The position numbers were made by a program, and so were the translations under genes. From positions 9,014 to 73,013 of the forward strand of contig JAFQHN010000025.1 in assembly GCA_017397935.1 (NCBI GenBank): DNA of 64,000 nucleotides, read 5' to 3'. Origin of the DNA: Bacillota bacterium (GTDB lineage: Bacteria > Bacillota > Dehalobacteriia > UBA4068 > UBA4997). This document shows positions 1 through 64,000 of the stretch, piece after piece (position 1 is the stretch's first letter; each line of letters opens with the position of its first letter). The notes beneath the pieces were generated by a model. It saw nothing but the letters and a program-made list of their open reading frames with translations. It did no database searches and was not told where the DNA came from.

Positions 1-176
1 TGATGTAATGTTGAGAATGGATAGCTATATTTGTCCTGATCGGCGTATTTGATAGACTTGAATAAACGGCTGTGGCTGTTTGTTGTATATGTTTTAATCA
101 AAATTTAATAAAAGTGCCTGGCTGTATTTTATAAATTATAAAATATGATGGGGAAGGGTGCTTATAGATTAAGGGG

Positions 177-395
177 ATGAAGGTTTTGGCCAAGAAGTTT
201 AAGGTTTTGCTTAATCAGAAAACCTGCAAAGCGTGCGGTATTTGCATGGCTTTGTGTCCGAAGAAGGTTCTGGGCAAACAGCATGACGGCAAGGCTGTGG
301 TAGTGGATGAGGCGGCTTGTATCGGCTGTCAGAGCTGTTCGATGCATTGTCCGGATTTTTGTTTTGTGGTGAAGGAGGCTGCTGCTGATGAGTGA
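177..395 (+). CDS. korD: 4Fe-4S ferredoxin-type delta subunit of 2-oxoacid:ferredoxin oxidoreductase
   Basis: 72 aa with two CxxCxxCxxxCP clusters, directly upstream of and overlapping the alpha subunit; RBS spacing to ATG is poor so the exact start is uncertain. Confidence 0.7.
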   Translation: MKVLAKKFKVLLNQKTCKACGICMALCPKKVLGKQHDGKAVVVDEAACIGCQSCSMHCPDFCFVVKEAAADE

Positions 396-1563
396 GAAAA
401 TGACCAATAGCTGCAAGGGTACTGCCAATGTGCAGCTTATGCAGGGCAACGAGGCCTGTGCTATGGGTGCCATCAAGGCCGGTGCGTCTTTCTTCGGCGG
501 TTATCCGATCACACCCAGTACTGAGATTGCCGAATATATTGCCAGGGAGTTTCCCAAGCTGGGGCGTTATTTTATGCAGATGGAGGATGAGATTGCTTCT
601 ATTGGTGCGATGATTGGCGCATCTATGGTGGGGCATAAGGCGTTTACCGCCACCTCCGGGCCCGGTTTCTCATTGATGCAGGAGTTGATTGGCTACGCTG
701 CGGTGGCCGAGGTTCCGTTGGTTATCATTAATGTTATGCGTTTTGGCCCCAGCACCGGTTTGCCCACCATGCCGCAGTCGGGTGATATTATGCAGGCGCG
801 TTGGGGCACCCACGGAGATCACTCGATTATTGCGCTTTCGCCTTCCTCGGTGACCGAGGCTTATTATATGACTATTGATGCGTTTAATCTGGCCGAGAAA
901 TATCGCACGCCTGTGGTGCTGCTTATGGATGAAAAAGTCGGCCACCTGCGTGAGGGTTTTGATATTTCCAATGATCCTGAGCCGGAGATTTTTGACCGCG
1001 TAAGTGCGCATGAGGGCAAATATGTGCCTTTTGCCAATACCGAAAGCGGTGTGCCGCCGTTTGTGGCCTTGGGCCAGGGTGAGCGTTATCATTTTACCGG
1101 TTTGACGCACAATGAGGCCGGTTTTTATACATCTGATGCCGGCAAGGTTAGCGAGTTTATGCAGCGCATTTGCGGTAAAATTGAGGACCATGTTGATGAG
1201 ATTGCCCAGTTTGAGCTGGATGCTATGGATGATGCCGAAATTGTTATCATGGCTTACGGTGCGGTTGCACGCTCTGCCCATGAGACGGTGGAGAGCCTGC
1301 GTAACGCCGGCCATAAGGTTGGCTTGCTGCGTCTGAAAACCATCTGGCCATTCCATACTGATAAGGTGCGTGAGTTGTGCGCCGGCAAAAAGCTGGTGGC
1401 TATGCCCGAGATGAATATGGGGCAGCTGGCTGTTATGGCCAAGGCGGCGCTGGGTGATATGCCTTTCCTGCCGATAAATCAAGTGGACGGCCGTTTGATC
1501 AAGCCCGAAACCATTGAAAAGGCTATTTTGGATAAGCTGGCCGAAATGGGAGGTGACCGCTGA
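388..1563 (+). CDS. korA: 2-oxoacid (2-oxoglutarate/2-ketoisovalerate):ferredoxin oxidoreductase alpha subunit
   Basis: 391 aa; N-terminal GNEACAMGAIKAGASFFGGYPITPSTEI motif typical of the POR/KOR/VOR alpha family. Confidence 0.9.
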   Translation: MSEKMTNSCKGTANVQLMQGNEACAMGAIKAGASFFGGYPITPSTEIAEYIAREFPKLGRYFMQMEDEIASIGAMIGASMVGHKAFTATSGPGFSLMQELIGYAAVAEVPLVIINVMRFGPSTGLPTMPQSGDIMQARWGTHGDHSIIALSPSSVTEAYYMTIDAFNLAEKYRTPVVLLMDEKVGHLREGFDISNDPEPEIFDRVSAHEGKYVPFANTESGVPPFVALGQGERYHFTGLTHNEAGFYTSDAGKVSEFMQRICGKIEDHVDEIAQFELDAMDDAEIVIMAYGAVARSAHETVESLRNAGHKVGLLRLKTIWPFHTDKVRELCAGKKLVAMPEMNMGQLAVMAKAALGDMPFLPINQVDGRLIKPETIEKAILDKLAEMGGDR

Positions 1564-2378
1564 TGGAAGCAGTATATGAGAAGTATTTTCGCGGTAACCT
1601 GCCGCATATTTGGTGCCCCGGCTGCGGCAACGGCATTGTGATGTCGGCCATTGCCCGTGCGTTGGATAAGCTGGGTTATCCGCAGGATGATGTTTTGTTT
1701 ATTTCCGGCATCGGCTGTTCTTCCCGTATGTCGGGTTATATGGATTTGAACACGGTGCATACGGCTCACGGCCGTGCGTTGGCTTTTGCCACCGGCGCCA
1801 AGGTGTGCGAGCCGCGCCTGCACGTTTTTGTGCTGATGGGTGACGGTGACGCTGCTGCGATTGGCGGTAATCATTTTATTCACGCCTGCCGCCGCAATAT
1901 TGATATGACGGCTATTGTTATCAATAACAGCATTTACGGTATGACCGGCGGCCAGTTCTCGCCGCTGACGCCTACCGGCAAAAAGGCCACCACTGCGCCT
2001 TACGGCAGCATTGACCGTGCTTTTAATCTGGTTGAGCTGTCTCGTGGTGCAGGTGCAACCTATGTGGCCCGTGCCGATGTTTACCACGCCGCGCTGCTGA
2101 CCAACCTGATTGTGGAGGCGGCTCAGCATAAAGGTTTCTCGGTGGTGGAGGCTGTGTCTACCTGCCCGATTTCCTTTGGCCGCTACAATGATATGCCCGA
2201 ACCTGCCGATATGATGATGTGGCTGCGTGATAACACCATTACGGTTGCGCAGGCTGCCAAACTGACTGATGAAGAGGCGGCTGATAAAATCATCATCGGC
2301 AAGCATTTTGAGACCGAGGCCGTGGAATACGGCGAGGAAATGGCCCGTTTGTTGGCATCCGCAAAGGAGGCTGAGTAA
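1563..2378 (+). CDS. korB: 2-oxoacid:ferredoxin oxidoreductase beta subunit (TPP-binding)
   Basis: 271 aa; CPGCGNGI and GDGD...GGNH TPP-binding signatures; start overlaps korA stop (ATGA). Confidence 0.9.
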   Translation: MEAVYEKYFRGNLPHIWCPGCGNGIVMSAIARALDKLGYPQDDVLFISGIGCSSRMSGYMDLNTVHTAHGRALAFATGAKVCEPRLHVFVLMGDGDAAAIGGNHFIHACRRNIDMTAIVINNSIYGMTGGQFSPLTPTGKKATTAPYGSIDRAFNLVELSRGAGATYVARADVYHAALLTNLIVEAAQHKGFSVVEAVSTCPISFGRYNDMPEPADMMMWLRDNTITVAQAAKLTDEEAADKIIIGKHFETEAVEYGEEMARLLASAKEAE

Positions 2379-2380
2379 GC

Positions 2381-2923
2381 ATGAAGTATGAAGTTCGCTT
2401 TTCCGGTACCGGTGGCCAGGGTATCATCCGCTGTGCGGTGCTGTTGGCCGAGGCTGCCCTTTATGACGGCTACCATGCGGCTCAAAGCCAGGTTTACGGC
2501 CCCGAATCCCGCGGCGGCAGCAGCCAGGGTGAGGTTGTTATTAAAGACAGCGCCATTTATTATCCCAAAGTGGTTTGCCCCGATGTTCTGCTCTGCCTTT
2601 CTCAGGAGGCGTACAACAAATATGCCGCAGACATTGTGCCGGGTGGCATTTTGATTGTGGATGAACATTTTGTGCAGCGTACCGGCATCGAGGCTGAATC
2701 GGTGAAGGTTTATGAACTGCCGATCGTGGTAACTGCTCAGGACCGTCTGCAAAACGAGATGAGCGCCAATGTGGTGGCGCTGGGTGCTATTGTGGGCCTG
2801 ACGGAGATTGTTTCGGATGAGGCGATTGAGCGCGCTCTGGCCAACAACTTTAAGGCCAAGGTGCTGCCGGGCAATCTGGAAGCTTACCGTGTGGGTGTTG
2901 AGCTGGCCAGGGCTGCCAAATAA
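2381..2923 (+). CDS. korC: 2-oxoacid:ferredoxin oxidoreductase gamma subunit
   Basis: 180 aa; GTGGQG motif; immediately follows korB. Confidence 0.9.
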   Translation: MKYEVRFSGTGGQGIIRCAVLLAEAALYDGYHAAQSQVYGPESRGGSSQGEVVIKDSAIYYPKVVCPDVLLCLSQEAYNKYAADIVPGGILIVDEHFVQRTGIEAESVKVYELPIVVTAQDRLQNEMSANVVALGAIVGLTEIVSDEAIERALANNFKAKVLPGNLEAYRVGVELARAAK

Positions 2924-2938
2924 TTTCTTATAATATTA

Positions 2939-2972
2939 ACGCTGTCGGCAGAAATCTCCGGCAGCGTTTTTG
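2939..2972 (+). terminator. Rho-independent terminator after kor operon
   Basis: GC hairpin (cgctgtcgg...ccggcagcg) followed by TTTTT. Confidence 0.6.
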
Positions 2973-3114
2973 GTTTGTCAGATAATGTTTGGCGGCTTGT
3001 CTGCATTTTGCGCCGGGGTAATGCATATTATTTATCAATAAATGATGAGAAAATGATATGAAAATTACGGAGTGACAAATTTGGAACAGAAAATGAAAAA
3101 TCAGCCGAAAACTC

Positions 3115-3143
3115 TTGACAAATCGACAAAAATCGTATATCAT
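3115..3143 (+). promoter_or_regulatory. sigma-A type promoter, TTGACA-17-TATCAT, for feoAB
   Basis: Perfect -35 TTGACA at 3115-3120, a 17-nt spacer, then -10 TATCAT at 3138-3143; it lies inside the N-terminal extension of the 128-aa ORF-track call, which argues for the shorter feoA start. Confidence 0.6.
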
Positions 3144-3245
3144 ACTGAGTTAGTGAGGACTAACCAGCCGACCTTTCGGGTGACGCGAAAATCGGCGGAG
3201 GATTTGCGCCCCAAGGTGCATCAAGAGTTGTGTCAGGTGAAGAAT

Positions 3246-3458
3246 ATGAATTTAACTGCTGCCCAAGAGGGGCAAGAGTATATTATCAAAAGCATTGAGA
3301 CTGCTGACGAGGAGTTGGACGCGTTTTTGTTCTCTCTGGGCTGTTACAGCGGAGAGCCGATAACCGTGATTGCTCATCGTAAGGGCGGTTGTGTGGTGTC
3401 GATAAAAGATGCCAGATATAGCATCGACACCCAACTGGCCGAGGCCATCATAATTTAA
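3246..3458 (+). CDS. feoA: FeoA family ferrous iron transport protein
   Basis: 70-aa SH3-like FeoA domain starting at ATG 3246 with RBS AGGTGA 8 nt upstream; the ORF-track 3072 start would run across the promoter. Confidence 0.8.
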   Translation: MNLTAAQEGQEYIIKSIETADEELDAFLFSLGCYSGEPITVIAHRKGGCVVSIKDARYSIDTQLAEAIII

Positions 3459-3552
3459 GTTATTATCAGCAACCCTGGTTGCCAAGGTGCGCCGGGGTTT
3501 GCTTTCCCCTTGATGTTAGTCATGTATAACAAGATATAAAGGAGAAACTTCA

Positions 3553-5541
3553 ATGAGAATTGCTTTGATTGGTAATCCTAACAGCGGCAAAACAACTATG
3601 TATAACGCGCTTACCGGCCGCAACGAGCGTGTGGGCAACTGGGCCGGTGTGACGGTGGATAAAAAAATCAGCCCTATTAAAAAAAGCATTTACGCCGCGG
3701 ATGAGGAGCTGCTGGCCGTCGATTTGCCCGGTGCGTATTCAATGTCGCCGTTTACCTCGGAGGAAAGTGTTGCCAGCGAGTATGTTACCGGCGAGAATCC
3801 CGATGTTATCATCAATATTGTGGATGCCACCAACCTCAGTCGCAGTCTGTTCTTTACCACTCAGCTGCTGGAACTGGGTATCCCGGTGGTGGTTGCGCTG
3901 AACAAAAGCGATTTGAATGAGAAAAAGGATACCAAAATTGATTTCAAGGCCCTCTCGGCGGCGCTTAACTGCCCGGTGGTAGAAACTGTTTCCACCTCGT
4001 CAGACGGCCTGACAGAGCTGGTTAAAATTGCCGTAAGGCAGCGTGGCAAGGGGCAGAAGGCTCCGTATCAGCAGGGCAGCGTGGATCTGACCACCAAGGC
4101 AGGGGTCGAGGCGGCAGACCGTAAGCGTTTTGAATTTGTGAACAAGCTGGTGGCCATGGTAGAAAAGCGCACGGTGCTGACCAGCGAGAAGAATTATCAG
4201 GACAAAATTGATGATGTGCTGACCAACAAGTGGCTGGGCATCCCGATTTTTGCGGTGGTTATGTTCCTGGTGTTCCAAATTTCGCAGGCGTGGGTTGGCC
4301 CCTGGCTGGCGGACACACTGGTGGCGTGGTTGGAGGCCGGGCAAGCTATGGTCGGTGAGGCGGTTTCCGGTGCGTCGGACATCTGGCAGGCGTTGCTGGT
4401 TGACGGCGTGATCGGCGGTGTGATTGCGGTTATCGGTTTTTTGCCGCTGGTTATGGTCATGTATTTTTTGATGGCGCTGCTGGAAGATTGCGGTTATATG
4501 GCCCGTGTTTCGGTGGTGTTGGACCCGATTTTTAAGAAGGTCGGCCTTTCCGGTAAATCCGTTATCCCATTTGTTATCGGCACCGGCTGTGCTATTCCCG
4601 GTGTTATGGCCAGCCGCACCATTCGCAACGAGCGTGAGCGTAATGCCACCGCCATGTTGACGCCTTTTATGCCCTGCGGCGCCAAACTGCCGGTTATCAG
4701 CCTGTTTGCCGGTGCGTTTTTTCCCGAGAATCCCTGGGTGGGCACGATGATGTACTTTGCCGGTATTCTGCTGATTTTCTTTGGTGCGCTGCTGATTAAC
4801 AGGATCACCGGTTATAAGGCCAAAAAGTCGTATTTTATTATCGAGCTGCCGGAGTATAAAATCCCCAGCTTAAAGCGAGCTTTTATGTCGATGTGCGCCC
4901 GCGGCTGGGCGTTTATCGTTAAGGCTGCCACCATCATTTTGCTGTGCAACACGGCGGTTCAGGTGATGCAGACCTTCGACTGGCACTTGCAGGTGGTGGA
5001 AGAAGGCGCGGAAAATACCTCTATTCTGGCGTCGAGTGCCAATCCCTTTGCTTATCTGCTTATCCCGATTGTCGGCCTGCACGCATGGCAATTGGCGGCG
5101 GCGGCTGTTACCGGCTTCATCGCCAAGGAGAATGTGGTGGGTACGCTGGCGGTTTGCTTTGGCATTTCTCACCTTATCAACACCGAGGAGTTGGAGATGG
5201 TGGAGGGCGCCGGCACCGAGGTTGCGGTGGCTTTGGGTATTACCAAGGCGGCGGCGCTGGCTTATTTGATATTTAACCTGTTTAGTCCGCCCTGTTTTGC
5301 GGCTATCGGTGCGATGAATGCTGAAATTAAGGATAAAAAATGGCTGTTTGGCGGTATTCTCATGCAGCTGGGCGTGGGCTATACCGTGGGCTTTGCGGCT
5401 TATCAAATCGGCACGCTGATTACGACCGGTGCTGTTGGTGCAGGCTTTGTGCCCGGTTTGCTGGCGGTGGCTGTTATGGTGGGTATTGTGGCGGCGCTGA
5501 TTGCCAAAACTGACCGTGAAGTTGCCGCAGGCAGCAAGTAA
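3553..5541 (+). CDS. feoB: Ferrous iron transporter FeoB (G-protein plus membrane domain)
   Basis: 662 aa; N-terminal GNPNSGKTT G1 motif; long polytopic C-terminal domain. Confidence 0.95.
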   Translation: MRIALIGNPNSGKTTMYNALTGRNERVGNWAGVTVDKKISPIKKSIYAADEELLAVDLPGAYSMSPFTSEESVASEYVTGENPDVIINIVDATNLSRSLFFTTQLLELGIPVVVALNKSDLNEKKDTKIDFKALSAALNCPVVETVSTSSDGLTELVKIAVRQRGKGQKAPYQQGSVDLTTKAGVEAADRKRFEFVNKLVAMVEKRTVLTSEKNYQDKIDDVLTNKWLGIPIFAVVMFLVFQISQAWVGPWLADTLVAWLEAGQAMVGEAVSGASDIWQALLVDGVIGGVIAVIGFLPLVMVMYFLMALLEDCGYMARVSVVLDPIFKKVGLSGKSVIPFVIGTGCAIPGVMASRTIRNERERNATAMLTPFMPCGAKLPVISLFAGAFFPENPWVGTMMYFAGILLIFFGALLINRITGYKAKKSYFIIELPEYKIPSLKRAFMSMCARGWAFIVKAATIILLCNTAVQVMQTFDWHLQVVEEGAENTSILASSANPFAYLLIPIVGLHAWQLAAAAVTGFIAKENVVGTLAVCFGISHLINTEELEMVEGAGTEVAVALGITKAAALAYLIFNLFSPPCFAAIGAMNAEIKDKKWLFGGILMQLGVGYTVGFAAYQIGTLITTGAVGAGFVPGLLAVAVMVGIVAALIAKTDREVAAGSK

Positions 5542-5565
5542 TACATAATTTTAGGAGAAAATATT

Positions 5566-5736
5566 ATGCAGGATTTGTTGGTTATCGGTGTGGTGGCTGT
5601 GATTGTTGGTTTGGCGGCGGCTTATGTTATCCGTGCCAAAAAACGCGGCCAAAAGTGCATTGGCTGTCCGGATTCGTCTTGTTGCCCGTCCGGCGGCAAA
5701 TGTGAGGGCGGCTGTAATTGCAATTGCCATAAATAA
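5566..5736 (+). CDS. FeoB-associated Cys-rich membrane protein (small, absent from the ORF track)
   Basis: 56 aa, MQDLLVIGVVAVIVGLAAAYVIRAKKRGQKCIGCPDSSCCPSGGKCEGGCNCNCHK; one TM helix plus a Cys-rich tail; RBS AGGAGA 8 nt upstream; 25 nt after the feoB stop. Confidence 0.7.
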   Translation: MQDLLVIGVVAVIVGLAAAYVIRAKKRGQKCIGCPDSSCCPSGGKCEGGCNCNCHK

Positions 5737-5755
5737 GTAAATATATAATAAAGAA

Positions 5756-5799
5756 ACCGCTGTATACGGGCCGATTAAGACCTGCGTACAGCGGTTTTT
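5756..5799. terminator. Bidirectional Rho-independent terminator between the feo operon and zupT
   Basis: accgctgta...tacagcggt stem followed by TTTTT on plus and a T-rich run on minus. Confidence 0.65.
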
Positions 5800-5825
5800 A
5801 AGTGCCTGTGGGCGGTTTTTGGGGG

Positions 5826-6614
5826 TTATCCCAGGGCCACATCCAGCGTCATCATCAACGCAAAGCCCAGGGCGAAGAATATGGTGCCGATGTTGGAGTG
5901 CTTGCCCTGAGACATTTCGGGGATAAGCTCCTCAACCACCACATACAGCATAGAGCCGGCGGAGAAGCTGAGGAAATACGGCAGCGCCGGCCCGATGTAA
6001 GCGGCCAGCATGATCATCAGCAGGGCGCCCAGAGGCTCCACAATGCCTGATAATGCGCCAAGTGCAAAGGCCTTGCCACGGCTGCTGCCCTCGGCTCTAA
6101 GCGGCAGGGAGATGATTGCACCCTCAGGGAAGTTCTGGATGGCAATACCCAGCGAGAAGGCCAGCGCACCCATGAGGGTAATGTCGCCGTTGCCGGAGAG
6201 CAGACCGGCATAAACCACGCCGGTCGCCATGCCCTCGGGGATATTGTGCATGGTAACGGCCAACACCAGCATGGCCGAGCGTCCCAGCTTGCTTTGTGGG
6301 CCCTCGGGGCAATCAGCGCAGCGGTGCAGGTGGGGGATGATATGGTCCAGCAGCAGCAGGAACAGCATACCCAGTAAAAACCCGATAACCGCAGGTAAAA
6401 AGGCTAACTTGCCCAAGTGTTCGGATTGATTCATCGCAGGTATCAGCAAACTCCAAACGGATGCCGCCACCATGACACCGGCCGCAAATCCGGTAAATGC
6501 ACGCTGTATGCCTTCGTTCAGGGTGTCTTTCAGCAGAAAAACACAGCTTGCGCCCAGCGTGGTGCCCAGAAACGGCAGCACCAACCCGAATAGTATTTCT
6601 TTGGTGATAAGCAT
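5826..6614 (-). CDS. zupT: ZIP family metal (zinc) transporter
   Basis: 262 aa; polytopic, His-rich loop HLHRCADCPEGP; ZIP/ZupT-like signature HNIPEG. Confidence 0.85.
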   Translation of the reverse strand: MLITKEILFGLVLPFLGTTLGASCVFLLKDTLNEGIQRAFTGFAAGVMVAASVWSLLIPAMNQSEHLGKLAFLPAVIGFLLGMLFLLLLDHIIPHLHRCADCPEGPQSKLGRSAMLVLAVTMHNIPEGMATGVVYAGLLSGNGDITLMGALAFSLGIAIQNFPEGAIISLPLRAEGSSRGKAFALGALSGIVEPLGALLMIMLAAYIGPALPYFLSFSAGSMLYVVVEELIPEMSQGKHSNIGTIFFALGFALMMTLDVALG

Positions 6615-6656
6615 TTATTACCTCCTTTTTGATAATAGTTTTATTGGATAAAACAG

Positions 6657-7019
6657 TTAATTCTTTAATTCTCCGTTATTGAATTTCTCGTCATATTTCA
6701 AAATTTCATCTTTGTCAAGCAAATCGCTGCCTGCTACATCTTGCTTTATAATTTCGTTATTACGGTATGTAAATGTGAAGATGATGTCCGGCTCACTTGC
6801 AAATTCCACAAAAATCCGCCGTTCATTGTAGCCCAACAGTTTATTCATAAAGGAATGTTTGACCTCAATATCTGCAATATCTTCCTGTGTGTAGCCTTTT
6901 GCTGCTAAGAAATCATAGGTCTTGGTTTTCATATCATTTGCGGCATAAAAGTTATAGGATACAATGATTATTGCCAGTACCAATATCGCTGTCAAGGCTG
7001 CCAACAGTTTCTTTTTCAC
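6657..7019 (-). CDS. DUF3139/YxeA-like small membrane-anchored protein (AT-rich, possibly acquired)
   Basis: 120 aa with an N-terminal TM anchor; GC far below the surrounding genes; GTG start preceded by a tandemly duplicated AAGGAGGATATG. Confidence 0.5.
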   Translation of the reverse strand: MKKKLLAALTAILVLAIIIVSYNFYAANDMKTKTYDFLAAKGYTQEDIADIEVKHSFMNKLLGYNERRIFVEFASEPDIIFTFTYRNNEIIKQDVAGSDLLDKDEILKYDEKFNNGELKN

Positions 7020-7293
7020 AAATCATATCCTCCTTGCATATCCTCCTTGGCACGGCAAGGTGTTGCTTCGGCAATATCAATTTCGCCTGATTACATTATA
7101 CTTGAAAATATGTTGTAAAGCAAATTTTTTGTTTTTATCAGGCAATAGTAGTCAAAAATTCTGCTTATCGTCGGTATAATTGGGGACAATGCTGCCGATG
7201 TGGAAAAAAACATCCACAAGCCACCGTCAGGAGATAACTTATGGATATTTTTATTCATGCCGTCAGTTTTTGATAAGCTTGGTTTGTTGCAGC

Positions 7294-8280
7294 TTAGAAC
7301 TCCAAATTGACACGGACATCATCGAGAGCAACAGCTTTGGTAATCAGACCTTGTGCCAGCATCCAGTCAATATTTTCCTGCCAGCATTTATCGGATTGTG
7401 ACAGGAATGCGGCGTCTGCGTTCTCCATCATGGGCAGCAGAACGGCCATGCTTTCGTGTTCCACCGTCTCAGACAGAGGGAAGTTTGCCTCATTCTGATT
7501 GTTCAGCAGAATTTGTAATGCGGCCTCCGGGTCATTTTTCATGTCGGCAAAGCCCTTGGCGGAGGCTCTAAGAAATGCTTGCAGGGTCTCGCTGTCATTT
7601 TCGATGGCCGTGTCATTGGCCAGGAACACGCCTTCATAGTAGGATGGAACGCCATATTCATCCAGGCCAAACCAATTCACGGAGAAGCCTTCCTCCTCCA
7701 TCTGGGGAACCTCATGATTTACCAGACAGCCGATGGTGGCGTCCACATTTCCGGTGGTCATGGAGCTCATCAGGTCGAAACCAACGTCGATCATGGTTAC
7801 ATCGTTGTAGTCGGCGCCCACATTCTCCATGATGCTGCGGATCAGTGCCTCAGACAGCTCTGTACCAGCGTAGCCAATGGTCTTGCCTACCAGATCCTCT
7901 GCGGTGGTAATGTTCTGTTCTGCCAGAGAAAGTACAATATTCAGTGGGCCCTGCACCACAGCGCCGATAGATTTCACCGGGACATTCTGCTCTGCACGGG
8001 CCTGAATAACATCCTGCTGGTAGTACAGGCCAATGTCTGCCTGGCCGGCAGCCACCAGAGAAATAGCATCATTGGAGTTGGAGGGGAACCGGATATTTAC
8101 CTGCAAGCCCTCGTCCTCGTAGTAGCCCTTCTCCATGGCCACATACATAAAGGTGTGCAGAGCATTGGGATACCAGTCCAGAACCACATCAATTTCCTTC
8201 AAATCGTTGTTATTGTTGGATGCGCCGCAGCCGCTAAGCAGCATAAGGCAGACCAGCAGCAAAGATAAAATACGCTTCAT
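7294..8280 (-). CDS. thiY: ABC transporter substrate-binding lipoprotein, NMT1/THI5 (ThiY-like) family
   Basis: 328 aa; lipobox LLSGC; sits in an operon with tenA and thiD. Confidence 0.8.
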   Translation of the reverse strand: MKRILSLLLVCLMLLSGCGASNNNNDLKEIDVVLDWYPNALHTFMYVAMEKGYYEDEGLQVNIRFPSNSNDAISLVAAGQADIGLYYQQDVIQARAEQNVPVKSIGAVVQGPLNIVLSLAEQNITTAEDLVGKTIGYAGTELSEALIRSIMENVGADYNDVTMIDVGFDLMSSMTTGNVDATIGCLVNHEVPQMEEEGFSVNWFGLDEYGVPSYYEGVFLANDTAIENDSETLQAFLRASAKGFADMKNDPEAALQILLNNQNEANFPLSETVEHESMAVLLPMMENADAAFLSQSDKCWQENIDWMLAQGLITKAVALDDVRVNLEF

Positions 8281-8295
8281 AATAATTAACCTCTC

Positions 8296-9051
8296 TTATA
8301 ATTCTCCCCGCCAGCGAATCATTTTCTTCTCCAACAGCGCTACAAGTGCCACCGCCAGCATGGCAACTGCGGACATCAGCACGATGGGCGCAAACACGCC
8401 CGCACCGTCAAGCTGTGTCATCATGCGGCGGGAGAGGTATCCCAGACCGCTTTGCGCGCCCAGCCATTCACCGATGGCAGCGCCGATAACACTAAGAGGG
8501 ATGGCCATTTTAATGGCCGAGAAAAAATACGGAAGCGTGCAGGGAACTTTTATTTTGAAAAATATATCGCGCTTTGTTGCGCCGTAAGTTAGCAGCAGTT
8601 CTGTCATTTCCACTTTGGCAGACTGCAAGCCGTCATATACCGTGATGGTAATGGGAAAAAATGTGATGAGCACCGTCACCAGCACCTTGCTCCAAATACT
8701 GTAACCGAACCAAAGCACAAAAAGCGGCGCGATGGCGGTAGTCGGTATCGTCTGTGAGGCTACAACAACCGGATAGATTGCTTTTCGGCAAAACGGGCTG
8801 GCGTCCATCAGTATGGCAAGGCCCAAGCCCAACACCAGCGAGATTATAAGCCCCACAAGGGTGACCAGCATGGTGGCAGGCAGATGTTCGGTAAACAGCA
8901 CGATGCGCAATTCCCACAGCTTTTGCAGAATCTGAACGGGAGTGGGCAGGATATATGCAGCATTCACTTTCATCGCCCCAAGCTGCCACAGCATCAGCAG
9001 GGCAAATAGGAAAATAAGAGCCGGAAGATTGCTTTTACAGGCTTTTCTCAT
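8296..9051 (-). CDS. thiX: ABC transporter permease (ThiX-like)
   Basis: 251 aa; binding-protein-dependent transport permease topology. Confidence 0.8.
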   Translation of the reverse strand: MRKACKSNLPALIFLFALLMLWQLGAMKVNAAYILPTPVQILQKLWELRIVLFTEHLPATMLVTLVGLIISLVLGLGLAILMDASPFCRKAIYPVVVASQTIPTTAIAPLFVLWFGYSIWSKVLVTVLITFFPITITVYDGLQSAKVEMTELLLTYGATKRDIFFKIKVPCTLPYFFSAIKMAIPLSVIGAAIGEWLGAQSGLGYLSRRMMTQLDGAGVFAPIVLMSAVAMLAVALVALLEKKMIRWRGEL

Positions 9052-9809
9052 TCCGTCACCTGCTTTCTCAGCATATTCACCAGCTGTTCACGCAGCTCAA
9101 TAATCTCGGGATGAGCCAAATCTTTGTGGGTGCGGGGATAGTCCATGGGTACAGGAATTTCCCGCAGAGTACGGATGGGCGTTTGCTCAACCACAAGTAC
9201 GCCGGAAGACAGAAAAAGCGCTTCTTCCACATCGTGGGTGATGAACAGGATGGTTTTTTTATGGCGCTGCCACAGTTTCAGAAGCCACTCCTGCATGGAG
9301 ATACGGGTCAGGAAGTCCAATGCAGAAAAAGGCTCATCCAACAGCAGCAAATCGCTGCCGGTGAGCATGGTGCGGGCAAAAGCCGCTCGCTGACGCATAC
9401 CTCCGGAGAGCTCGTCCGGGCGTTTGTCTATGCATCCGGCCAAACCCACATCCGCAAGTGCCGCGTCGATTAGTTCACGCTGTTCTGCTTTATTGTACTT
9501 GCGCTGAATCTCCAACGGCAGAGCCAGATTTTCGCCAATAGTTCTCCACGGGAACAGCATATCCTTTTGGGGCATATAGCCACAGTAATGTTTTTGCCCG
9601 GTAATATGGCGGCCGTTGACACAGACGGTGCCGGCCTTAGGTTGCAGCAGGCCGTTGATCAGACGAAAAATAGTGCTCTTGCCGCAGCCGCTGGTGCCGA
9701 TGATGCAGTGAAAAGAACCCGGTTCCACCGAAAAGGAGAGCCTGTCGATAATATCAACATCATCACCGGGATAGCGGTATGAAACATTGTCGAAGTTTAG
9801 AATACTCAT
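9048..9809 (-). CDS. thiZ: ABC transporter ATP-binding protein (ThiZ-like)
   Basis: Walker A GTSGCGKST and the LSGGMRQR signature; start refined to ATG 9809, which overlaps the tenA stop (ATGA). Confidence 0.85.
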   Translation of the reverse strand: MSILNFDNVSYRYPGDDVDIIDRLSFSVEPGSFHCIIGTSGCGKSTIFRLINGLLQPKAGTVCVNGRHITGQKHYCGYMPQKDMLFPWRTIGENLALPLEIQRKYNKAEQRELIDAALADVGLAGCIDKRPDELSGGMRQRAAFARTMLTGSDLLLLDEPFSALDFLTRISMQEWLLKLWQRHKKTILFITHDVEEALFLSSGVLVVEQTPIRTLREIPVPMDYPRTHKDLAHPEIIELREQLVNMLRKQVTE

Positions 9810-10471
9810 ATCCGCATTTCCCAGGACATATCCCAAAAGCCCAACTCATACCGGCTGCAATTTACAAAAATCTCTGTCAGATAGGCGATTTGCTCCTCGG
9901 CAGCATTCATCGTCAGGGAATCCAGCAATTCAATCAAAGCCTGATTGGTGGCGGAATATTCGGCAGAGGAATAACCCCTGATCCACTCGCCGTAGAAAGG
10001 GTGCTCCGCAGCACCGGGAATTGCTGCCAAAGCCTGACCGATCTCGGCATAGCTCCATGAGCAGGCGAGGATGGCGGCAACGATTTCCATGGGGCCTCCG
10101 GTATTGGCAACGGAGAGCATATAGTTGGTGTAGGATATATTATCGAGGGCGGGCTTTACTGTGAATACCTGTTCCTCGGTAATGCCAAGGCGTTTCATGT
10201 AAGCACGGTGGATATTCATTTCGCCGCCCAGAATAGCATCCACATTGGCGGCAAAGGTGCGCATCAGTTCGGGGTCCCGGGCCTTTACCACGCCCAGAGC
10301 AAACACGCGGGCATAGTCAAAGAGATAAAGATAATCTTGCAGCATGAAATACCGAAACTTATCGGCTGCAAGAGTTCCGTCACCGATGCCGGTGACAAAA
10401 GGATGTTGCAGGCAGGCCTGCCAAACGGAAGCTGCCGCATCACGAAGACGGTAAGATACAGAAGCTGTCAT
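9806..10471 (-). CDS. tenA: Thiaminase II / aminopyrimidine aminohydrolase TenA
   Basis: 221 aa; TenA/THI-4 family haem-oxygenase-like fold signature. Confidence 0.85.
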   Translation of the reverse strand: MTASVSYRLRDAAASVWQACLQHPFVTGIGDGTLAADKFRYFMLQDYLYLFDYARVFALGVVKARDPELMRTFAANVDAILGGEMNIHRAYMKRLGITEEQVFTVKPALDNISYTNYMLSVANTGGPMEIVAAILACSWSYAEIGQALAAIPGAAEHPFYGEWIRGYSSAEYSATNQALIELLDSLTMNAAEEQIAYLTEIFVNCSRYELGFWDMSWEMRI

Positions 10472-10472
10472 A

Positions 10473-11279
10473 TCACTCCGCCTCCTTCATGTAATCACTT
10501 TTCAGGTCAAAAAGGTGGTTCATGGGGCCGCGGCCACGGCCCAGATCCAGCATAGCCGCCAGTGCACCGGAGATATACTCTTTGGCCTGGCGTACAGCAT
10601 CTTCCAGTTCCAGCCCCTTGGCCAGATTGGAGGCGATGGCGCTGGATAGGGTGCAGCCGGTTCCGTGGGTGTTGGGGTTATCAATTCTGCGGCCGTTGAA
10701 CCAGTAGCCGACGCCGTCCTTCCACAGAAGATCGTTGGCATCGTTTAAGTCGTGTCCGCCCTTGCAAAGCACGGCACAATGGTACTGCTCGCTGATGATT
10801 TTGGCAGCGGTTTCCATGTCAGCAGGGGTCTTGATCTCCATATCGGCCAGAATCTCAGCCTCCTGAATGTTGGGGGTGACCACTTCTGCCAGGGGCAGCA
10901 GCTGCGTTTTCAGCGCTTCTACTGCGTTTTCCTGCAACAGACGGGAGCCGGAGGTGGCTACCATCACAGGGTCCACCACAATATGGCGGGCCTTATATTG
11001 GCGCAGCTTCGCGGCAATCACGCTGATGAGGTCTGCGGAGGATACCATGCCGATTTTGACCGCATCGGGGAAAATATCGGTGAATACGGCGTCCAACTGT
11101 GCAGAGAGAAATTCAGGGGTAGAATTCAAAATGTCTGTGACGCCGGTGGTATTTTGGGCAGTCAGGGCCGTGATGGCACTCATGGCGTATATGCCGTGAG
11201 CGGACATGGTCTTGATGTCTGCCTGGATACCGGCGCCTCCGCTGGAATCGGTTCCGGCGATTGATAATGCTGTTCTCAT
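10473..11279 (-). CDS. thiD: Hydroxymethylpyrimidine/phosphomethylpyrimidine kinase ThiD
   Basis: Start refined to MRTALSIAGTDSSGGAGIQAD (ATG at 11279) with RBS AAAGGAGAA; PfkB-family ThiD motifs. Confidence 0.9.
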   Translation of the reverse strand: MRTALSIAGTDSSGGAGIQADIKTMSAHGIYAMSAITALTAQNTTGVTDILNSTPEFLSAQLDAVFTDIFPDAVKIGMVSSADLISVIAAKLRQYKARHIVVDPVMVATSGSRLLQENAVEALKTQLLPLAEVVTPNIQEAEILADMEIKTPADMETAAKIISEQYHCAVLCKGGHDLNDANDLLWKDGVGYWFNGRRIDNPNTHGTGCTLSSAIASNLAKGLELEDAVRQAKEYISGALAAMLDLGRGRGPMNHLFDLKSDYMKEAE

Positions 11280-11393
11280 TGTTGTTCTCCTTTCATATTT
11301 CAGCACTATTTTTATATAGCGGCAGAAGGTGGTGCCCCCAATCTGTCGCTTGAAGCCCCCGACTGTTTGTGTCGGGGCAAACTTCCCAAATGA

Positions 11394-11423
11394 ATTTATA
11401 TGATAAAAGAATTTATCTGTCAA
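11394..11423 (-). promoter_or_regulatory. Promoter-like element TTGACA-17-TATAAA proximal to thiD, downstream of the riboswitch terminator
   Basis: Minus-strand TTGACA (forward 11418-11423) and TATAAA (forward 11395-11400) separated by 17 nt. Confidence 0.4.
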
Positions 11424-11454
11424 AATGTCTGTGCCTGCCGTGGCCGGCGGTAAA

Positions 11455-11492
11455 TACAAAAACGGAAGTCACCTGATTGGGGCAACTTCCGT
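11455..11492 (-). terminator. Expression-platform terminator of the TPP riboswitch
   Basis: Minus-strand ACGGAAGU...ACUUCCGU hairpin followed by UUUUUG, directly 3' of the aptamer. Confidence 0.65.
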
Positions 11493-11517
11493 AAAATGCG
11501 GCACAGAAAGTATAGCA

Positions 11518-11610
11518 CAGTCATCCCTACGTTGGCATTATCCAAATCAGGTTATCGGTCGAAGGTCACACCTTCCTCTCAGCCTGTAATACAAGCTCCC
11601 GTCCGTTAAG
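11518..11610 (-). promoter_or_regulatory. TPP (THI-box) riboswitch aptamer
   Basis: Minus-strand sequence GGCUGAGAGGAAGGUGUGACCUUCGACCGAUAACCUGAUUUGGAUAAUGCCAACGUAGGGA carries the CUGAGA and ACCUGAU...GGAUAAUGCCA.CGUAGGGA hallmarks of Rfam TPP; it sits upstream of the thiD-tenA-thiZXY operon. Confidence 0.85.
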
Positions 11611-11626
11611 TTTTATTTATGTTTGT

Positions 11627-11655
11627 ATTGTACGCCTGTTTGCCTCTGATTGCAA
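11627..11655 (-). promoter_or_regulatory. Promoter TTGCAA-17-TACAAT driving the TPP riboswitch and thi operon
   Basis: Minus-strand -35 (forward 11650-11655) and -10 (forward 11627-11632) with a 17-nt spacer, just upstream of the aptamer 5' end. Confidence 0.5.
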
Positions 11656-11700
11656 GAAGAATTTTTTTAATCATGCAAAAAGGGTAAACAGCCAAATAAA

Positions 11701-12528
11701 TTAAATCCTTGCAATCAGCTTGCCGAGCACAGGTTCAAATCGGGCGCCATAAGTGTGGGTCGTGTCTTTCTGGCTTTCCAGAATACACTCAACCACATAA
11801 TCTGCCGCAATCTGTGCCGCCTCATAAGCGGTTTTGCCGCGCAGCTTTGCGCCAACAAAAGCCGAAGCATAAATATCCCCCGTGCCGTGGACGCCGCCGG
11901 CGATTTGTTCATGCTCATAATACTGCTTCTCGCCGTTTTCGTACACAACTACGCCCGTGCGTCCCTTGGCATAAGAAACACCGGTGAGAATCACATTTTT
12001 CGCCCCCAGAGCGCACAGCTTGGCAATCAGCTCATCAATGTAGGTATGGTCATATTTGGTGCGGTAGTCCATGCCGGTCAGGAAGCAGGCCTCGGTGATA
12101 TTGGGCAGCAGATAATCCGCCCCGGCACAAAGCTTCTTCATCTCAGCAACAAAATCAAGGTCAAAGGCTGGGTACAGATTCCCGTTATCCGCCATGGCCG
12201 GGTCAATCACCACCAGGCAGCCATCGGCAGCCGTTTTGGCGATGATGTTTTGCACATACTCAATCTGCTTGGCGGAACCTAAATAGCCGGTGTAGATACC
12301 GTCAAAGGTCAGGCCTTCTTTCTGCCAATGGGCGCAGATATTGGGCATATCTTCTGTCAAATCGCGGAAGGTATAGCCGGTAAAGCCCATGGTATGGGTG
12401 GAGAGGACGGCCGACGGAAGCACGCTGGTCTCAATTCCGCAGGCGGAGATGATGGGCAGGGCAACGGTTAAGGAACATTGACCCACGCAGGAAATATCCT
12501 GAATGGTTAATACGCGTTTGTAATTCAT
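11701..12528 (-). CDS. pdxK: Pyridoxal/pyridoxine/pyridoxamine kinase (PdxK/HMP-kinase family, PfkB fold)
   Basis: Start refined to MNYKRVLTIQDISCVGQCSL (ATG at 12528; RBS AAGAGGTG); PdxK-type N-terminus and GTGD-like motifs. Confidence 0.8.
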   Translation of the reverse strand: MNYKRVLTIQDISCVGQCSLTVALPIISACGIETSVLPSAVLSTHTMGFTGYTFRDLTEDMPNICAHWQKEGLTFDGIYTGYLGSAKQIEYVQNIIAKTAADGCLVVIDPAMADNGNLYPAFDLDFVAEMKKLCAGADYLLPNITEACFLTGMDYRTKYDHTYIDELIAKLCALGAKNVILTGVSYAKGRTGVVVYENGEKQYYEHEQIAGGVHGTGDIYASAFVGAKLRGKTAYEAAQIAADYVVECILESQKDTTHTYGARFEPVLGKLIARI

Positions 12529-12660
12529 TATTAACACCTCTTTTTTGATAATCGTTTTTTGATAATCGTTTTATATGCCGTATTGCAATTTCATAAAATT
12601 TATTATACAATCTTTCTTATCATATTAAATAACCAGAATTGGATAAAATAATAAGGTCAG

Positions 12661-13740
12661 ATGAAATATATAATTGATAAGGCAAACGGTCCTGCCTACA
12701 TTCAGCTATACCATCAGCTCCGTGATGATATTGTCAACGGGGCGTTTGGCTACAACAGCAAGCTGCCGTCAAAACGCGTTCTGGCCGAGAACGCAGGGGT
12801 CAGCGCCATCACCGTTGAACATACCTATGCGCTTTTGTGCGATGAAGGCTATGCCGAATCCCGGGAGCGCAGCGGTTACTATGTCATCTTTCATGCAGAT
12901 GACGGCTTTGCTGCGCCAACCAACGCTATTGCAATACAACCTGCCGAGGCTCATACCTCGCCGTCACATCCGGATTTCCCGTTTTCGCTGTTATCCAGGA
13001 CGATGCGGCGTGTGCTGGCGGTTTATAAGGAGATACTGCTGGAAAAATCCCCCAATGCCGGGTGCATGGAGCTGCGAACAGCCTTAAAGCATTATCTTGC
13101 AAGAAACCGCGGCATATATGCGGATGTGGAGCAAATCATTATCGGCTCCGGCGCCGAATATCTCTACGGGCTGATTATCGAACTGCTTGGACGCAGCAGC
13201 ATTATTGCAATCGAATCACCGTCTTATAACAAGATTGAGCAGGTATATCAGGCCGCAGATGTCCTTTATGATGCGCTTCCGCTTACAAGCGAGGGGATTG
13301 ACAGCAGTGCATTGGCTGCCACCACCGCGAATGTGCTGCATACCACCCCATACCGCAGCTTCCCCAGCGGTGTTACCGCAACCGCCTCCAAGCGCTATGA
13401 ATATCTGCGCTGGGCGAGTGGGGGAGACCGATACATTATTGAGGATGATTTTGAATCAGAGTTTTCCATATCCACCAAGCCGATGGAAACCCTCTTTGCT
13501 CTTTCCAAGCAGGATAATGTGATTTATCTCAACACATTTTCCAAGACAATATCTCCGTCCATTCGTGTGGCATATATGGTTCTGCCGCCGAAACTTGCAG
13601 AGCTGTTTGATAAAAAACTCGGCTTTTATTCATGCACCGTTCCTACTTTTGAACAATACACCCTTACCGAGCTTATCAACAGCGGCGATTTTGAACGGCA
13701 TATCAACCGTGTGAGGAGGAATAAGCGCAAAGGGCGTTAA
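12661..13740 (+). pseudogene. MocR/PdxR-family GntR-aminotransferase fusion regulator, C-terminally truncated
   Basis: N-terminal wHTH plus an aminotransferase-like domain, but it ends at ...RHINRVRRNKRKGR after 359 aa; family members run about 450-480 aa, so roughly 100-120 aa are missing; the break sits next to an inserted cassette. Confidence 0.55.
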
Positions 13741-13777
13741 CCATTCACATAGCGTCTGAGATTGCCCCTAGAATAAA

Positions 13778-13824
13778 GAAAAACCTCTTTTGTCCATGTA
13801 GATAAAAGAGGTTCTTTTTGATGC
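13778..13824. repeat. Copy A of an approximately 47-nt imperfect direct repeat (terminator-like hairpin)
   Basis: gaaaaacctcttttgtccatgtagataaaagaggttctttttgatgc; roughly 85% identical to copy B at 15044-15090; forms a hairpin plus T-tract. Confidence 0.7.
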
Positions 13825-13851
13825 AAAAGTAGGGTATAACGGTGTAAATGC

Positions 13852-14091
13852 TTAATTATCAGTCTTTTCAATTTTGAACACATTGATGGTGTTTACATCG
13901 GGGCAGCAGAATCTGTCATCCGGAAGTTTGCCGCCATATCGCAATATGTCGATCATCGGGAACAGGACGTGAGCTGCCATCGGGCAAAGCTTTCCGCGCT
14001 CTGTGTCGAAATCAAAGCTATCTCCAACCTTATGTCCTCGGTGGCAGGGACATTCGCCCTTTTGCTCTACCAGTGTAATTTTGATTTTCAT
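13852..14091 (-). CDS. Small Cys/His-rich protein, TIGR04076-like
   Basis: 79 aa, MKIKITLVEQKGECPCHRGHKVGDSF...CCPD; low GC; overlaps the pdxK paralog stop. Confidence 0.45.
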   Translation of the reverse strand: MKIKITLVEQKGECPCHRGHKVGDSFDFDTERGKLCPMAAHVLFPMIDILRYGGKLPDDRFCCPDVNTINVFKIEKTDN

Positions 14092-14924
14092 AGTTTTCCC
14101 TCGCTGATGAATCTTTCAATATCGACGCCAAAGAACTTTTCTTCTTTGCTCAGATTGTCGAGGATGATTTCCCGAATAACCTTCATGGCGTGTTCTGTGG
14201 CAGCTTCCAAACTCTCACCGTTCAAAATATCGCTTATCAACACCGCAGAGAAAATATCTCCGGTTCCGGGAAAGCGCACATCTATCAATTCATAGGTTAG
14301 CAAAAAGGATTTATCTGTTGTGTGGTCATAGCCGATAACACAATTTTTACCCTCGACTGATGCGCTGGTAATGACAACGGATTTTGCTCCCAGACCGCGA
14401 ACGCTCTCTATCAGATCGGCTGCTTCCTGGGATGTCAGCGTTTCGCTTTTGCAAGAGCAGTTGACAAGGTAGCAGGCTTCGGTGTAGTTCGGTATCAGAA
14501 TATCCGCATAAGCACTCAACTCTCGCATAATTGCCACGTTCTGTTCCGTCATACCGTTATACAGCTTGCCTTCGTCACCCATAATCGGGTCAACGACAAC
14601 GAGAATATTATCCTTATCCTGGTTGTTGATAAGCCTTTCCACGATTTCAATTTGCTTCGGGTTTACCATAAATCCTGTGGAAATACAATCAAATGCAAAA
14701 CCGAGCTCGTGCCAGATGTCCACCGTTTTATCCATATATTCGGTGGTGTCCAATATATCGAATTTGCCGAAATCCAAGGTATTGGATACAAGGGCGGTAG
14801 GCAGCGATGCCACATCAATTCCTTTGGCGGAAAGAATCGGAATCATGGCTGACAAGGCAATCTTGCCAACGCCGGGCATATCGTTTACACAACAAATCTT
14901 TTTATTCAATTTATTATCAAGCAT
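14088..14924 (-). CDS. Second pyridoxal kinase paralog (PdxK family), lower GC
   Basis: 278 aa; PdxK-like N-terminus ...CCVNDMPGVGKIAL and a GTGD motif; GC clearly below the neighbouring genes. Confidence 0.8.
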   Translation of the reverse strand: MLDNKLNKKICCVNDMPGVGKIALSAMIPILSAKGIDVASLPTALVSNTLDFGKFDILDTTEYMDKTVDIWHELGFAFDCISTGFMVNPKQIEIVERLINNQDKDNILVVVDPIMGDEGKLYNGMTEQNVAIMRELSAYADILIPNYTEACYLVNCSCKSETLTSQEAADLIESVRGLGAKSVVITSASVEGKNCVIGYDHTTDKSFLLTYELIDVRFPGTGDIFSAVLISDILNGESLEAATEHAMKVIREIILDNLSKEEKFFGVDIERFISEGKL

Positions 14925-15043
14925 ATCGCATCTCCTTTTGGTTTAATAAACAAATCCCAATTTTCTGCACAGATGATAACACGAAAATATAAATTTTGCA
15001 ACCGCAGATGAAAAAATTCCCGAATGCGGTGGAGATAAAGCAA

Positions 15044-15090
15044 TAAAAAAACCTCTCTTGTCCGTGCAGACAAAAGAGGTTTTTGATGGC
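15044..15090. repeat. Copy B of the approximately 47-nt direct repeat, abutting the tRNA-Ser 3' end
   Basis: aaaaaaacctctcttgtccgtgcagacaaaagaggtttttgatggc; hairpin plus T-tract acts as the tRNA terminator. Confidence 0.7.
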
Positions 15091-15178
15091 GGAGTGGGCG
15101 GGATTCGAACCCGCGTGCCGCTCATCACGGCAACACGATTTCCAGTCGTGCTCGTTATGACCACTTCGATACCACTCC
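15087..15178 (-). tRNA. tRNA-Ser (anticodon GGA)
   Basis: Manual fold: acceptor GGAGTGG/CCACTCC, anticodon loop CUGGAAA, long variable arm, encoded CCA. Confidence 0.85.
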
Positions 15179-15280
15179 ATAGGCTGATTTAACAATCAGC
15201 TTTATTATTATATTACAAATAATTGTTTTTGACAAGACCTTTTTGCATATTTCTGTAAAAAATTTTCAGAAAATCACAAA

Positions 15281-15700
15281 TTATTTATTGTTTAGCGCCT
15301 CCAAAAGCAGCGGACGGCAATATTCAATCACATCTTTGCGGCGCACCAGGCCAATATAAATGCCGGAATCATCGACCACGGGGATAAAATTCTGTTCAAT
15401 AGTCTTTTTCAGCAATTCGCTTAATCCGGCCGAGATATTGACCGGTTCTACCTTGCGAGAAAGCGTAATGCTGTTTACCGGAATTTTCTCGGCATCGGCA
15501 AAGCGCATTTCGGGCGAATTTTTGAATACCCACAGGCAATCATCAATAAACAGGGTATAAAGATAATGACCGTCACTATCCAGCACCGGCATAGCGGTGT
15601 AATGGTGATATTCCATTTTCTCCAAGGCCTGCCGCAGAGTGAAATTCTCAATCAGATAAGAGCTTTCAGCTTTGGGAGTCAGAAAAAAAGCAAGCTGCAT
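15281..15700 (-). CDS. CBS-pair domain protein
   Basis: Start refined to MQLAFFLTPK (ATG at 15700; RBS AGAAAGGA); two CBS motifs. Confidence 0.65.
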   Translation of the reverse strand: MQLAFFLTPKAESSYLIENFTLRQALEKMEYHHYTAMPVLDSDGHYLYTLFIDDCLWVFKNSPEMRFADAEKIPVNSITLSRKVEPVNISAGLSELLKKTIEQNFIPVVDDSGIYIGLVRRKDVIEYCRPLLLEALNNK

Positions 15701-16028
15701 GATTTTGGTCCTTTCTGAATTTCGGCCACAAATTTGCCCGCACATCGGTTAAAATTCGGGCCACACACATCACATTGGTTGTTAAATTATATGTCGGCGG
15801 TTTGGCAAACATGATTTCGCCGCGCACACCGTGTTACATTATAACTCAAATTGTTTTGCTTGACAAGTCTGCAAATTATATACATAATATCAATCATTTT
15901 CTTTATTATATATCGTGAATGTGAACTCATCTTGAACCCATGTTTAGCTGCATTTGAATTTTCATCGGCTATTTATTTGGCGGCAAACTTATGTTATAAT
16001 TAAAAAAATATGAAGATGAGGTGCTTTT

Positions 16029-16784
16029 ATGCGTTTGATTTCTTGGAATGTTAACGGCCTAAGGGCCTGTATTACAAAGGGTTTTTATAATTTTGCCGCC
16101 GATATTGATGCCGATATTATCTCGGTGCAGGAGACGAAAATGCAGCCCGGTCAGGCTGCTGTGGATTTGCCCGGTTATCATCAGTTTTGGAACAGCGCCG
16201 AGCGCAAGGGTTACAGCGGTACGCTTACCTTTGCCCGTACCGAGCCGCTTGGCCACGCTTATAATCTGGGATTAGACCGCCACAATGACGAGGGCCGTGC
16301 GGTTACGCTGGAATTTGAGCGTTTTTATCTGGTTAATTTGTATGTGCCCAACGCACAGGATGGCCTGGCGCGTATCAACTACCGTATGGAATGGGAGGAC
16401 GATTTGCGGGCTTATGTGCAGGCATTGGATAAACAAAAACCGGTGATTATCTGCGGCGACCTTAATGTGGCGCATCAGGAGATAGACTTGAAGAACCCCA
16501 AAAGCAACCGCGGCAACGCCGGTTTCTCTGATGAGGAGCGCGGTAAGTTCAGCGAGCTGCTGGCGGCCGGTTTTGTGGATAGCTTTCGTTATCTGCACCC
16601 TGATGAGGAGGGTGCGTATTCCTGGTGGAGTTATCGTTTTAATGCCCGTGCCAAAAATGCGGGGTGGCGTATCGACTATTTTCTGGTGTCAGAGCGCTTG
16701 AAGGATGAAATCAAGGCGGCCTATATTCTGCCGCAGGTTATGGGCAGCGATCATTGTCCTGTTTGCCTGGAAATTTTTGATTAA
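16029..16784 (+). CDS. exoA: Exodeoxyribonuclease III (AP endonuclease)
   Basis: 251 aa; Xth/ExoIII motifs WNVNG, QETK and SDHCPV. Confidence 0.9.
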   Translation: MRLISWNVNGLRACITKGFYNFAADIDADIISVQETKMQPGQAAVDLPGYHQFWNSAERKGYSGTLTFARTEPLGHAYNLGLDRHNDEGRAVTLEFERFYLVNLYVPNAQDGLARINYRMEWEDDLRAYVQALDKQKPVIICGDLNVAHQEIDLKNPKSNRGNAGFSDEERGKFSELLAAGFVDSFRYLHPDEEGAYSWWSYRFNARAKNAGWRIDYFLVSERLKDEIKAAYILPQVMGSDHCPVCLEIFD

Positions 16785-16805
16785 AATTATAGAGGGTGAT
16801 ATTGT

Positions 16806-17183
16806 ATGGGATTTTGGTTTGCGATGCTGGCAGCCAGTTTATTGACTCCGGCTATTATGCTGCTGTTCGGCTGGATGTTTAAGAATAATCCGCCGCAGAA
16901 TATCAATGGGGTTTACGGCTATCGTACGGGTATGTCGATGAAAAACCGGGATACCTGGGATTTTGCCCACCGTTACTGCGGCACACTTTGGGTTAAGCTG
17001 GGATTTGTGTTGCTGCCGGCCTCTTTGGCGGCCATGCTGACGGTTTACGGCGGTACCGAGGATGAAATCGGTTCGCTGGTGGCGGCGGTGTGTTTGCTGC
17101 AAGTTGTGGCGCTGCTGTTTGCTGTGGTGAAAACCGAAAGAGCGTTAAAGCAGGTTTTTGATAAAAACGGTGTGCGGCGTTGA
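16806..17183 (+). CDS. SdpI/YhfL family membrane protein
   Basis: 125 aa; hydrophobic, SdpI/YhfL-like pattern. Confidence 0.6.
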   Translation: MGFWFAMLAASLLTPAIMLLFGWMFKNNPPQNINGVYGYRTGMSMKNRDTWDFAHRYCGTLWVKLGFVLLPASLAAMLTVYGGTEDEIGSLVAAVCLLQVVALLFAVVKTERALKQVFDKNGVRR

Positions 17184-17215
17184 GGCGTTGAGGTGCAAAT
17201 AAGGGAGGGCTGCCG

Positions 17216-17374
17216 ATGAAAAAAACAGCTTTTGTACTGGGGACTATCTTCACGCTGTTGACTTTTGCAGGCGCTGCTTATGTGCTTTATCATGGCGGCA
17301 GGGTGAGTGCAGGTTATGCGGTGGTGCCCTGTGCGCTGGCCACAGCCTATATGGCCTGGTTTCGGCAACAATAA
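17216..17374 (+). CDS. Small hydrophobic protein (52 aa, unlisted)
   Basis: MKKTAFVLGTIFTLLTFAGAAYVLYHGGRVSAGYAVVPCALATAYMAWFRQQ; strong RBS AAGGGAGGG 6-7 nt upstream. Confidence 0.4.
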   Translation: MKKTAFVLGTIFTLLTFAGAAYVLYHGGRVSAGYAVVPCALATAYMAWFRQQ

Positions 17375-17484
17375 ACTTTCAACAAAAATAAATTTCAATA
17401 AATAATAAATCTGGAAGATATAAATTAAGGCTCGGCGTAAAATCTGCCGGGCCTTTTTGCTGCATAAATAATATAAAAAAGTGC

Positions 17485-17516
17485 AAAAAAAACCGACGCG
17501 ACTTAAATCGCGTCGG
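17485..17516. terminator. Hairpin terminator next to tRNA-Thr
   Basis: ccgacgcga...tcgcgtcgg flanked by an A8 run (forward) / U run (minus). Confidence 0.6.
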
Positions 17517-17524
17517 TTACGGTG

Positions 17525-17600
<76 letters not shown>

Positions 17601-17798
17601 ACAACCGCCGTGATTAGTATTATATATTTTATTGGCTATAAAGTCAAGCTTTTTTTACAAAAATATCAAAAATTTTTCAAAATTATTTTTATGTGTCATA
17701 TTCAGGCAAATAATGCTTGGCTTTTGCTGCCAAAATGTATATACTATAAGGTAATTCAGCAAATAATTTAGCGAAAACAGAATTGGAGTGGAAATATT

Positions 17799-18260
17799 AT
17801 GCAGAAAATTGCCAGCTTTACGGTTAATCACGATGTTTTGCAGTGTGGTATGTATGTGTCGCGCATTGACGGTGATGTGGTGACTTATGATGTGCGAATG
17901 AAGACACCCAACGGCGGTGATTATCTGCCCTCGGCGGTCATGCACACTTTGGAACATTTGCTGGCCACCTACGCCCGCAATTCGGCCTGGGCAGGCAGCG
18001 TGATTTATGTGGGGCCTATGGGCTGCCGTACCGGCTTTTATTTGCTGCTGCGTGATGATGTAAGCCGCGCGGATGCCATTAAGCTGATGCAGGAGGCGCT
18101 GTCTTTTGCGGCTGATTTTGTCGGTGAAATCCCCGGTAACAGCCGGCAGGAGTGCGGCAATTATTTGGAACATGATTTGGCTGGTGCCCGTTTGGCTGCG
18201 GCAGAGATGCTGCCGGTGCTGGCGGATTGGACGCCGGAGAAGATGCACTACGCCGAGTAA
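17799..18260 (+). CDS. luxS: S-ribosylhomocysteine lyase LuxS
   Basis: 153 aa; HTLEHL metal-binding motif; RBS GGAGTGG. Confidence 0.95.
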   Translation: MQKIASFTVNHDVLQCGMYVSRIDGDVVTYDVRMKTPNGGDYLPSAVMHTLEHLLATYARNSAWAGSVIYVGPMGCRTGFYLLLRDDVSRADAIKLMQEALSFAADFVGEIPGNSRQECGNYLEHDLAGARLAAAEMLPVLADWTPEKMHYAE

Positions 18261-18404
18261 TCTCTTGGCATGACAACTTAATATCTGCAAAACAACCCCC
18301 TTTGGTGATGTGCGCCGCTGGCTGTAACCACGCCCAGACAAGCGCATATAATGTTATTAGGCATTGATGAGATGCCTCAACTAACAACCGAAGGGGGTTT
18401 ATAA

Positions 18405-19490
<1,086 letters not shown>

Positions 19491-19516
19491 AATTGTTTGA
19501 ATCGTCACAAAATTAC

Positions 19517-19547
19517 ACCGGGGTCAGCAGCTTGGCCCCGGTTTTTA
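19517..19547 (+). terminator. Hairpin plus T-tract after the collagen-like gene
   Basis: accgggg...ccccggt followed by TTTTT. Confidence 0.55.
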
Positions 19548-19579
19548 TATCAGCTTTAATTAAAAGAGGAGGGAATGAC

Positions 19580-20701
19580 TTGGCAGAAAATCAGTTTAAG
19601 GTATGTGTTTATGCAATCTGCAAAAATGAGGCGCAGTTTGTGCAGCGGTGGTTGGCGTCGATGAGCGAGGCTGATGCGATTTATGTGCTGGACACCGGCT
19701 CATCGGACGATACCGTGCGGCTGCTGCAAGAGGGTGGGGCACAGGTTACGGTCAGCCAGATTAAGCCGTGGCGCTTTGATGTGGCCCGCAATCAATCCCT
19801 GGACCTGGTGCCGCAGGATGCTGATATTTGCGTTTGCACCGATTTGGATGAAGTTTTGCAGCCCGGCTGGCGGCCGAAGTTGGAGACTGTGTGGGCGCAG
19901 GGCGCCGGCCGTGCCAAATACCGCTATACGTGGAGTTTTAATGATGACGGCAGCGAGGGCAGCGTTTTTTGGGTGGATAAGGTGCATTGTCGCCGCGGGT
20001 ACCGCTGGGTAAACCCCGTGCATGAGGTGTTGGCATGGGAGGGAGAGGGCGATGAGCCGCTGGCGTTGTTTGCCGAGGGTGTGCAGCTGAACCACTATCC
20101 TGACCGCAGCAAGTCCCGTGGGCAATACCTGCCGCTGTTGGAGCTGGCTGTGCAGGAAAACCCGCAGAATGACCGCAATATGCATTATCTGGGCCGGGAG
20201 TATATGTATTACGGACGCTGGCAGGATTGCATTGATACCTTAAAGCGCCATTTGCAGCTGCCGTCGGCTCTCTGGCGTGATGAAAGGGCCGCCTCCATGC
20301 GTTTTATTGCCCGTTCATATCAGGCGTTGGGGCAGGATGACGAGGCGGAAAGCTGGTATCTGCGGGCGGTGGCCGAGGCGCCGCATTTGCGTGAGCCGTG
20401 GCTGGAATATGCCCGTCTGGCCTACCAAAAAGCGGATTGGAATGCTGTTATCTGGCTGGCCGAAAGAGCGCTGAAAATTACCGAGCGTCCGCGCACCTAC
20501 ATCACCGAGGCGGATAGCTGGAGTTTTATGCCGTATGACCTGGCGGCTTTGGGTTATTATAACACCGGCCAGTATCTGCCGGCCTTGCAGAATGCCGATA
20601 TTGCGGCAGCTATGTGCCCTGAGGATGAGCGCTTACAGCGTAACCGGCAGGTGATTTGGGAAAAACTGGCGGAGAAGGGTAATGCGGCAGTAATAAAATA
20701 G
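19580..20701 (+). CDS. Family 2 glycosyltransferase with C-terminal TPR-like repeats
   Basis: Start refined to TTG 19580 after RBS AGAGGAGGG (the ORF-track 19493 start reads through the terminator); GT-A motifs KVCVYAICKNE and LDTGSSDDT; helical repeats in the C-terminal half. Confidence 0.7.
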   Translation: MAENQFKVCVYAICKNEAQFVQRWLASMSEADAIYVLDTGSSDDTVRLLQEGGAQVTVSQIKPWRFDVARNQSLDLVPQDADICVCTDLDEVLQPGWRPKLETVWAQGAGRAKYRYTWSFNDDGSEGSVFWVDKVHCRRGYRWVNPVHEVLAWEGEGDEPLALFAEGVQLNHYPDRSKSRGQYLPLLELAVQENPQNDRNMHYLGREYMYYGRWQDCIDTLKRHLQLPSALWRDERAASMRFIARSYQALGQDDEAESWYLRAVAEAPHLREPWLEYARLAYQKADWNAVIWLAERALKITERPRTYITEADSWSFMPYDLAALGYYNTGQYLPALQNADIAAAMCPEDERLQRNRQVIWEKLAEKGNAAVIK

Positions 20702-20920
20702 AAGTATATATTGTTGAAACTGGATTTGTCAAGTGGGCTTTTTTGCGAAAAAACAGAGTTTATCAATCAAACACAAGTAATACCATAATTTGTTAAGGCG
20801 CAAGCGGTTTATCCGTTTGCGCCTCTTGGCTTTGCTGTATTTGGGTTACATATGGTGGAAATATTCACATCTTTGTGCTATAATTTAGAGTGAAACTTTG
20901 AATTTAGAGGGGGCATAAAA

Positions 20921-21316
20921 ATGGCAATTTCAAATATAAATGCGATTATCAACGATGATATTCATAAAGTTTGGGATATTGTTTTTGCCATTGATAAATA
21001 TAGTGTGTGGCGAAGCGATTTAAGCAAAACAGAAATCATAAATGAAAAGCAATTTATTGAGTACACTAAGGACGGATATGCAACTACATTTTTAACCACT
21101 GCTGTTGAGCCATATAAACGCTGGGAATTTGACATGGAAAATAGCAATATGACAGGACATTGGATTGGTATTTTTACAGCTAAGGGAAATGAAACACAAA
21201 TTGATTTTACAGAAAATGTGACACCAAAGAAGTGGTTTATGAAACCTTTTGTAAACCTCTATTTGAAGAAGCAGCAAAAGCAATTTATTCTGGACTTAAA
21301 AAAAGCATTGGAATAA
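20921..21316 (+). CDS. SRPBCC (START/Bet v1-like) domain protein, AT-rich
   Basis: 131 aa; extended -10 TGTGCTATAAT upstream; GC far below average. Confidence 0.5.
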   Translation: MAISNINAIINDDIHKVWDIVFAIDKYSVWRSDLSKTEIINEKQFIEYTKDGYATTFLTTAVEPYKRWEFDMENSNMTGHWIGIFTAKGNETQIDFTENVTPKKWFMKPFVNLYLKKQQKQFILDLKKALE

Positions 21317-21341
21317 CAAATTTAAGCAGAACGGAGAATTT

Positions 21342-22211
21342 ATGCAAGCAAGTAATTATAAAGAGCTGCTGAAATTTGTGGCGTCAATGATTATTTTCGG
21401 CACCAACGGCCTGCTGGTAAATCACATCAATCTTTCCAGCGCCGAGATCGTGCTGTTGAGGACATTTTTCGGTACTTTGTTTTTGCTGCTGGTGGTGATG
21501 CTTACCGGCAGGTTCGATTTTGCGGCCTTAAAGGTCGACACGCTGATGGCTACTCTGGGCGGTGCGGCGCTGGGTACCAACTGGATGCTGCTGTTCGCCG
21601 CTTATCGCGAGGCATCGGTCAGCCTGGCCACATTGACCTATTATTGTGGCCCCATGCTGGTGCTGGCTTTATCTCCGCTGCTTTTTGGCGAGAAGCTGAC
21701 AGGCAGTAAGATGATGGCGATTGCTGCGGTGGCGGTGGGTATGCTGTGTATCAGCGGCAGTATTGATTTCTCGGCCAGCGGTTTGGGCTTGCTGTTTGGC
21801 GCAGGTGCGGCGCTGTTTTATGCGGCATTGATCATCTTTAATAAAAAGGTGAAGCGCCTGTCCGGCTTGCATTGTGCGCTGTATGAGCTGGCGGTGGCTT
21901 TTGTGGTGATACTGATTTATCTGCTGGCATCGGGGGTGCAGCTGCCGATTATTCCGGCCGCGGGAGAATGGCCGTATGTGCTGACCATCGGCCTGTTGAA
22001 CACCGGTGTGGCTTATTATTTGTACTTCTCATCCCTGCAAAAGCTGGCCGGGCAAACGGTGGCTTTGATATGTTACATTGACCCGTTATCGGCGCTGCTG
22101 CTGGCTGCAATTTTCCTGCATGAGAGCCTGCTGCCGATACAAATGCTGGGTGCTGTGCTGATTATGGGCGGTGCCATTTGGGGAGAGCTGGCCGGCAGCA
22201 AACAAAAATAA
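21342..22211 (+). CDS. DMT/EamA family transporter
   Basis: 289 aa; 10-TM EamA duplication pattern. Confidence 0.8.
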   Translation: MQASNYKELLKFVASMIIFGTNGLLVNHINLSSAEIVLLRTFFGTLFLLLVVMLTGRFDFAALKVDTLMATLGGAALGTNWMLLFAAYREASVSLATLTYYCGPMLVLALSPLLFGEKLTGSKMMAIAAVAVGMLCISGSIDFSASGLGLLFGAGAALFYAALIIFNKKVKRLSGLHCALYELAVAFVVILIYLLASGVQLPIIPAAGEWPYVLTIGLLNTGVAYYLYFSSLQKLAGQTVALICYIDPLSALLLAAIFLHESLLPIQMLGAVLIMGGAIWGELAGSKQK

Positions 22212-22288
22212 ATAAGAAAATCAGGGCAGCTTGTTAATAAGTTACCCTGATTTTTTTGTGTTTTTTGGTTGTTAATTATGGCCATTTG

Positions 22289-22990
22289 TTAATTACGGTC
22301 ATTTCGCTGAACCATCAACAGCAGGTGCAGCAGCTGCATAATGCTGACCGCCAGTGCCGCCACATAGGTAAGGGCTGCTGCGTTCAATACCTTTTTAGAG
22401 CCGTAAATCTCATCGTCGGTTAATCTGCTGCAACCTTCCAGCGCGGCAATAGCCCGGCTGCTGGCATTATACTCGGTGGGCAGGGTTACCAACTGGAATA
22501 CGGCACACAGAGAGAAGCACACCACACCCAGATAAGCAAGGCTGATGAGCTGCGGGTTGCTGACGGAGAAGATAATGCCCAGCAGGATCAACGGCATTGC
22601 CAGCTGAGAGCCGATATTGGTGATCGGCACAATGGCGGTGCGGATTCTGATAGGAAAATATCCGGTGGCGTGCTGCACGGCATGGCCGCATTCATGCGCC
22701 GCAACACCGATAGCTGCCGGGGTGGAGCCGGAGTATACGCTGTCTGAAAGGCGGATGACATTGGCAGAGGGGTCATAATGGTCGGTAAGGTTGCCGGCAA
22801 TATGCTCAATGCGTACATCACGCAGGCCGTTGGCATTCAAAATCATTCTGGCCGCCTCGCTGCCGGTCATTCCGCAGCGAATCTGCTGGCCGGAGTATCG
22901 CTGAAAGGTGGAATTTACCTTGGTGCTGGCCCACAATGAAAATAGCACGGCCGGCATTACCAGGATAATATAAGACATATCAATAAACAT
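22289..22990 (-). CDS. Membrane zinc metallopeptidase (HExxH, Zn_peptidase_2/YugP-like family)
   Basis: HECGH motif; RBS AGGAGG 7 nt upstream of ATG 22990. Confidence 0.7.
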   Translation of the reverse strand: MFIDMSYIILVMPAVLFSLWASTKVNSTFQRYSGQQIRCGMTGSEAARMILNANGLRDVRIEHIAGNLTDHYDPSANVIRLSDSVYSGSTPAAIGVAAHECGHAVQHATGYFPIRIRTAIVPITNIGSQLAMPLILLGIIFSVSNPQLISLAYLGVVCFSLCAVFQLVTLPTEYNASSRAIAALEGCSRLTDDEIYGSKKVLNAAALTYVAALAVSIMQLLHLLLMVQRNDRN

Positions 22991-23099
22991 TTTTATTCCT
23001 CCTGAGTTATTTATATAATTTCGGCATTTTGTATAAAATTATTATATGGCAATAATTTTAACTGTATCTAAACTTTTTATTGTAATTTGTGCATTTTTT

Positions 23100-23175
23100 T
23101 GGTGGACGATAAGGGATTTGAACCCTCGACCTTTCGGATGCGAACCGAACGCTCTCCCAGCTGAGCTAATCGCCC
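23100..23175 (-). tRNA. tRNA-Ala (anticodon CGC)
   Basis: Manual fold: G3:U70 Ala identity pair, anticodon loop UUCGCAU, encoded CCA. Confidence 0.85.
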
Positions 23176-23255
23176 ACATAATTACTATAATACTACTACT
23201 TTATGGGTGGTTTGGCAAGTATATCCTGATTTTGGCGTGATTTTTCTGGCTAATT

Positions 23256-23687
23256 TTATTCTTGCTGCCCGATGTGTATTTCGGTTATGCTGTTGATTTT
23301 TATGGCGGCACCGTCTGCAAAAATCAGCAAGCGGCGGTATTGGTCAATTTTTTTTATGCGGCCGCTGTGGTGCAGATAACAGCCGCCCTCTTTGTGTTCA
23401 TCCGGTTGAAAGTAAGTGATGGCGGTATCTGTTTGCCCGGCGCTTTGCAGAAGGTGTTGCAGCAGCTGCAATTTGCTGTCCAAATCAGCCAGCGTGTCCT
23501 CGTTCAGTTCCGGCGGTGCAGCGGTCAGGCGGGCGGTCTCCTGCATGGCAGCCTCATGGCCGGTTAACGCCGCAAAGGGAGAAAACTGTGCTGCCCGGTC
23601 ATATAATGCCATTCTGGGGTGGCGGGCAGAGGTGGGGCAGGGCAGATTGATGATGTCATCATATTTGTGTGTTGGTTGGTCACTCAT
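23256..23687 (-). CDS. YolD-like protein (putative UmuD-like accessory factor of Y-family polymerase)
   Basis: 143 aa; C-terminal YolD-like pattern; sits immediately downstream of the Y-family polymerase. Confidence 0.55.
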   Translation of the reverse strand: MSDQPTHKYDDIINLPCPTSARHPRMALYDRAAQFSPFAALTGHEAAMQETARLTAAPPELNEDTLADLDSKLQLLQHLLQSAGQTDTAITYFQPDEHKEGGCYLHHSGRIKKIDQYRRLLIFADGAAIKINSITEIHIGQQE

Positions 23688-23708
23688 GCGGCAAGCCTCC
23701 TGTTGATT

Positions 23709-25235
23709 TTATGCTTTGTGCCCACCGATTTGGGCGTTGCGCTCCCGGGCGGTGGCTCCGTCTTGCAGGTTGGCACCTTTCAGTACGGCATTTTTGCCGA
23801 ATTTCCGCTTGATACCCAATACTGCCAGCTGCATTTTGCGTTCCCGTTGCAGCGCGGCTTCCTCAGCGGCCTGTTGCTGCTGCTGTTTGGTGTAATCCGT
23901 AAACAAATTCAGCTGCTCGGAGAAGGTTTGCCGGCTGATTTCGCCCTCCGGTATAACATGGTTGGCCGAAATTGTTATGCGCCGCACCAATAAATCCGGA
24001 TTGACGATTTGCGAGTATAAAGTCATTACGGCTTTGCTGATCAGCAGGGCGGAGGAGGTGGGCAGTTTAAGGTTGGTGCTGCCATGAGCAGGCTTGGGAA
24101 CGGTGCGGCCGTAGGCATCATTGGTGATAGCACCTCTATATAAGCTGCCGATTTTAGGGTTGGTAAGGCTCTCCCGGTCATAGCCGACGGTCAGCACAAT
24201 TTGGTCGGCCGCCAGACCTTTTTCCAGCAAATCCAGCGCCAGCAGCTCGGCCATCTCTCTGGCCACCAGCTTGGCCTTGGCGTAAGGGTAGGGCTCTTGC
24301 AGCACCTGCCCGGAGCATAAACTGCGGTTGGACGGACGGTATGCCTTGATCTCGGCCAGCGTACAGGGTTCATGTCCCCAGGCGTGGTCAATCAGCAGCT
24401 CGGCATTTATGCCAAACATTTTATAAAGCAGCTCCTCATTATGGTATTGGTACGGCGCCCCCATTGAGCAGCGGGCAATATCCCCCATGGTATACAGGCC
24501 GTGCTCTTCCAGCTTGGCGGCATATCCGCGGCCCACTCGCCAAAAATCGGTCAGCGGGCGGTGATTCCAAAGCAGCCGCCGGTAGGATTGCTCATTCAGC
24601 TCGGCAATACGCACTCCGTTTTGGTCAGCCTCGGTGTGCTTGGCCACAATATCCATGGCCACCTTGCACAGGTACAGGTTGGTGCCGATGCCGGCGGTGG
24701 CGGTGATGCCGGTGCTTTGCTGCACATCACGCATCATGGTGGCGGCCAGCTCCCGGGCAGTCATCTTATAGGTGCGCAGATAGGCCGAAACATCCATAAA
24801 GACCTCATCAATGGAGTAAATGTGCATATCCTCCGGCGCCAGATATTTCAGATAGATATTATAAATTCGGCTGCTGTGTTCAATGTAATGCGCCATACGG
24901 GGCGGTGCCACGATGTAATCAACTTGCAGCTCCGGGTGGGTTTGCAGCTCGGTGGCGTCGGTGGATGAGCCGCAGAAATTGCGCCCGTGAATTTGCCGCC
25001 GCCTTTCGGCGTTGACACGGGCAATTTTCTGCACAACCTCAAACAGGCGGGGGCGCCCCGGCACACCGTAGGCTTTCAGCGAGGGGGAAACGGCCAGGCA
25101 AATGGTTTTTTCGGTGCGGGCAGGGTCGGCCACCACCAAGTTGGTGGTCATGGGGTCAAGGCCGCGCTCCATACATTCCACCGAGGCATAAAAAGATTTT
25201 AAGTCTATGGCAATATAAACTTTGTTGTCTGTCAT
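23709..25235 (-). CDS. Y-family DNA polymerase (UmuC/DinB/ImuB-type, translesion synthesis)
   Basis: Start refined to MTDNKVYIAIDLKSFYASVEC (ATG at 25235); palm, finger and little-finger domains are present. Confidence 0.9.
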   Translation of the reverse strand: MTDNKVYIAIDLKSFYASVECMERGLDPMTTNLVVADPARTEKTICLAVSPSLKAYGVPGRPRLFEVVQKIARVNAERRRQIHGRNFCGSSTDATELQTHPELQVDYIVAPPRMAHYIEHSSRIYNIYLKYLAPEDMHIYSIDEVFMDVSAYLRTYKMTARELAATMMRDVQQSTGITATAGIGTNLYLCKVAMDIVAKHTEADQNGVRIAELNEQSYRRLLWNHRPLTDFWRVGRGYAAKLEEHGLYTMGDIARCSMGAPYQYHNEELLYKMFGINAELLIDHAWGHEPCTLAEIKAYRPSNRSLCSGQVLQEPYPYAKAKLVAREMAELLALDLLEKGLAADQIVLTVGYDRESLTNPKIGSLYRGAITNDAYGRTVPKPAHGSTNLKLPTSSALLISKAVMTLYSQIVNPDLLVRRITISANHVIPEGEISRQTFSEQLNLFTDYTKQQQQQAAEEAALQRERKMQLAVLGIKRKFGKNAVLKGANLQDGATARERNAQIGGHKA

Positions 25236-25282
25236 TTTGCTGCCCCCGTTAAATGCATTTGCTTTTTTATATTTAAGCCTTG

Positions 25283-25296
25283 CGAACATTTGTTCG
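25283..25296. promoter_or_regulatory. LexA operator (Cheo box) CGAACATTTGTTCG
   Basis: Perfect match to the Gram-positive CGAACRNRYGTTCG consensus, about 48 nt upstream of the Y-pol ATG and overlapping a TATAAT element. Confidence 0.8.
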
Positions 25297-25433
25297 CTTA
25301 TATTATAGGCCAAATTTCTATTTTTGGCAATAGTTTTGGGGCAAATTTTGCAGCCGTCCTGCCGATAATAAAAAATGCACCTTATATGTGACCAAAACGG
25401 CCGTATATAAGGTGCATGATGTTTGTTAGCAGT

Positions 25434-28049
25434 TTATTCCAGCGTAATGCTGATAACATTGGACCACGGGCTGTAAGCATCTTCGGCATCGGTTATGGCA
25501 CGGATGCGGAAGTTATAATTGCTGCCCAAAGTCAAGTCATTTACCGTCAGGTCAGTAAAATAAGTGGTGATGGTATTGCTGGGGTTGCTGCCCTCCCAAT
25601 ATTCCACCTGATATTTTAAGCTGCCGGCGTTGTCATTCTTCCAGCTCACATAAATCGAGGAGTCGGTGTGTTTGCCGGCCATTACATCATGGGGCGGCAG
25701 CAGCGTCAGCGTGGCATCGGGGTTATCGGTACCGGGGTTTTCAATATCGTCACCAATGTTGGGTATATCGGTGGCCTGGCCCTGGTGGGTGGGGCAATAA
25801 TTGGTAGGCAGCTCGGTTGCACCGCTTACATGGTTGCTCTTATCCGGTTCCACCATCCGATAAACGATTTTGGTTTCGGGGCAATATGCGGTGGCAAGCT
25901 GGTTGGTGGCCACACAAAGGGTGGCGCTGGTAACCTGGTTGCCGGATTCGGTGGGCACATTGTCCTTGTCAAAAAGCTCATTTACGGTTTTGGTAGTGTT
26001 ATCATCGGGCAGCAGGCCGGTCAAGGCGTCCACCGTCACCGAAACGATACCGGCCGGCTTCTGGAACCGGGAACCGGGCAAATCCTTGCTGGCCCCACCG
26101 ATAACATATTTCCAGATCTGGGCGGGGTACTTGCCGCCGTAAATTTGGCGCAGATATTGTACGGTGCCTTCCTCGTCCTTGTCGTCGTCATAACCCATCC
26201 AAACTACGCCCACCATCTCAGGGGAAAAGGCCGCAAACCAAGCGTCACGGTTGCCGCTGAGGCCCTTAAAATAGCTGAGGTCAGGCAGCTGCACGGTACC
26301 GGTTTTGGATGCTACATCTCGGTTGGGCAGCTGGGCACGGGTGCCGGTGCCGGCGGTGGTTACGGTTTTCAGCATATCGGTCACCAGATAAGCGGTGGTT
26401 TCCTTCATGGCGACATTCTGGTTAAGCTCGGATTCATAAATCACATTACCCTCGGTATCTTCAATGCGGGAGATACACCAGGGCTCGGTATAAATGCCGC
26501 TGTTGGCCAGGGTGCCGTAGGCTGCCGCCATCTGCATGGGAGATACGCCGTAAGTTAAGCCGCCCAATGCAATACTAAGGTTGTTGTCCTGGTCGGACAG
26601 GTTAATGCCCATCTTGCCCAGCATATTCAACGAAGCCGGTACGGTGGCCATTTGCAGGAATTTTACGCTGGCAATATTAACCGAATACTGGCAGGCGGTG
26701 CGCATTGAGATAATGCCTTTGTAGCTGCCGTCATAGTTGCCGGGGGTCCATTTGGTGCCAAAGGTGGTCGGTGCATCATTGGCGGTGGTGGCAGGAGAAT
26801 AGCCTGCTTCAATGGCGGGGGCATAAGCTGCCACCGGCTTAAAGGTGGAACCGGGCTGGCGCTTCATATCTACCGCACGGTTGTAGCCGCGTTTGGTGGT
26901 GTATTCCCGGCCGCCCATCAAGCCCAGAACGGCATTGTTATCGGTGCTTAAAACCACCATGGCACTTTCCACCAAATCCTTGGAGTAGGTTTGGGGGAAG
27001 TTTTCGGCGTTTTTGTAGGCTTCCTCCATCAGCGTCTGCACTTCATCATTCAGTGTGGTGTAAATGCGGTAGCCGGCGGTGTAAATAGAGGCATCGGCGT
27101 AGCCTTTGCTTTCCAAAATATTCTCGGCGGTGTTGATTACATAATCGGTAAACCACGGGTGATTATAAGCAGCGGTGTAGGCAGATTCGCCGGTTGTTAC
27201 CACTTCCTCCTTGGCGGCAGCAATATCCTCGGCCGAATATTTATCGGTGTAGTTGGATAAGTTGGTAAGCACCTGATTTTTTACCTTAAAGGAGTTATCG
27301 GGGTTGTAAATCGGCGAGTACAGCTTGGGGTTGCGGATAATGCCAACCAGTGTGGCAGCCTCGGCCATATCAATCTCGCTGACATCCTTGCCGAAGAGTG
27401 TCTGGCTGGCGGCCTGGACACCGTAAGCGCTGTGGCCGAAGTAAATCTCATTAAGATAAAGCGCCAGAATCTCGTCCTTGGAGTATTCACTCTCCAACTG
27501 CATGGCGATAAACGCCTCTTTGATTTTGCGGTCCAGCTTTTTATCCTGATTATTCAGGATGGCGGTGCGGGCCAGCTGCATGGTAATGGTGGACGCACCC
27601 TGTTTAATGCCTCCGGCTTTGATGTCGGCAATCAATGCGCCGCCGATACGGATAATATCAATGCCGTTATGCTCATAAAAACGGGTATCCTCGGTAGCCA
27701 AAAAAGCATCAGTCAGATATGTTGGCATATCATCCAGGCTGACATAGGTGCGGTTCTCGCTGGAATGCAGTTCGGAGAAAACCTCGCCCTTATCATCATA
27801 GAGGAAGGTGGTCTTGTCCGAGAGCAGGGCGTTTTCATCCCAATCCGGCAAATCCTTCAACACGGTGGCCACATAAACCGCCAGGGCTGCTGCGCTGATT
27901 ACTCCCACAACAAGGAAGGTGCAGAGGACGGCCAGCAATATGCGGCGTTTTTTTAATTTGCGTTTCTTACGGGGTTTCCTGGGGCGGTCCACAGCGGCAG
28001 ACGGTTTTTCAACCATATCCTCCTGCGGCCGTTTGGTTTCCTTTGTCAT
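25434..28049 (-). CDS. Class A penicillin-binding protein 1A (transglycosylase-transpeptidase) with C-terminal FN3-like domain
   Basis: 871 aa; GT51 motifs EDxxFxxHxG and RQSxxK, transpeptidase SxxK; RBS AGGAGG. Confidence 0.9.
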   Translation of the reverse strand: MTKETKRPQEDMVEKPSAAVDRPRKPRKKRKLKKRRILLAVLCTFLVVGVISAAALAVYVATVLKDLPDWDENALLSDKTTFLYDDKGEVFSELHSSENRTYVSLDDMPTYLTDAFLATEDTRFYEHNGIDIIRIGGALIADIKAGGIKQGASTITMQLARTAILNNQDKKLDRKIKEAFIAMQLESEYSKDEILALYLNEIYFGHSAYGVQAASQTLFGKDVSEIDMAEAATLVGIIRNPKLYSPIYNPDNSFKVKNQVLTNLSNYTDKYSAEDIAAAKEEVVTTGESAYTAAYNHPWFTDYVINTAENILESKGYADASIYTAGYRIYTTLNDEVQTLMEEAYKNAENFPQTYSKDLVESAMVVLSTDNNAVLGLMGGREYTTKRGYNRAVDMKRQPGSTFKPVAAYAPAIEAGYSPATTANDAPTTFGTKWTPGNYDGSYKGIISMRTACQYSVNIASVKFLQMATVPASLNMLGKMGINLSDQDNNLSIALGGLTYGVSPMQMAAAYGTLANSGIYTEPWCISRIEDTEGNVIYESELNQNVAMKETTAYLVTDMLKTVTTAGTGTRAQLPNRDVASKTGTVQLPDLSYFKGLSGNRDAWFAAFSPEMVGVVWMGYDDDKDEEGTVQYLRQIYGGKYPAQIWKYVIGGASKDLPGSRFQKPAGIVSVTVDALTGLLPDDNTTKTVNELFDKDNVPTESGNQVTSATLCVATNQLATAYCPETKIVYRMVEPDKSNHVSGATELPTNYCPTHQGQATDIPNIGDDIENPGTDNPDATLTLLPPHDVMAGKHTDSSIYVSWKNDNAGSLKYQVEYWEGSNPSNTITTYFTDLTVNDLTLGSNYNFRIRAITDAEDAYSPWSNVISITLE

Positions 28050-28365
28050 TTTTTTATACCTCCTGTAATATCACAACATTAAATAATGCTAACACACAAT
28101 TTTCTAATTTATAATTATAGCACATGCTTTGATAAGTAGCAAGTTTTTCCTGAAAAGTGGTTTGTGATGGCAAAAATTACAGCTGTTATTTTATTGTGGT
28201 GGGGAATTTGCATGGAATAGTGCTGAAATTAAACTGTAAATCCCAAAAATTTTTATGTGCCGGGCTTTGGCTGTTGATAAGCAGCCGGATTTTGCTGAAA
28301 AGCGGTCTAAAAAAATTCCCGTAAAATATGATAATTTACAGGGGAATAAGCAGCCGGAGGTGTAT

Positions 28366-29061
28366 ATGAAAACCGCGCTGAAAAAACAGAAATTTGGTCG
28401 GTGTCCCAGGCGTCGGCCGTTGTGGCCGTGGCTGCTGGCTGCGCTGATAATTTTCGGCTCCTGCTGTGTTACGGTCGATTCTGCGTTGAGGCCGATTGCG
28501 CAGCGGGTGGCTTCTCATCAGGTGCATTTGGCCATGCTTAGGATCATCAATGAGGCGGTTTATGACCAGCTTGGCAACGGCGTGGCTTATCAGCAGCTTA
28601 TCAATGTGGCCACCGATGAGAATGGCCGTGTGACGCTTATGCAGCCAGATACCGTGAAGATAACCAGACTTGTCACTTCCATCGCCCGTAATTTAGAGGA
28701 GAGAATAGGCAATTTAAGCCGCAGCGATATTAAGGTGCCGTTGGGCCTGCTTACGGGGCATTTGCTGCTGGCGGATAAGGGACCGAATATTGTGGTGGCG
28801 CTGCTGCCCTCCGGTACGGTAAATGTGGAGATCCATGATGAATTTACATCTGCCGGTATCAACCAAACCAAACACACCATTATGCTGGATATTGTGGTGG
28901 ATATGGGCATTTTGATGCCGATGCAAACCACTTTTACACAGATAACCGACAGTCTGCCTCTGGTGGAGAGCGTAATTGTGGGGCCCATCCCCGAAACTTA
29001 TCTTAATTTTGGCGGCGCAGAGCAGATCAAGCAGCAAATGCAGACAAATTTTGCGGAATAA
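28366..29061 (+). CDS. yunB: Sporulation protein YunB
   Basis: Start refined to MKTALKKQKF (ATG at 28366; RBS GGAGGTG); YunB-like with an N-terminal TM. Confidence 0.7.
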   Translation: MKTALKKQKFGRCPRRRPLWPWLLAALIIFGSCCVTVDSALRPIAQRVASHQVHLAMLRIINEAVYDQLGNGVAYQQLINVATDENGRVTLMQPDTVKITRLVTSIARNLEERIGNLSRSDIKVPLGLLTGHLLLADKGPNIVVALLPSGTVNVEIHDEFTSAGINQTKHTIMLDIVVDMGILMPMQTTFTQITDSLPLVESVIVGPIPETYLNFGGAEQIKQQMQTNFAE

Positions 29062-29160
29062 TAAATGGAAAATTGTTAAACCGTCTTTACACAGAGCATT
29101 TTTTGGAGTAAAATGAATTGTTAGAAATTTTTTGAACTTTTTGTTTTTTGGAGGTATATC

Positions 29161-29913
29161 ATGTCCGGTCATAATAAATGGTCAACAATCAAGCACAAAA
29201 AAGGCAAGGCAGACGCAGCCCGTGCCAAGGTTTTCACCCAGATTTCCAAGGAAATTTTTGTAGCGGTGCGGCAGTCCGGCCCGGACCCGACGGCCAATTT
29301 CCGTTTGCGTCTGTGCATCCAGAAGGCCAAGGCAGCCAATATGCCGATGGATAATGTAAACCGCGCTATTTTGAAGGCATCCGGCAACCAGGAAGGCGTT
29401 AACTATGAGGAAATCGTTTACGAGGGTTACGGCGCAGGCGGCGTTGCTGTAATGTGTGAAATGCTCACCGATAACCGCAACCGTGTGGCCAGCGATATCC
29501 GTTACATCTTTTCCCGCAACAACGGCAACCTGGGCGAGACCGGTTGTGTTTCCTATATGTTCGAGCGCAAAGGCCGCATGACTGTGCCGGCCGAGGATGT
29601 AGACCCCGATGAACTGATGATGGCAGCTTTGGAGGCCGGCGCTGAGGATGTTATCGCTGATGAGGATGAAATTGAAATCATCACCGCCCCCGAGGATCTG
29701 GAAGCCGTGAAGAACGCTGTGGAGGAAGCAGGCTACACCACCGAAACCGCTGAAATCACCATGCTGCCCGGCAACACCATCGAAATCACCGATGAAGAAA
29801 CCGCTGCCAAGGTACTTACTTTGCTGGGCAAGCTGGAAGATTATGATGATGTGCAGAATGTTTACAGCAACGCCGATATTCCGGAAGAACTGATTGAAAA
29901 GCTGGACATCTGA
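29161..29913 (+). CDS. yebC: YebC/PmpR family DNA-binding transcriptional regulator
   Basis: 250 aa; conserved MSGHNKWSTIKHKK N-terminus. Confidence 0.9.
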   Translation: MSGHNKWSTIKHKKGKADAARAKVFTQISKEIFVAVRQSGPDPTANFRLRLCIQKAKAANMPMDNVNRAILKASGNQEGVNYEEIVYEGYGAGGVAVMCEMLTDNRNRVASDIRYIFSRNNGNLGETGCVSYMFERKGRMTVPAEDVDPDELMMAALEAGAEDVIADEDEIEIITAPEDLEAVKNAVEEAGYTTETAEITMLPGNTIEITDEETAAKVLTLLGKLEDYDDVQNVYSNADIPEELIEKLDI

Positions 29914-30051
29914 GCCAAAATTAAATAAAATTTTGAATGCAGGGCTTAACGGCTCTGCATTTTTTATGGGGCGGCGGTTGCTGAATGAGCTGATTTGGGG
30001 TATAATGAACCTGATTGTATTATATGTTAATATTCTTTTTGAGGTTATATT

Positions 30052-32661
30052 ATGGACAAAATAAAAATGGATAAAATAAAATTTTTGATCGTGGACGGCA
30101 GTTCGCTGCTGCACCGGGCGTTTTTTGCCCTGCCGCTGCTTACCAACCCGCAGGGAGAATACACCAATGCTGTTTACGGCTTTGCCACCATGTTCAACCG
30201 CATTTTGGAGCAGGAAAAACCCCAGCGTGTGGCCGTTTGCTTTGATAAAAGCCGTGTTACCTTCCGCACCGCGCTTTTTGCCGATTACAAGGGACAGCGC
30301 GCCGCCACGCCCAGCGAATTATCGCCCCAGTTTGAAACCTGCAAGCGCCTGTTGGAGGCCATGGGCATTGTCTGGGAGGAGATAGAGGGCTTTGAGGCGG
30401 ATGATATTATCGGAACGCTGAGCAAAAAAGCAGCGGCCGACGGCGAGGATGTGCTGATTTTGACGGGTGACCGCGACAGTTATCAGCTTATCGAACCGAA
30501 TATCCGCGTGATTATGACCAAAAAAGGCATCAGCGTGACCGAGCTTTGGGACGAGGCCATGCTGCGTGAGCATTATAATCTGACGCCTGCCCAGATGATT
30601 GACTTGAAAGCGTTGATGGGTGACGCATCCGATAACATCCCCGGGGTGGCCGGTGTGGGTGAGAAAACGGCACTTAAACTGCTGGCCGAGTACCATGATT
30701 TGGACACCGTGCTGGCTAATATTGAAAATGTCAGCGGCAAGGCTCTGCGCACCAAGCTGCAAAACGGCCGTGAGAGTGCGCTGCTCTCCCGTCAGCTGGC
30801 GATTATTGACTGCCACATGGACATCTACGCCGATGTGGATTTGAACAAATACAACTATGCGGCGCTGCCTCTGGCCGCCAACCAACCGTTGGTGGATTTT
30901 TACCGTTGGCTGGGTTTTTCCAGCCTGCTGAAACCGCTGGAAAACGCCGAGGCTGTACCTGCTGCGGCCCCTGCGGCCGAGGATGCGGCTGCTTATCAAC
31001 AGGTGACGATGAGTGAGATTGCCGGCAAACTTTCTGCTGCCGATAAGCTGCTGCTGAATATCTACGGCGAGGCGGCGGCGCTGGCCGATGCGGCAAATCC
31101 TGCGGAGATCTGGCTGGTGGATAAGGCAGATTTACTGCAAAATGCGGCTGCTGTTGCGGATAAAAAGCTGCTGGCCTGTGATATTAAACCGCTGCAAACT
31201 GCGCTGCTTGTGGCGGGTATGCCCAAGCTGGCCGGTGATAAAGAGGATTTGGCGCTGGCCGCTTATCTGCTGGACCCTGCCGCCAATGATTATGCGGCGT
31301 TGACGCTGGCTGCCGTTTATCTGGATAAGCCCAAGCCGGTGGAGAAGGCCGCGGCGGCTGCGGATTTGGCGGCGTTGGGGTTAAGTTATTTGCCGCAGTT
31401 GCAGGAGAAGATTATGGCACGGCTGGCTGATGAGGATTTGACGGCGCTGTACCGTGATATGGAGCTGCCGCTGGCCGATGTTCTGGCCGGTATGGAGGCT
31501 GCCGGTATCCGTGCCGATTTGCCGACCTTGCAGGCTCTTAATTTGGAATTCAGCGCGATTGAGGCCAACTGTGCCGCCAGAATTTACGATTTGGCAGGGC
31601 ATAGCTTCAATATCAACTCTCCCAAGCAGCTGGGCGAGGTTTTATTCAATGAGATGGGCATTGAACCGCTGAAAAAGACCAAAACCGGCTTTTCTACAAG
31701 TGTAGAGGTGTTGGAGCAACTGGCCGAGGAGCATGAGATTGCCGGCGTGGTGCTGGATTATCGCTCGGCTGCCAAGCTGCGCGGTACTTATGCCGAGGGT
31801 TTGCAGGATTTGATTGCTGCCGATGGGCGTATACACACCACCTTTAATCAGACGGTGACGGCAACGGGGCGCTTATCCTCCACCGAGCCAAACCTGCAGA
31901 ATATTCCGGTGCGAACCGAGATGGGCAAAAAGCTGCGTAAAGCCTTCCACGCATCTCCCGGCCATGTGCTGCTGGCGGCGGATTATTCGCAAATCGAGCT
32001 GCGTGTGTTGGCGCATATTTCGGCGGACAAGGTGCTTTGCAGCAGTTTTTATAATAATGAAGATATTCATGCCCGTACGGCGGCCGAGGTGCTGGGTATC
32101 GGCATTGATGAGGTAACGCCTGAGCAGCGCCGCAGCGCCAAGGCGGTAAATTTCGGTATTGTTTACGGTATCAGCGATTTTGGTCTGGCCAAGGATTTGG
32201 GGATTACCCGCACGGAGGCCAAACAGTATATCGACGCTTATCTGGGCCGCTATGACGGGGTACGCCGCTATATGAGCGAGATTGTGGAGGCCGGCAAGGC
32301 CGATGGCTGGGTAAAAACTCTGTGCGGCCGCAAACGCTGGCTGCCTGATTTGCACAGCCGCAACTTTAATCTGCGCAGTTTTGCCGAGCGCAACGCCCTG
32401 AATACGCCTATCCAGGGTACAGCGGCCGATATTATCAAGCTGGCCATGCTGCGGGCGGATAAAATGCTGTCCGAGCAGGGCATGCAAAGCCGTATGCTGC
32501 TGCAAGTGCATGACGAACTTATCTTTGATGTGCCGTGTGCCGAGCAGGAGAAAATGGCGGCGCTGGTAAGGGAGGCCATGGAGGGTGCGTTTGCTTTGGC
32601 CGTGCCGCTGGTGGTTGATATTAAAGTGGGTGAAAATTGGTATGATATGCAGAAAATTTGA
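30052..32661 (+). CDS. polA: DNA polymerase I
   Basis: 869 aa; 5'-nuclease domain and polymerase motifs A, B and C; the central 3'-5' exo region is Ala-rich with no DxE motifs, so it looks vestigial; the N-terminus carries a duplicated MDKIK. Confidence 0.95.
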   Translation: MDKIKMDKIKFLIVDGSSLLHRAFFALPLLTNPQGEYTNAVYGFATMFNRILEQEKPQRVAVCFDKSRVTFRTALFADYKGQRAATPSELSPQFETCKRLLEAMGIVWEEIEGFEADDIIGTLSKKAAADGEDVLILTGDRDSYQLIEPNIRVIMTKKGISVTELWDEAMLREHYNLTPAQMIDLKALMGDASDNIPGVAGVGEKTALKLLAEYHDLDTVLANIENVSGKALRTKLQNGRESALLSRQLAIIDCHMDIYADVDLNKYNYAALPLAANQPLVDFYRWLGFSSLLKPLENAEAVPAAAPAAEDAAAYQQVTMSEIAGKLSAADKLLLNIYGEAAALADAANPAEIWLVDKADLLQNAAAVADKKLLACDIKPLQTALLVAGMPKLAGDKEDLALAAYLLDPAANDYAALTLAAVYLDKPKPVEKAAAAADLAALGLSYLPQLQEKIMARLADEDLTALYRDMELPLADVLAGMEAAGIRADLPTLQALNLEFSAIEANCAARIYDLAGHSFNINSPKQLGEVLFNEMGIEPLKKTKTGFSTSVEVLEQLAEEHEIAGVVLDYRSAAKLRGTYAEGLQDLIAADGRIHTTFNQTVTATGRLSSTEPNLQNIPVRTEMGKKLRKAFHASPGHVLLAADYSQIELRVLAHISADKVLCSSFYNNEDIHARTAAEVLGIGIDEVTPEQRRSAKAVNFGIVYGISDFGLAKDLGITRTEAKQYIDAYLGRYDGVRRYMSEIVEAGKADGWVKTLCGRKRWLPDLHSRNFNLRSFAERNALNTPIQGTAADIIKLAMLRADKMLSEQGMQSRMLLQVHDELIFDVPCAEQEKMAALVREAMEGAFALAVPLVVDIKVGENWYDMQKI

Positions 32662-32693
32662 TTTTCTGTCGTTGATATGAGGAGGGATTGACC

Positions 32694-33533
32694 ATGCCGG
32701 AGCTGCCGGAGGTTGAAACGGTACGGCGCAGCTTGTTGCAGTTGCTGCCGCAGAAGAAAATTACCGCGGTGGAGGTATTTAAGCCGCAGATTATTGCTGC
32801 CGGCGGTGCGGATTTGGCACAGCTGGTGGGGCGTGAGTTTGTTGATTTTGGGCGCCGCGGCAAGTACCTGCTGTTTGGTTTTGGCGGCGATGAGCGCCTG
32901 GTGGTGCATCTGCGTATGACGGGCAAGCTGCTGTATCACGCCGAGGCTCTGCCGCGGGAGAAGCATGACCATGTGCGTTTTGCTTTTGCTGACGGCTCGG
33001 AGCTGGTTTATAATGATATTCGGGCTTTTGGCCGTTTTTGGCTGACGGATGAGCAGGGTTTGACGGAGGTCAGCGGCTTGAATTCCTTGGGCATGGAGCC
33101 GTTGGATGAGGAGTTTTCGGCAGAATATTGGCGCAGCCGTGTGGCTAAGCGCCCCAGGGCCATGGTCAAAGCCGCCCTGTTGGATCAGCATATTGTGGCC
33201 GGCCTTGGCAATATTTACGCCGATGAGGTGCTGTTTGCGGCCGGTGTTCATCCTGAGAGGCCGATTGGCAGCCTGACCGCCGAGGAGGACAGCAAGCTGG
33301 CGGCGGCTATGCAGCAGATTTTAGCCAACGCAATCGCAAACCGCGGCACCACCTTCCGTGATTATGTTGACGGTAACAATGAAAAGGGCGGTTACCAGAA
33401 TTTCTTGCAGGTTTTCCAGAAGAAAGGTCAGCCCTGTCCCAACTGCGGCTGCACCATTGAGCGCATTAAGGTGGCCGGGCGCAGCAGTTTCTTCTGCCCG
33501 GTCTGCCAGCATCCGCCCAAATCTCACGAATAA
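32694..33533 (+). CDS. mutM: Formamidopyrimidine-DNA glycosylase
   Basis: Start refined to MPELPEVETV (catalytic Pro2; RBS GGAGGG); C-terminal zinc finger CPNCGC...C. Confidence 0.9.
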   Translation: MPELPEVETVRRSLLQLLPQKKITAVEVFKPQIIAAGGADLAQLVGREFVDFGRRGKYLLFGFGGDERLVVHLRMTGKLLYHAEALPREKHDHVRFAFADGSELVYNDIRAFGRFWLTDEQGLTEVSGLNSLGMEPLDEEFSAEYWRSRVAKRPRAMVKAALLDQHIVAGLGNIYADEVLFAAGVHPERPIGSLTAEEDSKLAAAMQQILANAIANRGTTFRDYVDGNNEKGGYQNFLQVFQKKGQPCPNCGCTIERIKVAGRSSFFCPVCQHPPKSHE

Positions 33534-33634
33534 AAAACAGCTGATAAAATAAAAAGGTATGGCTGCGGTCTGTCCTGCCACATATACCGAATAGAGCGCA
33601 TTTTTGGCGCAAATTTGGTATGTGGGGTGAGGAT

Positions 33635-34150
33635 ATGTTGGAGCTGTGCCTTTTTTTGTTGGTGTTAAATTTTGATTGTTTTTTGTGCGGATTGGCGCTG
33701 GGTGTGGCAGGCATTAGGGTCAGCCGACCGGCGGCGTGTCTGGTGGCGGGGTGTTCGGCGCTGTTTTTCGGCGTCTCTTTGCTGATGGGAGAAGCTTTGC
33801 TGGTGCTGCTGCCGCTTGATTTTCTGCATGAGATTGGTCTGGGGCTGCTGTTGCTGCTGATTGTGGTTTGGCTGCTGAAATTCTGCGGCGGAAAATCTGC
33901 CGACAGTGTGGGCAAATTTTGGCGGCGGCCGGAGAATTTGGACAGTAACACCGATAAAAAACTGTCCGGCGGTGAGGCGGTGCTGCTGGCATTAGCCTTG
34001 GGCGTGGATTCGCTGGGCGGCGGTTTGGCTTTTGGTCTGCTGGGAGAAAAACCGCTGTTCTGGACGCTGCTGGCGGCGGTGATAACCTTTGTTTTGTTAT
34101 TCTCGGCCAACAAGCTGGGGCTGCTGCTGCAAAACCTGCGGCAGCAATAA
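33635..34150 (+). CDS. ytaF: Sporulation membrane protein YtaF (MntP-like)
   Basis: Start refined to MLELCLFLL; conserved polA-mutM-ytaF-coaE synteny as in Bacillus. Confidence 0.7.
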   Translation: MLELCLFLLVLNFDCFLCGLALGVAGIRVSRPAACLVAGCSALFFGVSLLMGEALLVLLPLDFLHEIGLGLLLLLIVVWLLKFCGGKSADSVGKFWRRPENLDSNTDKKLSGGEAVLLALALGVDSLGGGLAFGLLGEKPLFWTLLAAVITFVLLFSANKLGLLLQNLRQQ

Positions 34151-34292
34151 TTTTGCGGTGCATATCTTGTATACTTGTTAATCAGGATTGTTTTTCGGTA
34201 AAAAGTATAGTATAATTATCTGGTTAATATTGTTTAATGGCTGATTTTGCATACATTTGTATACTTTTGCGTATATAGGAGGCGGATTTTGG

Positions 34293-34895
34293 ATGACGGT
34301 GATTGGTGTTACCGGTAATATTGGCAGCGGCAAAACCACATTTAGCCGCCTGTTGGAGCAGGAAAAAGGCTGTTTGCGGCTGGATGCCGATTGTCTGGGG
34401 CGATTGGTGGCCCTGCCTGACGGTGAGGCTTACGATGAGCTTTGGCAGACCTTTGGCGAGGAGTATTTTCTGGCCGACGGCAGCCTGGACCGGCCCAAAA
34501 TGGCGGAGTTGGTGTTTAATAACCCAACTGAGCTGGCCAAATTAAACGGTATTATGCACCCTGCGGTGTTGCGGCAGATTAAAAAGGAGATTGCAGCGGC
34601 CAAGGCCGAAAATCCGCAGCAAATTGTGGTGGTGGAGGCGGCTTTGCTGATTGAGGCCGATTATCTGGGTATTTTGGATGAGCTGTGGCTGGTTTGGGCG
34701 GATGATGATGTGCGTCTGACGCGGGTGATGAGCCGTGACGGTGCAACTGCCGAGCAGGCACAGGCCCGAATGAGAAACCAGATGCCACAGGCCGAAAAAA
34801 CCAAATATGCCAGCCGGGTTGTGCATAATAATAGTGACATAAATGATTTACGCAGCGAGCTGGACGCGGTATGGCAGCAATTTGTCGGCTGTTGA
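34293..34895 (+). CDS. coaE: Dephospho-CoA kinase
   Basis: Start refined to MTVIGVTGNIGSGKTT (P-loop); RBS AGGAGG. Confidence 0.85.
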   Translation: MTVIGVTGNIGSGKTTFSRLLEQEKGCLRLDADCLGRLVALPDGEAYDELWQTFGEEYFLADGSLDRPKMAELVFNNPTELAKLNGIMHPAVLRQIKKEIAAAKAENPQQIVVVEAALLIEADYLGILDELWLVWADDDVRLTRVMSRDGATAEQAQARMRNQMPQAEKTKYASRVVHNNSDINDLRSELDAVWQQFVGC

Positions 34896-34924
34896 AGGTG
34901 ATGGCTGTTAAGGAGTTTACCTGA

Positions 34925-35566
34925 TTGCTGAACAGACGCAAGCAAAGAATAAAAGTAAAAACGAAACCCAAAAAACACCGCCAAAAGCTGCGCCGTGGGC
35001 GATTGTCGGTGGTTATACTGTTGTTGGTGGCGGTGCTGGCAGGTGTATTTTGCTGGCAAAGGCTGCCGTATTATATTTATCCCACCAAGTATTTTCCGCT
35101 GATTTCTGCCGAGGCTGAGCAGGCGGCGATTGACCCGTATCTGGTCTGCGCAGTAGCCAAGGTGGAGAGCAATATGCAGACCGATGCGCTTTCATCGGCA
35201 GGGGCGGTGGGGCTGATGCAGATTATGCCCGAAACCGGTGCCTGGCTGGCTGAGCGCGGCGGTTATGATTTTGTGGAGGAGCAGCTTTATCAACCGCAGT
35301 ACAATTTGCGGCTGGGCTGTGATTATCTGCGTTATCTGCTGGAATATTGGCAATGGGACATTTACAAGGCAGTTGCTTCTTACAATGCCGGGCAGAGCAA
35401 GGTGGCAGCCTGGCTGGCCGATGGCGTTTGGGACGGTACGGCTGCAAATCTGGCTGATATTCCCTTTGCCGAAACCCGTGATTATGTGCAGCGAGTTATA
35501 AAGGCTTACCGGGAATATACTGAGCTGTACGGTAATAATTCGTTGGGCGATTTGATTATACAATAA
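34925..35566 (+). CDS. Lytic transglycosylase (SLT domain) with N-terminal basic tail and TM
   Basis: 213 aa; SLT motif ...ESNMQTDALSSAGAVGLMQI. Confidence 0.75.
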   Translation: MLNRRKQRIKVKTKPKKHRQKLRRGRLSVVILLLVAVLAGVFCWQRLPYYIYPTKYFPLISAEAEQAAIDPYLVCAVAKVESNMQTDALSSAGAVGLMQIMPETGAWLAERGGYDFVEEQLYQPQYNLRLGCDYLRYLLEYWQWDIYKAVASYNAGQSKVAAWLADGVWDGTAANLADIPFAETRDYVQRVIKAYREYTELYGNNSLGDLIIQ

Positions 35567-35649
35567 ATAAATAGAAATAAAAATTTTATATAAAAATTTG
35601 TATATACATTCGGAAAATCTAAGAAAACTGGGAAATCGAGGGACCTGAG

Positions 35650-36723
35650 ATGACTGAAACTAAAAATGAAATTAAGACTGAAACGAGAATTAAGCTGTTT
35701 GATTCGGTGCAGGAAGTTGATAATTTGCAGGTAGAGCAGGCACGGCGTATCAACTCGGCCACCCACGAGGAAATTATTGCCGGCCAAACCAGTGATATTT
35801 ACTTTATTAAAACGCAGGATATTCTGCGCCACCTGGGCAAGGATGACACGGTGGTTACGGCGGAGATTTTTGCCCGCAAACCCGGCCTTTTCGTTGGTAT
35901 CAATGAGGTGCTTGGCCTGTTGCAGGACGCCCCGGTGGAGGTTTGGGCCCTGCCTGAGGGCAGCGAGATGCAGCCCAAAGAGGTGCTTTGCCGTATTACC
36001 GGCCGTTATTCCGATTTTGGTGTATATGAAACTGCCATACTGGGTATGCTGGCCAGCGCCAGCGGTTGGGCAACGGCGGCCAGGGAAATCAAGCAGGCCT
36101 GCCCGGACAAGCCTGTTTCCTGCTTTGGTGCGCGGCATATTCACCCGGCAGTGGCCCCTGTTATGGAGCGTGCGGCACTTATTGGCGGCTGTGATGCGTG
36201 CAGCTGCGTTTTGGGTGCCAAGCTGTTGGGCAAATATCCGTCCGGCACCACTCCCCATGCGCTGTTCTTAACGGTGGGTGATACTGTGGAGGCTGCGCTG
36301 GCTTATGATGAAATTATGGCGCCCGATGCGGCCCGTGTAATTTTGGTTGATACCTTCCGTGATGAGATTGAGGAAACCATGCGTGTGGCTGAGGCTCTGG
36401 GTGACCGTTTGCAGGGTGTGCGGCTGGATACCCCCTCGGAGCGTGGCGGCGTAACCGTGGGTTTGGTGCATGAGCTGCGCCAGCGTTTGAACTTGGCCGG
36501 CTTGGATAAGGTGCAGATTTTTGTTTCGGGCGGCTTGACCCCCCAGCGTATGCAGGAGCTTTCAGCCGCCGGTGCCGATGCCTTTGGTGTGGGCAGCTTT
36601 ATCTCCGGCGCCCCGGCCATTGATATGACCATGGATTTGAAGGAGGTAAACGGTCAGCCTGTTGCTAAGCGCGGCCGTATCCCCGGCATTACTCCCAATC
36701 CTCGTTTGCAAAAGATGAAATAG
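35650..36723 (+). CDS. Nicotinate phosphoribosyltransferase-like protein (short PncB/NadC-family form)
   Basis: 357 aa; type II PRTase barrel pattern; family assignment from memory only, moderate. Confidence 0.6.
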   Translation: MTETKNEIKTETRIKLFDSVQEVDNLQVEQARRINSATHEEIIAGQTSDIYFIKTQDILRHLGKDDTVVTAEIFARKPGLFVGINEVLGLLQDAPVEVWALPEGSEMQPKEVLCRITGRYSDFGVYETAILGMLASASGWATAAREIKQACPDKPVSCFGARHIHPAVAPVMERAALIGGCDACSCVLGAKLLGKYPSGTTPHALFLTVGDTVEAALAYDEIMAPDAARVILVDTFRDEIEETMRVAEALGDRLQGVRLDTPSERGGVTVGLVHELRQRLNLAGLDKVQIFVSGGLTPQRMQELSAAGADAFGVGSFISGAPAIDMTMDLKEVNGQPVAKRGRIPGITPNPRLQKMK

Positions 36724-36808
36724 TCCGCTAAAATCAATAATTAAGCAAATTAAAAGAGATGAGTCACATTAGACGCTCATCTCTTTTGCTTTTATTATAG
36801 AAAATATA

Positions 36809-37393
36809 TCAAGAATAAGTGCGGATAATATCTTCGGCCACTTTGCGTTTGGAAACACAGCGGTCCATGGCCTGCTTTTCGATGTAGCGGTGCGCCTCGG
36901 GTTCGTTGAGTTTTAATTCGCTGATCAGCAGCCATTTGGCGCGGTTGACAATGCGTATCTCCTCCATTTTTTCTTCAATGGAGAGCGTTTTTTTCTCAAA
37001 ACGGCGCAGGTGCTCGCGGGCGCTGGCCAGCCAACTTAACGCCTGTATTATCGTTGGGCGGGAGGTCGGCTTGGGCAGGGTGAATACGCCGTGTTCGGCC
37101 ACTTTATCGTGTATTTCGGCGTGTATCTCGGATTTTACCAACAGCAGCACTACCGTGTTGGCAGATACGCAGCAATCAATGGCAAAACGGGTGCCGGGGT
37201 CATCGGGCAGAGGGGAGTTGATGATGATGTGGTCAAAATTCCTCTCGGCGGTGATGCGTTTGGCGGCGCTGATGCTGGATGCGATATGCACAGGCTGATA
37301 GGTCGCATCAGGCAGGAGGGAGGTCAGCGCGGAGTTGAAATTCTCTGATGAGGATACGACGAGAACGCTGTATACCCGTTCTTTCAGGCTCAT
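36809..37393 (-). CDS. ANTAR-domain RNA-binding antiterminator with atypical (pseudo-)receiver domain, NitR/AmiR-like
   Basis: 194 aa; C-terminal ANTAR helix pattern (...IVNRAKWLLISELKLNEPEAHRYIEKQAMDRCVSKRKVAEDII); the N-terminal receiver-like fold lacks the acidic pocket and phospho-Asp; last gene of the GOGAT-GS operon. Confidence 0.8.
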   Translation of the reverse strand: MSLKERVYSVLVVSSSENFNSALTSLLPDATYQPVHIASSISAAKRITAERNFDHIIINSPLPDDPGTRFAIDCCVSANTVVLLLVKSEIHAEIHDKVAEHGVFTLPKPTSRPTIIQALSWLASAREHLRRFEKKTLSIEEKMEEIRIVNRAKWLLISELKLNEPEAHRYIEKQAMDRCVSKRKVAEDIIRTYS

Positions 37394-37435
37394 TTGGCTT
37401 TCCCTCCTTTGGTTGATTTTGGTTTTGGCATAGGC

Positions 37436-38647
37436 TTATCTGGCACAGTAGGCATCCAAAATTGTGGCCGGGATGTACTCACGGATGAATTCACTTTCAG
37501 CCGCAAGTTGGCAGGCCGAGCGCAAATCTTGCGGCAGACGGCGATATTTGGCCAGCGTCTGGGTATCGGCCTTATACAGGTTGATATTGGCGGCCGGCGG
37601 CAGATCCAGTTTATTTTCAATGCCGTAAAGGCCGGCGTATATCAGCAGGGCAAAGGCCAGATAAGGATTGGCCGTGGGGTCGGGGGAGCGCAGCTCGGCG
37701 CGGCGGTATTCGCCCATGGCTGCCGGGATACGGATAAGCTGAGAACGGTTTTCCTCTGACCACGAGATGTAACCCGGTGCCTTATTGCTGCCAAACCGCT
37801 TATAAGAGGCCTCGGTCGGGTTCAAAAAGGCCGTCATATCGGCAGTTTTTTCCATGATACCGGCTATCATATAGTACATATTCTCTGCGCCGTCAGCAGC
37901 TTTGACGGACATATTGATGTGAAAACCGTTGCCGGGTTGGTCTGGCAGCGGCTTGGGGCCAAAATCAGCGTAAAGGCCGTTGCGATGAGCGACAGTTTTG
38001 ACGATGGTCTGGAAGGTGAGGGCGTTATCCGCAGCGATAATAGCATCGGAATAGCGGAAGTCGATCTCATTTTGGCCTGGGCCCTCCTCATGGTGAGAAC
38101 TTTCGGGGCGGATACCCATTTGCTCCAAAGTCAGGCAAATCTCGCGGCGGATATTTTCACCTTTATCCTCGGGGGCAATATCCATATAACCGGCCTTGTC
38201 ATAGGGCTCTTTGGTCGGTTCGCCTTCTTCATTTAGCTTAAAGAGATAGAATTCCTGTTCGGCGCCGAAGGCAAAGTTATAGCCGGCGGCTGCGGCGTGC
38301 TGCATAGCCTGTTTCAGCAGAGTACGGGTATCGCTGACACAGGGGCGGCCATCCGGATGGGTAATGCTGGTGAACATACGCACGACTTTGCCGTGTTCCG
38401 GCCGCCAGGGCAGGATCATCAGCGTCTCCGGGTCCGGGTGGAGCAGCAGGTCAGAATGCATTTCATCGCCAAAACCGGCAATCGCCGAGGCGTCGATGGC
38501 TATGCCGTATTCAAAAGCGCGAGGCAGCTCCTCCGGCATTATGGAAATATTTTTTTGTCTGCCAAAGACGTCGCAAAAGGCCAGACGGATAAATTTGACG
38601 TCATCCTCCAGGACGTATTGGATAACCTCTTGTTTTGAATACTTCAT
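37436..38647 (-). CDS. glnA: Glutamine synthetase (type I family, short 403-aa form)
   Basis: GS beta-grasp N-domain and catalytic domain motifs. Confidence 0.85.
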   Translation of the reverse strand: MKYSKQEVIQYVLEDDVKFIRLAFCDVFGRQKNISIMPEELPRAFEYGIAIDASAIAGFGDEMHSDLLLHPDPETLMILPWRPEHGKVVRMFTSITHPDGRPCVSDTRTLLKQAMQHAAAAGYNFAFGAEQEFYLFKLNEEGEPTKEPYDKAGYMDIAPEDKGENIRREICLTLEQMGIRPESSHHEEGPGQNEIDFRYSDAIIAADNALTFQTIVKTVAHRNGLYADFGPKPLPDQPGNGFHINMSVKAADGAENMYYMIAGIMEKTADMTAFLNPTEASYKRFGSNKAPGYISWSEENRSQLIRIPAAMGEYRRAELRSPDPTANPYLAFALLIYAGLYGIENKLDLPPAANINLYKADTQTLAKYRRLPQDLRSACQLAAESEFIREYIPATILDAYCAR

Positions 38648-38665
38648 ATCAGCACCTGCTTTCTG

Positions 38666-39385
38666 TTAATTTGTTACATACATTTGTTTATAGGGGTTGT
38701 GGCTGTCTGGCGTGACAACGGTGAATGGGGCGGAGAGAATCTCAGCCGCATCACAGCCGAAGATAGCGCAATATTCGTTAACGTATTGGGTAAGTTCTGC
38801 CATATCCCCGGCGTTGGCGGGGCGTGCCGTCACCTGGCTGGGGAATTTGACGTCATTACACTCACCGCGCAGGAACAACTTGCCGCCGTGCATACCGGTG
38901 CAGGGGAAGTTGCCGACAATGCGCTTACCGTTGGCATTTAAGCCCAACACCACGATAACACCGCCTGCCTGGTACTCACCGAGGAAACTGCCGGTGACGC
39001 CGCCGATAACCATGACGGGCACTTTATCTTTGTACGCCTTCATGTGGATACCGGCGCGGTAGCCGGCGTTGCCTTTGACAAAAATTTTGCCGCCGCGCAT
39101 AGCATAGCCTGCGGCGTCGCCGATATTGCCGTGGATGATAATGCTGCCGTCGTTCATCGTGTCGCCCACAGCATCCTGGGCATTGGCGTTGACGGTGATG
39201 GCTGCGCCGTTCAGATAAGCACCAAGTGCGTTGCCGGGCACGCCGTTGATAATGATACTGCGCCCGGACATACCGGCGGCGATAAAGCGTTGGCCGCAGC
39301 AGCCTTCCAAGATACATTCTTCGGTACTTTCGCGCAGTTTTTGGTTTAATGCCCCGTGATTGAGGCCTTTTACGTTGATCAACAT
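38666..39385 (-). CDS. Glutamate synthase domain-3-like (GXGXG) subunit
   Basis: 239 aa with repeated G-x-G-x-G beta-helix motifs (GNIGDAAGYAMRGGKIFVKGNAGYRAG). Confidence 0.8.
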   Translation of the reverse strand: MLINVKGLNHGALNQKLRESTEECILEGCCGQRFIAAGMSGRSIIINGVPGNALGAYLNGAAITVNANAQDAVGDTMNDGSIIIHGNIGDAAGYAMRGGKIFVKGNAGYRAGIHMKAYKDKVPVMVIGGVTGSFLGEYQAGGVIVVLGLNANGKRIVGNFPCTGMHGGKLFLRGECNDVKFPSQVTARPANAGDMAELTQYVNEYCAIFGCDAAEILSAPFTVVTPDSHNPYKQMYVTN

Positions 39386-39390
39386 AATTA

Positions 39391-40638
39391 TTATATCTCA
39401 CCTCCGAAGATTTTTCTACGGTCAGCAGGCGTAAAAGCCGCCGGTGTAGGAATTTTTTTCAGCAGATCGAAGTCCAATGTGTCAAGCGGGGTCTGGTTGC
39501 GTATCAGCGCGGTGTAGATACCGGCGCGGTCTACTGCACCGACCAAAATATAGCCGACCAGACGGTTATCGCGGATGAATAATCTTTTCAAGGTATCGGC
39601 GGTGCGTTCTTCGTACATCTCGCCGTCATAGCTGCCGGCCGTCATGGCGTGCAGGCCAAAAAAGCCGATTGAGTTCATCGGGATAGCGTTATCGAATACA
39701 GCGCTGCCACCCGCCATACGGCTGCCGGCGCAATAACCCTGCATATAGGCGTTGGGCATAATGGCCAGCACACGTTTGGTTCCGCAGGAAACATCCTCGA
39801 CCTGGGTACAATCACCGGCGGCGTAGATATGCGGCAGAACGGTAGCCATGTGCTCATCAACGAGAATACCGCGCTCAACGGCCCCTGCGGCGTTTTGCAG
39901 CAGAGACGTGTTGGGGCGCACACCTACGGCCAGTACCAGCACGTCAAAATCCACGGTGCAGCCGCTTTGCATATTGGCGGTGTGGCCGGCAAAGCTTTGG
40001 ACGGTATCACCCAGCATAAAATGGATACCGTTAGCCTCCAAGCGCTGCTGCATCAGGGCGGCACATTCGGCGTCAAGAATGCTGGAAAGCACACGGTCAG
40101 AGAGGTCGCAGACCGTAATGCTGCCAACCCGGCCTTGCAGGCCCTCGGCGCACTTTAAGCCGATGAGACCGGCACCGATAATCAGCACACGGCTGTCCGG
40201 GCGGATGGTTTGTTCCAGCGCGAGGGTGTCATCCAGCGTCATAAAGGTGAATTTGTCTGGCACGGTATCCAGGCCGTTGATTGGCGGTACAAAGGGCGCA
40301 GAACCGGCAGCGATACAAAGTTCATCATAAGGAAGTGTTGTGCCGTCATCCAGCGTGACAGTCTGTGCAGCAGTATCAAGTTTGGTGGCGATGCGGCCGT
40401 ACAGCACCTGGCAGCCCATTTTATCATAGAAATCGGCGCTGCGGTACTGCATACGTTGCAGGTCGGTCTTTCCTTCCAGATAATAAGAGATGAGTGGGCG
40501 GCAGTATACCGGGTGCACCTCCTGAGAGATAACTGTGATTTGCCCGGTGGTATCAGCGCTGCGTATGCCCTCAATGCTGCCTGCGGCAGCCACGCCGTTG
40601 CCGATGATGACATATTGTTTGAGATTTTGTTCGGTCAT
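39391..40638 (-). CDS. FAD/NAD(P)-dependent pyridine nucleotide-disulfide family oxidoreductase (electron-input module of split GOGAT)
   Basis: 415 aa; two Rossmann dinucleotide-binding motifs, GNGVAAAG and GAGLIGLKCAE. Confidence 0.75.
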   Translation of the reverse strand: MTEQNLKQYVIIGNGVAAAGSIEGIRSADTTGQITVISQEVHPVYCRPLISYYLEGKTDLQRMQYRSADFYDKMGCQVLYGRIATKLDTAAQTVTLDDGTTLPYDELCIAAGSAPFVPPINGLDTVPDKFTFMTLDDTLALEQTIRPDSRVLIIGAGLIGLKCAEGLQGRVGSITVCDLSDRVLSSILDAECAALMQQRLEANGIHFMLGDTVQSFAGHTANMQSGCTVDFDVLVLAVGVRPNTSLLQNAAGAVERGILVDEHMATVLPHIYAAGDCTQVEDVSCGTKRVLAIMPNAYMQGYCAGSRMAGGSAVFDNAIPMNSIGFFGLHAMTAGSYDGEMYEERTADTLKRLFIRDNRLVGYILVGAVDRAGIYTALIRNQTPLDTLDFDLLKKIPTPAAFTPADRRKIFGGEI

Positions 40639-40644
40639 CTTGGA

Positions 40645-41088
40645 TCACCTCTCTTCATATACAATGGCGCGGTTGGGGCAGCCTTTGACGCAGGCAGGTT
40701 CACCGCAGGTATTTTGCAGGCATAATTCGCATTTCTGTACCGCGCCGTGCTCACCTTGTGAGAGCGCACCGTAAGGGCAGACCAGCACACAGGTAAGGCA
40801 ACCGACGCATTTATCGCGGTCAATACAGACGGCACCGTCTTTGACGGAGATAGCGCCGGATATGCAGCTTTTGGCGCATATAGGGTCAGTACAATGGCGG
40901 CAGGAAACCGCAAAATTGATATTGCCGGATTCTTCGACCCGAATACGCGGGAAGATGTCGCGGCCTTTCAGTGCTTTAACCATATCTGCCTGGCCGGAAT
41001 TGGCGAAGGCACAGTTATATTCGCACAGGTGGCAGCCGATGCACCATTTTTCGTTGACATATACTCGTTTCATGCAATACCACCTCAC
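40645..41088 (-). CDS. 2x[4Fe-4S] ferredoxin
   Basis: 147 aa with multiple CxxCxxCxxxCP motifs. Confidence 0.75.
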   Translation of the reverse strand: MRWYCMKRVYVNEKWCIGCHLCEYNCAFANSGQADMVKALKGRDIFPRIRVEESGNINFAVSCRHCTDPICAKSCISGAISVKDGAVCIDRDKCVGCLTCVLVCPYGALSQGEHGAVQKCELCLQNTCGEPACVKGCPNRAIVYEER

Positions 41089-42594
41089 TTATTCTCCGGC
41101 ATGGGCGATGCCGAGTATTTGCAGTTCTTTTTCTGTTAAGCCGATACCGCGCAGCATCAAACGGTTGCCGCGCAGAGATTCAATGGAGTTGATGCCCATT
41201 CCGCCCATCATTTCCTTGATCTCATGCCGCCAAGCCGTCATCAAATTGATCAGACGCTCGCTGCCAATATCGGGATTCAGGCGTTTTACCAGTTCCGGCC
41301 GTTGGGTGGCGATACCCCAGTTGCATTTGCCGCCGTGGCAGGAGCGACACAGGTGGCAGCCCAATGCCAACAGCGCCGCGGTAGCAATATAACAGGCATC
41401 CGCGCCGAGTGCGATAGCCTTGACAATATCTGCCGAACTGCGGATACTGCCGCCGACAACCAGCGATACGTTGTTGCGGATACCTTCATCACGCAAACGC
41501 TGATCAACGGCTGCCAATGCCAGTTCAATGGGGATGCCCACGTTGTCGCGGATTCGGGTGGGGGCAGCCCCGGTACCGCCGCGGAAACCGTCTATCGCAA
41601 TAATATCAGCACCGCTGCGGGCAATACCGCTGGCGATGGCGGCGATATTATGTACGGCCGCCACCTTGACGATAATCGGTTTTTTGTATTCGGTTGCCTC
41701 TTTAAGTGAGTAAACAAGCTGTCGCAAATCCTCGATAGAGTAAATATCGTGGTGCGGCGCGGGAGAGATCGCGTCCGAGCCTTCCGGGATCATACGGGTG
41801 CGGGAAACATCACCGATGATTTTGGCGCCGGGCAGGTGGCCGCCGATACCCGGCTTGGCGCCCTGGCCGATTTTGATTTCAATAGCTGCACCGGCTTCCA
41901 GATAATCTTTATACACGCCAAAGCGGCCGGATGCTACCTGCACAATGGTATTGGTGCCGTAGCAATAAAAATCCTCATGCAGACCGCCTTCGCCGGTATT
42001 ATAGAGAATACCCAGTTCGGTTGCAGCACGGGCCAGAGATTCGTGGGCGTTATAGCTGATGGAACCGTAACTCATCGCTGAGAACATAACCGGCATGGAA
42101 AGCTCGATTTGGGGCGGCAGTTCGCATTTCAGTTTGCCGTCAGCGTCACGCTCAACGTGGTCAGGCTTTTTGCCGAGGAAAACGCGGGTCTCCATAGGCT
42201 CGCGCAGCGGGTCGATAGAGGGGTTGGTGACCTGCGAGGCGTTGATCAGCAGCTTATCCCAATAAACGGGGAACTGCTTGGGGTTGCCCATAGAGGATAG
42301 CAGCACGCCGCCGCTGTTGGCCTGCTTGTAAATCTCCTTGACGGTATCCTGCTGCCAGTTGCCGTTTTCGCGCAGGGTACAGTCATTTTTAACGATTTTA
42401 AGTGCATGGGTGGGGCAGAGGCATACGCAGCGTTGGCAGTTTACGCATTTGCTTTCATCACTTTGCATTACGCAGCGGTCAGCGTCGAATTTATGTACTT
42501 CGTTGGCACATTGGCGCTCGCAGACACGGCAGCCAATACAGCGTCTCTCGTTGCGGACGACTTCAAATTCGGGGTAAATCATTTCAATACTCAT
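41089..42594 (-). CDS. Glutamate synthase FMN-binding (domain 2, GltB-like) subunit with N-terminal ferredoxin domain
   Basis: About 500 aa; N-terminal 4Fe-4S motifs, then the GltS FMN-barrel signatures; likely ATG at 42594 overlapping the upstream stop. Confidence 0.85.
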   Translation of the reverse strand: MSIEMIYPEFEVVRNERRCIGCRVCERQCANEVHKFDADRCVMQSDESKCVNCQRCVCLCPTHALKIVKNDCTLRENGNWQQDTVKEIYKQANSGGVLLSSMGNPKQFPVYWDKLLINASQVTNPSIDPLREPMETRVFLGKKPDHVERDADGKLKCELPPQIELSMPVMFSAMSYGSISYNAHESLARAATELGILYNTGEGGLHEDFYCYGTNTIVQVASGRFGVYKDYLEAGAAIEIKIGQGAKPGIGGHLPGAKIIGDVSRTRMIPEGSDAISPAPHHDIYSIEDLRQLVYSLKEATEYKKPIIVKVAAVHNIAAIASGIARSGADIIAIDGFRGGTGAAPTRIRDNVGIPIELALAAVDQRLRDEGIRNNVSLVVGGSIRSSADIVKAIALGADACYIATAALLALGCHLCRSCHGGKCNWGIATQRPELVKRLNPDIGSERLINLMTAWRHEIKEMMGGMGINSIESLRGNRLMLRGIGLTEKELQILGIAHAGE

Positions 42595-43688
42595 CAATAT
42601 GCACCGTCCTTTACTGTTACGATGACCGGTTCGCCGCCGGCGGGCGCCCAGATATTTTCAGCATTGGGTTCCATAGTGCGGATAGCGGCCTCCTCGCTGG
42701 CGATGAACACCTTATCGTCTTTTTCGCCAACGACCATCGAGCGCAGTTTCAGACGGTCGTTAAGCGCCATCATACCGCCGGTAAAGCCCAGCACGATGGA
42801 AAACGGCCCGGTAATCAGCAGGCTGGGGAAGATTGTACGCAGATAAAGGTGTTTTTTCTGGTCCTCAATATCTGTTTTGGCGGCAATAGTGCTCCAAAAC
42901 GGGGCAGCGATGACGCTGGCAGCCTCGCCCATAGTTAAGCCCTGGACGCGCACCAGATAATCCATAATATAAGTAATTACCTCGGTATCCGTTTGCAGCG
43001 TGCATTTATAGCCAAACATCTCGATAAAGCGGCGGTTGGCATCATAAGAGGAAATCTCGCCGTTATGCACCACCGAGTAATCCAGCAGGGTGAAGGGATG
43101 TGCGCCACCCCACCAGCCAGGGGTATTGGTGGGGTAACGGCCGTGTGCAGTCCAGGAATAGCCTTCGTATTCTTCTAATTTATAGAATACGCCAATATCC
43201 TCCGGGTAGCCGACAGCCTTGAAGGTGCCCATATTCTTGCCGCTGGAAAAAACGTAGGCACCGGGCATTTCGGTGTTGATCTGCATAACGGTGCGGGCGA
43301 CGAACTCTTTTTCATCCAACTGCTTTTCAGCCAGTACGGATCTAAGCGGAGCGACGAAATAGCGCCATACGATAGGTTCATCCGTAATAGCCGGTATCTT
43401 GCGGGTGGGGATGATCTCTGATTTTATGATCTCAAATCTTTCTTTCAGGAAGACCTCGCAGCTTTTGCGGGTGGCGCGGTCATCAAAAAACATATGCAGC
43501 GCGTAAAAATCCTTGTACTCGGGATAAATGCCATAGCCGGCAAAGCCGCCGCCCAAACCGTTGGAACGGTCGTGCATGGGGCGCATGGCGTTGATTATCA
43601 TCTCGCCGGACATTCTGTGACCTTCTCGGGAGATAACTGCGGCGATGGCGCATCCGGAGGGTATCCGTACCTGACCTTCTAATTTCAT
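42594..43688 (-). CDS. Glutamate synthase class-II glutamine amidotransferase (domain 1) subunit
   Basis: 364 aa; Ntn-hydrolase N-terminus with Cys after Met processing (...SGCAIAAV); first gene after the promoter. Confidence 0.85.
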   Translation of the reverse strand: MKLEGQVRIPSGCAIAAVISREGHRMSGEMIINAMRPMHDRSNGLGGGFAGYGIYPEYKDFYALHMFFDDRATRKSCEVFLKERFEIIKSEIIPTRKIPAITDEPIVWRYFVAPLRSVLAEKQLDEKEFVARTVMQINTEMPGAYVFSSGKNMGTFKAVGYPEDIGVFYKLEEYEGYSWTAHGRYPTNTPGWWGGAHPFTLLDYSVVHNGEISSYDANRRFIEMFGYKCTLQTDTEVITYIMDYLVRVQGLTMGEAASVIAAPFWSTIAAKTDIEDQKKHLYLRTIFPSLLITGPFSIVLGFTGGMMALNDRLKLRSMVVGEKDDKVFIASEEAAIRTMEPNAENIWAPAGGEPVIVTVKDGAY

Positions 43689-43801
43689 GTCTTATCCTTT
43701 CCTTTGCTGTGATTATATTAAATGGTAAAAAAAGAAAGACGCCCATTTTGACACAGATAAAATACCTGTATCAAAATGAACGCCTTTGCCCATTTGAGTG
43801 A

Positions 43802-43830
43802 ATTATACATCCGGTGGGGCGGGTTGTCAA
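43802..43830 (-). promoter_or_regulatory. Perfect consensus promoter TTGACA-17-TATAAT for the GOGAT-GS-ANTAR operon
   Basis: Minus strand: -35 at forward 43825-43830, -10 at forward 43802-43807, 17-nt GC-rich spacer. Confidence 0.65.
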
Positions 43831-43911
43831 GAATGAATTTATGAATATTGTAAATTTTTGCATTGTTTATGAGAATTATTGCAAATTGTGAAATTTTTTT
43901 GCAAAAAGGGG

Positions 43912-43940
43912 TTGACAACGGGATACCCCCGGCGTATAAT
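43912..43940 (+). promoter_or_regulatory. Perfect consensus promoter TTGACA-17-TATAAT for the glnN-amt-pur-car operon
   Basis: -35 at 43912-43917, -10 at 43935-43940; divergent from the minus-strand promoter with about 80 bp between the -35 boxes. Confidence 0.65.
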
Positions 43941-43958
43941 GACAGCGTAAAGGCAAGG

Positions 43959-43994
43959 GCGTCTTTGAGATATTATCTCAGAGTCGCTTTTTTT
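43959..43994 (+). promoter_or_regulatory. Leader hairpin T1 plus U7 tract (terminator-like), contains motif copy F1
   Basis: gcgtctttgagat/atctcagagtcgc 13-bp stem with 1 mismatch and 1 GU, then TTTTTTT; starts about 12 nt after the predicted TSS. Confidence 0.5.
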
Positions 43995-44034
43995 CTTTGC
44001 AAATATAAAATCGAATATGTTTGGTAAAGGCAAT

Positions 44035-44079
44035 GACGTCTTTGGTGCTTTATGGCACCAAGGGCGTCTTTTATTGTTT
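44035..44079 (+). promoter_or_regulatory. Leader hairpin T2 plus U-rich tract (terminator-like), formed by motif copies F2 and F3
   Basis: gacgtctttggtgc/ggcaccaagggcgtc 14-bp stem with 2 GU, followed by TCTTTTATTGTTT; ends 12 nt before the RBS. Confidence 0.5.
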
Positions 44080-44103
44080 ATCAGGCCAAAGGAGGAATCG
44101 ACC

Positions 44104-46200
44104 ATGGGAAGTGTAGCAAATTATTTCGGCAGTTTGGTTTTTGATGACAGAGTGATGAAGGCCAGCCTTTCGGCGGAAGTTTACCGCAGCCTGAAAAAGA
44201 CTATCGACGAAGGTGTGCCGCTTGACCTCAGCGTTGCCAATGCGGTGGCCGGTGCGATGAAGGAGTGGGCAGTGGCGCATGGGGCAACCCATTATACCCA
44301 TTGGTTTCAACCGCTTACCGGCATTACGGCCGAGAAGCATGACAGCTTTATTGCACCCTCACCGGACGGCGGTGTTATCATGGAATTCTCCGGCAAAGAG
44401 CTGATCAAAGGCGAACCGGATGCTTCATCTTTTCCCTCGGGTGGTTTGCGGGCAACTTTTGAGGCGCGCGGCTATACGGCGTGGGATCCGACCTCTTACG
44501 CTTTTATTAAAGGTAAAACGTTGTGTATCCCCACGGCATTTTGCTCTTACGGCGGCGAGGCGCTGGATAAAAAGACTCCGCTGCTGCGCTCAATGGAGGC
44601 GCTGAACAAGCAGGCGTTGCGTATCCTGCGTTTGTTTGGTAATGATGACGTGAAATGTGTTCGTACCTCCGTCGGCCCGGAGCAGGAATATTTTCTGGTG
44701 GATAAAGCGATGTACGAGCAACGCCGCGATTTGCGCTTTACCGGGCGCACGCTTTTCGGTGCCCGCCCGCCAAAGGGGCAGGAGATGGATGACCATTATT
44801 TCGGCGTCATCAAGCCCCGGGTAGCGGCTTATATGGAAGAGCTGAACGATGAGCTCTGGAAGTTGGGTATTCTGGCCAAGACCGAACATAATGAAGTTGC
44901 CCCGGCACAGCATGAATTGGCCCCGATTTATACCACGACCAATATTGCCACCGACCATAACCAACTGACCATGGAGATTATGCAAAAGGTGGCTGCCAAG
45001 CACGATTTGGTGTGCCTGCTGCATGAGAAACCCTTTGCCGGGGTAAATGGCAGCGGCAAACATAACAACTGGTCCATCTCCACCGATACCGGCGTCAACC
45101 TGCTCTCTCCGGGAGAAACGCCGTATGAGAACGCACAATTCCTGCTTTTCCTGTGTGCGGTCATCAAGGCGGTGGACGATTATCAGGATCTGCTGCGTAT
45201 CTCGGTGGCCAGCGCTGGCAACGATCATCGTCTGGGGGCAAATGAGGCGCCGCCCGCGGTGGTTTCGATGTTCCTGGGTGATGAGTTGAACGCGGTTCTG
45301 GCGGCTATTGAAAACGATACCCCGTACAGCGGTGCAGCCAAAACGCAAATGAAGTTGGGTGTTGACGTGCTGCCCAAATTCCACCGCGATACTACCGACC
45401 GCAACCGAACTTCTCCTTTTGCTTTTACCGGCAATAAGTTTGAGTTCCGTATGCTGGGCTCATCCAACAGTATTGCCTGTGCCAATATCATGCTGAACAG
45501 CGCGGTGGCCGAGAGTTTGAAGGTCTATGCCGACCGGCTGGAAAACGTAGAGGATTTTGATACAGCGCTGCACGATATGATCCGCAAAACTATCAAAGAC
45601 CATAAAAAGATCATCTTTAACGGTAACGGCTACGATGATGAGTGGATCAAAGAGGCCACCGAACAGCGCGGACTGCTGAATTACCGCACCACGCCGGATT
45701 GTGTGCCGCACCTGCTGGATAAGAAAAACGTGGCAATGCTGACGGCCCACGGCGTATTCTCAGAGGCAGAACTGCACTCGCGCTATGAAATCACGCTGGA
45801 AAATTACTGCAAGTCAGTAATTATTGAGGCCAACACAATGGTGGATATGGCAAGAACGGAGATTGCCCCGGCGGTGGAGGCCTATGCTATGGATATTGCC
45901 AATACCGCGGAGGCCAAAAAAGCTCTGGACAGCAACATCACCTGTGGCTATGAGTGCAAGCTGGTCAAAAAGCTTTCGGCCCTGACGGACCGTATTGCCA
46001 TCAATACCGAGGAGTTGGAGGAGGCTCTGCTGGCGCTGGACGATGCTGATGATATTGCTGCCAAGTCTTATGCCATCCGCGATAACGTGCTGACAAAAAT
46101 GAGCGAGCTGCGGCTGGCCTGTGATGAGGCCGAAACTGCGACCGCCAGAAAATATTGGCCCTTCCCGACGTACGGAGACCTGCTTTTTGGCGTTAAATAA
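44104..46200 (+). CDS. glnN: Glutamine synthetase type III
   Basis: Start refined to [10 protein letters not shown] (ATG at 44104; RBS AAAGGAGGAA); GSIII motifs [14 protein letters not shown]. Confidence 0.85.
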
Positions 46201-46243
46201 TGTTGTGTGAGGTTAACTGAAATATTTTATAGGAGTGATAGTG

Positions 46244-47989
46244 ATGGAGGAATCTATTAAAGCATTGGTGGCCGAGGCTGCTGCCAATGAGGTTTTCGGC
46301 GTGTGGTTTTTGATTGGTGCGGCGTTGGTTTTCTGGATGCAGGCCGGGTTTACGATGGTGGAGGCCGGCTTTACCAGAGCAAAAAATACCGGCAACATCA
46401 TTATGAAAAACCTGATGGATTTTTGTATCGGCACGGTTGGCTTTGTTCTGCTGGGTTTCAGCCTGATGATGGCCGAGGATTATGTGCTGGGATTTATCGG
46501 CATCCCCAACCTGAATATTTTTACTGATTTCGGCGGTTTTATCCAGAGCAACGCATCCAGCTTTGTGTTCAACCTGGTGTTCTGTGCCACGGCGGCTACT
46601 ATCGTATCCGGTGCGATGGCGGAACGCACTAAGTTTTCTTCTTATTGCATTTATTCGGCTATTATTTCGCTTTTTGTTTACCCGGTGGAGGCCGGTTGGA
46701 TCTGGAACCCGCAGGGTTGGCTGGCGCAGATGGGCTTTCATGATTTTGCCGGTTCTGCTGCCATTCACGCTGTCGGCGGTCTTAGTGCGCTGATCGGTGC
46801 TGTCATCGTAGGTCCCCGTCTGGGCAAGTATGTAAAAGATGAAAACGGCAAGGTAAGGAAAATCAATGCTATTCCCGGTCATTCGGTGGCGTTGGGCGCG
46901 CTGGGCTGCTTTATCTTGTGGTTTGGCTGGTATGGCTTTAACGGTGCGGCTGCTTGGGATCAGGTATCGCTGGCCTCGATCTTCCTGACGACGACTATTG
47001 CCCCGGCGGTGGCAACGTGTACCACGCTGATTTTTACCTGGGTGAAAAACGGCAAACCTGACGTTTCAATGTGTTTGAATGCTGCGCTGGCCGGTTTGGT
47101 GGGTATTACCGCAGGTTGTGACGCGCTGGACGCGGTGGGTGCTGCTGTGGTAGGTGTTGTGGCCGGTCTGCTGGTGGTGCTGATGGTAGAGTGGCTGGAT
47201 TTGAAACTGCATATTGATGACCCCGTTGGTGCGGTAAGTGTGCATTTGGCCTGTGGTATCTGGGGCACGCTGGCTGTCGGTCTGCTGGCTGACCCGGTGG
47301 CGCCTGCCGGGCTGAACGGTTTGCTTTATACCGGCGACGCTGGTCTGCTGGGTATTCAGGCTGTTGGTATCGGTGCGGTGCTGCTCTGGACGGCGGTATG
47401 CATGACGCTGACGTTCAGTATCATCAAAATGACCGTGGGTCTGCGGGTATCCCCCGAAGAAGAAATTAAGGGTTTGGACAGCACCGAACACGGCCTGCCC
47501 AGTGCTTATGCTGATTTCCTGCCGGCGGCCGAGACTTTGTATCACGGCTATGAGGAGGCAGCAGTTGTAAGCGGCGATACGCCGGTGGCAGAGGCAATAC
47601 CCGTAAAGAAAGTGCCGTCCTTTGGTGAAGGCACGCCTAAATTTACCAAGGTAGAGATCATTTGTAAGGAATCGCGGTTTGAGGTGCTGAAAAACGCCAT
47701 GATGGATATTGGCATTACCGGCATGACGGTATCGCACGTGCTGGGCTGCGGTATCCAGAAGGGTAAGCCGGAGTATTACCGCGGCGTACAGTTAGAGGCT
47801 AATCTGCTGCCGAAAATCCAGGTGGATATTGTAGTCAGCAAGGTGCCGGTACGCAGCGTCATTGAAACTGCCAAGAAGGTGCTTTACACCGGGCATATCG
47901 GCGACGGCAAGATCTTCGTTTATGATGTGGAGAACGTGGTAAAGGTTCGTACCGGCGAAGAAGGCTACGATGCATTACAGGATGATTAA
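46244..47989 (+). CDS. amt: Ammonium transporter Amt fused to a C-terminal PII (GlnK/GlnB-like) domain
   Basis: An Amt/MEP membrane domain of about 430 aa, a linker, then a roughly 110-aa PII fold (...GITGMTVSHVLGCGIQKGKPEYYRG...GDGKIFV); ATG 46244 after AGGAG. Confidence 0.85.
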   Translation: MEESIKALVAEAAANEVFGVWFLIGAALVFWMQAGFTMVEAGFTRAKNTGNIIMKNLMDFCIGTVGFVLLGFSLMMAEDYVLGFIGIPNLNIFTDFGGFIQSNASSFVFNLVFCATAATIVSGAMAERTKFSSYCIYSAIISLFVYPVEAGWIWNPQGWLAQMGFHDFAGSAAIHAVGGLSALIGAVIVGPRLGKYVKDENGKVRKINAIPGHSVALGALGCFILWFGWYGFNGAAAWDQVSLASIFLTTTIAPAVATCTTLIFTWVKNGKPDVSMCLNAALAGLVGITAGCDALDAVGAAVVGVVAGLLVVLMVEWLDLKLHIDDPVGAVSVHLACGIWGTLAVGLLADPVAPAGLNGLLYTGDAGLLGIQAVGIGAVLLWTAVCMTLTFSIIKMTVGLRVSPEEEIKGLDSTEHGLPSAYADFLPAAETLYHGYEEAAVVSGDTPVAEAIPVKKVPSFGEGTPKFTKVEIICKESRFEVLKNAMMDIGITGMTVSHVLGCGIQKGKPEYYRGVQLEANLLPKIQVDIVVSKVPVRSVIETAKKVLYTGHIGDGKIFVYDVENVVKVRTGEEGYDALQDD

Positions 47990-48003
47990 AACTGCGAATT
48001 AAG

Positions 48004-48735
48004 ATGGGAGAGATGACCGCGATGGAAAAAAGAGAGCAGCTTTATGAAGGTAAGGCCAAGAAGGTATTCAAAACGGACGATCCGGAGCTATTGATCGTAT
48101 CATATAAGGACGATGCGACCGCTTTTAACGGATTGAAAAAGGGAACGATCTCCGGCAAAGGCGTCATCAATAACAAAATGACCAATATGCTGATGCAGCG
48201 GCTGGAACAAGCCGGTATCCCAACGCACTTTGTGGAGGAATTATCCGACCGCGATACGTTGGTAAAAAAGGTGACTATCATACCGCTGGAAGTGATCGTG
48301 CGGAATATTGCCGCCGGTTCATTCTCTCAAAGATACGGGGTGGAGGAGGGCGTCGTTTTTGACGCCCCCACCATTGAGTTTTCTTATAAGAATGATGAGC
48401 TGGGAGATCCGCTGCTTAATACATACCACGCTGTTGCCATGAAACTGGCCACGCCGCAAGACATCGAAACCATCACCAAATACGCCTTTGCTGTTAACAA
48501 ACAGTTAAAGGCATTTTGGCGTGAATGCGGTGTTACGCTGGTAGACTTCAAAATGGAATTTGGCAAGGTGGCGGACGGTAGCATTGTGCTGGCAGATGAG
48601 ATAAGCCCCGATACCAGCCGTCTGTGGGACAGCTCCACCGGCAAAAAACTGGATAAGGACAGATTTCGCCGGGATTTGGGCGGAGTTGAGGACGCCTATA
48701 CCGAGATAATGCGGCGGCTGACGCAGCATATCTGA
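48004..48735 (+). CDS. purC: SAICAR synthetase
   Basis: 243 aa; canonical PurC motifs; starts 14 nt after the amt stop. Confidence 0.9.
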   Translation: MGEMTAMEKREQLYEGKAKKVFKTDDPELLIVSYKDDATAFNGLKKGTISGKGVINNKMTNMLMQRLEQAGIPTHFVEELSDRDTLVKKVTIIPLEVIVRNIAAGSFSQRYGVEEGVVFDAPTIEFSYKNDELGDPLLNTYHAVAMKLATPQDIETITKYAFAVNKQLKAFWRECGVTLVDFKMEFGKVADGSIVLADEISPDTSRLWDSSTGKKLDKDRFRRDLGGVEDAYTEIMRRLTQHI

Positions 48736-48809
48736 GCTATGGCGGCTGATATAAATGACAAATATAAAAATGAGTAAAAAACTGGCAATATGATAACGGA
48801 GGAGATTTT

Positions 48810-50090
48810 ATGTCAAACTGTGCTATCGTTGGTATCAACTGGGGAGATGAAGGCAAAGGCCGAATGGTCGATCTGCTGACCGAAAATTATGACGTGGTGG
48901 TGCGTTATCAGGGCGGCGGCAATGCCGGGCATACCGTCATCAATGAGTACGGTAAATTCGCGCTGCACCTGCTGCCTTCGGGCATTTTCCGTCCGGGGGT
49001 GGTAAATATCCTCGGCAACGGCGTGGCGTTAGATCCGGAAAATCTGTGGATGGAAATGCAGGAGGTCATCGGGCAGGGTGTGGCAATATCGCCTGAAAAC
49101 TTGAAAATTAGCGAGCGCGCATCTATACTGCTGCCCTGGCACCGCGATTTGGATGAGTTGGAGGAGCAGCGCTTGCAGGATAAACAATATGGCTCCACCA
49201 GGCAGGGTATCGCGCCTTTTTATTCGGATAAATACCAGAAAAAAACCGTAATGGCCGGCGAATTTTTTTACCCGGAGCAGCTTAAAAAGCACCTGGCAGA
49301 ATTGCTGGAATGGAAAAATCTCATCCTGACGCGGGTGTATGGTGCCAAGCCTTATACCATGGCGATGTTGGAGGATTGGCTGGCTGATTACTGTGCCAAA
49401 ATCAAACCTTATATCTGTGATACCGGTGCGTTTTTGCAGGAGGCTCAGGCGGCCGGCAAAAACATTCTCTTTGAGGCCCAGCTTGGGGCGCTGCGTGATT
49501 TGGATTACGGCATTTACCCCTATGCCACCTCATCCAACACCACGGTGGCCTATGCGCCGATCGGTTCGGGCCTGCCCTCGGTTAAAATCAATGACGTAGT
49601 GGGCGTGGTGAAGGCATATTCCACCTGTGTGGGTGCCGGGCCCTTTGTCTGTGAGATGTTTGGGGATGAGGCCGAGGCGCTGCGCAAAGCCGGCTTTGAG
49701 TATGGTGCCAAAACCGGGCGTCCGCGCCGTGTGGGCCCGGTAGACATCGTGGCGACCCGTTACGGGGTTAAGGTGCAGGCAGCTACCGCCATCGCGCTGA
49801 CTAAACTGGACGTGTTGAGTTATCTGGATAAAATCCCGGTATGCACGCATTACTTGCTGAACGGCGAGCAGACCGACAGTTTCCCCTTCCCGGCGGCGCT
49901 GCATGATGCCCAGCCGGTCATCCGTTATTTTGACGGCTGGCAGTGTGATATTTCCGCCGTACGCTGCTGGGAGGATCTGCCGCAGGCCGCACAGGAATAT
50001 GTAAGCTTTATTGAGCAGCAGATCGGCTGCCCGATCAAATATATCTCAGTAGGGCCGGAGCGAGAAAGTATCATTATCCGGGATAAATAA
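48810..50090 (+). CDS. purA: Adenylosuccinate synthetase
   Basis: 426 aa; G-x-QWGDEGKGK P-loop-like motif and GHT. Confidence 0.95.
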   Translation: MSNCAIVGINWGDEGKGRMVDLLTENYDVVVRYQGGGNAGHTVINEYGKFALHLLPSGIFRPGVVNILGNGVALDPENLWMEMQEVIGQGVAISPENLKISERASILLPWHRDLDELEEQRLQDKQYGSTRQGIAPFYSDKYQKKTVMAGEFFYPEQLKKHLAELLEWKNLILTRVYGAKPYTMAMLEDWLADYCAKIKPYICDTGAFLQEAQAAGKNILFEAQLGALRDLDYGIYPYATSSNTTVAYAPIGSGLPSVKINDVVGVVKAYSTCVGAGPFVCEMFGDEAEALRKAGFEYGAKTGRPRRVGPVDIVATRYGVKVQAATAIALTKLDVLSYLDKIPVCTHYLLNGEQTDSFPFPAALHDAQPVIRYFDGWQCDISAVRCWEDLPQAAQEYVSFIEQQIGCPIKYISVGPERESIIIRDK

Positions 50091-50105
50091 AAAAGGAGTG
50101 GCAGT

Positions 50106-51527
50106 ATGACAAATTACGACCAATATCAATCGCCGTTGACCTCGCGCTATGCGTCGCAATATATGCTGGGCCTTTTCTCGGCGGATACGCGGTACCGCAC
50201 CTGGCGTAAGCTTTGGGTGGCGCTGGCCCGGGCTCAGATGCAGTTGGGGCTGCCGGTGACCCAGGCGCAGGTGGATGAGCTGGCGGATAACGTTGAAAAT
50301 ATCGACTATGAATGTGTGCAGAAAAGAGAGGCGCAGGTTCGCCACGACGTTATGGCGCACGTTTATGCTTATGGGCAGGCTGCGCCCACGGCGGCAGGCA
50401 TCATTCATCTGGGCGCCACAAGCTGCTATGTTACGGATAATGCCGATTTGATAATTTACCGTGATGCTCTGCGTTATTTACGCGCAGAGCTGCTGCGCGT
50501 TATGGCTAATCTGGCTGATTTTGCTGATGAGTACAAGGCGCTGCCGACTCTGGGTTATACGCATTATCAGCCGGCGCAGCTTGTTACCGTCGGTAAGCGT
50601 GCCAGCCTGTGGTTGCAAGACCTGCTGAGCGATTTGGAGGAGATTGACTTTGTGCTGGGCAGCATTAAGTTTTTGGGCTGCCGCGGAACAACTGGCACCG
50701 AGGCCAGCTTTATGGAGCTTTTTGGTGGGGATACGGCCAAAATTGATGAGATGAACCGTATGATCGCAGCGGAATTTGGCTTTGCCGGCTGCTTTGACGT
50801 GTGCGGACAGACGTACCCGCGCAAGCTGGACGCGCGTATTCTTAATTGCCTGTCATCGGTGGCGCAGAGCTGTTATCGTATGGCAAATGATATTCGCCTG
50901 TTGCAGCATGACCGGCAGATTGAGGAGCCTTTTGAGAAAGACCAGATAGGCTCTTCGGCGATGGCTTATAAGCGCAACCCAATGCGGAGTGAGCGTATAT
51001 GCTCTCTGGCGCGGTATCTGATGACAGACGTGCTTAACACCCATATAACGGCATCTGTACAATGGTTGGAGCGCACGCTGGATGATTCGGCCAACCGGCG
51101 TATCTCGCTGCCGGAGGGCTTTTTGTGTGCGGATGCGGTGCTGCGGCTGGCACAGAATGTCACCGACGGCCTGCACGTTAACGAGAAGATCATCGAGAAA
51201 ACGGTACGGGAATATCTGCCCTTCATCGCGACAGAGAATTTGATGATGGAGGCGGTAAAGCGCGGCGGAGACCGCCAAAAGCTGCATGAGATCATTCGCC
51301 GCTGTTCTATGGCAGCGTCAGCCAGGATGAAAAACGGTGAAGAATGTGATTTGCTGGCGCGGCTGGCGGCAGAGCAGGAGTTTTGCCTGACCGAGGTGGA
51401 AATGAACAAGCTGCTGGAACCTGCGCTTTATATTGGACGCTGCCCGGAGCAGGTGGATGCGCTGCTTGCCAAAGTGCGCCCGTTGCTGGCCGATGTAGAG
51501 CGCCAATCGGCACAAATCAACCTGTAA
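50106..51527 (+). CDS. purB: Adenylosuccinate lyase
   Basis: 473 aa; fumarate-lyase superfamily signature. Confidence 0.95.
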   Translation: MTNYDQYQSPLTSRYASQYMLGLFSADTRYRTWRKLWVALARAQMQLGLPVTQAQVDELADNVENIDYECVQKREAQVRHDVMAHVYAYGQAAPTAAGIIHLGATSCYVTDNADLIIYRDALRYLRAELLRVMANLADFADEYKALPTLGYTHYQPAQLVTVGKRASLWLQDLLSDLEEIDFVLGSIKFLGCRGTTGTEASFMELFGGDTAKIDEMNRMIAAEFGFAGCFDVCGQTYPRKLDARILNCLSSVAQSCYRMANDIRLLQHDRQIEEPFEKDQIGSSAMAYKRNPMRSERICSLARYLMTDVLNTHITASVQWLERTLDDSANRRISLPEGFLCADAVLRLAQNVTDGLHVNEKIIEKTVREYLPFIATENLMMEAVKRGGDRQKLHEIIRRCSMAASARMKNGEECDLLARLAAEQEFCLTEVEMNKLLEPALYIGRCPEQVDALLAKVRPLLADVERQSAQINL

Positions 51528-51544
51528 AATAGAAAATCCGGAAG

Positions 51545-53122
51545 ATGATGGAGAGAATGATGAATAACACAATAATGAGCAATACCATGCAAGAAAAAAT
51601 TTTGGTGCTTGATTTTGGCGGGCAGTACAACCAGCTTATCGCACGGCGAGTGCGAGAGCAGCACGTTTATGCTGAGATTAAGCCGTATAATAAAATATCG
51701 GTGGCCCAGATAAAAGAGGCCGGCTATAAGGGCGTTATTTTTACCGGCGGGCCCAACAGCGTATATGATGAAAACTCGCCGCATTATGACCCTGCAATAC
51801 TGGATGCCGGTATTCCGGTGCTGGGTATCTGCTATGGCGCGCAGTTGATGGCCTGGATGGCGGGCGGCACGGTAAGCAGCGCCGATAACAGTAGTGAATA
51901 TGGCAAAACGCAGGTAACGGCGGCCGAAAATACATTATTTGCAGGCGTGCCGCGCGAGAGTATCTGCTGGATGAGTCATACTGATTTTATCCAAACGCCG
52001 CCGGTCGGTTTCCGCGTGATTGCACATACGGATAAATGTCCTTGCGCCGCCATGTGTGATGAGGGACGCAGGCTTTATGCGGTGCAATTCCACCCGGAAG
52101 TAACGCACACGGTATACGGCAGGCAAATGCTGCATAATTTCCTTTTTGTTGTCTGCGGCTGCTGTGGTGATTGGAAGATGGAGGATTTTGTCGAGCAGAC
52201 TATCGCAAAATACCGCACAGAACTGGCCGATAAGAAGGTGCTGCTGGCACTCTCGGGCGGTGTGGATTCGGCGGTGGCGGCGGTGCTGCTGCATCGCGCT
52301 GTCGGATCGAATCTTACCTGTGTGTTTGTTGACCATGGGCTGCTGCGCAAGGACGAGGGCGATTTTGTGGAGCGTACCTTCCGCGAGAAATTTGCTATGA
52401 ATCTGATACGGGTAAACGCGGCCGAGAGATTTTTGAGCAAACTGGCCGGGGTGACCGAGCCGGAGAAAAAGCGCAAGATCATCGGCGAGGAATTTATCCG
52501 CGTTTTTGAGGATGAGGCCAAAAAGTTGGGCAAAATCAACGCTCTGGCGCAGGGCACCATCTATCCGGACGTGATTGAAAGCGGTAAGGGGGATTCGGCT
52601 GTTATCAAAAGCCACCATAACGTCGGCGGTTTGCCGGATGTAGTTGACTTTGATGAGATTGTCGAACCGCTGCGGGAACTTTTCAAAGATGAGGTGCGCG
52701 AAGTCGGCACGCGGTTGGGTATCCCGCATGATTTGGTGTGGCGGCAACCTTTCCCCGGGCCGGGGCTGGCGGTGCGTGTCATCGGTGAGATAACCGAGGA
52801 CAAACTGGCGTTGCTGCGCGAGGCTGACGCTATCTTTTGCGAAGAAGTGGCGCAGGCCGGGTTGGAGAAAGTGGCCAACCAATACTTTGCGGTTCTGACG
52901 GGGCTTAAAAGCGTTGGTGTGATGGGTGACGCCGGCACTTATGGCTATACTATCGCTTTGAGGGCGGTGACGACGGATGACTTTATGACGGCGGAATGGA
53001 CAAGGTTGCCCTATGAGGTGCTGGAACGTGCCAGCAGCCGTATCACCAACGAGGTGCCGGGCGTCAGCCGTGTGGTTTATGACATTACCGGCAAGCCGCC
53101 GGCCACGGTGGAATGGGAATAA
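51545..53122 (+). CDS. guaA: GMP synthase (glutamine-hydrolysing)
   Basis: 525 aa; GATase1 domain plus ATP-PPase SGGVDS motif; the true start may be the internal [14 protein letters not shown] at 51587. Confidence 0.95.
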
Positions 53123-53155
53123 ACATGGCAGCAAATTTTCGCGCGGAGGTGCAGT

Positions 53156-54589
53156 ATGAGTTTGCGAGAAGAATGCGGCGTTTTCGGCATATTGACGCCT
53201 AAGGACGCTGACGTGGCACATCTGGCTTATTATGGGCTGTATGCGTTGCAGCACCGCGGCCAGGAAAGCTGCGGTATTGTAGTGAACGATGACGGTGTTT
53301 TTTGCTCTCACAAGGATATGGGGCTGGTCAGCGAGGTTTTTAATGTGGATGTACTGGCGCATCTGCCGTATGGGCGGATGGCGGTGGGACACGTGCGCTA
53401 TGGCACAACGGGCAGCAGCAACCGCCAAAACTGCCAGCCGTTAGAAGTCAATCATCAGAAAGGGCATTTGGCGCTGGCGCATAACGGCAACCTCAGCAAC
53501 GCAGCCCAACTGCGTGATCAACTGGAACTTTCCGGGGCGATTTTCCACACCACCAGCGATACCGAAACCATCGCCTACATCATAACGCGGGAGCGTCTGC
53601 ATTGTGGGTCTGTCGAGGAGGCGCTGAGTGCGGCCATGAATGTGCTGGACGGTGCGTATTCTCTGGTGTTGATGTCGCCGCAAAAGCTGATATGTGCGCG
53701 TGATCCGTATGGTTTCCGCCCGATTTGTTACGGCAGGACGGCAGATGGCACTTATGTGGTGGCCTCTGAGACCTGCGCGTTGCAGGCGGTGGGGGCGGAA
53801 TTTGTACGGGACGTGGAACCGGGAGAAATTATCGTGTTCAGTGCCGATGGGGTGGTATCCCGCCGCGAGCATTGTGGTAAGAAGCCGAAAAAGCTCTGTG
53901 TTTTTGAATATATCTACTTTGCCCGGCCGGATTCGGTCATTGACGGGGTATCGGTACATTCGGCACGGCTGCGGGCCGGGGCAATTCTGGCGCAGAAGCA
54001 CCCCGTAGATGCTGACGTGGTGGTTGGTGTGCCGGATTCGGGCTTGGACGCGGCGCTTGGTTTCAGCCGGGAGTCTGGGATACCGTACGGCATAGGGCTG
54101 ATAAAAAACAAGTACATCGGACGGACTTTTATTTCGCCCGGGCAGAATATGCGGATAGACCAGGTACGCATCAAGCTGGCGGCGGTGGAGGAATGTGTGC
54201 GCGGCAAACGGGTGGTGTTGATCGACGATTCGATCGTGCGTGGCACTACCAGCGGCCGTATCGTCAAGCTGCTGCGTGATGCCGGGGCCAGGGAGATACA
54301 TATGCGCATATCGGCGCCACCCTTCCTGCACCCCTGTTATTACGGCACGGATATCGACTCGGAGGAGAATTTGATTGCCTGCCACCACAGCGTTGAGCAG
54401 ATTGCGGCGATAATCGGGGCGGACAGCCTGGGGTATCTGCCGGCGGAGGCACTTGGGGAACTGGCCGGTGGCTGTGGTTATTGCAGCGCTTGTTTCAGCG
54501 GGCAGTACCCGACCGCCATACCCCGCGATACGCGCAAAAACCGCTTTGAACAAAAACTGTCAGAAGTTAATAAGACCAAGGAGAAATGA
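53156..54589 (+). CDS. purF: Amidophosphoribosyltransferase (with propeptide)
   Basis: 477 aa; propeptide ...REECGVFGI as in Bacillus PurF; Fe-S Cys ligands at the C-terminus. Confidence 0.95.
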   Translation: MSLREECGVFGILTPKDADVAHLAYYGLYALQHRGQESCGIVVNDDGVFCSHKDMGLVSEVFNVDVLAHLPYGRMAVGHVRYGTTGSSNRQNCQPLEVNHQKGHLALAHNGNLSNAAQLRDQLELSGAIFHTTSDTETIAYIITRERLHCGSVEEALSAAMNVLDGAYSLVLMSPQKLICARDPYGFRPICYGRTADGTYVVASETCALQAVGAEFVRDVEPGEIIVFSADGVVSRREHCGKKPKKLCVFEYIYFARPDSVIDGVSVHSARLRAGAILAQKHPVDADVVVGVPDSGLDAALGFSRESGIPYGIGLIKNKYIGRTFISPGQNMRIDQVRIKLAAVEECVRGKRVVLIDDSIVRGTTSGRIVKLLRDAGAREIHMRISAPPFLHPCYYGTDIDSEENLIACHHSVEQIAAIIGADSLGYLPAEALGELAGGCGYCSACFSGQYPTAIPRDTRKNRFEQKLSEVNKTKEK

Positions 54590-54597
54590 GGTGCTGT

Positions 54598-55692
54598 ATG
54601 GATCACAACAGAAAAATCATATTGGAGGATGGCAGCCAATATTATGGCTATGCCTTTGGTGACACGGCTGATAAGGTATGTGAGATCGTTTTTAATACCT
54701 CTATGGTCGGTTATCAGGAGATTCTCTCGGACCCTTCGTATACTTATCAGGCGGTGTTGATGACTTATCCGCTGATTGGTAACTACGGTATGGCGGATGA
54801 TGATTATGAAACGCTTACCCCGACTATCGGGGCACTTATCGTGCGGGAATACAACGATGAACCTTCCAACTTCCGCAGTACGGCTACGCTGGCGGCGGTG
54901 ATGCAAGAATTTGGTATTCCTGGTATTTATGGCGTGGATACGCGCAAACTGACGCGCTCTATCCGTGATTTGGGCAGCCGCAAAGTGCTGATAACTGATG
55001 CTGCAACCACTCTGGATGAGGGGTTGGCGGTACTGTGTGCGGCCAATATCCCCACTGACGCGGTGGCAAAGGTCAGCAGCAAGGAGCCTTGGACATCCCC
55101 GGCGGAGGACGAGGAGAAATACCATGTGGTGGCCATTGACTGCGGCATGAAGCGTAATATCGTGCGCTCTCTTAACCGGCGTGGCTGCCGGGTGACGGTG
55201 GTGCCGTGGGATAGTTCGGCGGAGATGATCAGCGCTATGCAGCCGGACGGTATTTTTATCTCCAACGGCCCGGGAGACCCGACTGACGTGCCGCCCGTCA
55301 TCAACGCGATAAGCGAGCTGCGTGGCAGATACCCGATATTCGGCATTTGCCTGGGTCACCAGATAATATCGCTGGCTTATGGCGCCAAAACTTATAAGCT
55401 GAAATTCGGACACCGCGGCGGCAACCACCCGGTGCGTAATCTGCTGACGGATAAAATTGAGATAACCTCACAAAACCATTCTTATGCGGTGGATACCGAC
55501 AGCCTGAAAGCGACTGATTTGGCGGTAACACACGTTAACCTGCTGGACGGCACGGTTGAGGGCGTGGCCTGCGCGCGGGACAGGATATTCAGCGTGCAAT
55601 ACCATCCGGAGAGCGCGCCCGGCCCGCAGGACAGTGCTTATTTGTTCGATCAGTTCATCGCGATTATGGAGGAGGGAAAGCATAATGCCTAA
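54598..55692 (+). CDS. carA: Carbamoyl-phosphate synthase small (glutaminase) subunit
   Basis: Start refined to [12 protein letters not shown]; GATase1 catalytic Cys in GICLGHQ. Confidence 0.9.
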
Positions 55693-58600
55693 GAGAGAGG
55701 ACATCAAAAAGATACTGGTTATCGGTTCTGGCCCCATCGTCATTGGGCAGGCGGCCGAGTTTGATTATGCCGGTACGCAGGCTTGTCTGGCGTTGAAGGA
55801 GGATGGCTATGAGGTGGTACTGTGCAACTCTAACCCGGCCACCATTATGACTGATACCTCCATCGCGGACAAAGTGTATATGGAGCCGCTGACGCTGGAA
55901 TATATCGCCAAAATCATTCGCTATGAGAGACCGGACGCTATTTTGCCCGGCATTGGCGGCCAGACCGGCCTTAATTTGGCTATGCAGTTGGAAAAAAAGG
56001 GTGTGCTGCAAGAATGTCGGGTGGAGCTGCTGGGCACCAAAAGCAGCAGTATTGAGAAGGCGGAGGACAGAGAACTCTTTAAGGAACTGTGTGAGGAACT
56101 GGGTGAGCCGGTACTGCCCTCGGATATTGCCAATACTATTGAAGAAGGTATCGCGGTGGCGCAGAAGATCGGTTACCCTGTGGTGCTGCGCCCGGCCTTC
56201 ACGCTGGGCGGTACCGGCGGCGGCTTTGCAGATGACGAGGCCGAACTGGTGGCGCTGATGAAGAACGCGCTGGTCCTTTCTCCGGTTCATCAGGTGTTGA
56301 TTGAAAAAAGTATCAAAGGCTATAAAGAAATTGAATATGAGGTAATGCGCGACAGCAACGATACCGCCATCACGATATGTAATATGGAGAACTTTGATCC
56401 GGTGGGCATACATACCGGCGATTCCATCGTCGTCTGCCCTTCTCAAACGCTGACCAACAAGGAATACCACATGCTGCGTGACAGCGCGCTGAAAATTATC
56501 CGTGCGTTGGAGATTGAGGGCGGCTGCAACGTGCAGTTTGCGCTGGATCCGCAATCATTCCAATATTATCTTATCGAGGTCAATCCCCGTGTATCGCGGT
56601 CATCGGCTTTGGCGTCCAAGGCCAGCGGCTATCCCATCGCCCGGGTTTCGGCCAAAATCGGCGTCGGTATGACGCTGGATGAGATACAGATCGCCAATAC
56701 CCCCGCAGCTTTTGAGCCGACTTTGGATTATGTGGTGACTAAAATGCCGCGCTTCCCGTTTGATAAATTTGCTGACGCCAATAACTCGCTGAGCACGCAG
56801 ATGAAGGCGACGGGCGAGGTGATGAGCGTTGGCCGCACCATTGAAGAAAGCCTGCTGAAAGCGGTGCGCTCGCTGGAAATCGGCCTGTATCATCTGGAAA
56901 GCCCGAAGTTTGCCGGGCAGACGGAGAATGAGCTGCTGGATTATGTGCGCATTGGTACTGATGACCGAATTTATGCCATAGCCGAGTTGCTGCGCGGCGG
57001 TTGTACGGTAGAGCGTATTGCGGCGGCCACGGCCATTGATAAGCTGTTTCTACGTAAAATCCAGAATATTGTGGATGAAGAACGCAGGCTGGCGGCACAT
57101 CACGGTGATATTAACGCGCTGCGCTCTGCCAAGCGGATGGGTTTTGCTGACCGCGAGATTGCGCGGCTGTGGCAGATAAGCGAGGATGAGGTTTTTGCGC
57201 TGCGGCAGCAGGCCGGTATTATGCCGGTATATAAGATGATCGACACTTGTGCCTCGGAGTTTGAAAGCTACATACCGTATTTTTACTCCACCTATGAGGA
57301 TGAGAATGAATCGGTGGTGTCGGACAAGAAAAAGGTTATCGTGCTGGGTTCGGGGCCTATCCGTATCGGGCAGGGCGTGGAGTTTGATTACTCCACCGTT
57401 CATGCCGTCAAAACTATCAAGGCGGCGGGGTATGAGGCCATCATCATCAACAATAACCCCGAGACGGTATCTACCGATTATACCTGCTCGGATAAGCTGT
57501 ATTTTGAGCCGCTGTGTGTAGAGGACGTTATGAACGTGATCGCGTTGGAACAGCCGGAGGGTGTTATCGCTACGCTGGGCGGTCAGACGGCTATCAACCT
57601 GGCCGAGCCGTTGCGGGCGCGTGGTGTGAAGATCATCGGTACGGATTGCGACGCTATTGAGAGGGCGGAAAATCGTGACGCCTTTGAAAAGCTGCTTTCC
57701 GCGCTGGCAATACCGCAGCCCAAAGGCCGGGCGGTGACGAACATTGAGGCCGGTATCAAAGCTGCGGAGGAGATTGGCTACCCGGTGTTGGTGCGCCCCA
57801 GTTTCGTATTAGGTGGGCGGGCGATGCAAATCGTAGCCAAAGAGGAGCAATTGCGGCATTACTTAAAAACGGCCGTGGAGATAGACGAGGACAAACCGGT
57901 GCTGGTGGATAAATATATCCGCGGCAAAGAGGTAGAAGTAGATGCGATCTGTGACGGCAAGCAGGTGTTTGTGCCCGGCATTATGGAGCTGGTGGAACGT
58001 ACCGGCATCCACTCCGGTGATTCGATCAGCGTGTACCCTTCTTTCAGTATCTCGCAGCGGGTGAAGGAAACAATTTTGGATTATACCGCCAGATTGGGTC
58101 TGGGTATCGGTATCATAGGGTTGTTCAACATTCAGTTTATTGTGGATGAGCATGATGACGTGTATATCATCGAGGTCAACCCTCGGTCCTCGCGTACGGT
58201 GCCGTTCTTATCCAAGGCAACGGGCTATGCGCTGGCCGATATTGCCACGCTGGTAATATTGGGCAAGAGCCTGGCAGAGCAGGGTATTACCGAGATATAT
58301 CCGCCCGAAAAGCAGCGGTATTATGTGAAAGCGCCGGCCTTTTCCTTCGCCAAGCTGAACGGTATGGACGCTTACCTCTCGCCCGAGATGAAATCAACCG
58401 GCGAGGCCATCGGCTATGATAAGAGTTTGCAGCGTGCTATGTATAAGGCGATGCTGGCATCGGGCATTAAGCTGCAAAATTACGGTACCGTGGTGGTAAC
58501 GCTGGCGGATGAGGATAAAGAGGAGGCGCTGCCGCTGGTACGCCGGTTCTATAATATGGGCTTTAATATCGAGGCTACCATTGGCACGGCTAACTTCCTG

Positions 58601-58864
58601 AAAGAGCATGGCATACGCACCAGAGTGCGCCGTAAGCTGAGTGAGGGCAGCGAGGAGATTCTGGAATCTATCCGCGCCGGGTACGTCAGTTACGTTATTA
58701 ACACGCGGGCAATACTCTCCGGCGTGCATTATGAGGACGGTGTGGCTATCCGCCGCTGCGCCAGCCAAAACAATATAACTATGCTGACCTCTCTGGATAC
58801 AGTAAAAATGCTGCTGGATGTGCTGGAAGAAATGACTATCGGTATATCCACCATTGACGCATAA
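55685..58864 (+). CDS. carB: Carbamoyl-phosphate synthase large subunit
   Basis: Start refined to [28 protein letters not shown] (ATG at 55685, overlapping the carA stop by 8 nt); duplicated ATP-grasp halves. Confidence 0.95.
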
Positions 58865-58881
58865 TATGACGCAAAAAAATA

Positions 58882-58919
58882 ATCCGAACCAATCTGTATG
58901 GTTCGGATTATATTGCTTT
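58882..58919. terminator. Bidirectional hairpin terminator between carB and tRNA-Leu
   Basis: atccgaacc...ggttcggat stem with U-rich flanks. Confidence 0.55.
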
Positions 58920-59006
58920 GGTGCGAGAGACGGGACTTGAACCCGTACAGGAAGATTCCCGCTACCCCCTCAAAGTAGTGCGTCTGCCGATTCCGCCACT
59001 CTCACA
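58919..59006 (-). tRNA. tRNA-Leu (anticodon GAG)
   Basis: Manual fold: class II tRNA with long variable arm, anticodon loop UUGAGGG, encoded CCA. Confidence 0.8.
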
Positions 59007-59104
59007 TAAAGTTATAAATTTATAATAACCTTAAATATTATAGCAGTATCGGCGAAAAAAATCAAGCAGATTTTGTGCTGATTGTCAGTTTTTTTGCAGG
59101 GGAC

Positions 59105-61999
59105 TTAGGGCAGATATTGCTGCTCTATCTTGCTGATGCCGGGGCCGACGGTGGTTACCCAAAACGGTGGCTGAAAATCTCCGTCAAATTCGGCCAGATA
59201 AGCGGCAAATTCCGCTGCATCGGTGGTGATGTAATAATCACTGCTGCCGTCTTTGAAAAATTTATACTCGGTGCTGTCGGTAATTTGCAGACCATAAGGC
59301 CAGCTTTGCGGGTTATGGATATAATAGCCGTTATCCAGCTTGTCTGCGTCAATGCCCAGCTCTTTCAGCTTATCGGGGTTGGCCGTAGCTGTCAGATACA
59401 AAGCCTTGTCCAGATGGATAATGCTGCTTTCCTCCGGCACAAACTTGGTGATGTAGCCAAAATACTCGCTGACCGGCTGCTCCAAATACATGGGGTACGC
59501 CTTGCCGCCGTTTATTACCAAATCACGGGAGGTAATGCCCACGCCTGTTTGGGCGGTGTTATAAAGCTGGCCGTTGATGAATTCCAGCGCCACCTGTTCA
59601 GGGTCCAGCAGGGAGGGGCGGTGGCCACGGTCGCATTCTGCCTGTAATGTGGCATAATATTCCTCAACAGTTTGGTCGGTGTCCACTCTGACAAAATATT
59701 CGTGGTTGTTGCCATCCTTCCAGCGCTCCACACACCAAATGCCGTGCTCGCCCTGGGTGGCCGGCTGAGATAACAGCAGGTGGCAGGTCTCACCGGTGGA
59801 AAGCGGGAAGTAAACCAGTATATTGTTGCCGCCGTTGCCTCTGAATGTGGGTCCGCTGATCAGACCCTGGGCTTCCAAAGCCTGTTGCAGCGCGATTTGC
59901 AGGGCAAACAGCGAATATTCCTTGCCCGGGGTGTAAAAGAGGCCGTTTTGCTCATCATTGTTGGGAACAAGCGCCGCCAGCGCCGTACCATTCTGCGAGG
60001 TGTAGATGCCGAAGAAACCGGACGCATCAGGCATGGGCAGCATATAGCCGTTATCCGTCTGCATAATGTCATACGGGGTTGGCAGGGCGGCGGCCTTGGG
60101 GTCGTCAAAGTAGATTTTGCTGTCCACGCCGTAAACTGTCAGCGGAGAAGGCAGGTCGTCAAACATAAACTCCTGCGGCACTTTATGCATCTGTATATCC
60201 ACATCATAAGCGGTCAGGTCAAGGGCATTTACATAATGTTCAGCCGCCTTATCAACATAGTTTTTGATGAGGAAAGTGTCATTGTCATAGCATATTGCAA
60301 TTTGCAGATGGCTGATGTAGAAAATATCCTCGGCGGCATTTTCGCAGTTTTCCGGCAGGGCAAAGGACACTTTAATGTTGAGGTCCTGATAGCACAAACC
60401 CTGCAAAGCTTCGGTGTCGCCGTTGATAATCATTTGGCGCACTGCCTGTTGTTTCTCCGCCGGGGCAGCATTTTCATCCAGATTATAAGCGGCGATCAGC
60501 GCTTTTTGGGCGGTTTGCACAGCTTTTTCCTCATTCTCATCGGTAGCAGCGTATCCTTCCACCAGAGAGGACATATCGTAGCTGTTCATGGTCAGCGTGT
60601 AGACAATTTGGCCGTTATCACCCGGCTTCGCAGTAATCTCTGTCAGCTCATAATACGGCGGTGTACGCCATTCTGCGGGCATGGATGTAAAGGTTCCGTC
60701 AGCAAACTGAAACGGCTTCATATAATCGGTGGGCTGTACTGTCAGCTCTCCTGCGCCAAAATGACGGGCGGCATAATCCTGCACCTCGGCCAGGGTCACA
60801 CTGCCGGGGCTGTCGATGATGTTAAGGCCTTCCCAGACCAAATTATCGGCATAGTAAGCAAAAAGATAATCCACAGCGGTGATTTCATCTTTTGTTTCGG
60901 CGGCAAAAATGGGCAGAAAATCCCAATGGTGCTCGGCGGCAAAATCAAATACAGCCTCACGCAGCTCAGGGGTAATACCCTGCTGCCATTCCTCTGCCGC
61001 TAGCTGTGCGGCAAAATTGCGGTCAATGTCAATATTGTCATTATCTTCATTAACGGTCAGCGGTTTATTGCCGCCCAGCAGCAGTATGCCGGCCATTACC
61101 AGCACCACCGCGCTTATCGTCAGCCACAGGGTGGGTTTACGATAATTAAGCAGGTTTTTGATACGTTGCGCTGGGTCGCTCTCGCCAAAAGCCAGCGGAG
61201 AAAGCGGCCGTGCTTTGCCGCCGCCCGAAAGCCGCAGCAGGGATTGCGAATACTCACAGCGTACATCCTGCGGCATCTTACGCAGCACCAGCTCATCGCA
61301 GGCCATTTCCATATCCAGCATACTTAAACGGAACGCCAGCCAGACCAGCGGATTAAACCAATGCAGCGCCAGCGCAGCAAAGGCCAACAGCTTTACAATA
61401 TGGTCACCGCGGGAGAGGTGCGTTTGCTCATGCAGGATAATATACGGCATTTCCTGCTCTTGCAGAGTGGATGGCAGATAAATTTTGGGGGCCAAAACGC
61501 CCAGCGCAAACGGCATATCAATGTTGTCGGCCAGATAAATATTGTCACGCAGGTTTACTGCCCCAATCAGCCGTTTTTTCAGCCGCAGCAGAGAAATTAT
61601 ACTGCCTCCGGTGATGACGATAACGCCGCCCAGCCAAATCACGGCCAAAGTGTCGGCAATATCCTGCTTGGTGCCGGTGGGCACGGTCACACCCTCATAA
61701 AAAGTGCCGTTAAAGTAGGTGTTCACCGGCTCATCCAGCGCATTGATGCCGGAAGAAATGTGGAATTTGGGTTGTTCCAGCATTTGCGGCTCAATCAGTT
61801 GGCTTGCAGGTATCTGGCTGCCCGAAAACTCAAACGATACCGGGCAGAGCAAGCGGAACAGCACCACTGCCCACAGCAGATAAGTATAAAATTTGGGGGC
61901 TTTTTTCAGCGGCAGGCGCAGCAGCAGCACCGCCAAAATTACCAGAGAGCCGGTAAAGCTCATGTTGATGATTTGCAAAAACAGTTCCTTGATCGGCAT
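59105..61999 (-). CDS. M56 family (BlaR1/MecR1-like) membrane metallopeptidase signal transducer with an approximately 650-aa uncharacterised extracytoplasmic C-terminal domain
   Basis: 964 aa; an N-terminal four-TM M56 domain with HEQTH; the C-terminal region is not a PBP/beta-lactamase sensor fold by motif inspection (no SxxK, SxN or KTG); start overlaps the blaI stop. Confidence 0.8.
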   Translation of the reverse strand: MPIKELFLQIINMSFTGSLVILAVLLLRLPLKKAPKFYTYLLWAVVLFRLLCPVSFEFSGSQIPASQLIEPQMLEQPKFHISSGINALDEPVNTYFNGTFYEGVTVPTGTKQDIADTLAVIWLGGVIVITGGSIISLLRLKKRLIGAVNLRDNIYLADNIDMPFALGVLAPKIYLPSTLQEQEMPYIILHEQTHLSRGDHIVKLLAFAALALHWFNPLVWLAFRLSMLDMEMACDELVLRKMPQDVRCEYSQSLLRLSGGGKARPLSPLAFGESDPAQRIKNLLNYRKPTLWLTISAVVLVMAGILLLGGNKPLTVNEDNDNIDIDRNFAAQLAAEEWQQGITPELREAVFDFAAEHHWDFLPIFAAETKDEITAVDYLFAYYADNLVWEGLNIIDSPGSVTLAEVQDYAARHFGAGELTVQPTDYMKPFQFADGTFTSMPAEWRTPPYYELTEITAKPGDNGQIVYTLTMNSYDMSSLVEGYAATDENEEKAVQTAQKALIAAYNLDENAAPAEKQQAVRQMIINGDTEALQGLCYQDLNIKVSFALPENCENAAEDIFYISHLQIAICYDNDTFLIKNYVDKAAEHYVNALDLTAYDVDIQMHKVPQEFMFDDLPSPLTVYGVDSKIYFDDPKAAALPTPYDIMQTDNGYMLPMPDASGFFGIYTSQNGTALAALVPNNDEQNGLFYTPGKEYSLFALQIALQQALEAQGLISGPTFRGNGGNNILVYFPLSTGETCHLLLSQPATQGEHGIWCVERWKDGNNHEYFVRVDTDQTVEEYYATLQAECDRGHRPSLLDPEQVALEFINGQLYNTAQTGVGITSRDLVINGGKAYPMYLEQPVSEYFGYITKFVPEESSIIHLDKALYLTATANPDKLKELGIDADKLDNGYYIHNPQSWPYGLQITDSTEYKFFKDGSSDYYITTDAAEFAAYLAEFDGDFQPPFWVTTVGPGISKIEQQYLP

Positions 62000-62001
62000 G
62001 G

Positions 62002-62394
62002 TTATTCCCCCTTTGCCTTGTAGCTGTCAATCAGATGTTCCAGCTCGGTGATTTCCTGTTGGGAGAGGCCGCGTTTGCCGCCAAAGGCTACCAGAAAGCG
62101 CGGCAGAGAGCCGTTGAAATTATCCTGCACAAACTGCTGGCTCTTGGCCTGCTGAAAATCCTGCTGTGATATTTGGGCCGAGACCTGCCCGTTGTGGTTG
62201 GTAAACAGGCCTTTCTCGCACAGGCGGCGCAGCATGGTGTAGGTGGTGGATTTCTTCCAGCCAAACTCTGCCTCGCAAATCTTGATCAACTCACCGGAGG
62301 GGATGGGAGCATTCTGCCAGATGATCTTAGCAAAGCGGCTTTCCATTACACCCAGTTGCAGGTTGGCTTCCTGATAATCGGTCATCATAATCAC
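62002..62394 (-). CDS. BlaI/MecI/CopY family transcriptional repressor
   Basis: 130 aa; wHTH with ...LGVMESRFAKIIW... and a C-terminal dimerisation helix. Confidence 0.85.
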   Translation of the reverse strand: MIMMTDYQEANLQLGVMESRFAKIIWQNAPIPSGELIKICEAEFGWKKSTTYTMLRRLCEKGLFTNHNGQVSAQISQQDFQQAKSQQFVQDNFNGSLPRFLVAFGGKRGLSQQEITELEHLIDSYKAKGE

Positions 62395-62440
62395 ATCCCT
62401 CGCTCATAATTCTCACGCTATCATTCTTACACTACTATCC

Positions 62441-62460
62441 TAACACATTCTTAACACATT
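62441..62460. repeat. Direct repeat TAACACATT-N2-TAACACATT in the blaI upstream region
   Basis: Two identical 9-mers spaced 11 bp centre-to-centre (one helical turn), upstream of blaI. Confidence 0.4.
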
Positions 62461-62551
62461 TCGGCCTTAACTATCCCCGGTTTAACAGTTGTAGACCTCC
62501 ATGTTTAGTTTACAGGCATTAAACCAAATTGTCAAGTCTTTTTTTGCGGCG

Positions 62552-62586
62552 GAAAAGAGGTATTTGCACCTCTTATTTTTTTGCCT
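62552..62586 (+). terminator. Plus-strand hairpin plus T7 tract about 60 nt upstream of the second feoA
   Basis: aagaggt-atttgc-acctctt followed by ATTTTTTT. Confidence 0.5.
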
Positions 62587-62645
62587 GAATGCACAGCTTA
62601 AAGGTTGGCGGAATATTATGGAGTGTATAAAATTTTGTCAGCAGT

Positions 62646-62951
62646 TTGGGGCAAGGGGTGATGATATTGGCGTTGGAATTAAGCTTGAATATCGGCACGG
62701 CGGCGGATGAGAAAACGGTTATGGATGGATGTCTGGCAGGTATTAAGCCGGGCGAAGGCGCCTATGTCAGCAGGCTGAATGTTGGTGGTGCGCTGCGTCG
62801 CCGTCTTCTGGATCTGGGCTTGGTGCAGGGCACTTGGGTGGAGTGCGTGGGAAGAAGTCCGGTGGGTGACCCGGCGGCTTATTTGATAAGAGGGGCGGTG
62901 ATTGCTTTGCGTGCCGCCGACAGCGCCAAAATTCTGGTAAGGAGGGAGTAA
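62646..62951 (+). CDS. feoA: FeoA family protein (second copy; N-terminal extension or later start at 62721)
   Basis: FeoA SH3-like core ...VSRLNVGGALRRRLLDLGLVQGTWVECVGRSPVGDPAAYLIRGAVIALR; the ORF-track start is TTG. Confidence 0.65.
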   Translation: MGQGVMILALELSLNIGTAADEKTVMDGCLAGIKPGEGAYVSRLNVGGALRRRLLDLGLVQGTWVECVGRSPVGDPAAYLIRGAVIALRAADSAKILVRRE

Positions 62952-62952
62952 T

Positions 62953-64000
62953 ATGGGGCTTAGCAGGTCATCGGTGGCAGGTGGGGCGGTGGATAAGGGG
63001 CAGATTGGCCGCCGCAGACCGCAGGATAAGCTGGTGGCCCTGGCCGGCAACCCCAATGTGGGCAAAAGCACCATTTTTAATGCGCTGACGGGCCTGAACC
63101 AGCACACGGGCAACTGGGCCGGTAAAACTGTTACCAATGCCAGCGGATTTTGCCGCACACCGCAGCACAGCCTGCTGCTGGTGGATGTGCCGGGGGCATA
63201 TTCGCTGCTGGCCCATTCCGCCGAGGAGGAGGTGGCCCGCAATTTCATTTGCTTTGGTGGGGCGGATGCGGTGGTGGTGGTTTGTGATGCCACCTGCTTA
63301 GAGCGCAATTTGAATTTGGTGCTGCAAACGCTGGAAGTCACGCGGCGGGTGGTGGTCTGTGTTAATCTGCTGGATGAGGCGGCCAAAAAAGGCATACAGG
63401 TAGATATCGACGGCCTGAGTGATTTGCTGGGCGTGCCGGTGGTGGGTGTGGTGGCCAGAGAGCCTGATAGCTTGCAGAGTTTATTATTGGCGATGGATGA
63501 GGTGCTGGCGGCGGATTATCAAGCTGATGATCACGGCCTGGCTGTGCCTTATCCGGCGGCGCTGTCCGGTGCCGCGCTGCGTTTGGGCAACTTGCTGCCG
63601 GGTTTGCTGGATCTGCCGCAGAAAGCGCCGAATATTTCTCCATATTGGCTGGCTCTCCGTTTGTTGGAGGGCGAACCGACGCTGCTTGCGCAGGCAGAGC
63701 AGTATTTGCAGGTGGATTTGCGGCAAAATGAGGGGGTGCGATTGGTGCTGGCTTGGGCAAAGGCCAATTTGCAGGCAGCCGGTTTGCCGGTGGATACCGA
63801 CGGTTTGCAGGATGTCTTGGTGACTGCGCTGATAAAGAGGGCAGAGGAGATCACGCACCGGGTGGTGCGGCGGCAGGGTATTGGACATAATCCGGATGCC
63901 AAAATTGACCGTCTGCTGACAGGGCATTACACAGCTTATCCTCTGATGCTGCTGGGACTTTTGGCGGTTTTTTGGCTGACTATAAGCGGCGCCAATTACC
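62953..64000 (+). CDS. feoB: FeoB (second copy), 3'-truncated by the window end
   Basis: ATG 62953 after RBS AGGAGGGAG; G-domain GNPNVGKST; reading frame is open to the window end. Confidence 0.9.
   Translation, partial: MGLSRSSVAGGAVDKGQIGRRRPQDKLVALAGNPNVGKSTIFNALTGLNQHTGNWAGKTVTNASGFCRTPQHSLLLVDVPGAYSLLAHSAEEEVARNFICFGGADAVVVVCDATCLERNLNLVLQTLEVTRRVVVCVNLLDEAAKKGIQVDIDGLSDLLGVPVVGVVAREPDSLQSLLLAMDEVLAADYQADDHGLAVPYPAALSGAALRLGNLLPGLLDLPQKAPNISPYWLALRLLEGEPTLLAQAEQYLQVDLRQNEGVRLVLAWAKANLQAAGLPVDTDGLQDVLVTALIKRAEEITHRVVRRQGIGHNPDAKIDRLLTGHYTAYPLMLLGLLAVFWLTISGANY

Follow-up and report, generated by a model that had tools for sequence, protein, structure and literature searches.

The leaders of two divergent nitrogen-assimilation operons in a gut or rumen Clostridia genome are very probably ANTAR-type antitermination switches. 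Both operons lie in a 64-kb stretch of DNA (64,000 nucleotides, hereafter the window). Such switches are known; these have a compact form with one hairpin, and they are not a new class of riboregulator. A preliminary description of the same DNA had proposed terminator/antiterminator switches with mutually exclusive folds in the two leaders, and in this it was right. It had also called the RNA uncharacterised. That claim falls: its 'GGCAARGGCGT' element is the ANTAR hexaloop hairpin, already known from the published seed of Ramesh 2012 and from the GnfR site of Geobacter.

The minus-strand operon (37436-43688) encodes a GATase-2 subunit, a glutamate synthase FMN subunit, a 4Fe-4S protein, a pyridine-nucleotide oxidoreductase, a GXGXG subunit and GS type I. 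Its last gene (36809-37393, minus strand) encodes a 194-aa protein with a pseudo-receiver and an ANTAR domain, a putative trans-acting regulator resembling NitR. The plus-strand operon (44104-58864) carries glnN (GS type III), an Amt-PII fusion, purC, purA, purB, guaA, purF, carA and carB; the short gaps between these genes suggest a single transcript over the full extent. Pfam thus supports the neighbourhood given in the preliminary description, with split GOGAT, GS-I and REC-ANTAR genes on one strand and glnN, Amt-PII, pur and car genes on the other.

Two perfect promoters, TTGACA and TATAAT separated by 17 nt, point in opposite directions, as had been described. The glnN operon promoter (43912-43940, plus strand) has its hexamers at 43912-43917 and 43935-43940; that of the GOGAT-GS-ANTAR operon (43802-43830, minus strand) has them at 43830-43825 and 43807-43802. 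Both match the sigma-70 consensus at 12 of 12 positions in a promoter scan that returned 8 promoter-like sites (shuffled sequence: 1.6 ± 1.3). Transcription would start at about 43947-43949 on the plus strand and about 43795 on the minus strand. Inspection by eye found no TnrA/GlnR box (TGTNAN7TNACA) between the two promoters.

The glnN leader contains two hairpin-terminator units in series. Predicted antiterminator hairpin 1 (43948-43967, plus strand; UAAAGGC[AAGGGC]GUCUUUG, loop 43955-43960) has A1, A2 and G4 in its loop and a C-G closing pair; it forms when folded in isolation and is also recovered by the motif scan. Terminator T1 (43955-43998) has as its 5′ strand the hairpin 1 loop and 3′ arm, and its helix (43955-43991) runs into a T-run at 43988-43994, then CTTT. 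The T1 fold has a free energy of -18.8 kcal/mol (z = -5.1), and its apical stem-loop is in the terminator-scan list. Predicted antiterminator hairpin 2 (44025-44044; UAAAGGC[AAUGAC]GUCUUUG, loop 44032-44037; motif scan) precedes terminator T2 (44035-44079), a 15-bp helix at 44035-44068 (GACGUCUUUGGUGC...GGCACCAAGGGCGUC) followed by UUUUAUUGUUU, with the T-rich tail TTTTATTGTT. T2 is also in the terminator scan and folds at -29.2 kcal/mol (z = -7.6). The tandem T1 and T2 of the preliminary description are therefore both recovered.

The minus leader contains one such unit. Its predicted antiterminator hairpin (43774-43795, minus strand; AAAUGGGC[AAAGGC]GUUCAUUU, loop 43787-43782) was found both by isolated folding and by the motif scan. 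The terminator (43727-43787) is a 25-bp helix spanning 43787-43735, followed directly by CTTTTTTT, with CUUUUUUU at 43734-43727; its 5′ strand is the hairpin loop plus 3′ arm, and its 3′ strand, UGGGCGUCUUU, mimics the hairpin 5′ arm. It appears in the terminator scan and folds at -35.6 kcal/mol (z = -7.8). The 11-bp hairpin described earlier for this leader does mark a terminator-like structure, but those 11 bp are only the apical part of the helix. Across the leader structures, folding z-scores range from -5.1 to -8.7, and the scan returned 6 terminator-like sites where shuffled sequence gave 1.1 ± 1.1.

No unit can hold hairpin and terminator at once, because the loop and 3′ arm of the one are the 5′ strand of the other. 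The isolated hairpins are weak, at -4.5 to -5 kcal/mol. Holding the hairpin instead of the terminator costs 14.8 kcal/mol for hairpin 1, 16.9 kcal/mol for hairpin 2 and 16.0 kcal/mol for the minus hairpin, and a stabilising factor is therefore needed.

The same anatomy accounts for the repeats. The repeat family of the preliminary description is present at three plus-strand sites (43947-43967, 44024-44044 and 44052-44072), with inverted matches at 43735-43744 and 43763-43787 on the minus transcript. Besides the hairpins themselves, what remains of the 'repeat copies' is made up of terminator 3′ strands resembling a hairpin 5′ arm; the copy called 'F3', for example, is the T2 3′ strand at 44059-44070. 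The window has 10 copies of the pattern GGCAANGNCGT, where 0.96 would be expected. We rejected the seven copies outside the leader region as switches, as they lie in coding sequence and have no overlapping terminator; they probably reflect Gly-Lys/Asn-Gly-Val codons.

The three window hairpins share several of the features by which ANTAR-target RNA is defined (Ramesh 2012). Their loops, AAGGGC, AAUGAC and AAAGGC, are AAnGnn hexaloops with A1 and G4, closed by a C-G pair. Where the definition asks for a covarying stem of at least 3 bp, the window stems have 7-8 bp and their homologues covary. All three hairpins overlap a terminator, and the genome encodes an ANTAR protein, at 36809-37393 on the minus strand. 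We also searched both strands of the window (128 kb) with a covariance model, R1, trained solely on the 16 published ANTAR hairpins of the Ramesh 2012 seed. Hairpin 2 ranked second, the minus hairpin third and hairpin 1 fifth; the single-hit E-values of 0.23-1.5 are not significant individually, and are weak because the model is tiny, with only 16 positions. The top-ranked match (35972-35987) lies within a nicotinate phosphoribosyltransferase coding sequence and was set aside as chance.

What the window lacks is the tandem P1 + P2 arrangement: we found no convincing second hexaloop hairpin in it. The earlier statement that no ANTAR motif is matched was correct for this canonical dual-hexaloop arrangement, but not for the motif itself, as each unit has a C[AAnGnn]G hexaloop hairpin. 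In related leaders, a second A1/G4 hexaloop hairpin lies within 45 nt upstream in 12% and downstream in 14%, compared with 10% and 9% in shuffled flanks, so second hairpins occur at chance frequency only. Nor can an upstream P1 be transcribed, because the hairpin starts 5-14 nt past the -10 box. Indeed, a promoter matching at least 10 of 12 positions ends 5-14 nt upstream of the hairpin in 36 of 39 related cases, and related loci have the promoter-then-hairpin layout of the minus leader.

The arrangement recurs in relatives. Of 80 related Clostridia loci, about 40 have the hairpin-terminator layout in front of glnN, amt-PII, GOGAT or GS genes, and in our comparative set the unit is present across Oscillospiraceae, Ruminococcus, Lachnospiraceae and Christensenella-like genomes. 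The genes glnN and amt-PII stand downstream of it in most related loci, the minus-operon gene chain also follows such a unit elsewhere, and the form AAUGAGC[AAAGGC]GUUCAUU is repeated upstream of GOGAT operons in many loci. In an unbiased scan of the 80 loci, the share of AA.G loops among hexaloop hairpins is 12.9% upstream of glnN and 1.9% elsewhere, an enrichment of about 7-fold. For the statistics that follow we collected 66 leader units within 300 nt upstream of GlnN, AmtPII, GOGAT or GS-I homologues, leaving the 5′ arm unconstrained in selection. A loose terminator criterion applied over whole loci was dropped, having returned about 100 coding-region false positives without 5′-arm pairing. 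One minus-strand 'GS_I' unit, at locus L011, is an artefact, the reverse complement of the 3′ strand of a plus-strand terminator; the statistics are unchanged by it.

These units conserve a structure more than a sequence. Stem positions 2-4 are paired in 96%, 95% and 92% of the 66 units, by several pair types, and the terminator 5′ strand starts within the hairpin loop in 65 of them. Among the 64 distinct units, changes occur on both sides at 6 of 7 stem pairs. Covariation between stem pairs, the check proposed in the preliminary description, gave a score of 0.594 compared with 0.249 ± 0.022 in shuffled alignments (0 of 500 as high), falling to 0.10-0.21 when the pairing partners were slid. 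Sequence conservation in homologous leaders is limited to the hexaloop and its closing pair.

The regulator gene is linked to the element. In the window, and likewise at 10 or more related loci, an operon that begins with such a unit ends with a REC-ANTAR gene. The 194-aa protein matches the Pfam ANTAR domain with E = 1.3e-16 and Response_reg only weakly; its relatives in the PDB are Rv1626, AmiR and EutV, and NCBIfam has no named model for it. Asn59 aligns with the phospho-acceptor Asp of Rv1626, which bears out the pseudo-receiver named in the preliminary description, and Asn occupies this position in 19 of 22 homologues. Within the minus operon there is neither a kinase gene nor a gene for an AmiC/NasS-like partner.

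A literature search with the motif string matched only the work on Geobacter. There, the ANTAR response regulator GnfR binds RNA with CAGGCAAGGGCGCC, overlapping the leader terminators of nifH, glnK and amtB (PMC2995071), and the Geobacter sulfurreducens GnfK/GnfR site is CAGGCAANGGCGCC in the nifH, nifEN and glnK-amtB leaders (Ueki and Lovley 2010, PMC2995071). The window sites GGCAAGGGCGUC, GGCAAUGACGUC and GGCAAAGGCGUU each overlap their own terminator and share with the GnfR site the core GGC[AAnGGC]G(C/U)C. As in Geobacter, the site overlaps the upstream half of a leader terminator, the targets are nitrogen genes including amtB and PII, and the regulator is a REC-ANTAR protein; moreover, the 48-nt RNA shifted by GnfR holds one such hexaloop site. 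The two systems differ in their regulators and promoters. The kinase GnfK activates GnfR, a true response regulator, whereas the window protein has Asn59 at the acceptor position and no kinase gene in its operon. The Geobacter genes have RpoN promoters and enhancer-binding-protein activation; ours have perfect sigma-70 consensus promoters, with the hairpin at the transcript 5′ end.

The targets of EutV (Enterococcus eut), NasR (Klebsiella nasF) and AmiR (Pseudomonas amiE) are similar in other ways. Their published seed hairpins have A1 and G4 and a C-G closing pair, for example eutP AAACAC[AAUGGC]GUGUUU (Ramesh 2012, PMC3369931). Like the window hairpins, they have mostly AAnGnn loops on short stems free of sequence constraint, compete with an intrinsic terminator and are linked to nitrogen metabolism. 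However, these targets consist of P1 and P2, 5-12 nt apart and both needed for EutV (PMC3369931, PMC8934654), whereas the window has one hairpin per terminator, in the position of P2, the 'antitermination hairpin'. A single hexaloop hairpin per terminator, at the transcript 5′ end, is the one real difference from the textbook ANTAR target. In a crystal structure, the EutV dimer fully engages one hexaloop (Walshe 2022, PMC8934654).

A parallel in gene organization is offered by NitR of Clostridium saccharobutylicum, which a review describes as the ANTAR antiterminator of the GS/GOGAT genes (PMC6316151). Several Firmicutes, Clostridia among them, have predicted ANTAR targets in front of their GS, GOGAT, amt and PII genes (Ramesh 2012 Table S2, PMC3369931). 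In C. saccharobutylicum and C. acetobutylicum (glnA-nitR, gltAB) the REC-ANTAR gene lies directly 3′ of glnA (GS-I) and the GOGAT genes belong to the same regulatory unit. Likewise, the window and related loci have the order GATase2, GltS, Fer4, PyrRedox, GXGXG, GS-I, ANTAR, and C. thermocellum has the same cluster at Clo1313_2030-2036 (GATase-II, GltS, 4Fe-4S ... ANTAR). In the Clostridium system nitrogen limitation induces GS/GOGAT, an effect ascribed to antitermination, and there is also an antisense RNA to glnA. A search for nitrogen-limitation transcriptomics in Ruminococcus returned nothing useful.

Could something other than the ANTAR protein hold the hairpin? Another RNA-binding factor might do so, with the ANTAR gene linked for other reasons. 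ANTAR protein binding to these hairpins is a prediction, the dual hairpin required by characterised ANTAR proteins is missing, and at 23 motif-bearing loci no ANTAR gene is visible in the available sequence. Those 23 loci are uninformative rather than contrary, because many are short contigs. We consider another factor improbable: loop and closing pair match published ANTAR hairpins, the sequence matches a site bound by GnfR, ANTAR genes lie inside motif-headed operons in at least 11 loci, and the neighbourhood holds no other conserved candidate RNA-binding gene. A small-molecule riboswitch sensing, for example, glutamine or 2-oxoglutarate would suit the position in nitrogen-gene leaders with an expression platform, but the conserved part is a plain hairpin of 18-22 nt without the internal loops or junctions for a pocket, and conservation confined to the hexaloop and closing pair is typical of a protein-binding site. 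Rfam showed no relevant family at the leaders, either across the whole window at gathering threshold or in 43600-44200 at E ≤ 10, where the only matches were chance-level telomerase, miRNA and sRNA models; this agrees with the earlier observation that TPP, glutamine riboswitch and T-box are not matched. The riboswitch is accordingly a most improbable explanation. Elsewhere in the window Rfam gave one riboswitch, a TPP element at 11507-11612.

The preliminary description had favoured a new nitrogen attenuator, in which AAGGGCGUC of one copy pairs with GACGUCUUU of another, possibly coupled to translation of a uORF beginning with GKG. The copies can indeed pair with one another if G-U pairs are counted, there are two units in the glnN leader, and many GOGAT-type leaders have an ATG in the 5′ arm. 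Nevertheless, each unit is self-contained, setting a local hairpin against its own terminator, and 'F3' and the minus-strand 3′ copy are accounted for as terminator 3′ strands. A single unit is all that 42 of 54 related leaders possess, so inter-copy pairing cannot be the general mechanism. The uORFs fare no better. The plus 'uORF' (ATG 44017) has no Shine-Dalgarno, is in frame with glnN and reaches it without a stop; it is an N-terminal extension of glnN made by the ORF finder, and in alignments homologues begin at residue 1 of the protein that starts at 44104. The 26-codon minus ORF begins at the predicted transcription start and lacks a Shine-Dalgarno because its ATG is at the transcript 5′ end. 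In related leaders an ATG stands at the corresponding site in only 19 of 66, and the peptides (6 to >80 residues) diverge right past the six hairpin-encoded residues M-x-K-G-V-H. We therefore rejected leader-peptide attenuation, and regard the inter-copy attenuator as very unlikely. A DNA operator, an inverted repeat for a nitrogen-responsive repressor just downstream of the start site, seems to us just as hard to credit. The element has dyad symmetry and lies 5-14 bp past the -10 box, a classic repressor position, but the symmetry exists at the RNA level only, with G-U more frequent than any other pair at stem position 2 (34 of 64). Pairing is kept by compensatory changes and not by sequence, the most conserved part is the asymmetric loop AAnGGC, and orientation always follows the direction of transcription. 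Moreover, where a leader has a second unit, it follows the first by 63-179 nt, with no promoter nearby.

The protein-mediated ANTAR circuit that the preliminary description had thought plausible is the best explanation of the leaders. In our proposal the two promoters are very strong and probably constitutive, and the operons are controlled after initiation. The first 20-22 nt of each transcript, and the second unit of the glnN leader, are predicted by folding to form a weak hexaloop hairpin. By default the terminator would form, and transcription would stop before the glnN or GOGAT genes. When nitrogen is limiting, the NitR-like protein would bind and hold the hairpin as the RNA emerges; the terminator 5′ strand would thereby be withheld and RNA polymerase would read through. 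The glnN leader would act as two gates in series. We infer three things here: the contact between ANTAR protein and hairpin, the role of nitrogen as the signal, and the direction of the control. A regulator encoded in an operon under its own control would be positively autoregulated.

AmiR-AmiC and NasT-NasS are precedents for ANTAR proteins with non-phosphorylated receivers. The window protein resembles AmiR and NasT in having a pseudo-receiver fused to ANTAR, and AmiR is detectable as its structural relative. With no phospho-acceptor Asp in its receiver, it presumably answers to a protein partner or ligand, not to a kinase; unlike those systems, its operon has no AmiC/NasS-like partner gene. 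The adjacent GS-I or a PII protein might serve as partner, which is speculative. These leaders may even represent a distinct minimal ANTAR subclass, with a single 5′-end hairpin nested in its own terminator, no P1, and a phosphorylation-independent NitR-type regulator signalled through a partner such as GS-I or PII, a suggestion we judge slightly less likely than not.

A shift of control to antitermination would explain why two nitrogen operons in a gut or rumen Clostridia genome have perfect-consensus promoters. The likely regulon of the NitR-like protein is GS-III, Amt-PII, split GOGAT, GS-I and the regulator itself, and perhaps extends to the downstream glutamine-consuming pur, gua and car genes. 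Because cmscan of the region found no matching Rfam family, the comparative units could seed an RNA family model. The single-hairpin layout and the pseudo-receiver together make these leaders a compact case for testing the number of hairpins that an ANTAR dimer really needs and the signal that controls non-phosphorylated ANTAR proteins. If it is true that one hairpin suffices in vivo, then the two-hairpin rule derived from EutV would not be general.

Two perfect TTGACA-17-TATAAT promoters diverge within the 416-nt intergenic region between a class-II glutamine amidotransferase gene (42594–43688, minus strand) and glnN (44104–46200, plus strand). A promoter scan placed them at 43912–43940 (plus) and 43830–43802 (minus), among 8 promoter-like sites versus 1.6 expected. 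On the minus side, the operon carries genes for a split glutamate synthase (GATase-2, FMN subunit, 4Fe-4S, NAD(P) oxidoreductase and GXGXG parts), for a glutamine synthetase of type I and for a receiver-ANTAR protein of 194 aa. On the plus side, the operon comprises glnN itself (glutamine synthetase of type III), a gene for an Amt-PII fusion, and purC, purA, purB, guaA, purF, carA and carB. The preliminary description gave the same neighbourhood for both operons, and its account of the sequence is largely correct. The AT-rich spacer between the promoters (43831–43911) has repeated TTGCAAA-type words, arranged as a direct (43876–43885 / 43896–43905) and an inverted repeat (43876–43885 / 43898–43907); they may serve as UP elements or as the binding site of a transcription factor.

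The repeat family reported for the two leaders is real, as a repeat search confirmed, and its GGCAARGGCGT element forms, as RNA, a small hairpin whose loop is six bases long. Isolated pieces fold into UAAAGGC[AAGGGC]GUCUUUG (43948–43967, plus), UAAAGGC[AAUGAC]GUCUUUG (44025–44044, plus) and AAAUGGGC[AAAGGC]GUUCAUUU (43795–43774, minus transcript). In all three a C-G pair closes the loop, whose first two bases are A and whose fourth is G. The intergenic region also holds three terminator-like structures (scan total 6 versus 1.1 expected), with folding energies far below those of shuffled sequence (z −5.1 to −8.7). In each, the loop and 3′ arm of a hairpin form the 5′ strand of the terminator helix, at 43955–43991 for the first hairpin, 44035–44068 for the second and 43787–43735 for the minus-transcript hairpin. 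Hairpin and terminator are mutually exclusive. The hairpin alone is worth only about −5 kcal/mol, and forcing the hairpins costs 14.8–16.9 kcal/mol relative to the terminator fold. Because the hairpin is so much the weaker, the terminator would form by default and transcription would end; read-through would require some factor to hold the hairpin.

The leftover 'repeat copies' (44059–44070 and 43746–43735) are terminator 3′ strands, which resemble the hairpin 5′ arm because both must pair with the GUCUUU or GUUCA segment. Pairing between copies, raised earlier as a possible switch, is unnecessary and cannot be the general mechanism, since most leaders have a single unit (hairpin plus overlapping terminator). 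The proposed GKG-initiated uORFs fare no better. The plus-strand candidate (ATG 44017) shares the reading frame of glnN, with neither a stop before glnN nor a ribosome-binding site. The minus-strand 26-codon ORF begins at the predicted transcript 5′ end; an ATG is present there in only 19 of 66 related units, and the peptides, of 6 to >80 codons, share only hairpin-encoded residues.

Hairpins of the same type make up the seed alignment of EutV, NasR and AmiR targets, for example eutP AAACAC[AAUGGC]GUGUUU and eutA UUAAGC[AAAGGC]GCUUAA (Ramesh 2012, Fig. S1), in a family defined by A1/G4 hexaloops, stems of ≥3 bp and terminator overlap (Ramesh 2012). We scanned the whole window, filters off, with a covariance model built from 16 published hairpins only. 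The three hairpins ranked 2nd, 3rd and 5th of all positions on both strands; the top match lies within nicotinate phosphoribosyltransferase coding sequence. Single-match E-values are weak (0.23–1.5) because the model is only 16 positions long. That three of the top five matches fall in 0.65% of the window by chance is very unlikely. Independently of that scan, GnfR, an ANTAR response regulator from Geobacter, was shown to bind RNA bearing CAGGCAAGGGCGCC, and in the leaders of nifH, nifEN and glnK-amtB the conserved CAGGCAANGGCGCC overlaps the terminator (Ueki and Lovley, PMC2995071); consensus and position are identical to those of the window's units. Rfam has no match for the intergenic region. 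Elsewhere, the window contains a TPP riboswitch (11507–11612, minus; RF00059, 60.4 bits), four minus-strand tRNA genes (15090–15178, 17528–17600, 23103–23175, 58922–59005) and a gene (59105–61999, minus) whose 964-aa product contains an M56 peptidase domain of the BlaR1 type and has no relation to the leaders.

A GlnN search yielded 80 Clostridia loci (65–86% identity). In an unbiased census of these loci, AA.G loops account for 12.9% of hexaloop hairpins upstream of glnN versus 1.9% elsewhere. Scanning for a C[AA.G..]G hairpin with an overlapping terminator gave 81 good units, nearly all preceding glnN(-amt-PII), amt-PII, split/large GOGAT or GS-I-ANTAR operons; in at least 11 loci, the window counted, an ANTAR gene closes the motif-headed operon. 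To avoid circularity, units were re-selected on loop, closing pair, terminator and place upstream of a nitrogen-gene homologue, with the 5′ arm unconstrained. In the 66 re-selected units, stem positions 2, 3 and 4 are paired in 96%, 95% and 92%, and pair types differ (position 3: G-C 28, A-U 25, C-G 8). In a gap-free alignment of related leader units the covariation score is 0.594, versus 0.249 ± 0.022 shuffled (0/500 as high) and 0.10–0.21 with slid partners. The terminator 5′ strand starts inside the loop in 65/66 units.

These data also bear on other explanations. The element is symmetrical only if G-U pairs are counted (G-U is the most frequent pair at stem position 2, 34/64), compensatory changes maintain pairing, and second units are distant from promoters, which makes a DNA operator unlikely. 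A metabolite riboswitch is unlikely too, the conserved part being a plain 18–22 nt hairpin with conservation only in the loop and closing pair. An unrelated RNA-binding protein as the factor that holds the hairpin keeps a small probability. On sequence grounds, the element is most probably an ANTAR-type (NitR/GnfR-like) antitermination leader. The nitrogen-linked attenuator with an ANTAR circuit that had been proposed stands in outline; its status as an uncharacterised class does not.

The strict pattern overlooked variants at about 9870–9920 in locus L029 and upstream of glnN in L013, L014, L018, L020 and L027. Some have G-initial loops (GACGGC, GAUGAC) or AUUGGC, and in L029 the terminator 3′ strand pairs with the hairpin 5′ arm, not the loop and 3′ arm. 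Ruminococcus-type loci (L022, L026, L028, L030, L031, L034) have a hairpin-terminator switch with other stems ~3.6 kb upstream of glnN: amt-PII, a ~530-aa gene and glnN are headed by tandem CAGC[AAGGGA]GCUG and CAUACAC[AAAGGG]GUGUAUG units. A large gltB (~1500 aa) has a divergent GAAC[AAGGAC]GUUC unit in front of it, so the divergent-operon layout is kept even with differing genes. In L002 (515–534) and L003 (3021–3040) an additional unit sits in front of an ORF that itself lies upstream of glnN; this ORF spans 444 aa in L003 and 153 aa on the short contig of L002, and its C-terminus looks glutamate dehydrogenase-like.

Canonical ANTAR targets have two hexaloop hairpins, P1 and P2, 5–12 nt apart, and EutV requires both (Ramesh 2012). 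By contrast, the leaders here have one per terminator. Within 45 nt, a further A1/G4 hexaloop hairpin is no commoner (12% and 14%) than in shuffled flanks (10% and 9%), and once the hairpin is held, all that is left of the terminator is an apical stem whose loop is not conserved. Of 39 units for which an upstream promoter could be recognised, 36 have a hairpin that starts 5–14 nt past a near-consensus −10 box (7 and 6 nt for the window's two promoter-proximal hairpins), so an upstream hairpin cannot be transcribed. Two full units in series, 63–179 nt apart, occur in 12/54 leaders, among them that of glnN in the window; they represent a pair of gates rather than P1 and P2. A single hairpin is not implausible as an ANTAR target, because both ANTAR domains of the EutV dimer engage one hexaloop in the crystal structure with RNA, the terminator is in fact blocked by P2, and the RNA shifted by Geobacter GnfR also has one site (PMC2995071).

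The putative regulator is the 194-aa protein (Pfam ANTAR E = 1.3e-16; receiver match weak), whose solved relatives are Rv1626, AmiR and EutV. Alignment to Rv1626 puts Asn59 at the phospho-acceptor position and Ser-Ser-Ser-Glu in place of the acidic pocket; Asn is found there in 19/22 homologues from related loci, which bears out the 'pseudo-receiver' of the preliminary description. The implication is that a partner protein or a ligand, not a kinase, controls the regulator, as in AmiR; our guesses at a partner are GS-I, encoded immediately upstream, and PII. These NitR-like ANTAR proteins (36809–37393, minus, and homologues; 22 loci) form a family without the acidic pocket, and NCBIfam has no model naming it. 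In Clostridium saccharobutylicum, NitR is described as an ANTAR antiterminator for the induction of GS/GOGAT genes under nitrogen limitation (review PMC6316151); the same cluster of genes occurs in C. thermocellum, with an ANTAR response regulator; and Ramesh et al. predicted ANTAR targets in front of GS, GOGAT, amt and PII genes of several Firmicutes, Clostridia among them.

Only the one-hairpin, 5′-terminal layout and the predicted phosphorylation-independent regulator would go beyond the textbook. Behind glnN/amt-PII, the window's purC-to-carB genes follow at short gaps (46235–58864, plus), most of their enzymes using up glutamine or aspartate; in related loci, genes for PurF, GuaA and a ~530-aa protein (PyrG-like, judged only by its C-terminal sequence) likewise lie behind glnN or amt-PII. 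This arrangement suggests that amidotransferase genes are co-expressed under nitrogen gating.

Follow-up and report, generated by a model that had tools for sequence, protein, structure and literature searches.

A BlaI/BlaR-type repressor and membrane-protease pair with a large sensor that is not penicillin-binding, from a Bacillota genome

The locus described here is a signalling pair of the BlaI/BlaR type, composed of a repressor and a membrane protease, and its sensor is not penicillin-binding. Four of the features by which a BlaIR system is recognized in the broad sense were found: a PF03965 repressor, an M56 protein with its zinc site, adjacency of the two genes, and palindromic sites on their own promoter. 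[quoted passage not shown] The preliminary description of this DNA had arrived at a similar interpretation. It holds for the protease site, the full-length BlaI/MecI-like repressor, the operators at the pair's own promoter, and the absence of a penicillin-binding sensor. It does not hold for an ATGA overlap of the genes, for a 9-mer as the operator, or for the words "canonical" and "novel."

The repressor and the M56 protease

The two genes are codirectional on the minus strand of the window (the whole 64-kb stretch of DNA that was analyzed), with the repressor gene preceding the M56 gene, and they are presumably cotranscribed. The features of the two genes are as follows.

62002..62388, minus strand: gene for the BlaI-family winged-helix repressor (128 amino acids from the ATG at 62388; PF03965 match)
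62083..62088, minus strand: codons of repressor A101-F102, the predicted cleavage site (from alignment to MecI)
59105..61999, minus strand: gene for the M56 (BlaR1-like) membrane metalloprotease with a large ectodomain (964 amino acids)
61070..61999, minus strand: M56 transmembrane/protease region, residues 1-310 (Pfam PF05569 at residues 9-282)
61418-61432, minus strand: HEQTH, the M56 zinc-site motif
61307-61309, minus strand: zinc ligand E231
61181-61198, minus strand: conserved P-L-A-F-G-E loop
61070-61135, minus strand: last transmembrane helix (from hydrophobic segments)

The proposed pairing of a BlaI repressor with an M56 protease was confirmed using Pfam. The repressor matches PF03965 (Penicillinase_R) with an E-value of 8.4e-22 and 78.1 bits (cut-off 22.6 bits), and the protease matches PF05569 (Peptidase_M56) with an E-value of 3.3e-54 over residues 9-282. 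The 128-residue repressor is the product called by gene callers in 4 loci; an alternative GTG start at 62394 would yield a protein of 130 residues. The repressor stop codon (TAA, 62002-62004) is followed by the ATG of the M56 gene (61997-61999), and the junction reads GAA TAA CC ATG. The genes are thus separated by 2 nt rather than overlapping at an ATGA, and this spacing is typical of the wider family too. The 964-residue protein is identical to MBQ3200074.1, annotated as "hypothetical protein [Firmicutes bacterium]."

The M56 region aligns to BlaR1 of Staphylococcus aureus (8exp/8exs) over residues 180-266. H190, E191, H194, and E231 align with H201, E202, H205, and E242 of BlaR1, and the zinc motif HExxH...E is intact. 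No variation was seen among 66 family members at H190, E191, H194, D229, E231, C234, D235, or F271. The last of these residues belongs to the P-L-A-F-G-E loop and is located 40 residues past E231; F284 of BlaR1 is located 42 residues past E242.

The repressor aligns to MecI (1okr) over residues 15-121 and is MecI/BlaI-like along its whole length. Its A101-F102 pair is the positional equivalent of the N101|F102 scissile bond of BlaI and MecI (PMC9834060) and is therefore predicted to be the site at which the M56 protease would cleave. The P1' Phe, which is the main specificity determinant, is retained in this repressor and in all of the 69 family repressors compared; Ala precedes it in 64 of them. 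The canonical Asn-Phe bond is not present, and the predicted P1 residue is Ala, whereas it is Asn or Ser in canonical BlaIR systems. The replacement of Asn by Ala is an observation that counts against the main reading.

The ectodomain and its relatives

The 654 residues that follow the last transmembrane helix are organized in four modules, designated X, C1, C2, and C3.

60266..61012, minus strand: module X, residues ~330-578, rare, alpha/beta
59900..60265, minus strand: module C1, residues 579-700, one helix plus beta-sheet (AF2 secondary structure)
59495..59899, minus strand: module C2, residues ~701-835, widespread, with the signature LSQPxxQGxxGIWCVERW...EYYAxLQ...LLDPxxVA
59108..59494, minus strand: module C3, residues ~836-964, beta-rich, C-terminal, ending in EQQYLP

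The acidic, Tyr/Asp-rich character attributed to this domain is borne out by a pI of 4.2, a net charge of -63, and contents of 7.9% Asp, 7.1% Glu, and 6.5% Tyr. The M56 protein lacks a penicillin-binding sensor. The C-terminal PF00905-like domain with SxxK, SxN, and KTG motifs that marks a beta-lactam sensor was not found: PF00905 was not detected in the Pfam search, and the remaining ~650 residues gave no match in Pfam or NCBIfam. All three motifs had been reported as missing. The whole protein indeed contains no SxxK and no K[ST]G, but it does contain one SxN (SQN668). The structure search that had been suggested was conducted with Foldseek on AF2 models and identified no PBP or transpeptidase sensor fold. 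The model of residues 579-964 is confident (pLDDT 86) and had no match in the PDB better than E 0.2, and neither this model nor the moderate model of residues 312-585 matched a transpeptidase or class-D fold; the queries were multidomain models, with which small domains of common fold may have been missed. The wall-binding domains SLH, LysM, SH3b, and PG_binding were not detected in the M56 protein.

Modules C1-C3 form a conserved block of 386 amino acids, the boundary of which was set from BLAST and jackhmmer mapping, with C1 as its first part. This block is the whole sensor in about 160 related BlaI-M56 pairs from Clostridia and Paenibacillus. A search for other carriers of the domain, also suggested earlier, found the C-terminal 386 residues in about 160 species' genomes. 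Among 82 genes for this C-terminal part (from 80 species' genomes), 67 encode an M56 protein with blaI directly upstream. The description of the module as novel was thus overstated, since these residues are shared so widely and M56 proteins without a transpeptidase sensor make up ~94% of the family.

With the ectodomain as the query, 267 representative clusters were retrieved (E<1e-3), most of which match C2 only; about half of the clusters are M56 proteins, and the others are lipoproteins. C2 is modeled with pLDDT >90 and has no match in Pfam. C3 (pLDDT ~90-97) is found by itself in small proteins too (P0097, P0129, P0139, P0152, P0162, and P0179). Module X is found elsewhere as stand-alone lipoproteins of ~240-330 amino acids, and its relatives number only about a dozen among 1.84e9 / 5.8e9 proteins. 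The AF2 model of X (pLDDT 67, pTM 0.70) had no match in the PDB, only weak NTF2-like hints. A relationship between X and the C-terminal part was considered and rejected (hhalign probability 0.5%). Relatives of the sensor modules are seen repeatedly in lipoproteins that carry a signal peptide and a lipobox, and beside SLH, M23, and Big_14 domains, which places the modules outside the cell.

It is tentatively suggested that C1-C2-C3 and X are new extracytoplasmic ligand-binding folds, that the block may define a distinct receptor class, and that the protein studied here may be a two-input version made by the insertion of module X. Such a receptor class might report a specific environmental or envelope-derived molecule by one-step proteolysis, and C2 (GIWCVERW) is encountered in hundreds of Bacillota M56 sensors and lipoproteins. 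In a two-input protein, the lipoprotein-type X would have been placed between the membrane and the core sensor, where the point of insertion varies.

Promoter, predicted operators, and leader

The elements upstream of the repressor gene are as follows.

62507..62535, minus strand: sigma-70-type promoter, TTGACA at 62530-62535, a 17-nt spacer, and TAAACT at 62507-62512 (score 10/12)
62508..62524, minus strand: predicted operator 1, GTTTAATGCCTGTAAAC, a 17-bp palindrome over the promoter spacer and -10 box
62480..62496, minus strand: predicted operator 2, GTCTACAACTGTTAAAC, a 17-bp palindrome at about +4 to +20
62441..62460, minus strand: direct repeat AATGTGTTA in two copies, period 11 (62452-62460 and 62441-62449), within the leader of ~110 nt

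The promoter region is invariant in the orthologues of 84-88% identity, and transcription would start near 62500. The two 17-bp palindromes are likely the operators of the blaI promoter, judging from their position and conservation. Operator 2 begins 28 bp after operator 1, and its counterpart in orthologues L006-L008, GTTTACAACTGTTAAAC, forms a perfect dyad of GTTTA/TAAAC. The pattern GTYTA-N7-TARAC occurs in the window only at these two sites (chance expectation 0.10; two sites were not reached in any of 100 shuffles). Across the family the motif reads GTCTAcA-N3-TgTAgAC, and two copies separated by 28-31 bp are present in 52 of the 68 blaI upstream regions; of the 14 consensus positions, the operators in the window match only 10-11. 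Related loci totaling 0.8 Mb contain 125 occurrences of the operator pattern, 115 of them upstream of blaI. The TACA/TGTA dyads previously put forward as candidate operators fall within the two palindromes.

The same 17-bp palindrome, GTCTAT-N5-ATAGAC, is the operator of BlaI_0696 of C. thermocellum (Clo1313_0696; Hebdon et al. 2021, PMC8457756), and the sites in the window are a GTTTA/TAAAC variant of this type of motif. BlaI_0696 was shown by DAP-seq and EMSA to bind this motif and its two-site layout. Its regulon is small and autoregulatory, with two sites per target promoter, and there are two sites here also.

The 9-mer repeat (TAACACATT on the plus strand) is present in the two copies described earlier, with no others in 64 kb, and it is kept in the orthologues of 84-88% identity. 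Each copy holds a Met-Cys-stop mini-ORF (ATG TGT TAA and ATG TGT TAG). It is absent from other family members, where the operators are located at about -65/-34 without such a leader. The repeat is probably not the operator, contrary to what had been proposed: it is specific to the clade, lies in the leader, and is not the family operator. The leader had no match in Rfam and no significant RNA fold.

Proposed signalling scheme, alternatives, and significance

The repressor, probably as two dimers, would bind the two palindromes, of which the first overlaps the -10 box and the second the transcription start, and thereby keep expression of the operon low. The gluzincin active site of the M56 protein would face the cytoplasm, with the folded, acidic ectodomain outside the cell. 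An extracellular cue, most likely linked to the envelope or the surface, would act on the ectodomain. If the BlaR1 scheme applies, the protease would then cut itself in cis at the conserved L-A|F-G loop and cleave the repressor at A101|F102, between the DNA-binding and dimerization domains. The operon, and any unlinked genes that bear the operator, would in this way be derepressed. No operator-bearing target besides the pair's own operon was found in the 64 kb or adjoining the relatives. The neighbors in the window are feoAB, an ECF sigma/anti-sigma pair, TauE, tRNA-Leu, carAB, and purF, with no beta-lactamase or PBP/PBP2a gene among them, and neither protein of the pair matched the PADLOC models of antiphage defense at E<0.01.

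The same machinery could instead serve an ectodomain that is a cell-wall-associated reporter of envelope integrity or remodeling, as has been proposed for CenIR, with distant envelope genes as the regulon. Module C2 is found with SLH, M23 peptidase, and Big_14 domains and in lipoproteins, one relative (P0042) is a fusion of M56, the C-terminal part, and M23, and a very acidic sensor would be suited to a wall component that is cationic or bridged by metal. Envelope genes are under the control of CenIR, the atypical pair that has been studied best, and an inducer has not been found for it (PMC13492132). However, no wall-binding domain is recognized in the protein itself, the co-occurrence of C2 with wall domains is limited to a few of the 68 proteins scanned, and no envelope gene is conserved beside the pair; we regard this explanation as unlikely. 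Less probable still is control of the divergent feoA-feoB iron transporter by a CopY-like, metal-responsive repressor. In the window, feoAB and blaI are transcribed divergently, and all orthologues of 84-98% identity show this arrangement, but synteny among such close species carries little information, and among 80 other species with relatives no conserved feoAB neighbor was seen. In an alignment of three orthologues, a block of 45 nt upstream of feoA shows no variation, yet the operators are about 80-150 bp from the promoter-like site of feoA (62605-62633), with no further copies in the window. The repressor shares with the CopY/TcrY copper repressors of the BlaI superfamily the winged-helix fold family, ACA/TGT palindromes, and two operators per promoter. 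The similarity to TIGR02698 (CopY/TcrY) is weak, however (E 4.7e-9), and its 36.6 bits are far under the cut-off of 121.95. Cys occurs in the repressor only at positions 38 and 57, the C-terminal CxC-x4-CxC metal site is missing, and the partner of the repressor is a protease instead of copper ATPases.

A beta-lactam sensor with a very divergent penicillin-binding domain is effectively refuted. The best NCBIfam match of the M56 region is blaR1_generic (E 2.4e-24), but the match is confined to residues 104-314 of the M56 part and scores 85.6 bits against a cut-off of 400 bits; the ectodomain results and the neighborhood given above argue in the same direction. That the 964-residue open reading frame is an assembly or frameshift artifact, in which an M56 gene was joined to the gene of a distinct lipoprotein, can be dismissed with near certainty, even though separate lipoproteins or small proteins are known for modules X, C2, and C3 as well as for the entire C-terminal part. 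The exact product is encoded intact on six independent contigs from several samples and assemblers. Module order is kept in orthologues of 961-963 amino acids (84-88% identity) and in a 982-residue protein of 32% identity, and the C-terminal part is fused to M56 in 67 related genomes. The preliminary description had itself raised such a two-gene fusion as a doubt, and these orthologues of the same architecture remove it.

The proposed autoregulated pair with a non-beta-lactam sensor resembles BlaR1-BlaI and MecR1-MecI of S. aureus and Bacillus licheniformis in its adjacent, codirectional repressor and M56 genes within one operon, in its multipass membrane gluzincin with HExxH...E, in the invariant Phe at the positions that correspond to P1' of both the autocleavage site and the repressor site, and in an autoregulated promoter with two palindromic operators containing TACA/TGTA. 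It differs from them in its sensor, which has 654 amino acids in four modules and is not class-D beta-lactamase/transpeptidase-like, in half-sites of GTCTAcA with a 3-nt center (canonical BlaIR, TACAnnTGTA), and in the absence of a linked beta-lactamase or PBP2a gene. A penicillin-binding domain is missing from ~94% of BlaR-like proteins, and those without a transpeptidase domain work together with repressors of the BlaI type (Kurtz et al. 2026, PMC13492132). The pair therefore belongs to an already known class, and "canonical" was too strong a word for it. Within this class it falls in the commonest InterPro category of atypical BlaIR, "M56 followed by a region with no identifiable domain" (PMC13492132). 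CenIR of Clostridioides difficile and the other atypical BlaIR pairs in that survey likewise combine a BlaI-like repressor with an M56 protein that has no transpeptidase domain (PMC13492132). However, the tail of CenR is about 125 residues and mostly unstructured, whereas a good fold is predicted for the 654 residues here (pLDDT 86 over the final 386), and the known CenIR regulon includes a neighboring gene, whereas no linked target was found here. In unrelated lineages, the atypical BlaIR systems of Mycobacterium (studied in M. tuberculosis and M. abscessus; cited in PMC13492132) and PvmSR of Pseudomonas aeruginosa (bioRxiv 10.64898/2026.08.03.742534) also do not control beta-lactam resistance and have no penicillin-binding sensor.

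As a one-step device for signalling across the membrane, BlaIR-type pairs are very common in Gram-positive bacteria. The present pair, which comes from the genome of an uncultured member of the Bacillota, overturns nothing and is one more example of a class already known. It adds a well-defined case in which the sensor is large, confidently folded, and modular, without a counterpart in Pfam or the PDB. The family is present in about 160 species' genomes, including those of culturable Paenibacillus, Anaerovorax, Alkaliphilus, and Maledivibacter. The clear operator motif and the predicted A|F cleavage site in both repressor and protease make this family experimentally tractable by reporter fusions, motif-based regulon prediction, and ligand screens.

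The repressor and protease genes

The two genes are encoded on the minus strand as follows:

62002-62394, minus strand: BlaI-family repressor ORF, as read from a GTG
59105-61999, minus strand: M56 protein ORF, 964 aa
Residues 1-310 of the 964-aa protein: M56 transmembrane and protease region

The repressor was matched to Penicillinase_R (E 8e-22) and residues 9-282 of the 964-aa protein to Peptidase_M56 (E 3e-54) in Pfam, in agreement with the pairing proposed in the preliminary description. Gene callers at four independent loci place the repressor start at the ATG at 62388 (128 aa), which is preceded by an AGGGA ribosome-binding site. The two genes were previously described as sharing an ATGA overlap, but the junction reads GAA TAA CC ATG and the genes are separated by a 2-nt gap. 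The overlap is the sole error in that description, since the data for the ORF, domains, motifs, charge and repeat otherwise agree with it.

The 964-aa product (GenBank MBQ3200074.1, 'hypothetical protein [Firmicutes bacterium]') was found in identical form in ENA and Logan assemblies, on six contigs in total. The single ORF is kept in orthologues of 961-963 aa with 84-88% identity (NCBI MAG and Logan runs), and the module order is the same in a 982-aa protein that is 32% identical across the ectodomain. A fusion artefact of two genes, which the preliminary description had named as a possible objection, is effectively excluded by the six contigs and by the shared architecture of the orthologues. 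Plus-strand ORFs of 190, 407 and 220 aa oppose the M56 gene (window 59075-62023); these were treated as non-coding shadows because the homology support all falls on the minus-strand frame.

Within the protease region, HEQTH190-194 and E231 align with H201, E202, H205 and E242 of BlaR1. Residues H190, E191, H194, D229, E231, C234 and D235 are invariant in 66 relatives. The loop P-L-A-F-G-E (residues 268-273) is found 40 residues past E231, with F271 present in 66/66 relatives. The autocleavage bond of BlaR1, S283|F284, is 42 residues past E242 (PMC9834060), and the L-A-F-G of the loop matches the position of this site. The final hydrophobic helix (residues 289-310) runs into the ectodomain.

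Modules and predicted structure of the ectodomain

The division of the ectodomain into four modules (X, C1, C2 and C3) was drawn from the mapping of homologues:

Residues ~330-578: module X, from homologue mapping
Residues 579-964: C-part (the C1-C3 block), from homologue mapping
Residues ~701-835: module C2, with the signature LSQPxxQGxxGIWCVERW...EYYAxLQ...LLDPxxVA
Residues ~836-964: module C3, found as small stand-alone proteins too

Residues 320-964 have a net charge of -63, a pI of 4.2, 6.5% Tyr and 7.9% Asp, and are thus acidic and Tyr/Asp-rich, as had been noted. Searches with the full-length protein and with the individual modules against Pfam and NCBIfam at E values up to 10 returned M56 only, and no ectodomain module is represented in Pfam even at this limit. 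A PADLOC scan gave no match, and the sole match in a PDB sequence search was BlaR1, through the M56 part only.

The search for other carriers of the domain, suggested at the outset, found M56 proteins, lipoproteins and small proteins. The C-part is the entire ectodomain of typical M56 proteins of 680-760 aa and is also carried by some lipoproteins. Its most widespread piece is C2: the ectodomain query returned 267 representative clusters at E<1e-3, mostly through C2-only matches, and about half of these are M56 proteins while the others have a signal peptide and lipobox. Module X is extremely rare, with about a dozen relatives in 1.84 billion representatives and 5.8 billion clusters. These are stand-alone lipoproteins of 237-329 aa, which have housekeeping gene surroundings and no link to M56, together with the 982-aa M56 protein. 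In three related proteins of 887-889 aa with the same C-part (P0014, from the compared locus L010, P0015 and P0040), an unrelated insert of ~210 aa occupies the position of X, which marks the junction of membrane and C-part as a variable insertion point. An internal duplication was rejected, as the comparison of X with the C-part by hhalign gave a probability of 0.5% and no relationship; no paralogues of the sensor modules were found within the window.

The domains that accompany the modules in relatives are SLH, M23, Big_14, DUF4825 and DUF4829, and from these partners and the lipoprotein relatives the sensor modules are predicted to be extracellular. In P0042, a related protein of 595 aa from JGI, an M23 peptidoglycan endopeptidase domain follows the C-part, and the N-terminus resembles the end of an M56 domain. 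Such a fusion hints that the sensor block may act beside the cell wall.

The AlphaFold2 model of residues 579-964, built from a 40-sequence alignment, has a mean pLDDT of 86 and a pTM of 0.84, and is predicted to be a compact alpha/beta assembly. For residues 312-585 (the N-part) only 8 sequences were available, and the model is moderate (pLDDT 67, pTM 0.70) on a shallow alignment, because profile searches of the word-indexed database added only 4 and 17 sequences. With Foldseek, the best match of the C-part among 350,542 PDB chains had an E value of 0.22 and a TM-score of 0.15, and nothing meaningful was found in BFVD. No match of the C-part (PDB, BFVD) or the N-part (PDB) reached E<0.001, and the best TM-scores are noise. 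Weak PDB hints of an NTF2-like identity for module X (probability at most 0.23) were not accepted. The C-part and X are not established as new folds, the queries being multi-domain and compared with the PDB and BFVD.

A hidden beta-lactam sensor is effectively excluded. The protein had been described as having no SxxK, SxN or KTG motif; SxxK and K[ST]G are indeed absent from all 964 residues, and one SxN is present. The absence of any significant Foldseek match to the PDB agrees with the claim that the region does not have the fold of a PBP or transpeptidase sensor, and the blaR1_generic model of NCBIfam covers residues 104-314 only, with a score far under its cut-off.

Predicted operators and leader of the blaI promoter

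Dyad counting over 68 blaI upstream regions gave the 17-bp palindrome GTCTAcA-N3-TgTAgAC; 52 of these regions contain it twice, at a spacing of 28-31 bp. The copies at this locus are:

62524-62508, minus strand: predicted operator 1, GTTTAATGCCTGTAAAC
62496-62480, minus strand: predicted operator 2, GTCTACAACTGTTAAAC, 28 bp from operator 1

Operator 1 overlaps a good promoter, TTGACA-17-TAAACT, at its spacer and -10 box, and operator 2 spans about +4 to +20. These are the only two sites for GTYTA-N7-TARAC in 64 kb, where 0.10 would be expected by chance and no shuffle contained two. Related loci totalling 0.8 Mb contain 125 occurrences of this pattern, of which 115 are upstream of blaI, as are most of the remaining ten when mis-called ORF starts are allowed for. 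The GTTTA/TAAAC dyad of operator 2 is made perfect again in the 84% orthologues, where the site is GTTTAC...TTAAAC. In C. thermocellum, BlaI_0696 bound this family motif in DAP-seq and EMSA, as inverted GTCTAT repeats 5 nt apart with two sites at each promoter, and its regulon is very small and autoregulatory (PMC8457756). The motif resembles the TACAnnTGTA box of BlaI/MecI/CopY but differs by its 3-nt centre.

The 9-mer AATGTGTTA is found at 62452-62460 and 62441-62449, 11 nt apart, and nowhere else in the window. The two copies and their period are as first described; their proposed role as an operator is not supported, as the repeat lies downstream of both palindromes, in a leader of ~110 nt. 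Most family members have no such leader, and their operators are at about -65/-34 from the start codon; the repeat is kept in close orthologues. A riboswitch or attenuator in the leader was rejected (no Rfam match, fold z-score +0.78). Each copy of the 9-mer holds a two-codon mini-ORF, ATG TGT TAA or ATG TGT TAG (62441-62460, minus strand), and in two orthologues the variable base past the 9-mer still yields a TAA or TAG stop. Only three sequences were compared, and this retention may be due to chance.

Between the divergent promoters, a hairpin (AAGAGGT-loop-ACCTCTT) with a T-run is found at 62555-62574. Two orthologues keep it, a third has lost it in a clean deletion, and it is thus dispensable. 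A block of ~45 nt upstream of feoA (62590-62640), which includes the plus-strand promoter-like site TTGGCG-17-TAAAAT, is invariant in the window and the 84-88% orthologues, and may represent the promoter of feoAB together with a site for a regulator.

Regulation, neighborhood and the wider M56 family

The scan of GTDB representatives (one genome per species) gave 158 C-part relatives, from Paenibacillus and the Clostridia (Peptostreptococcaceae, Anaerovoracaceae, Tissierellia, Oscillospiraceae, Syntrophomonadaceae and Peptococcaceae). Culturable carriers of the C-part sensor include Paenibacillus typhae, Anaerovorax odorimutans DSM 5092 and Alkaliphilus peptidifermentans DSM 18978. Identity reached 45% at best, and the window's own species is accordingly absent from the best 80 of the 158 loci. 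In these 80 loci, 67 of 82 C-part ORFs are M56 proteins with blaI immediately upstream, mostly with a 2-nt gap. Clustering of the neighboring ORFs revealed no conserved partner besides blaI; ABC ATPases, found in 12/80 loci, were rejected as generic.

In the window the pair is flanked by the divergent feoA-feoB on one side and by tRNA-Leu(GAG) and carB on the other. The tRNA gene (58919-59005, minus strand) is directly downstream of the M56 gene and has its own strong promoter-like site at 59065-59037, which reads TTGATT-17-TATAAT and has a TG upstream. The tRNA and the convergent carB share a 13-bp bidirectional terminator hairpin at 58879-58911, and the candidate intrinsic terminator between the M56 stop and the tRNA promoter was unconvincing (z -0.11). 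Past feoB on the same contig (L001, 1201-2632), an ECF sigma gene overlaps the gene that follows it, which encodes a 281-aa protein without a Pfam match, probably an anti-sigma factor; if so, these genes are a second envelope-signaling pair near the BlaIR pair. In the L006 orthologue the sigma gene is called at 82 aa only.

The adjacent feoAB genes could be controlled by the pair, or the pair could give a CopY-like metal response. Both are unlikely: a CxC motif is missing from the repressor, whose score is under the CopY/TcrY family cut-off; 80 bp or more separate the operators from the promoter-like site of feoA; and feoAB is not adjacent in distant relatives. Autoregulation is the only output that the predicted operators support, because the operon's promoter is the only one in the window that bears them. 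As a less likely alternative to sensing a soluble ligand, the ectodomain may report on the integrity of the envelope.

By homology with BlaR1/BlaI (PMC9834060), repressor dimers would most likely bind both palindromes and shut the promoter. A cue on the ectodomain would activate the cytoplasm-facing gluzincin, and the repressor would be cut between its DNA-binding and dimerization halves. Residues A101-F102 of the repressor align with N101-F102 of MecI; the Phe is shared by all 69 family repressors compared and the Ala by 64 of them. The predicted substrates, A101-F102 and the L-A-F-G loop of the protease (predicted cut at A270|F271), are both A|F, in keeping with the P1' Phe being dominant in cleavage by BlaR1 (PMC9834060).

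Kurtz et al. (2026) surveyed ~15,000 M56 proteins; a transpeptidase sensor is present in only ~6%, a blaI-like gene is within five genes in 96%, and the commonest class is M56 with a C-terminal region without an identifiable domain (PMC13492132). The locus described here belongs to this class. Specific to it are a sensor of this size and predicted order, the conserved C1-C3 block with its own predicted operator motif and A|F site, and the rare extra module X.
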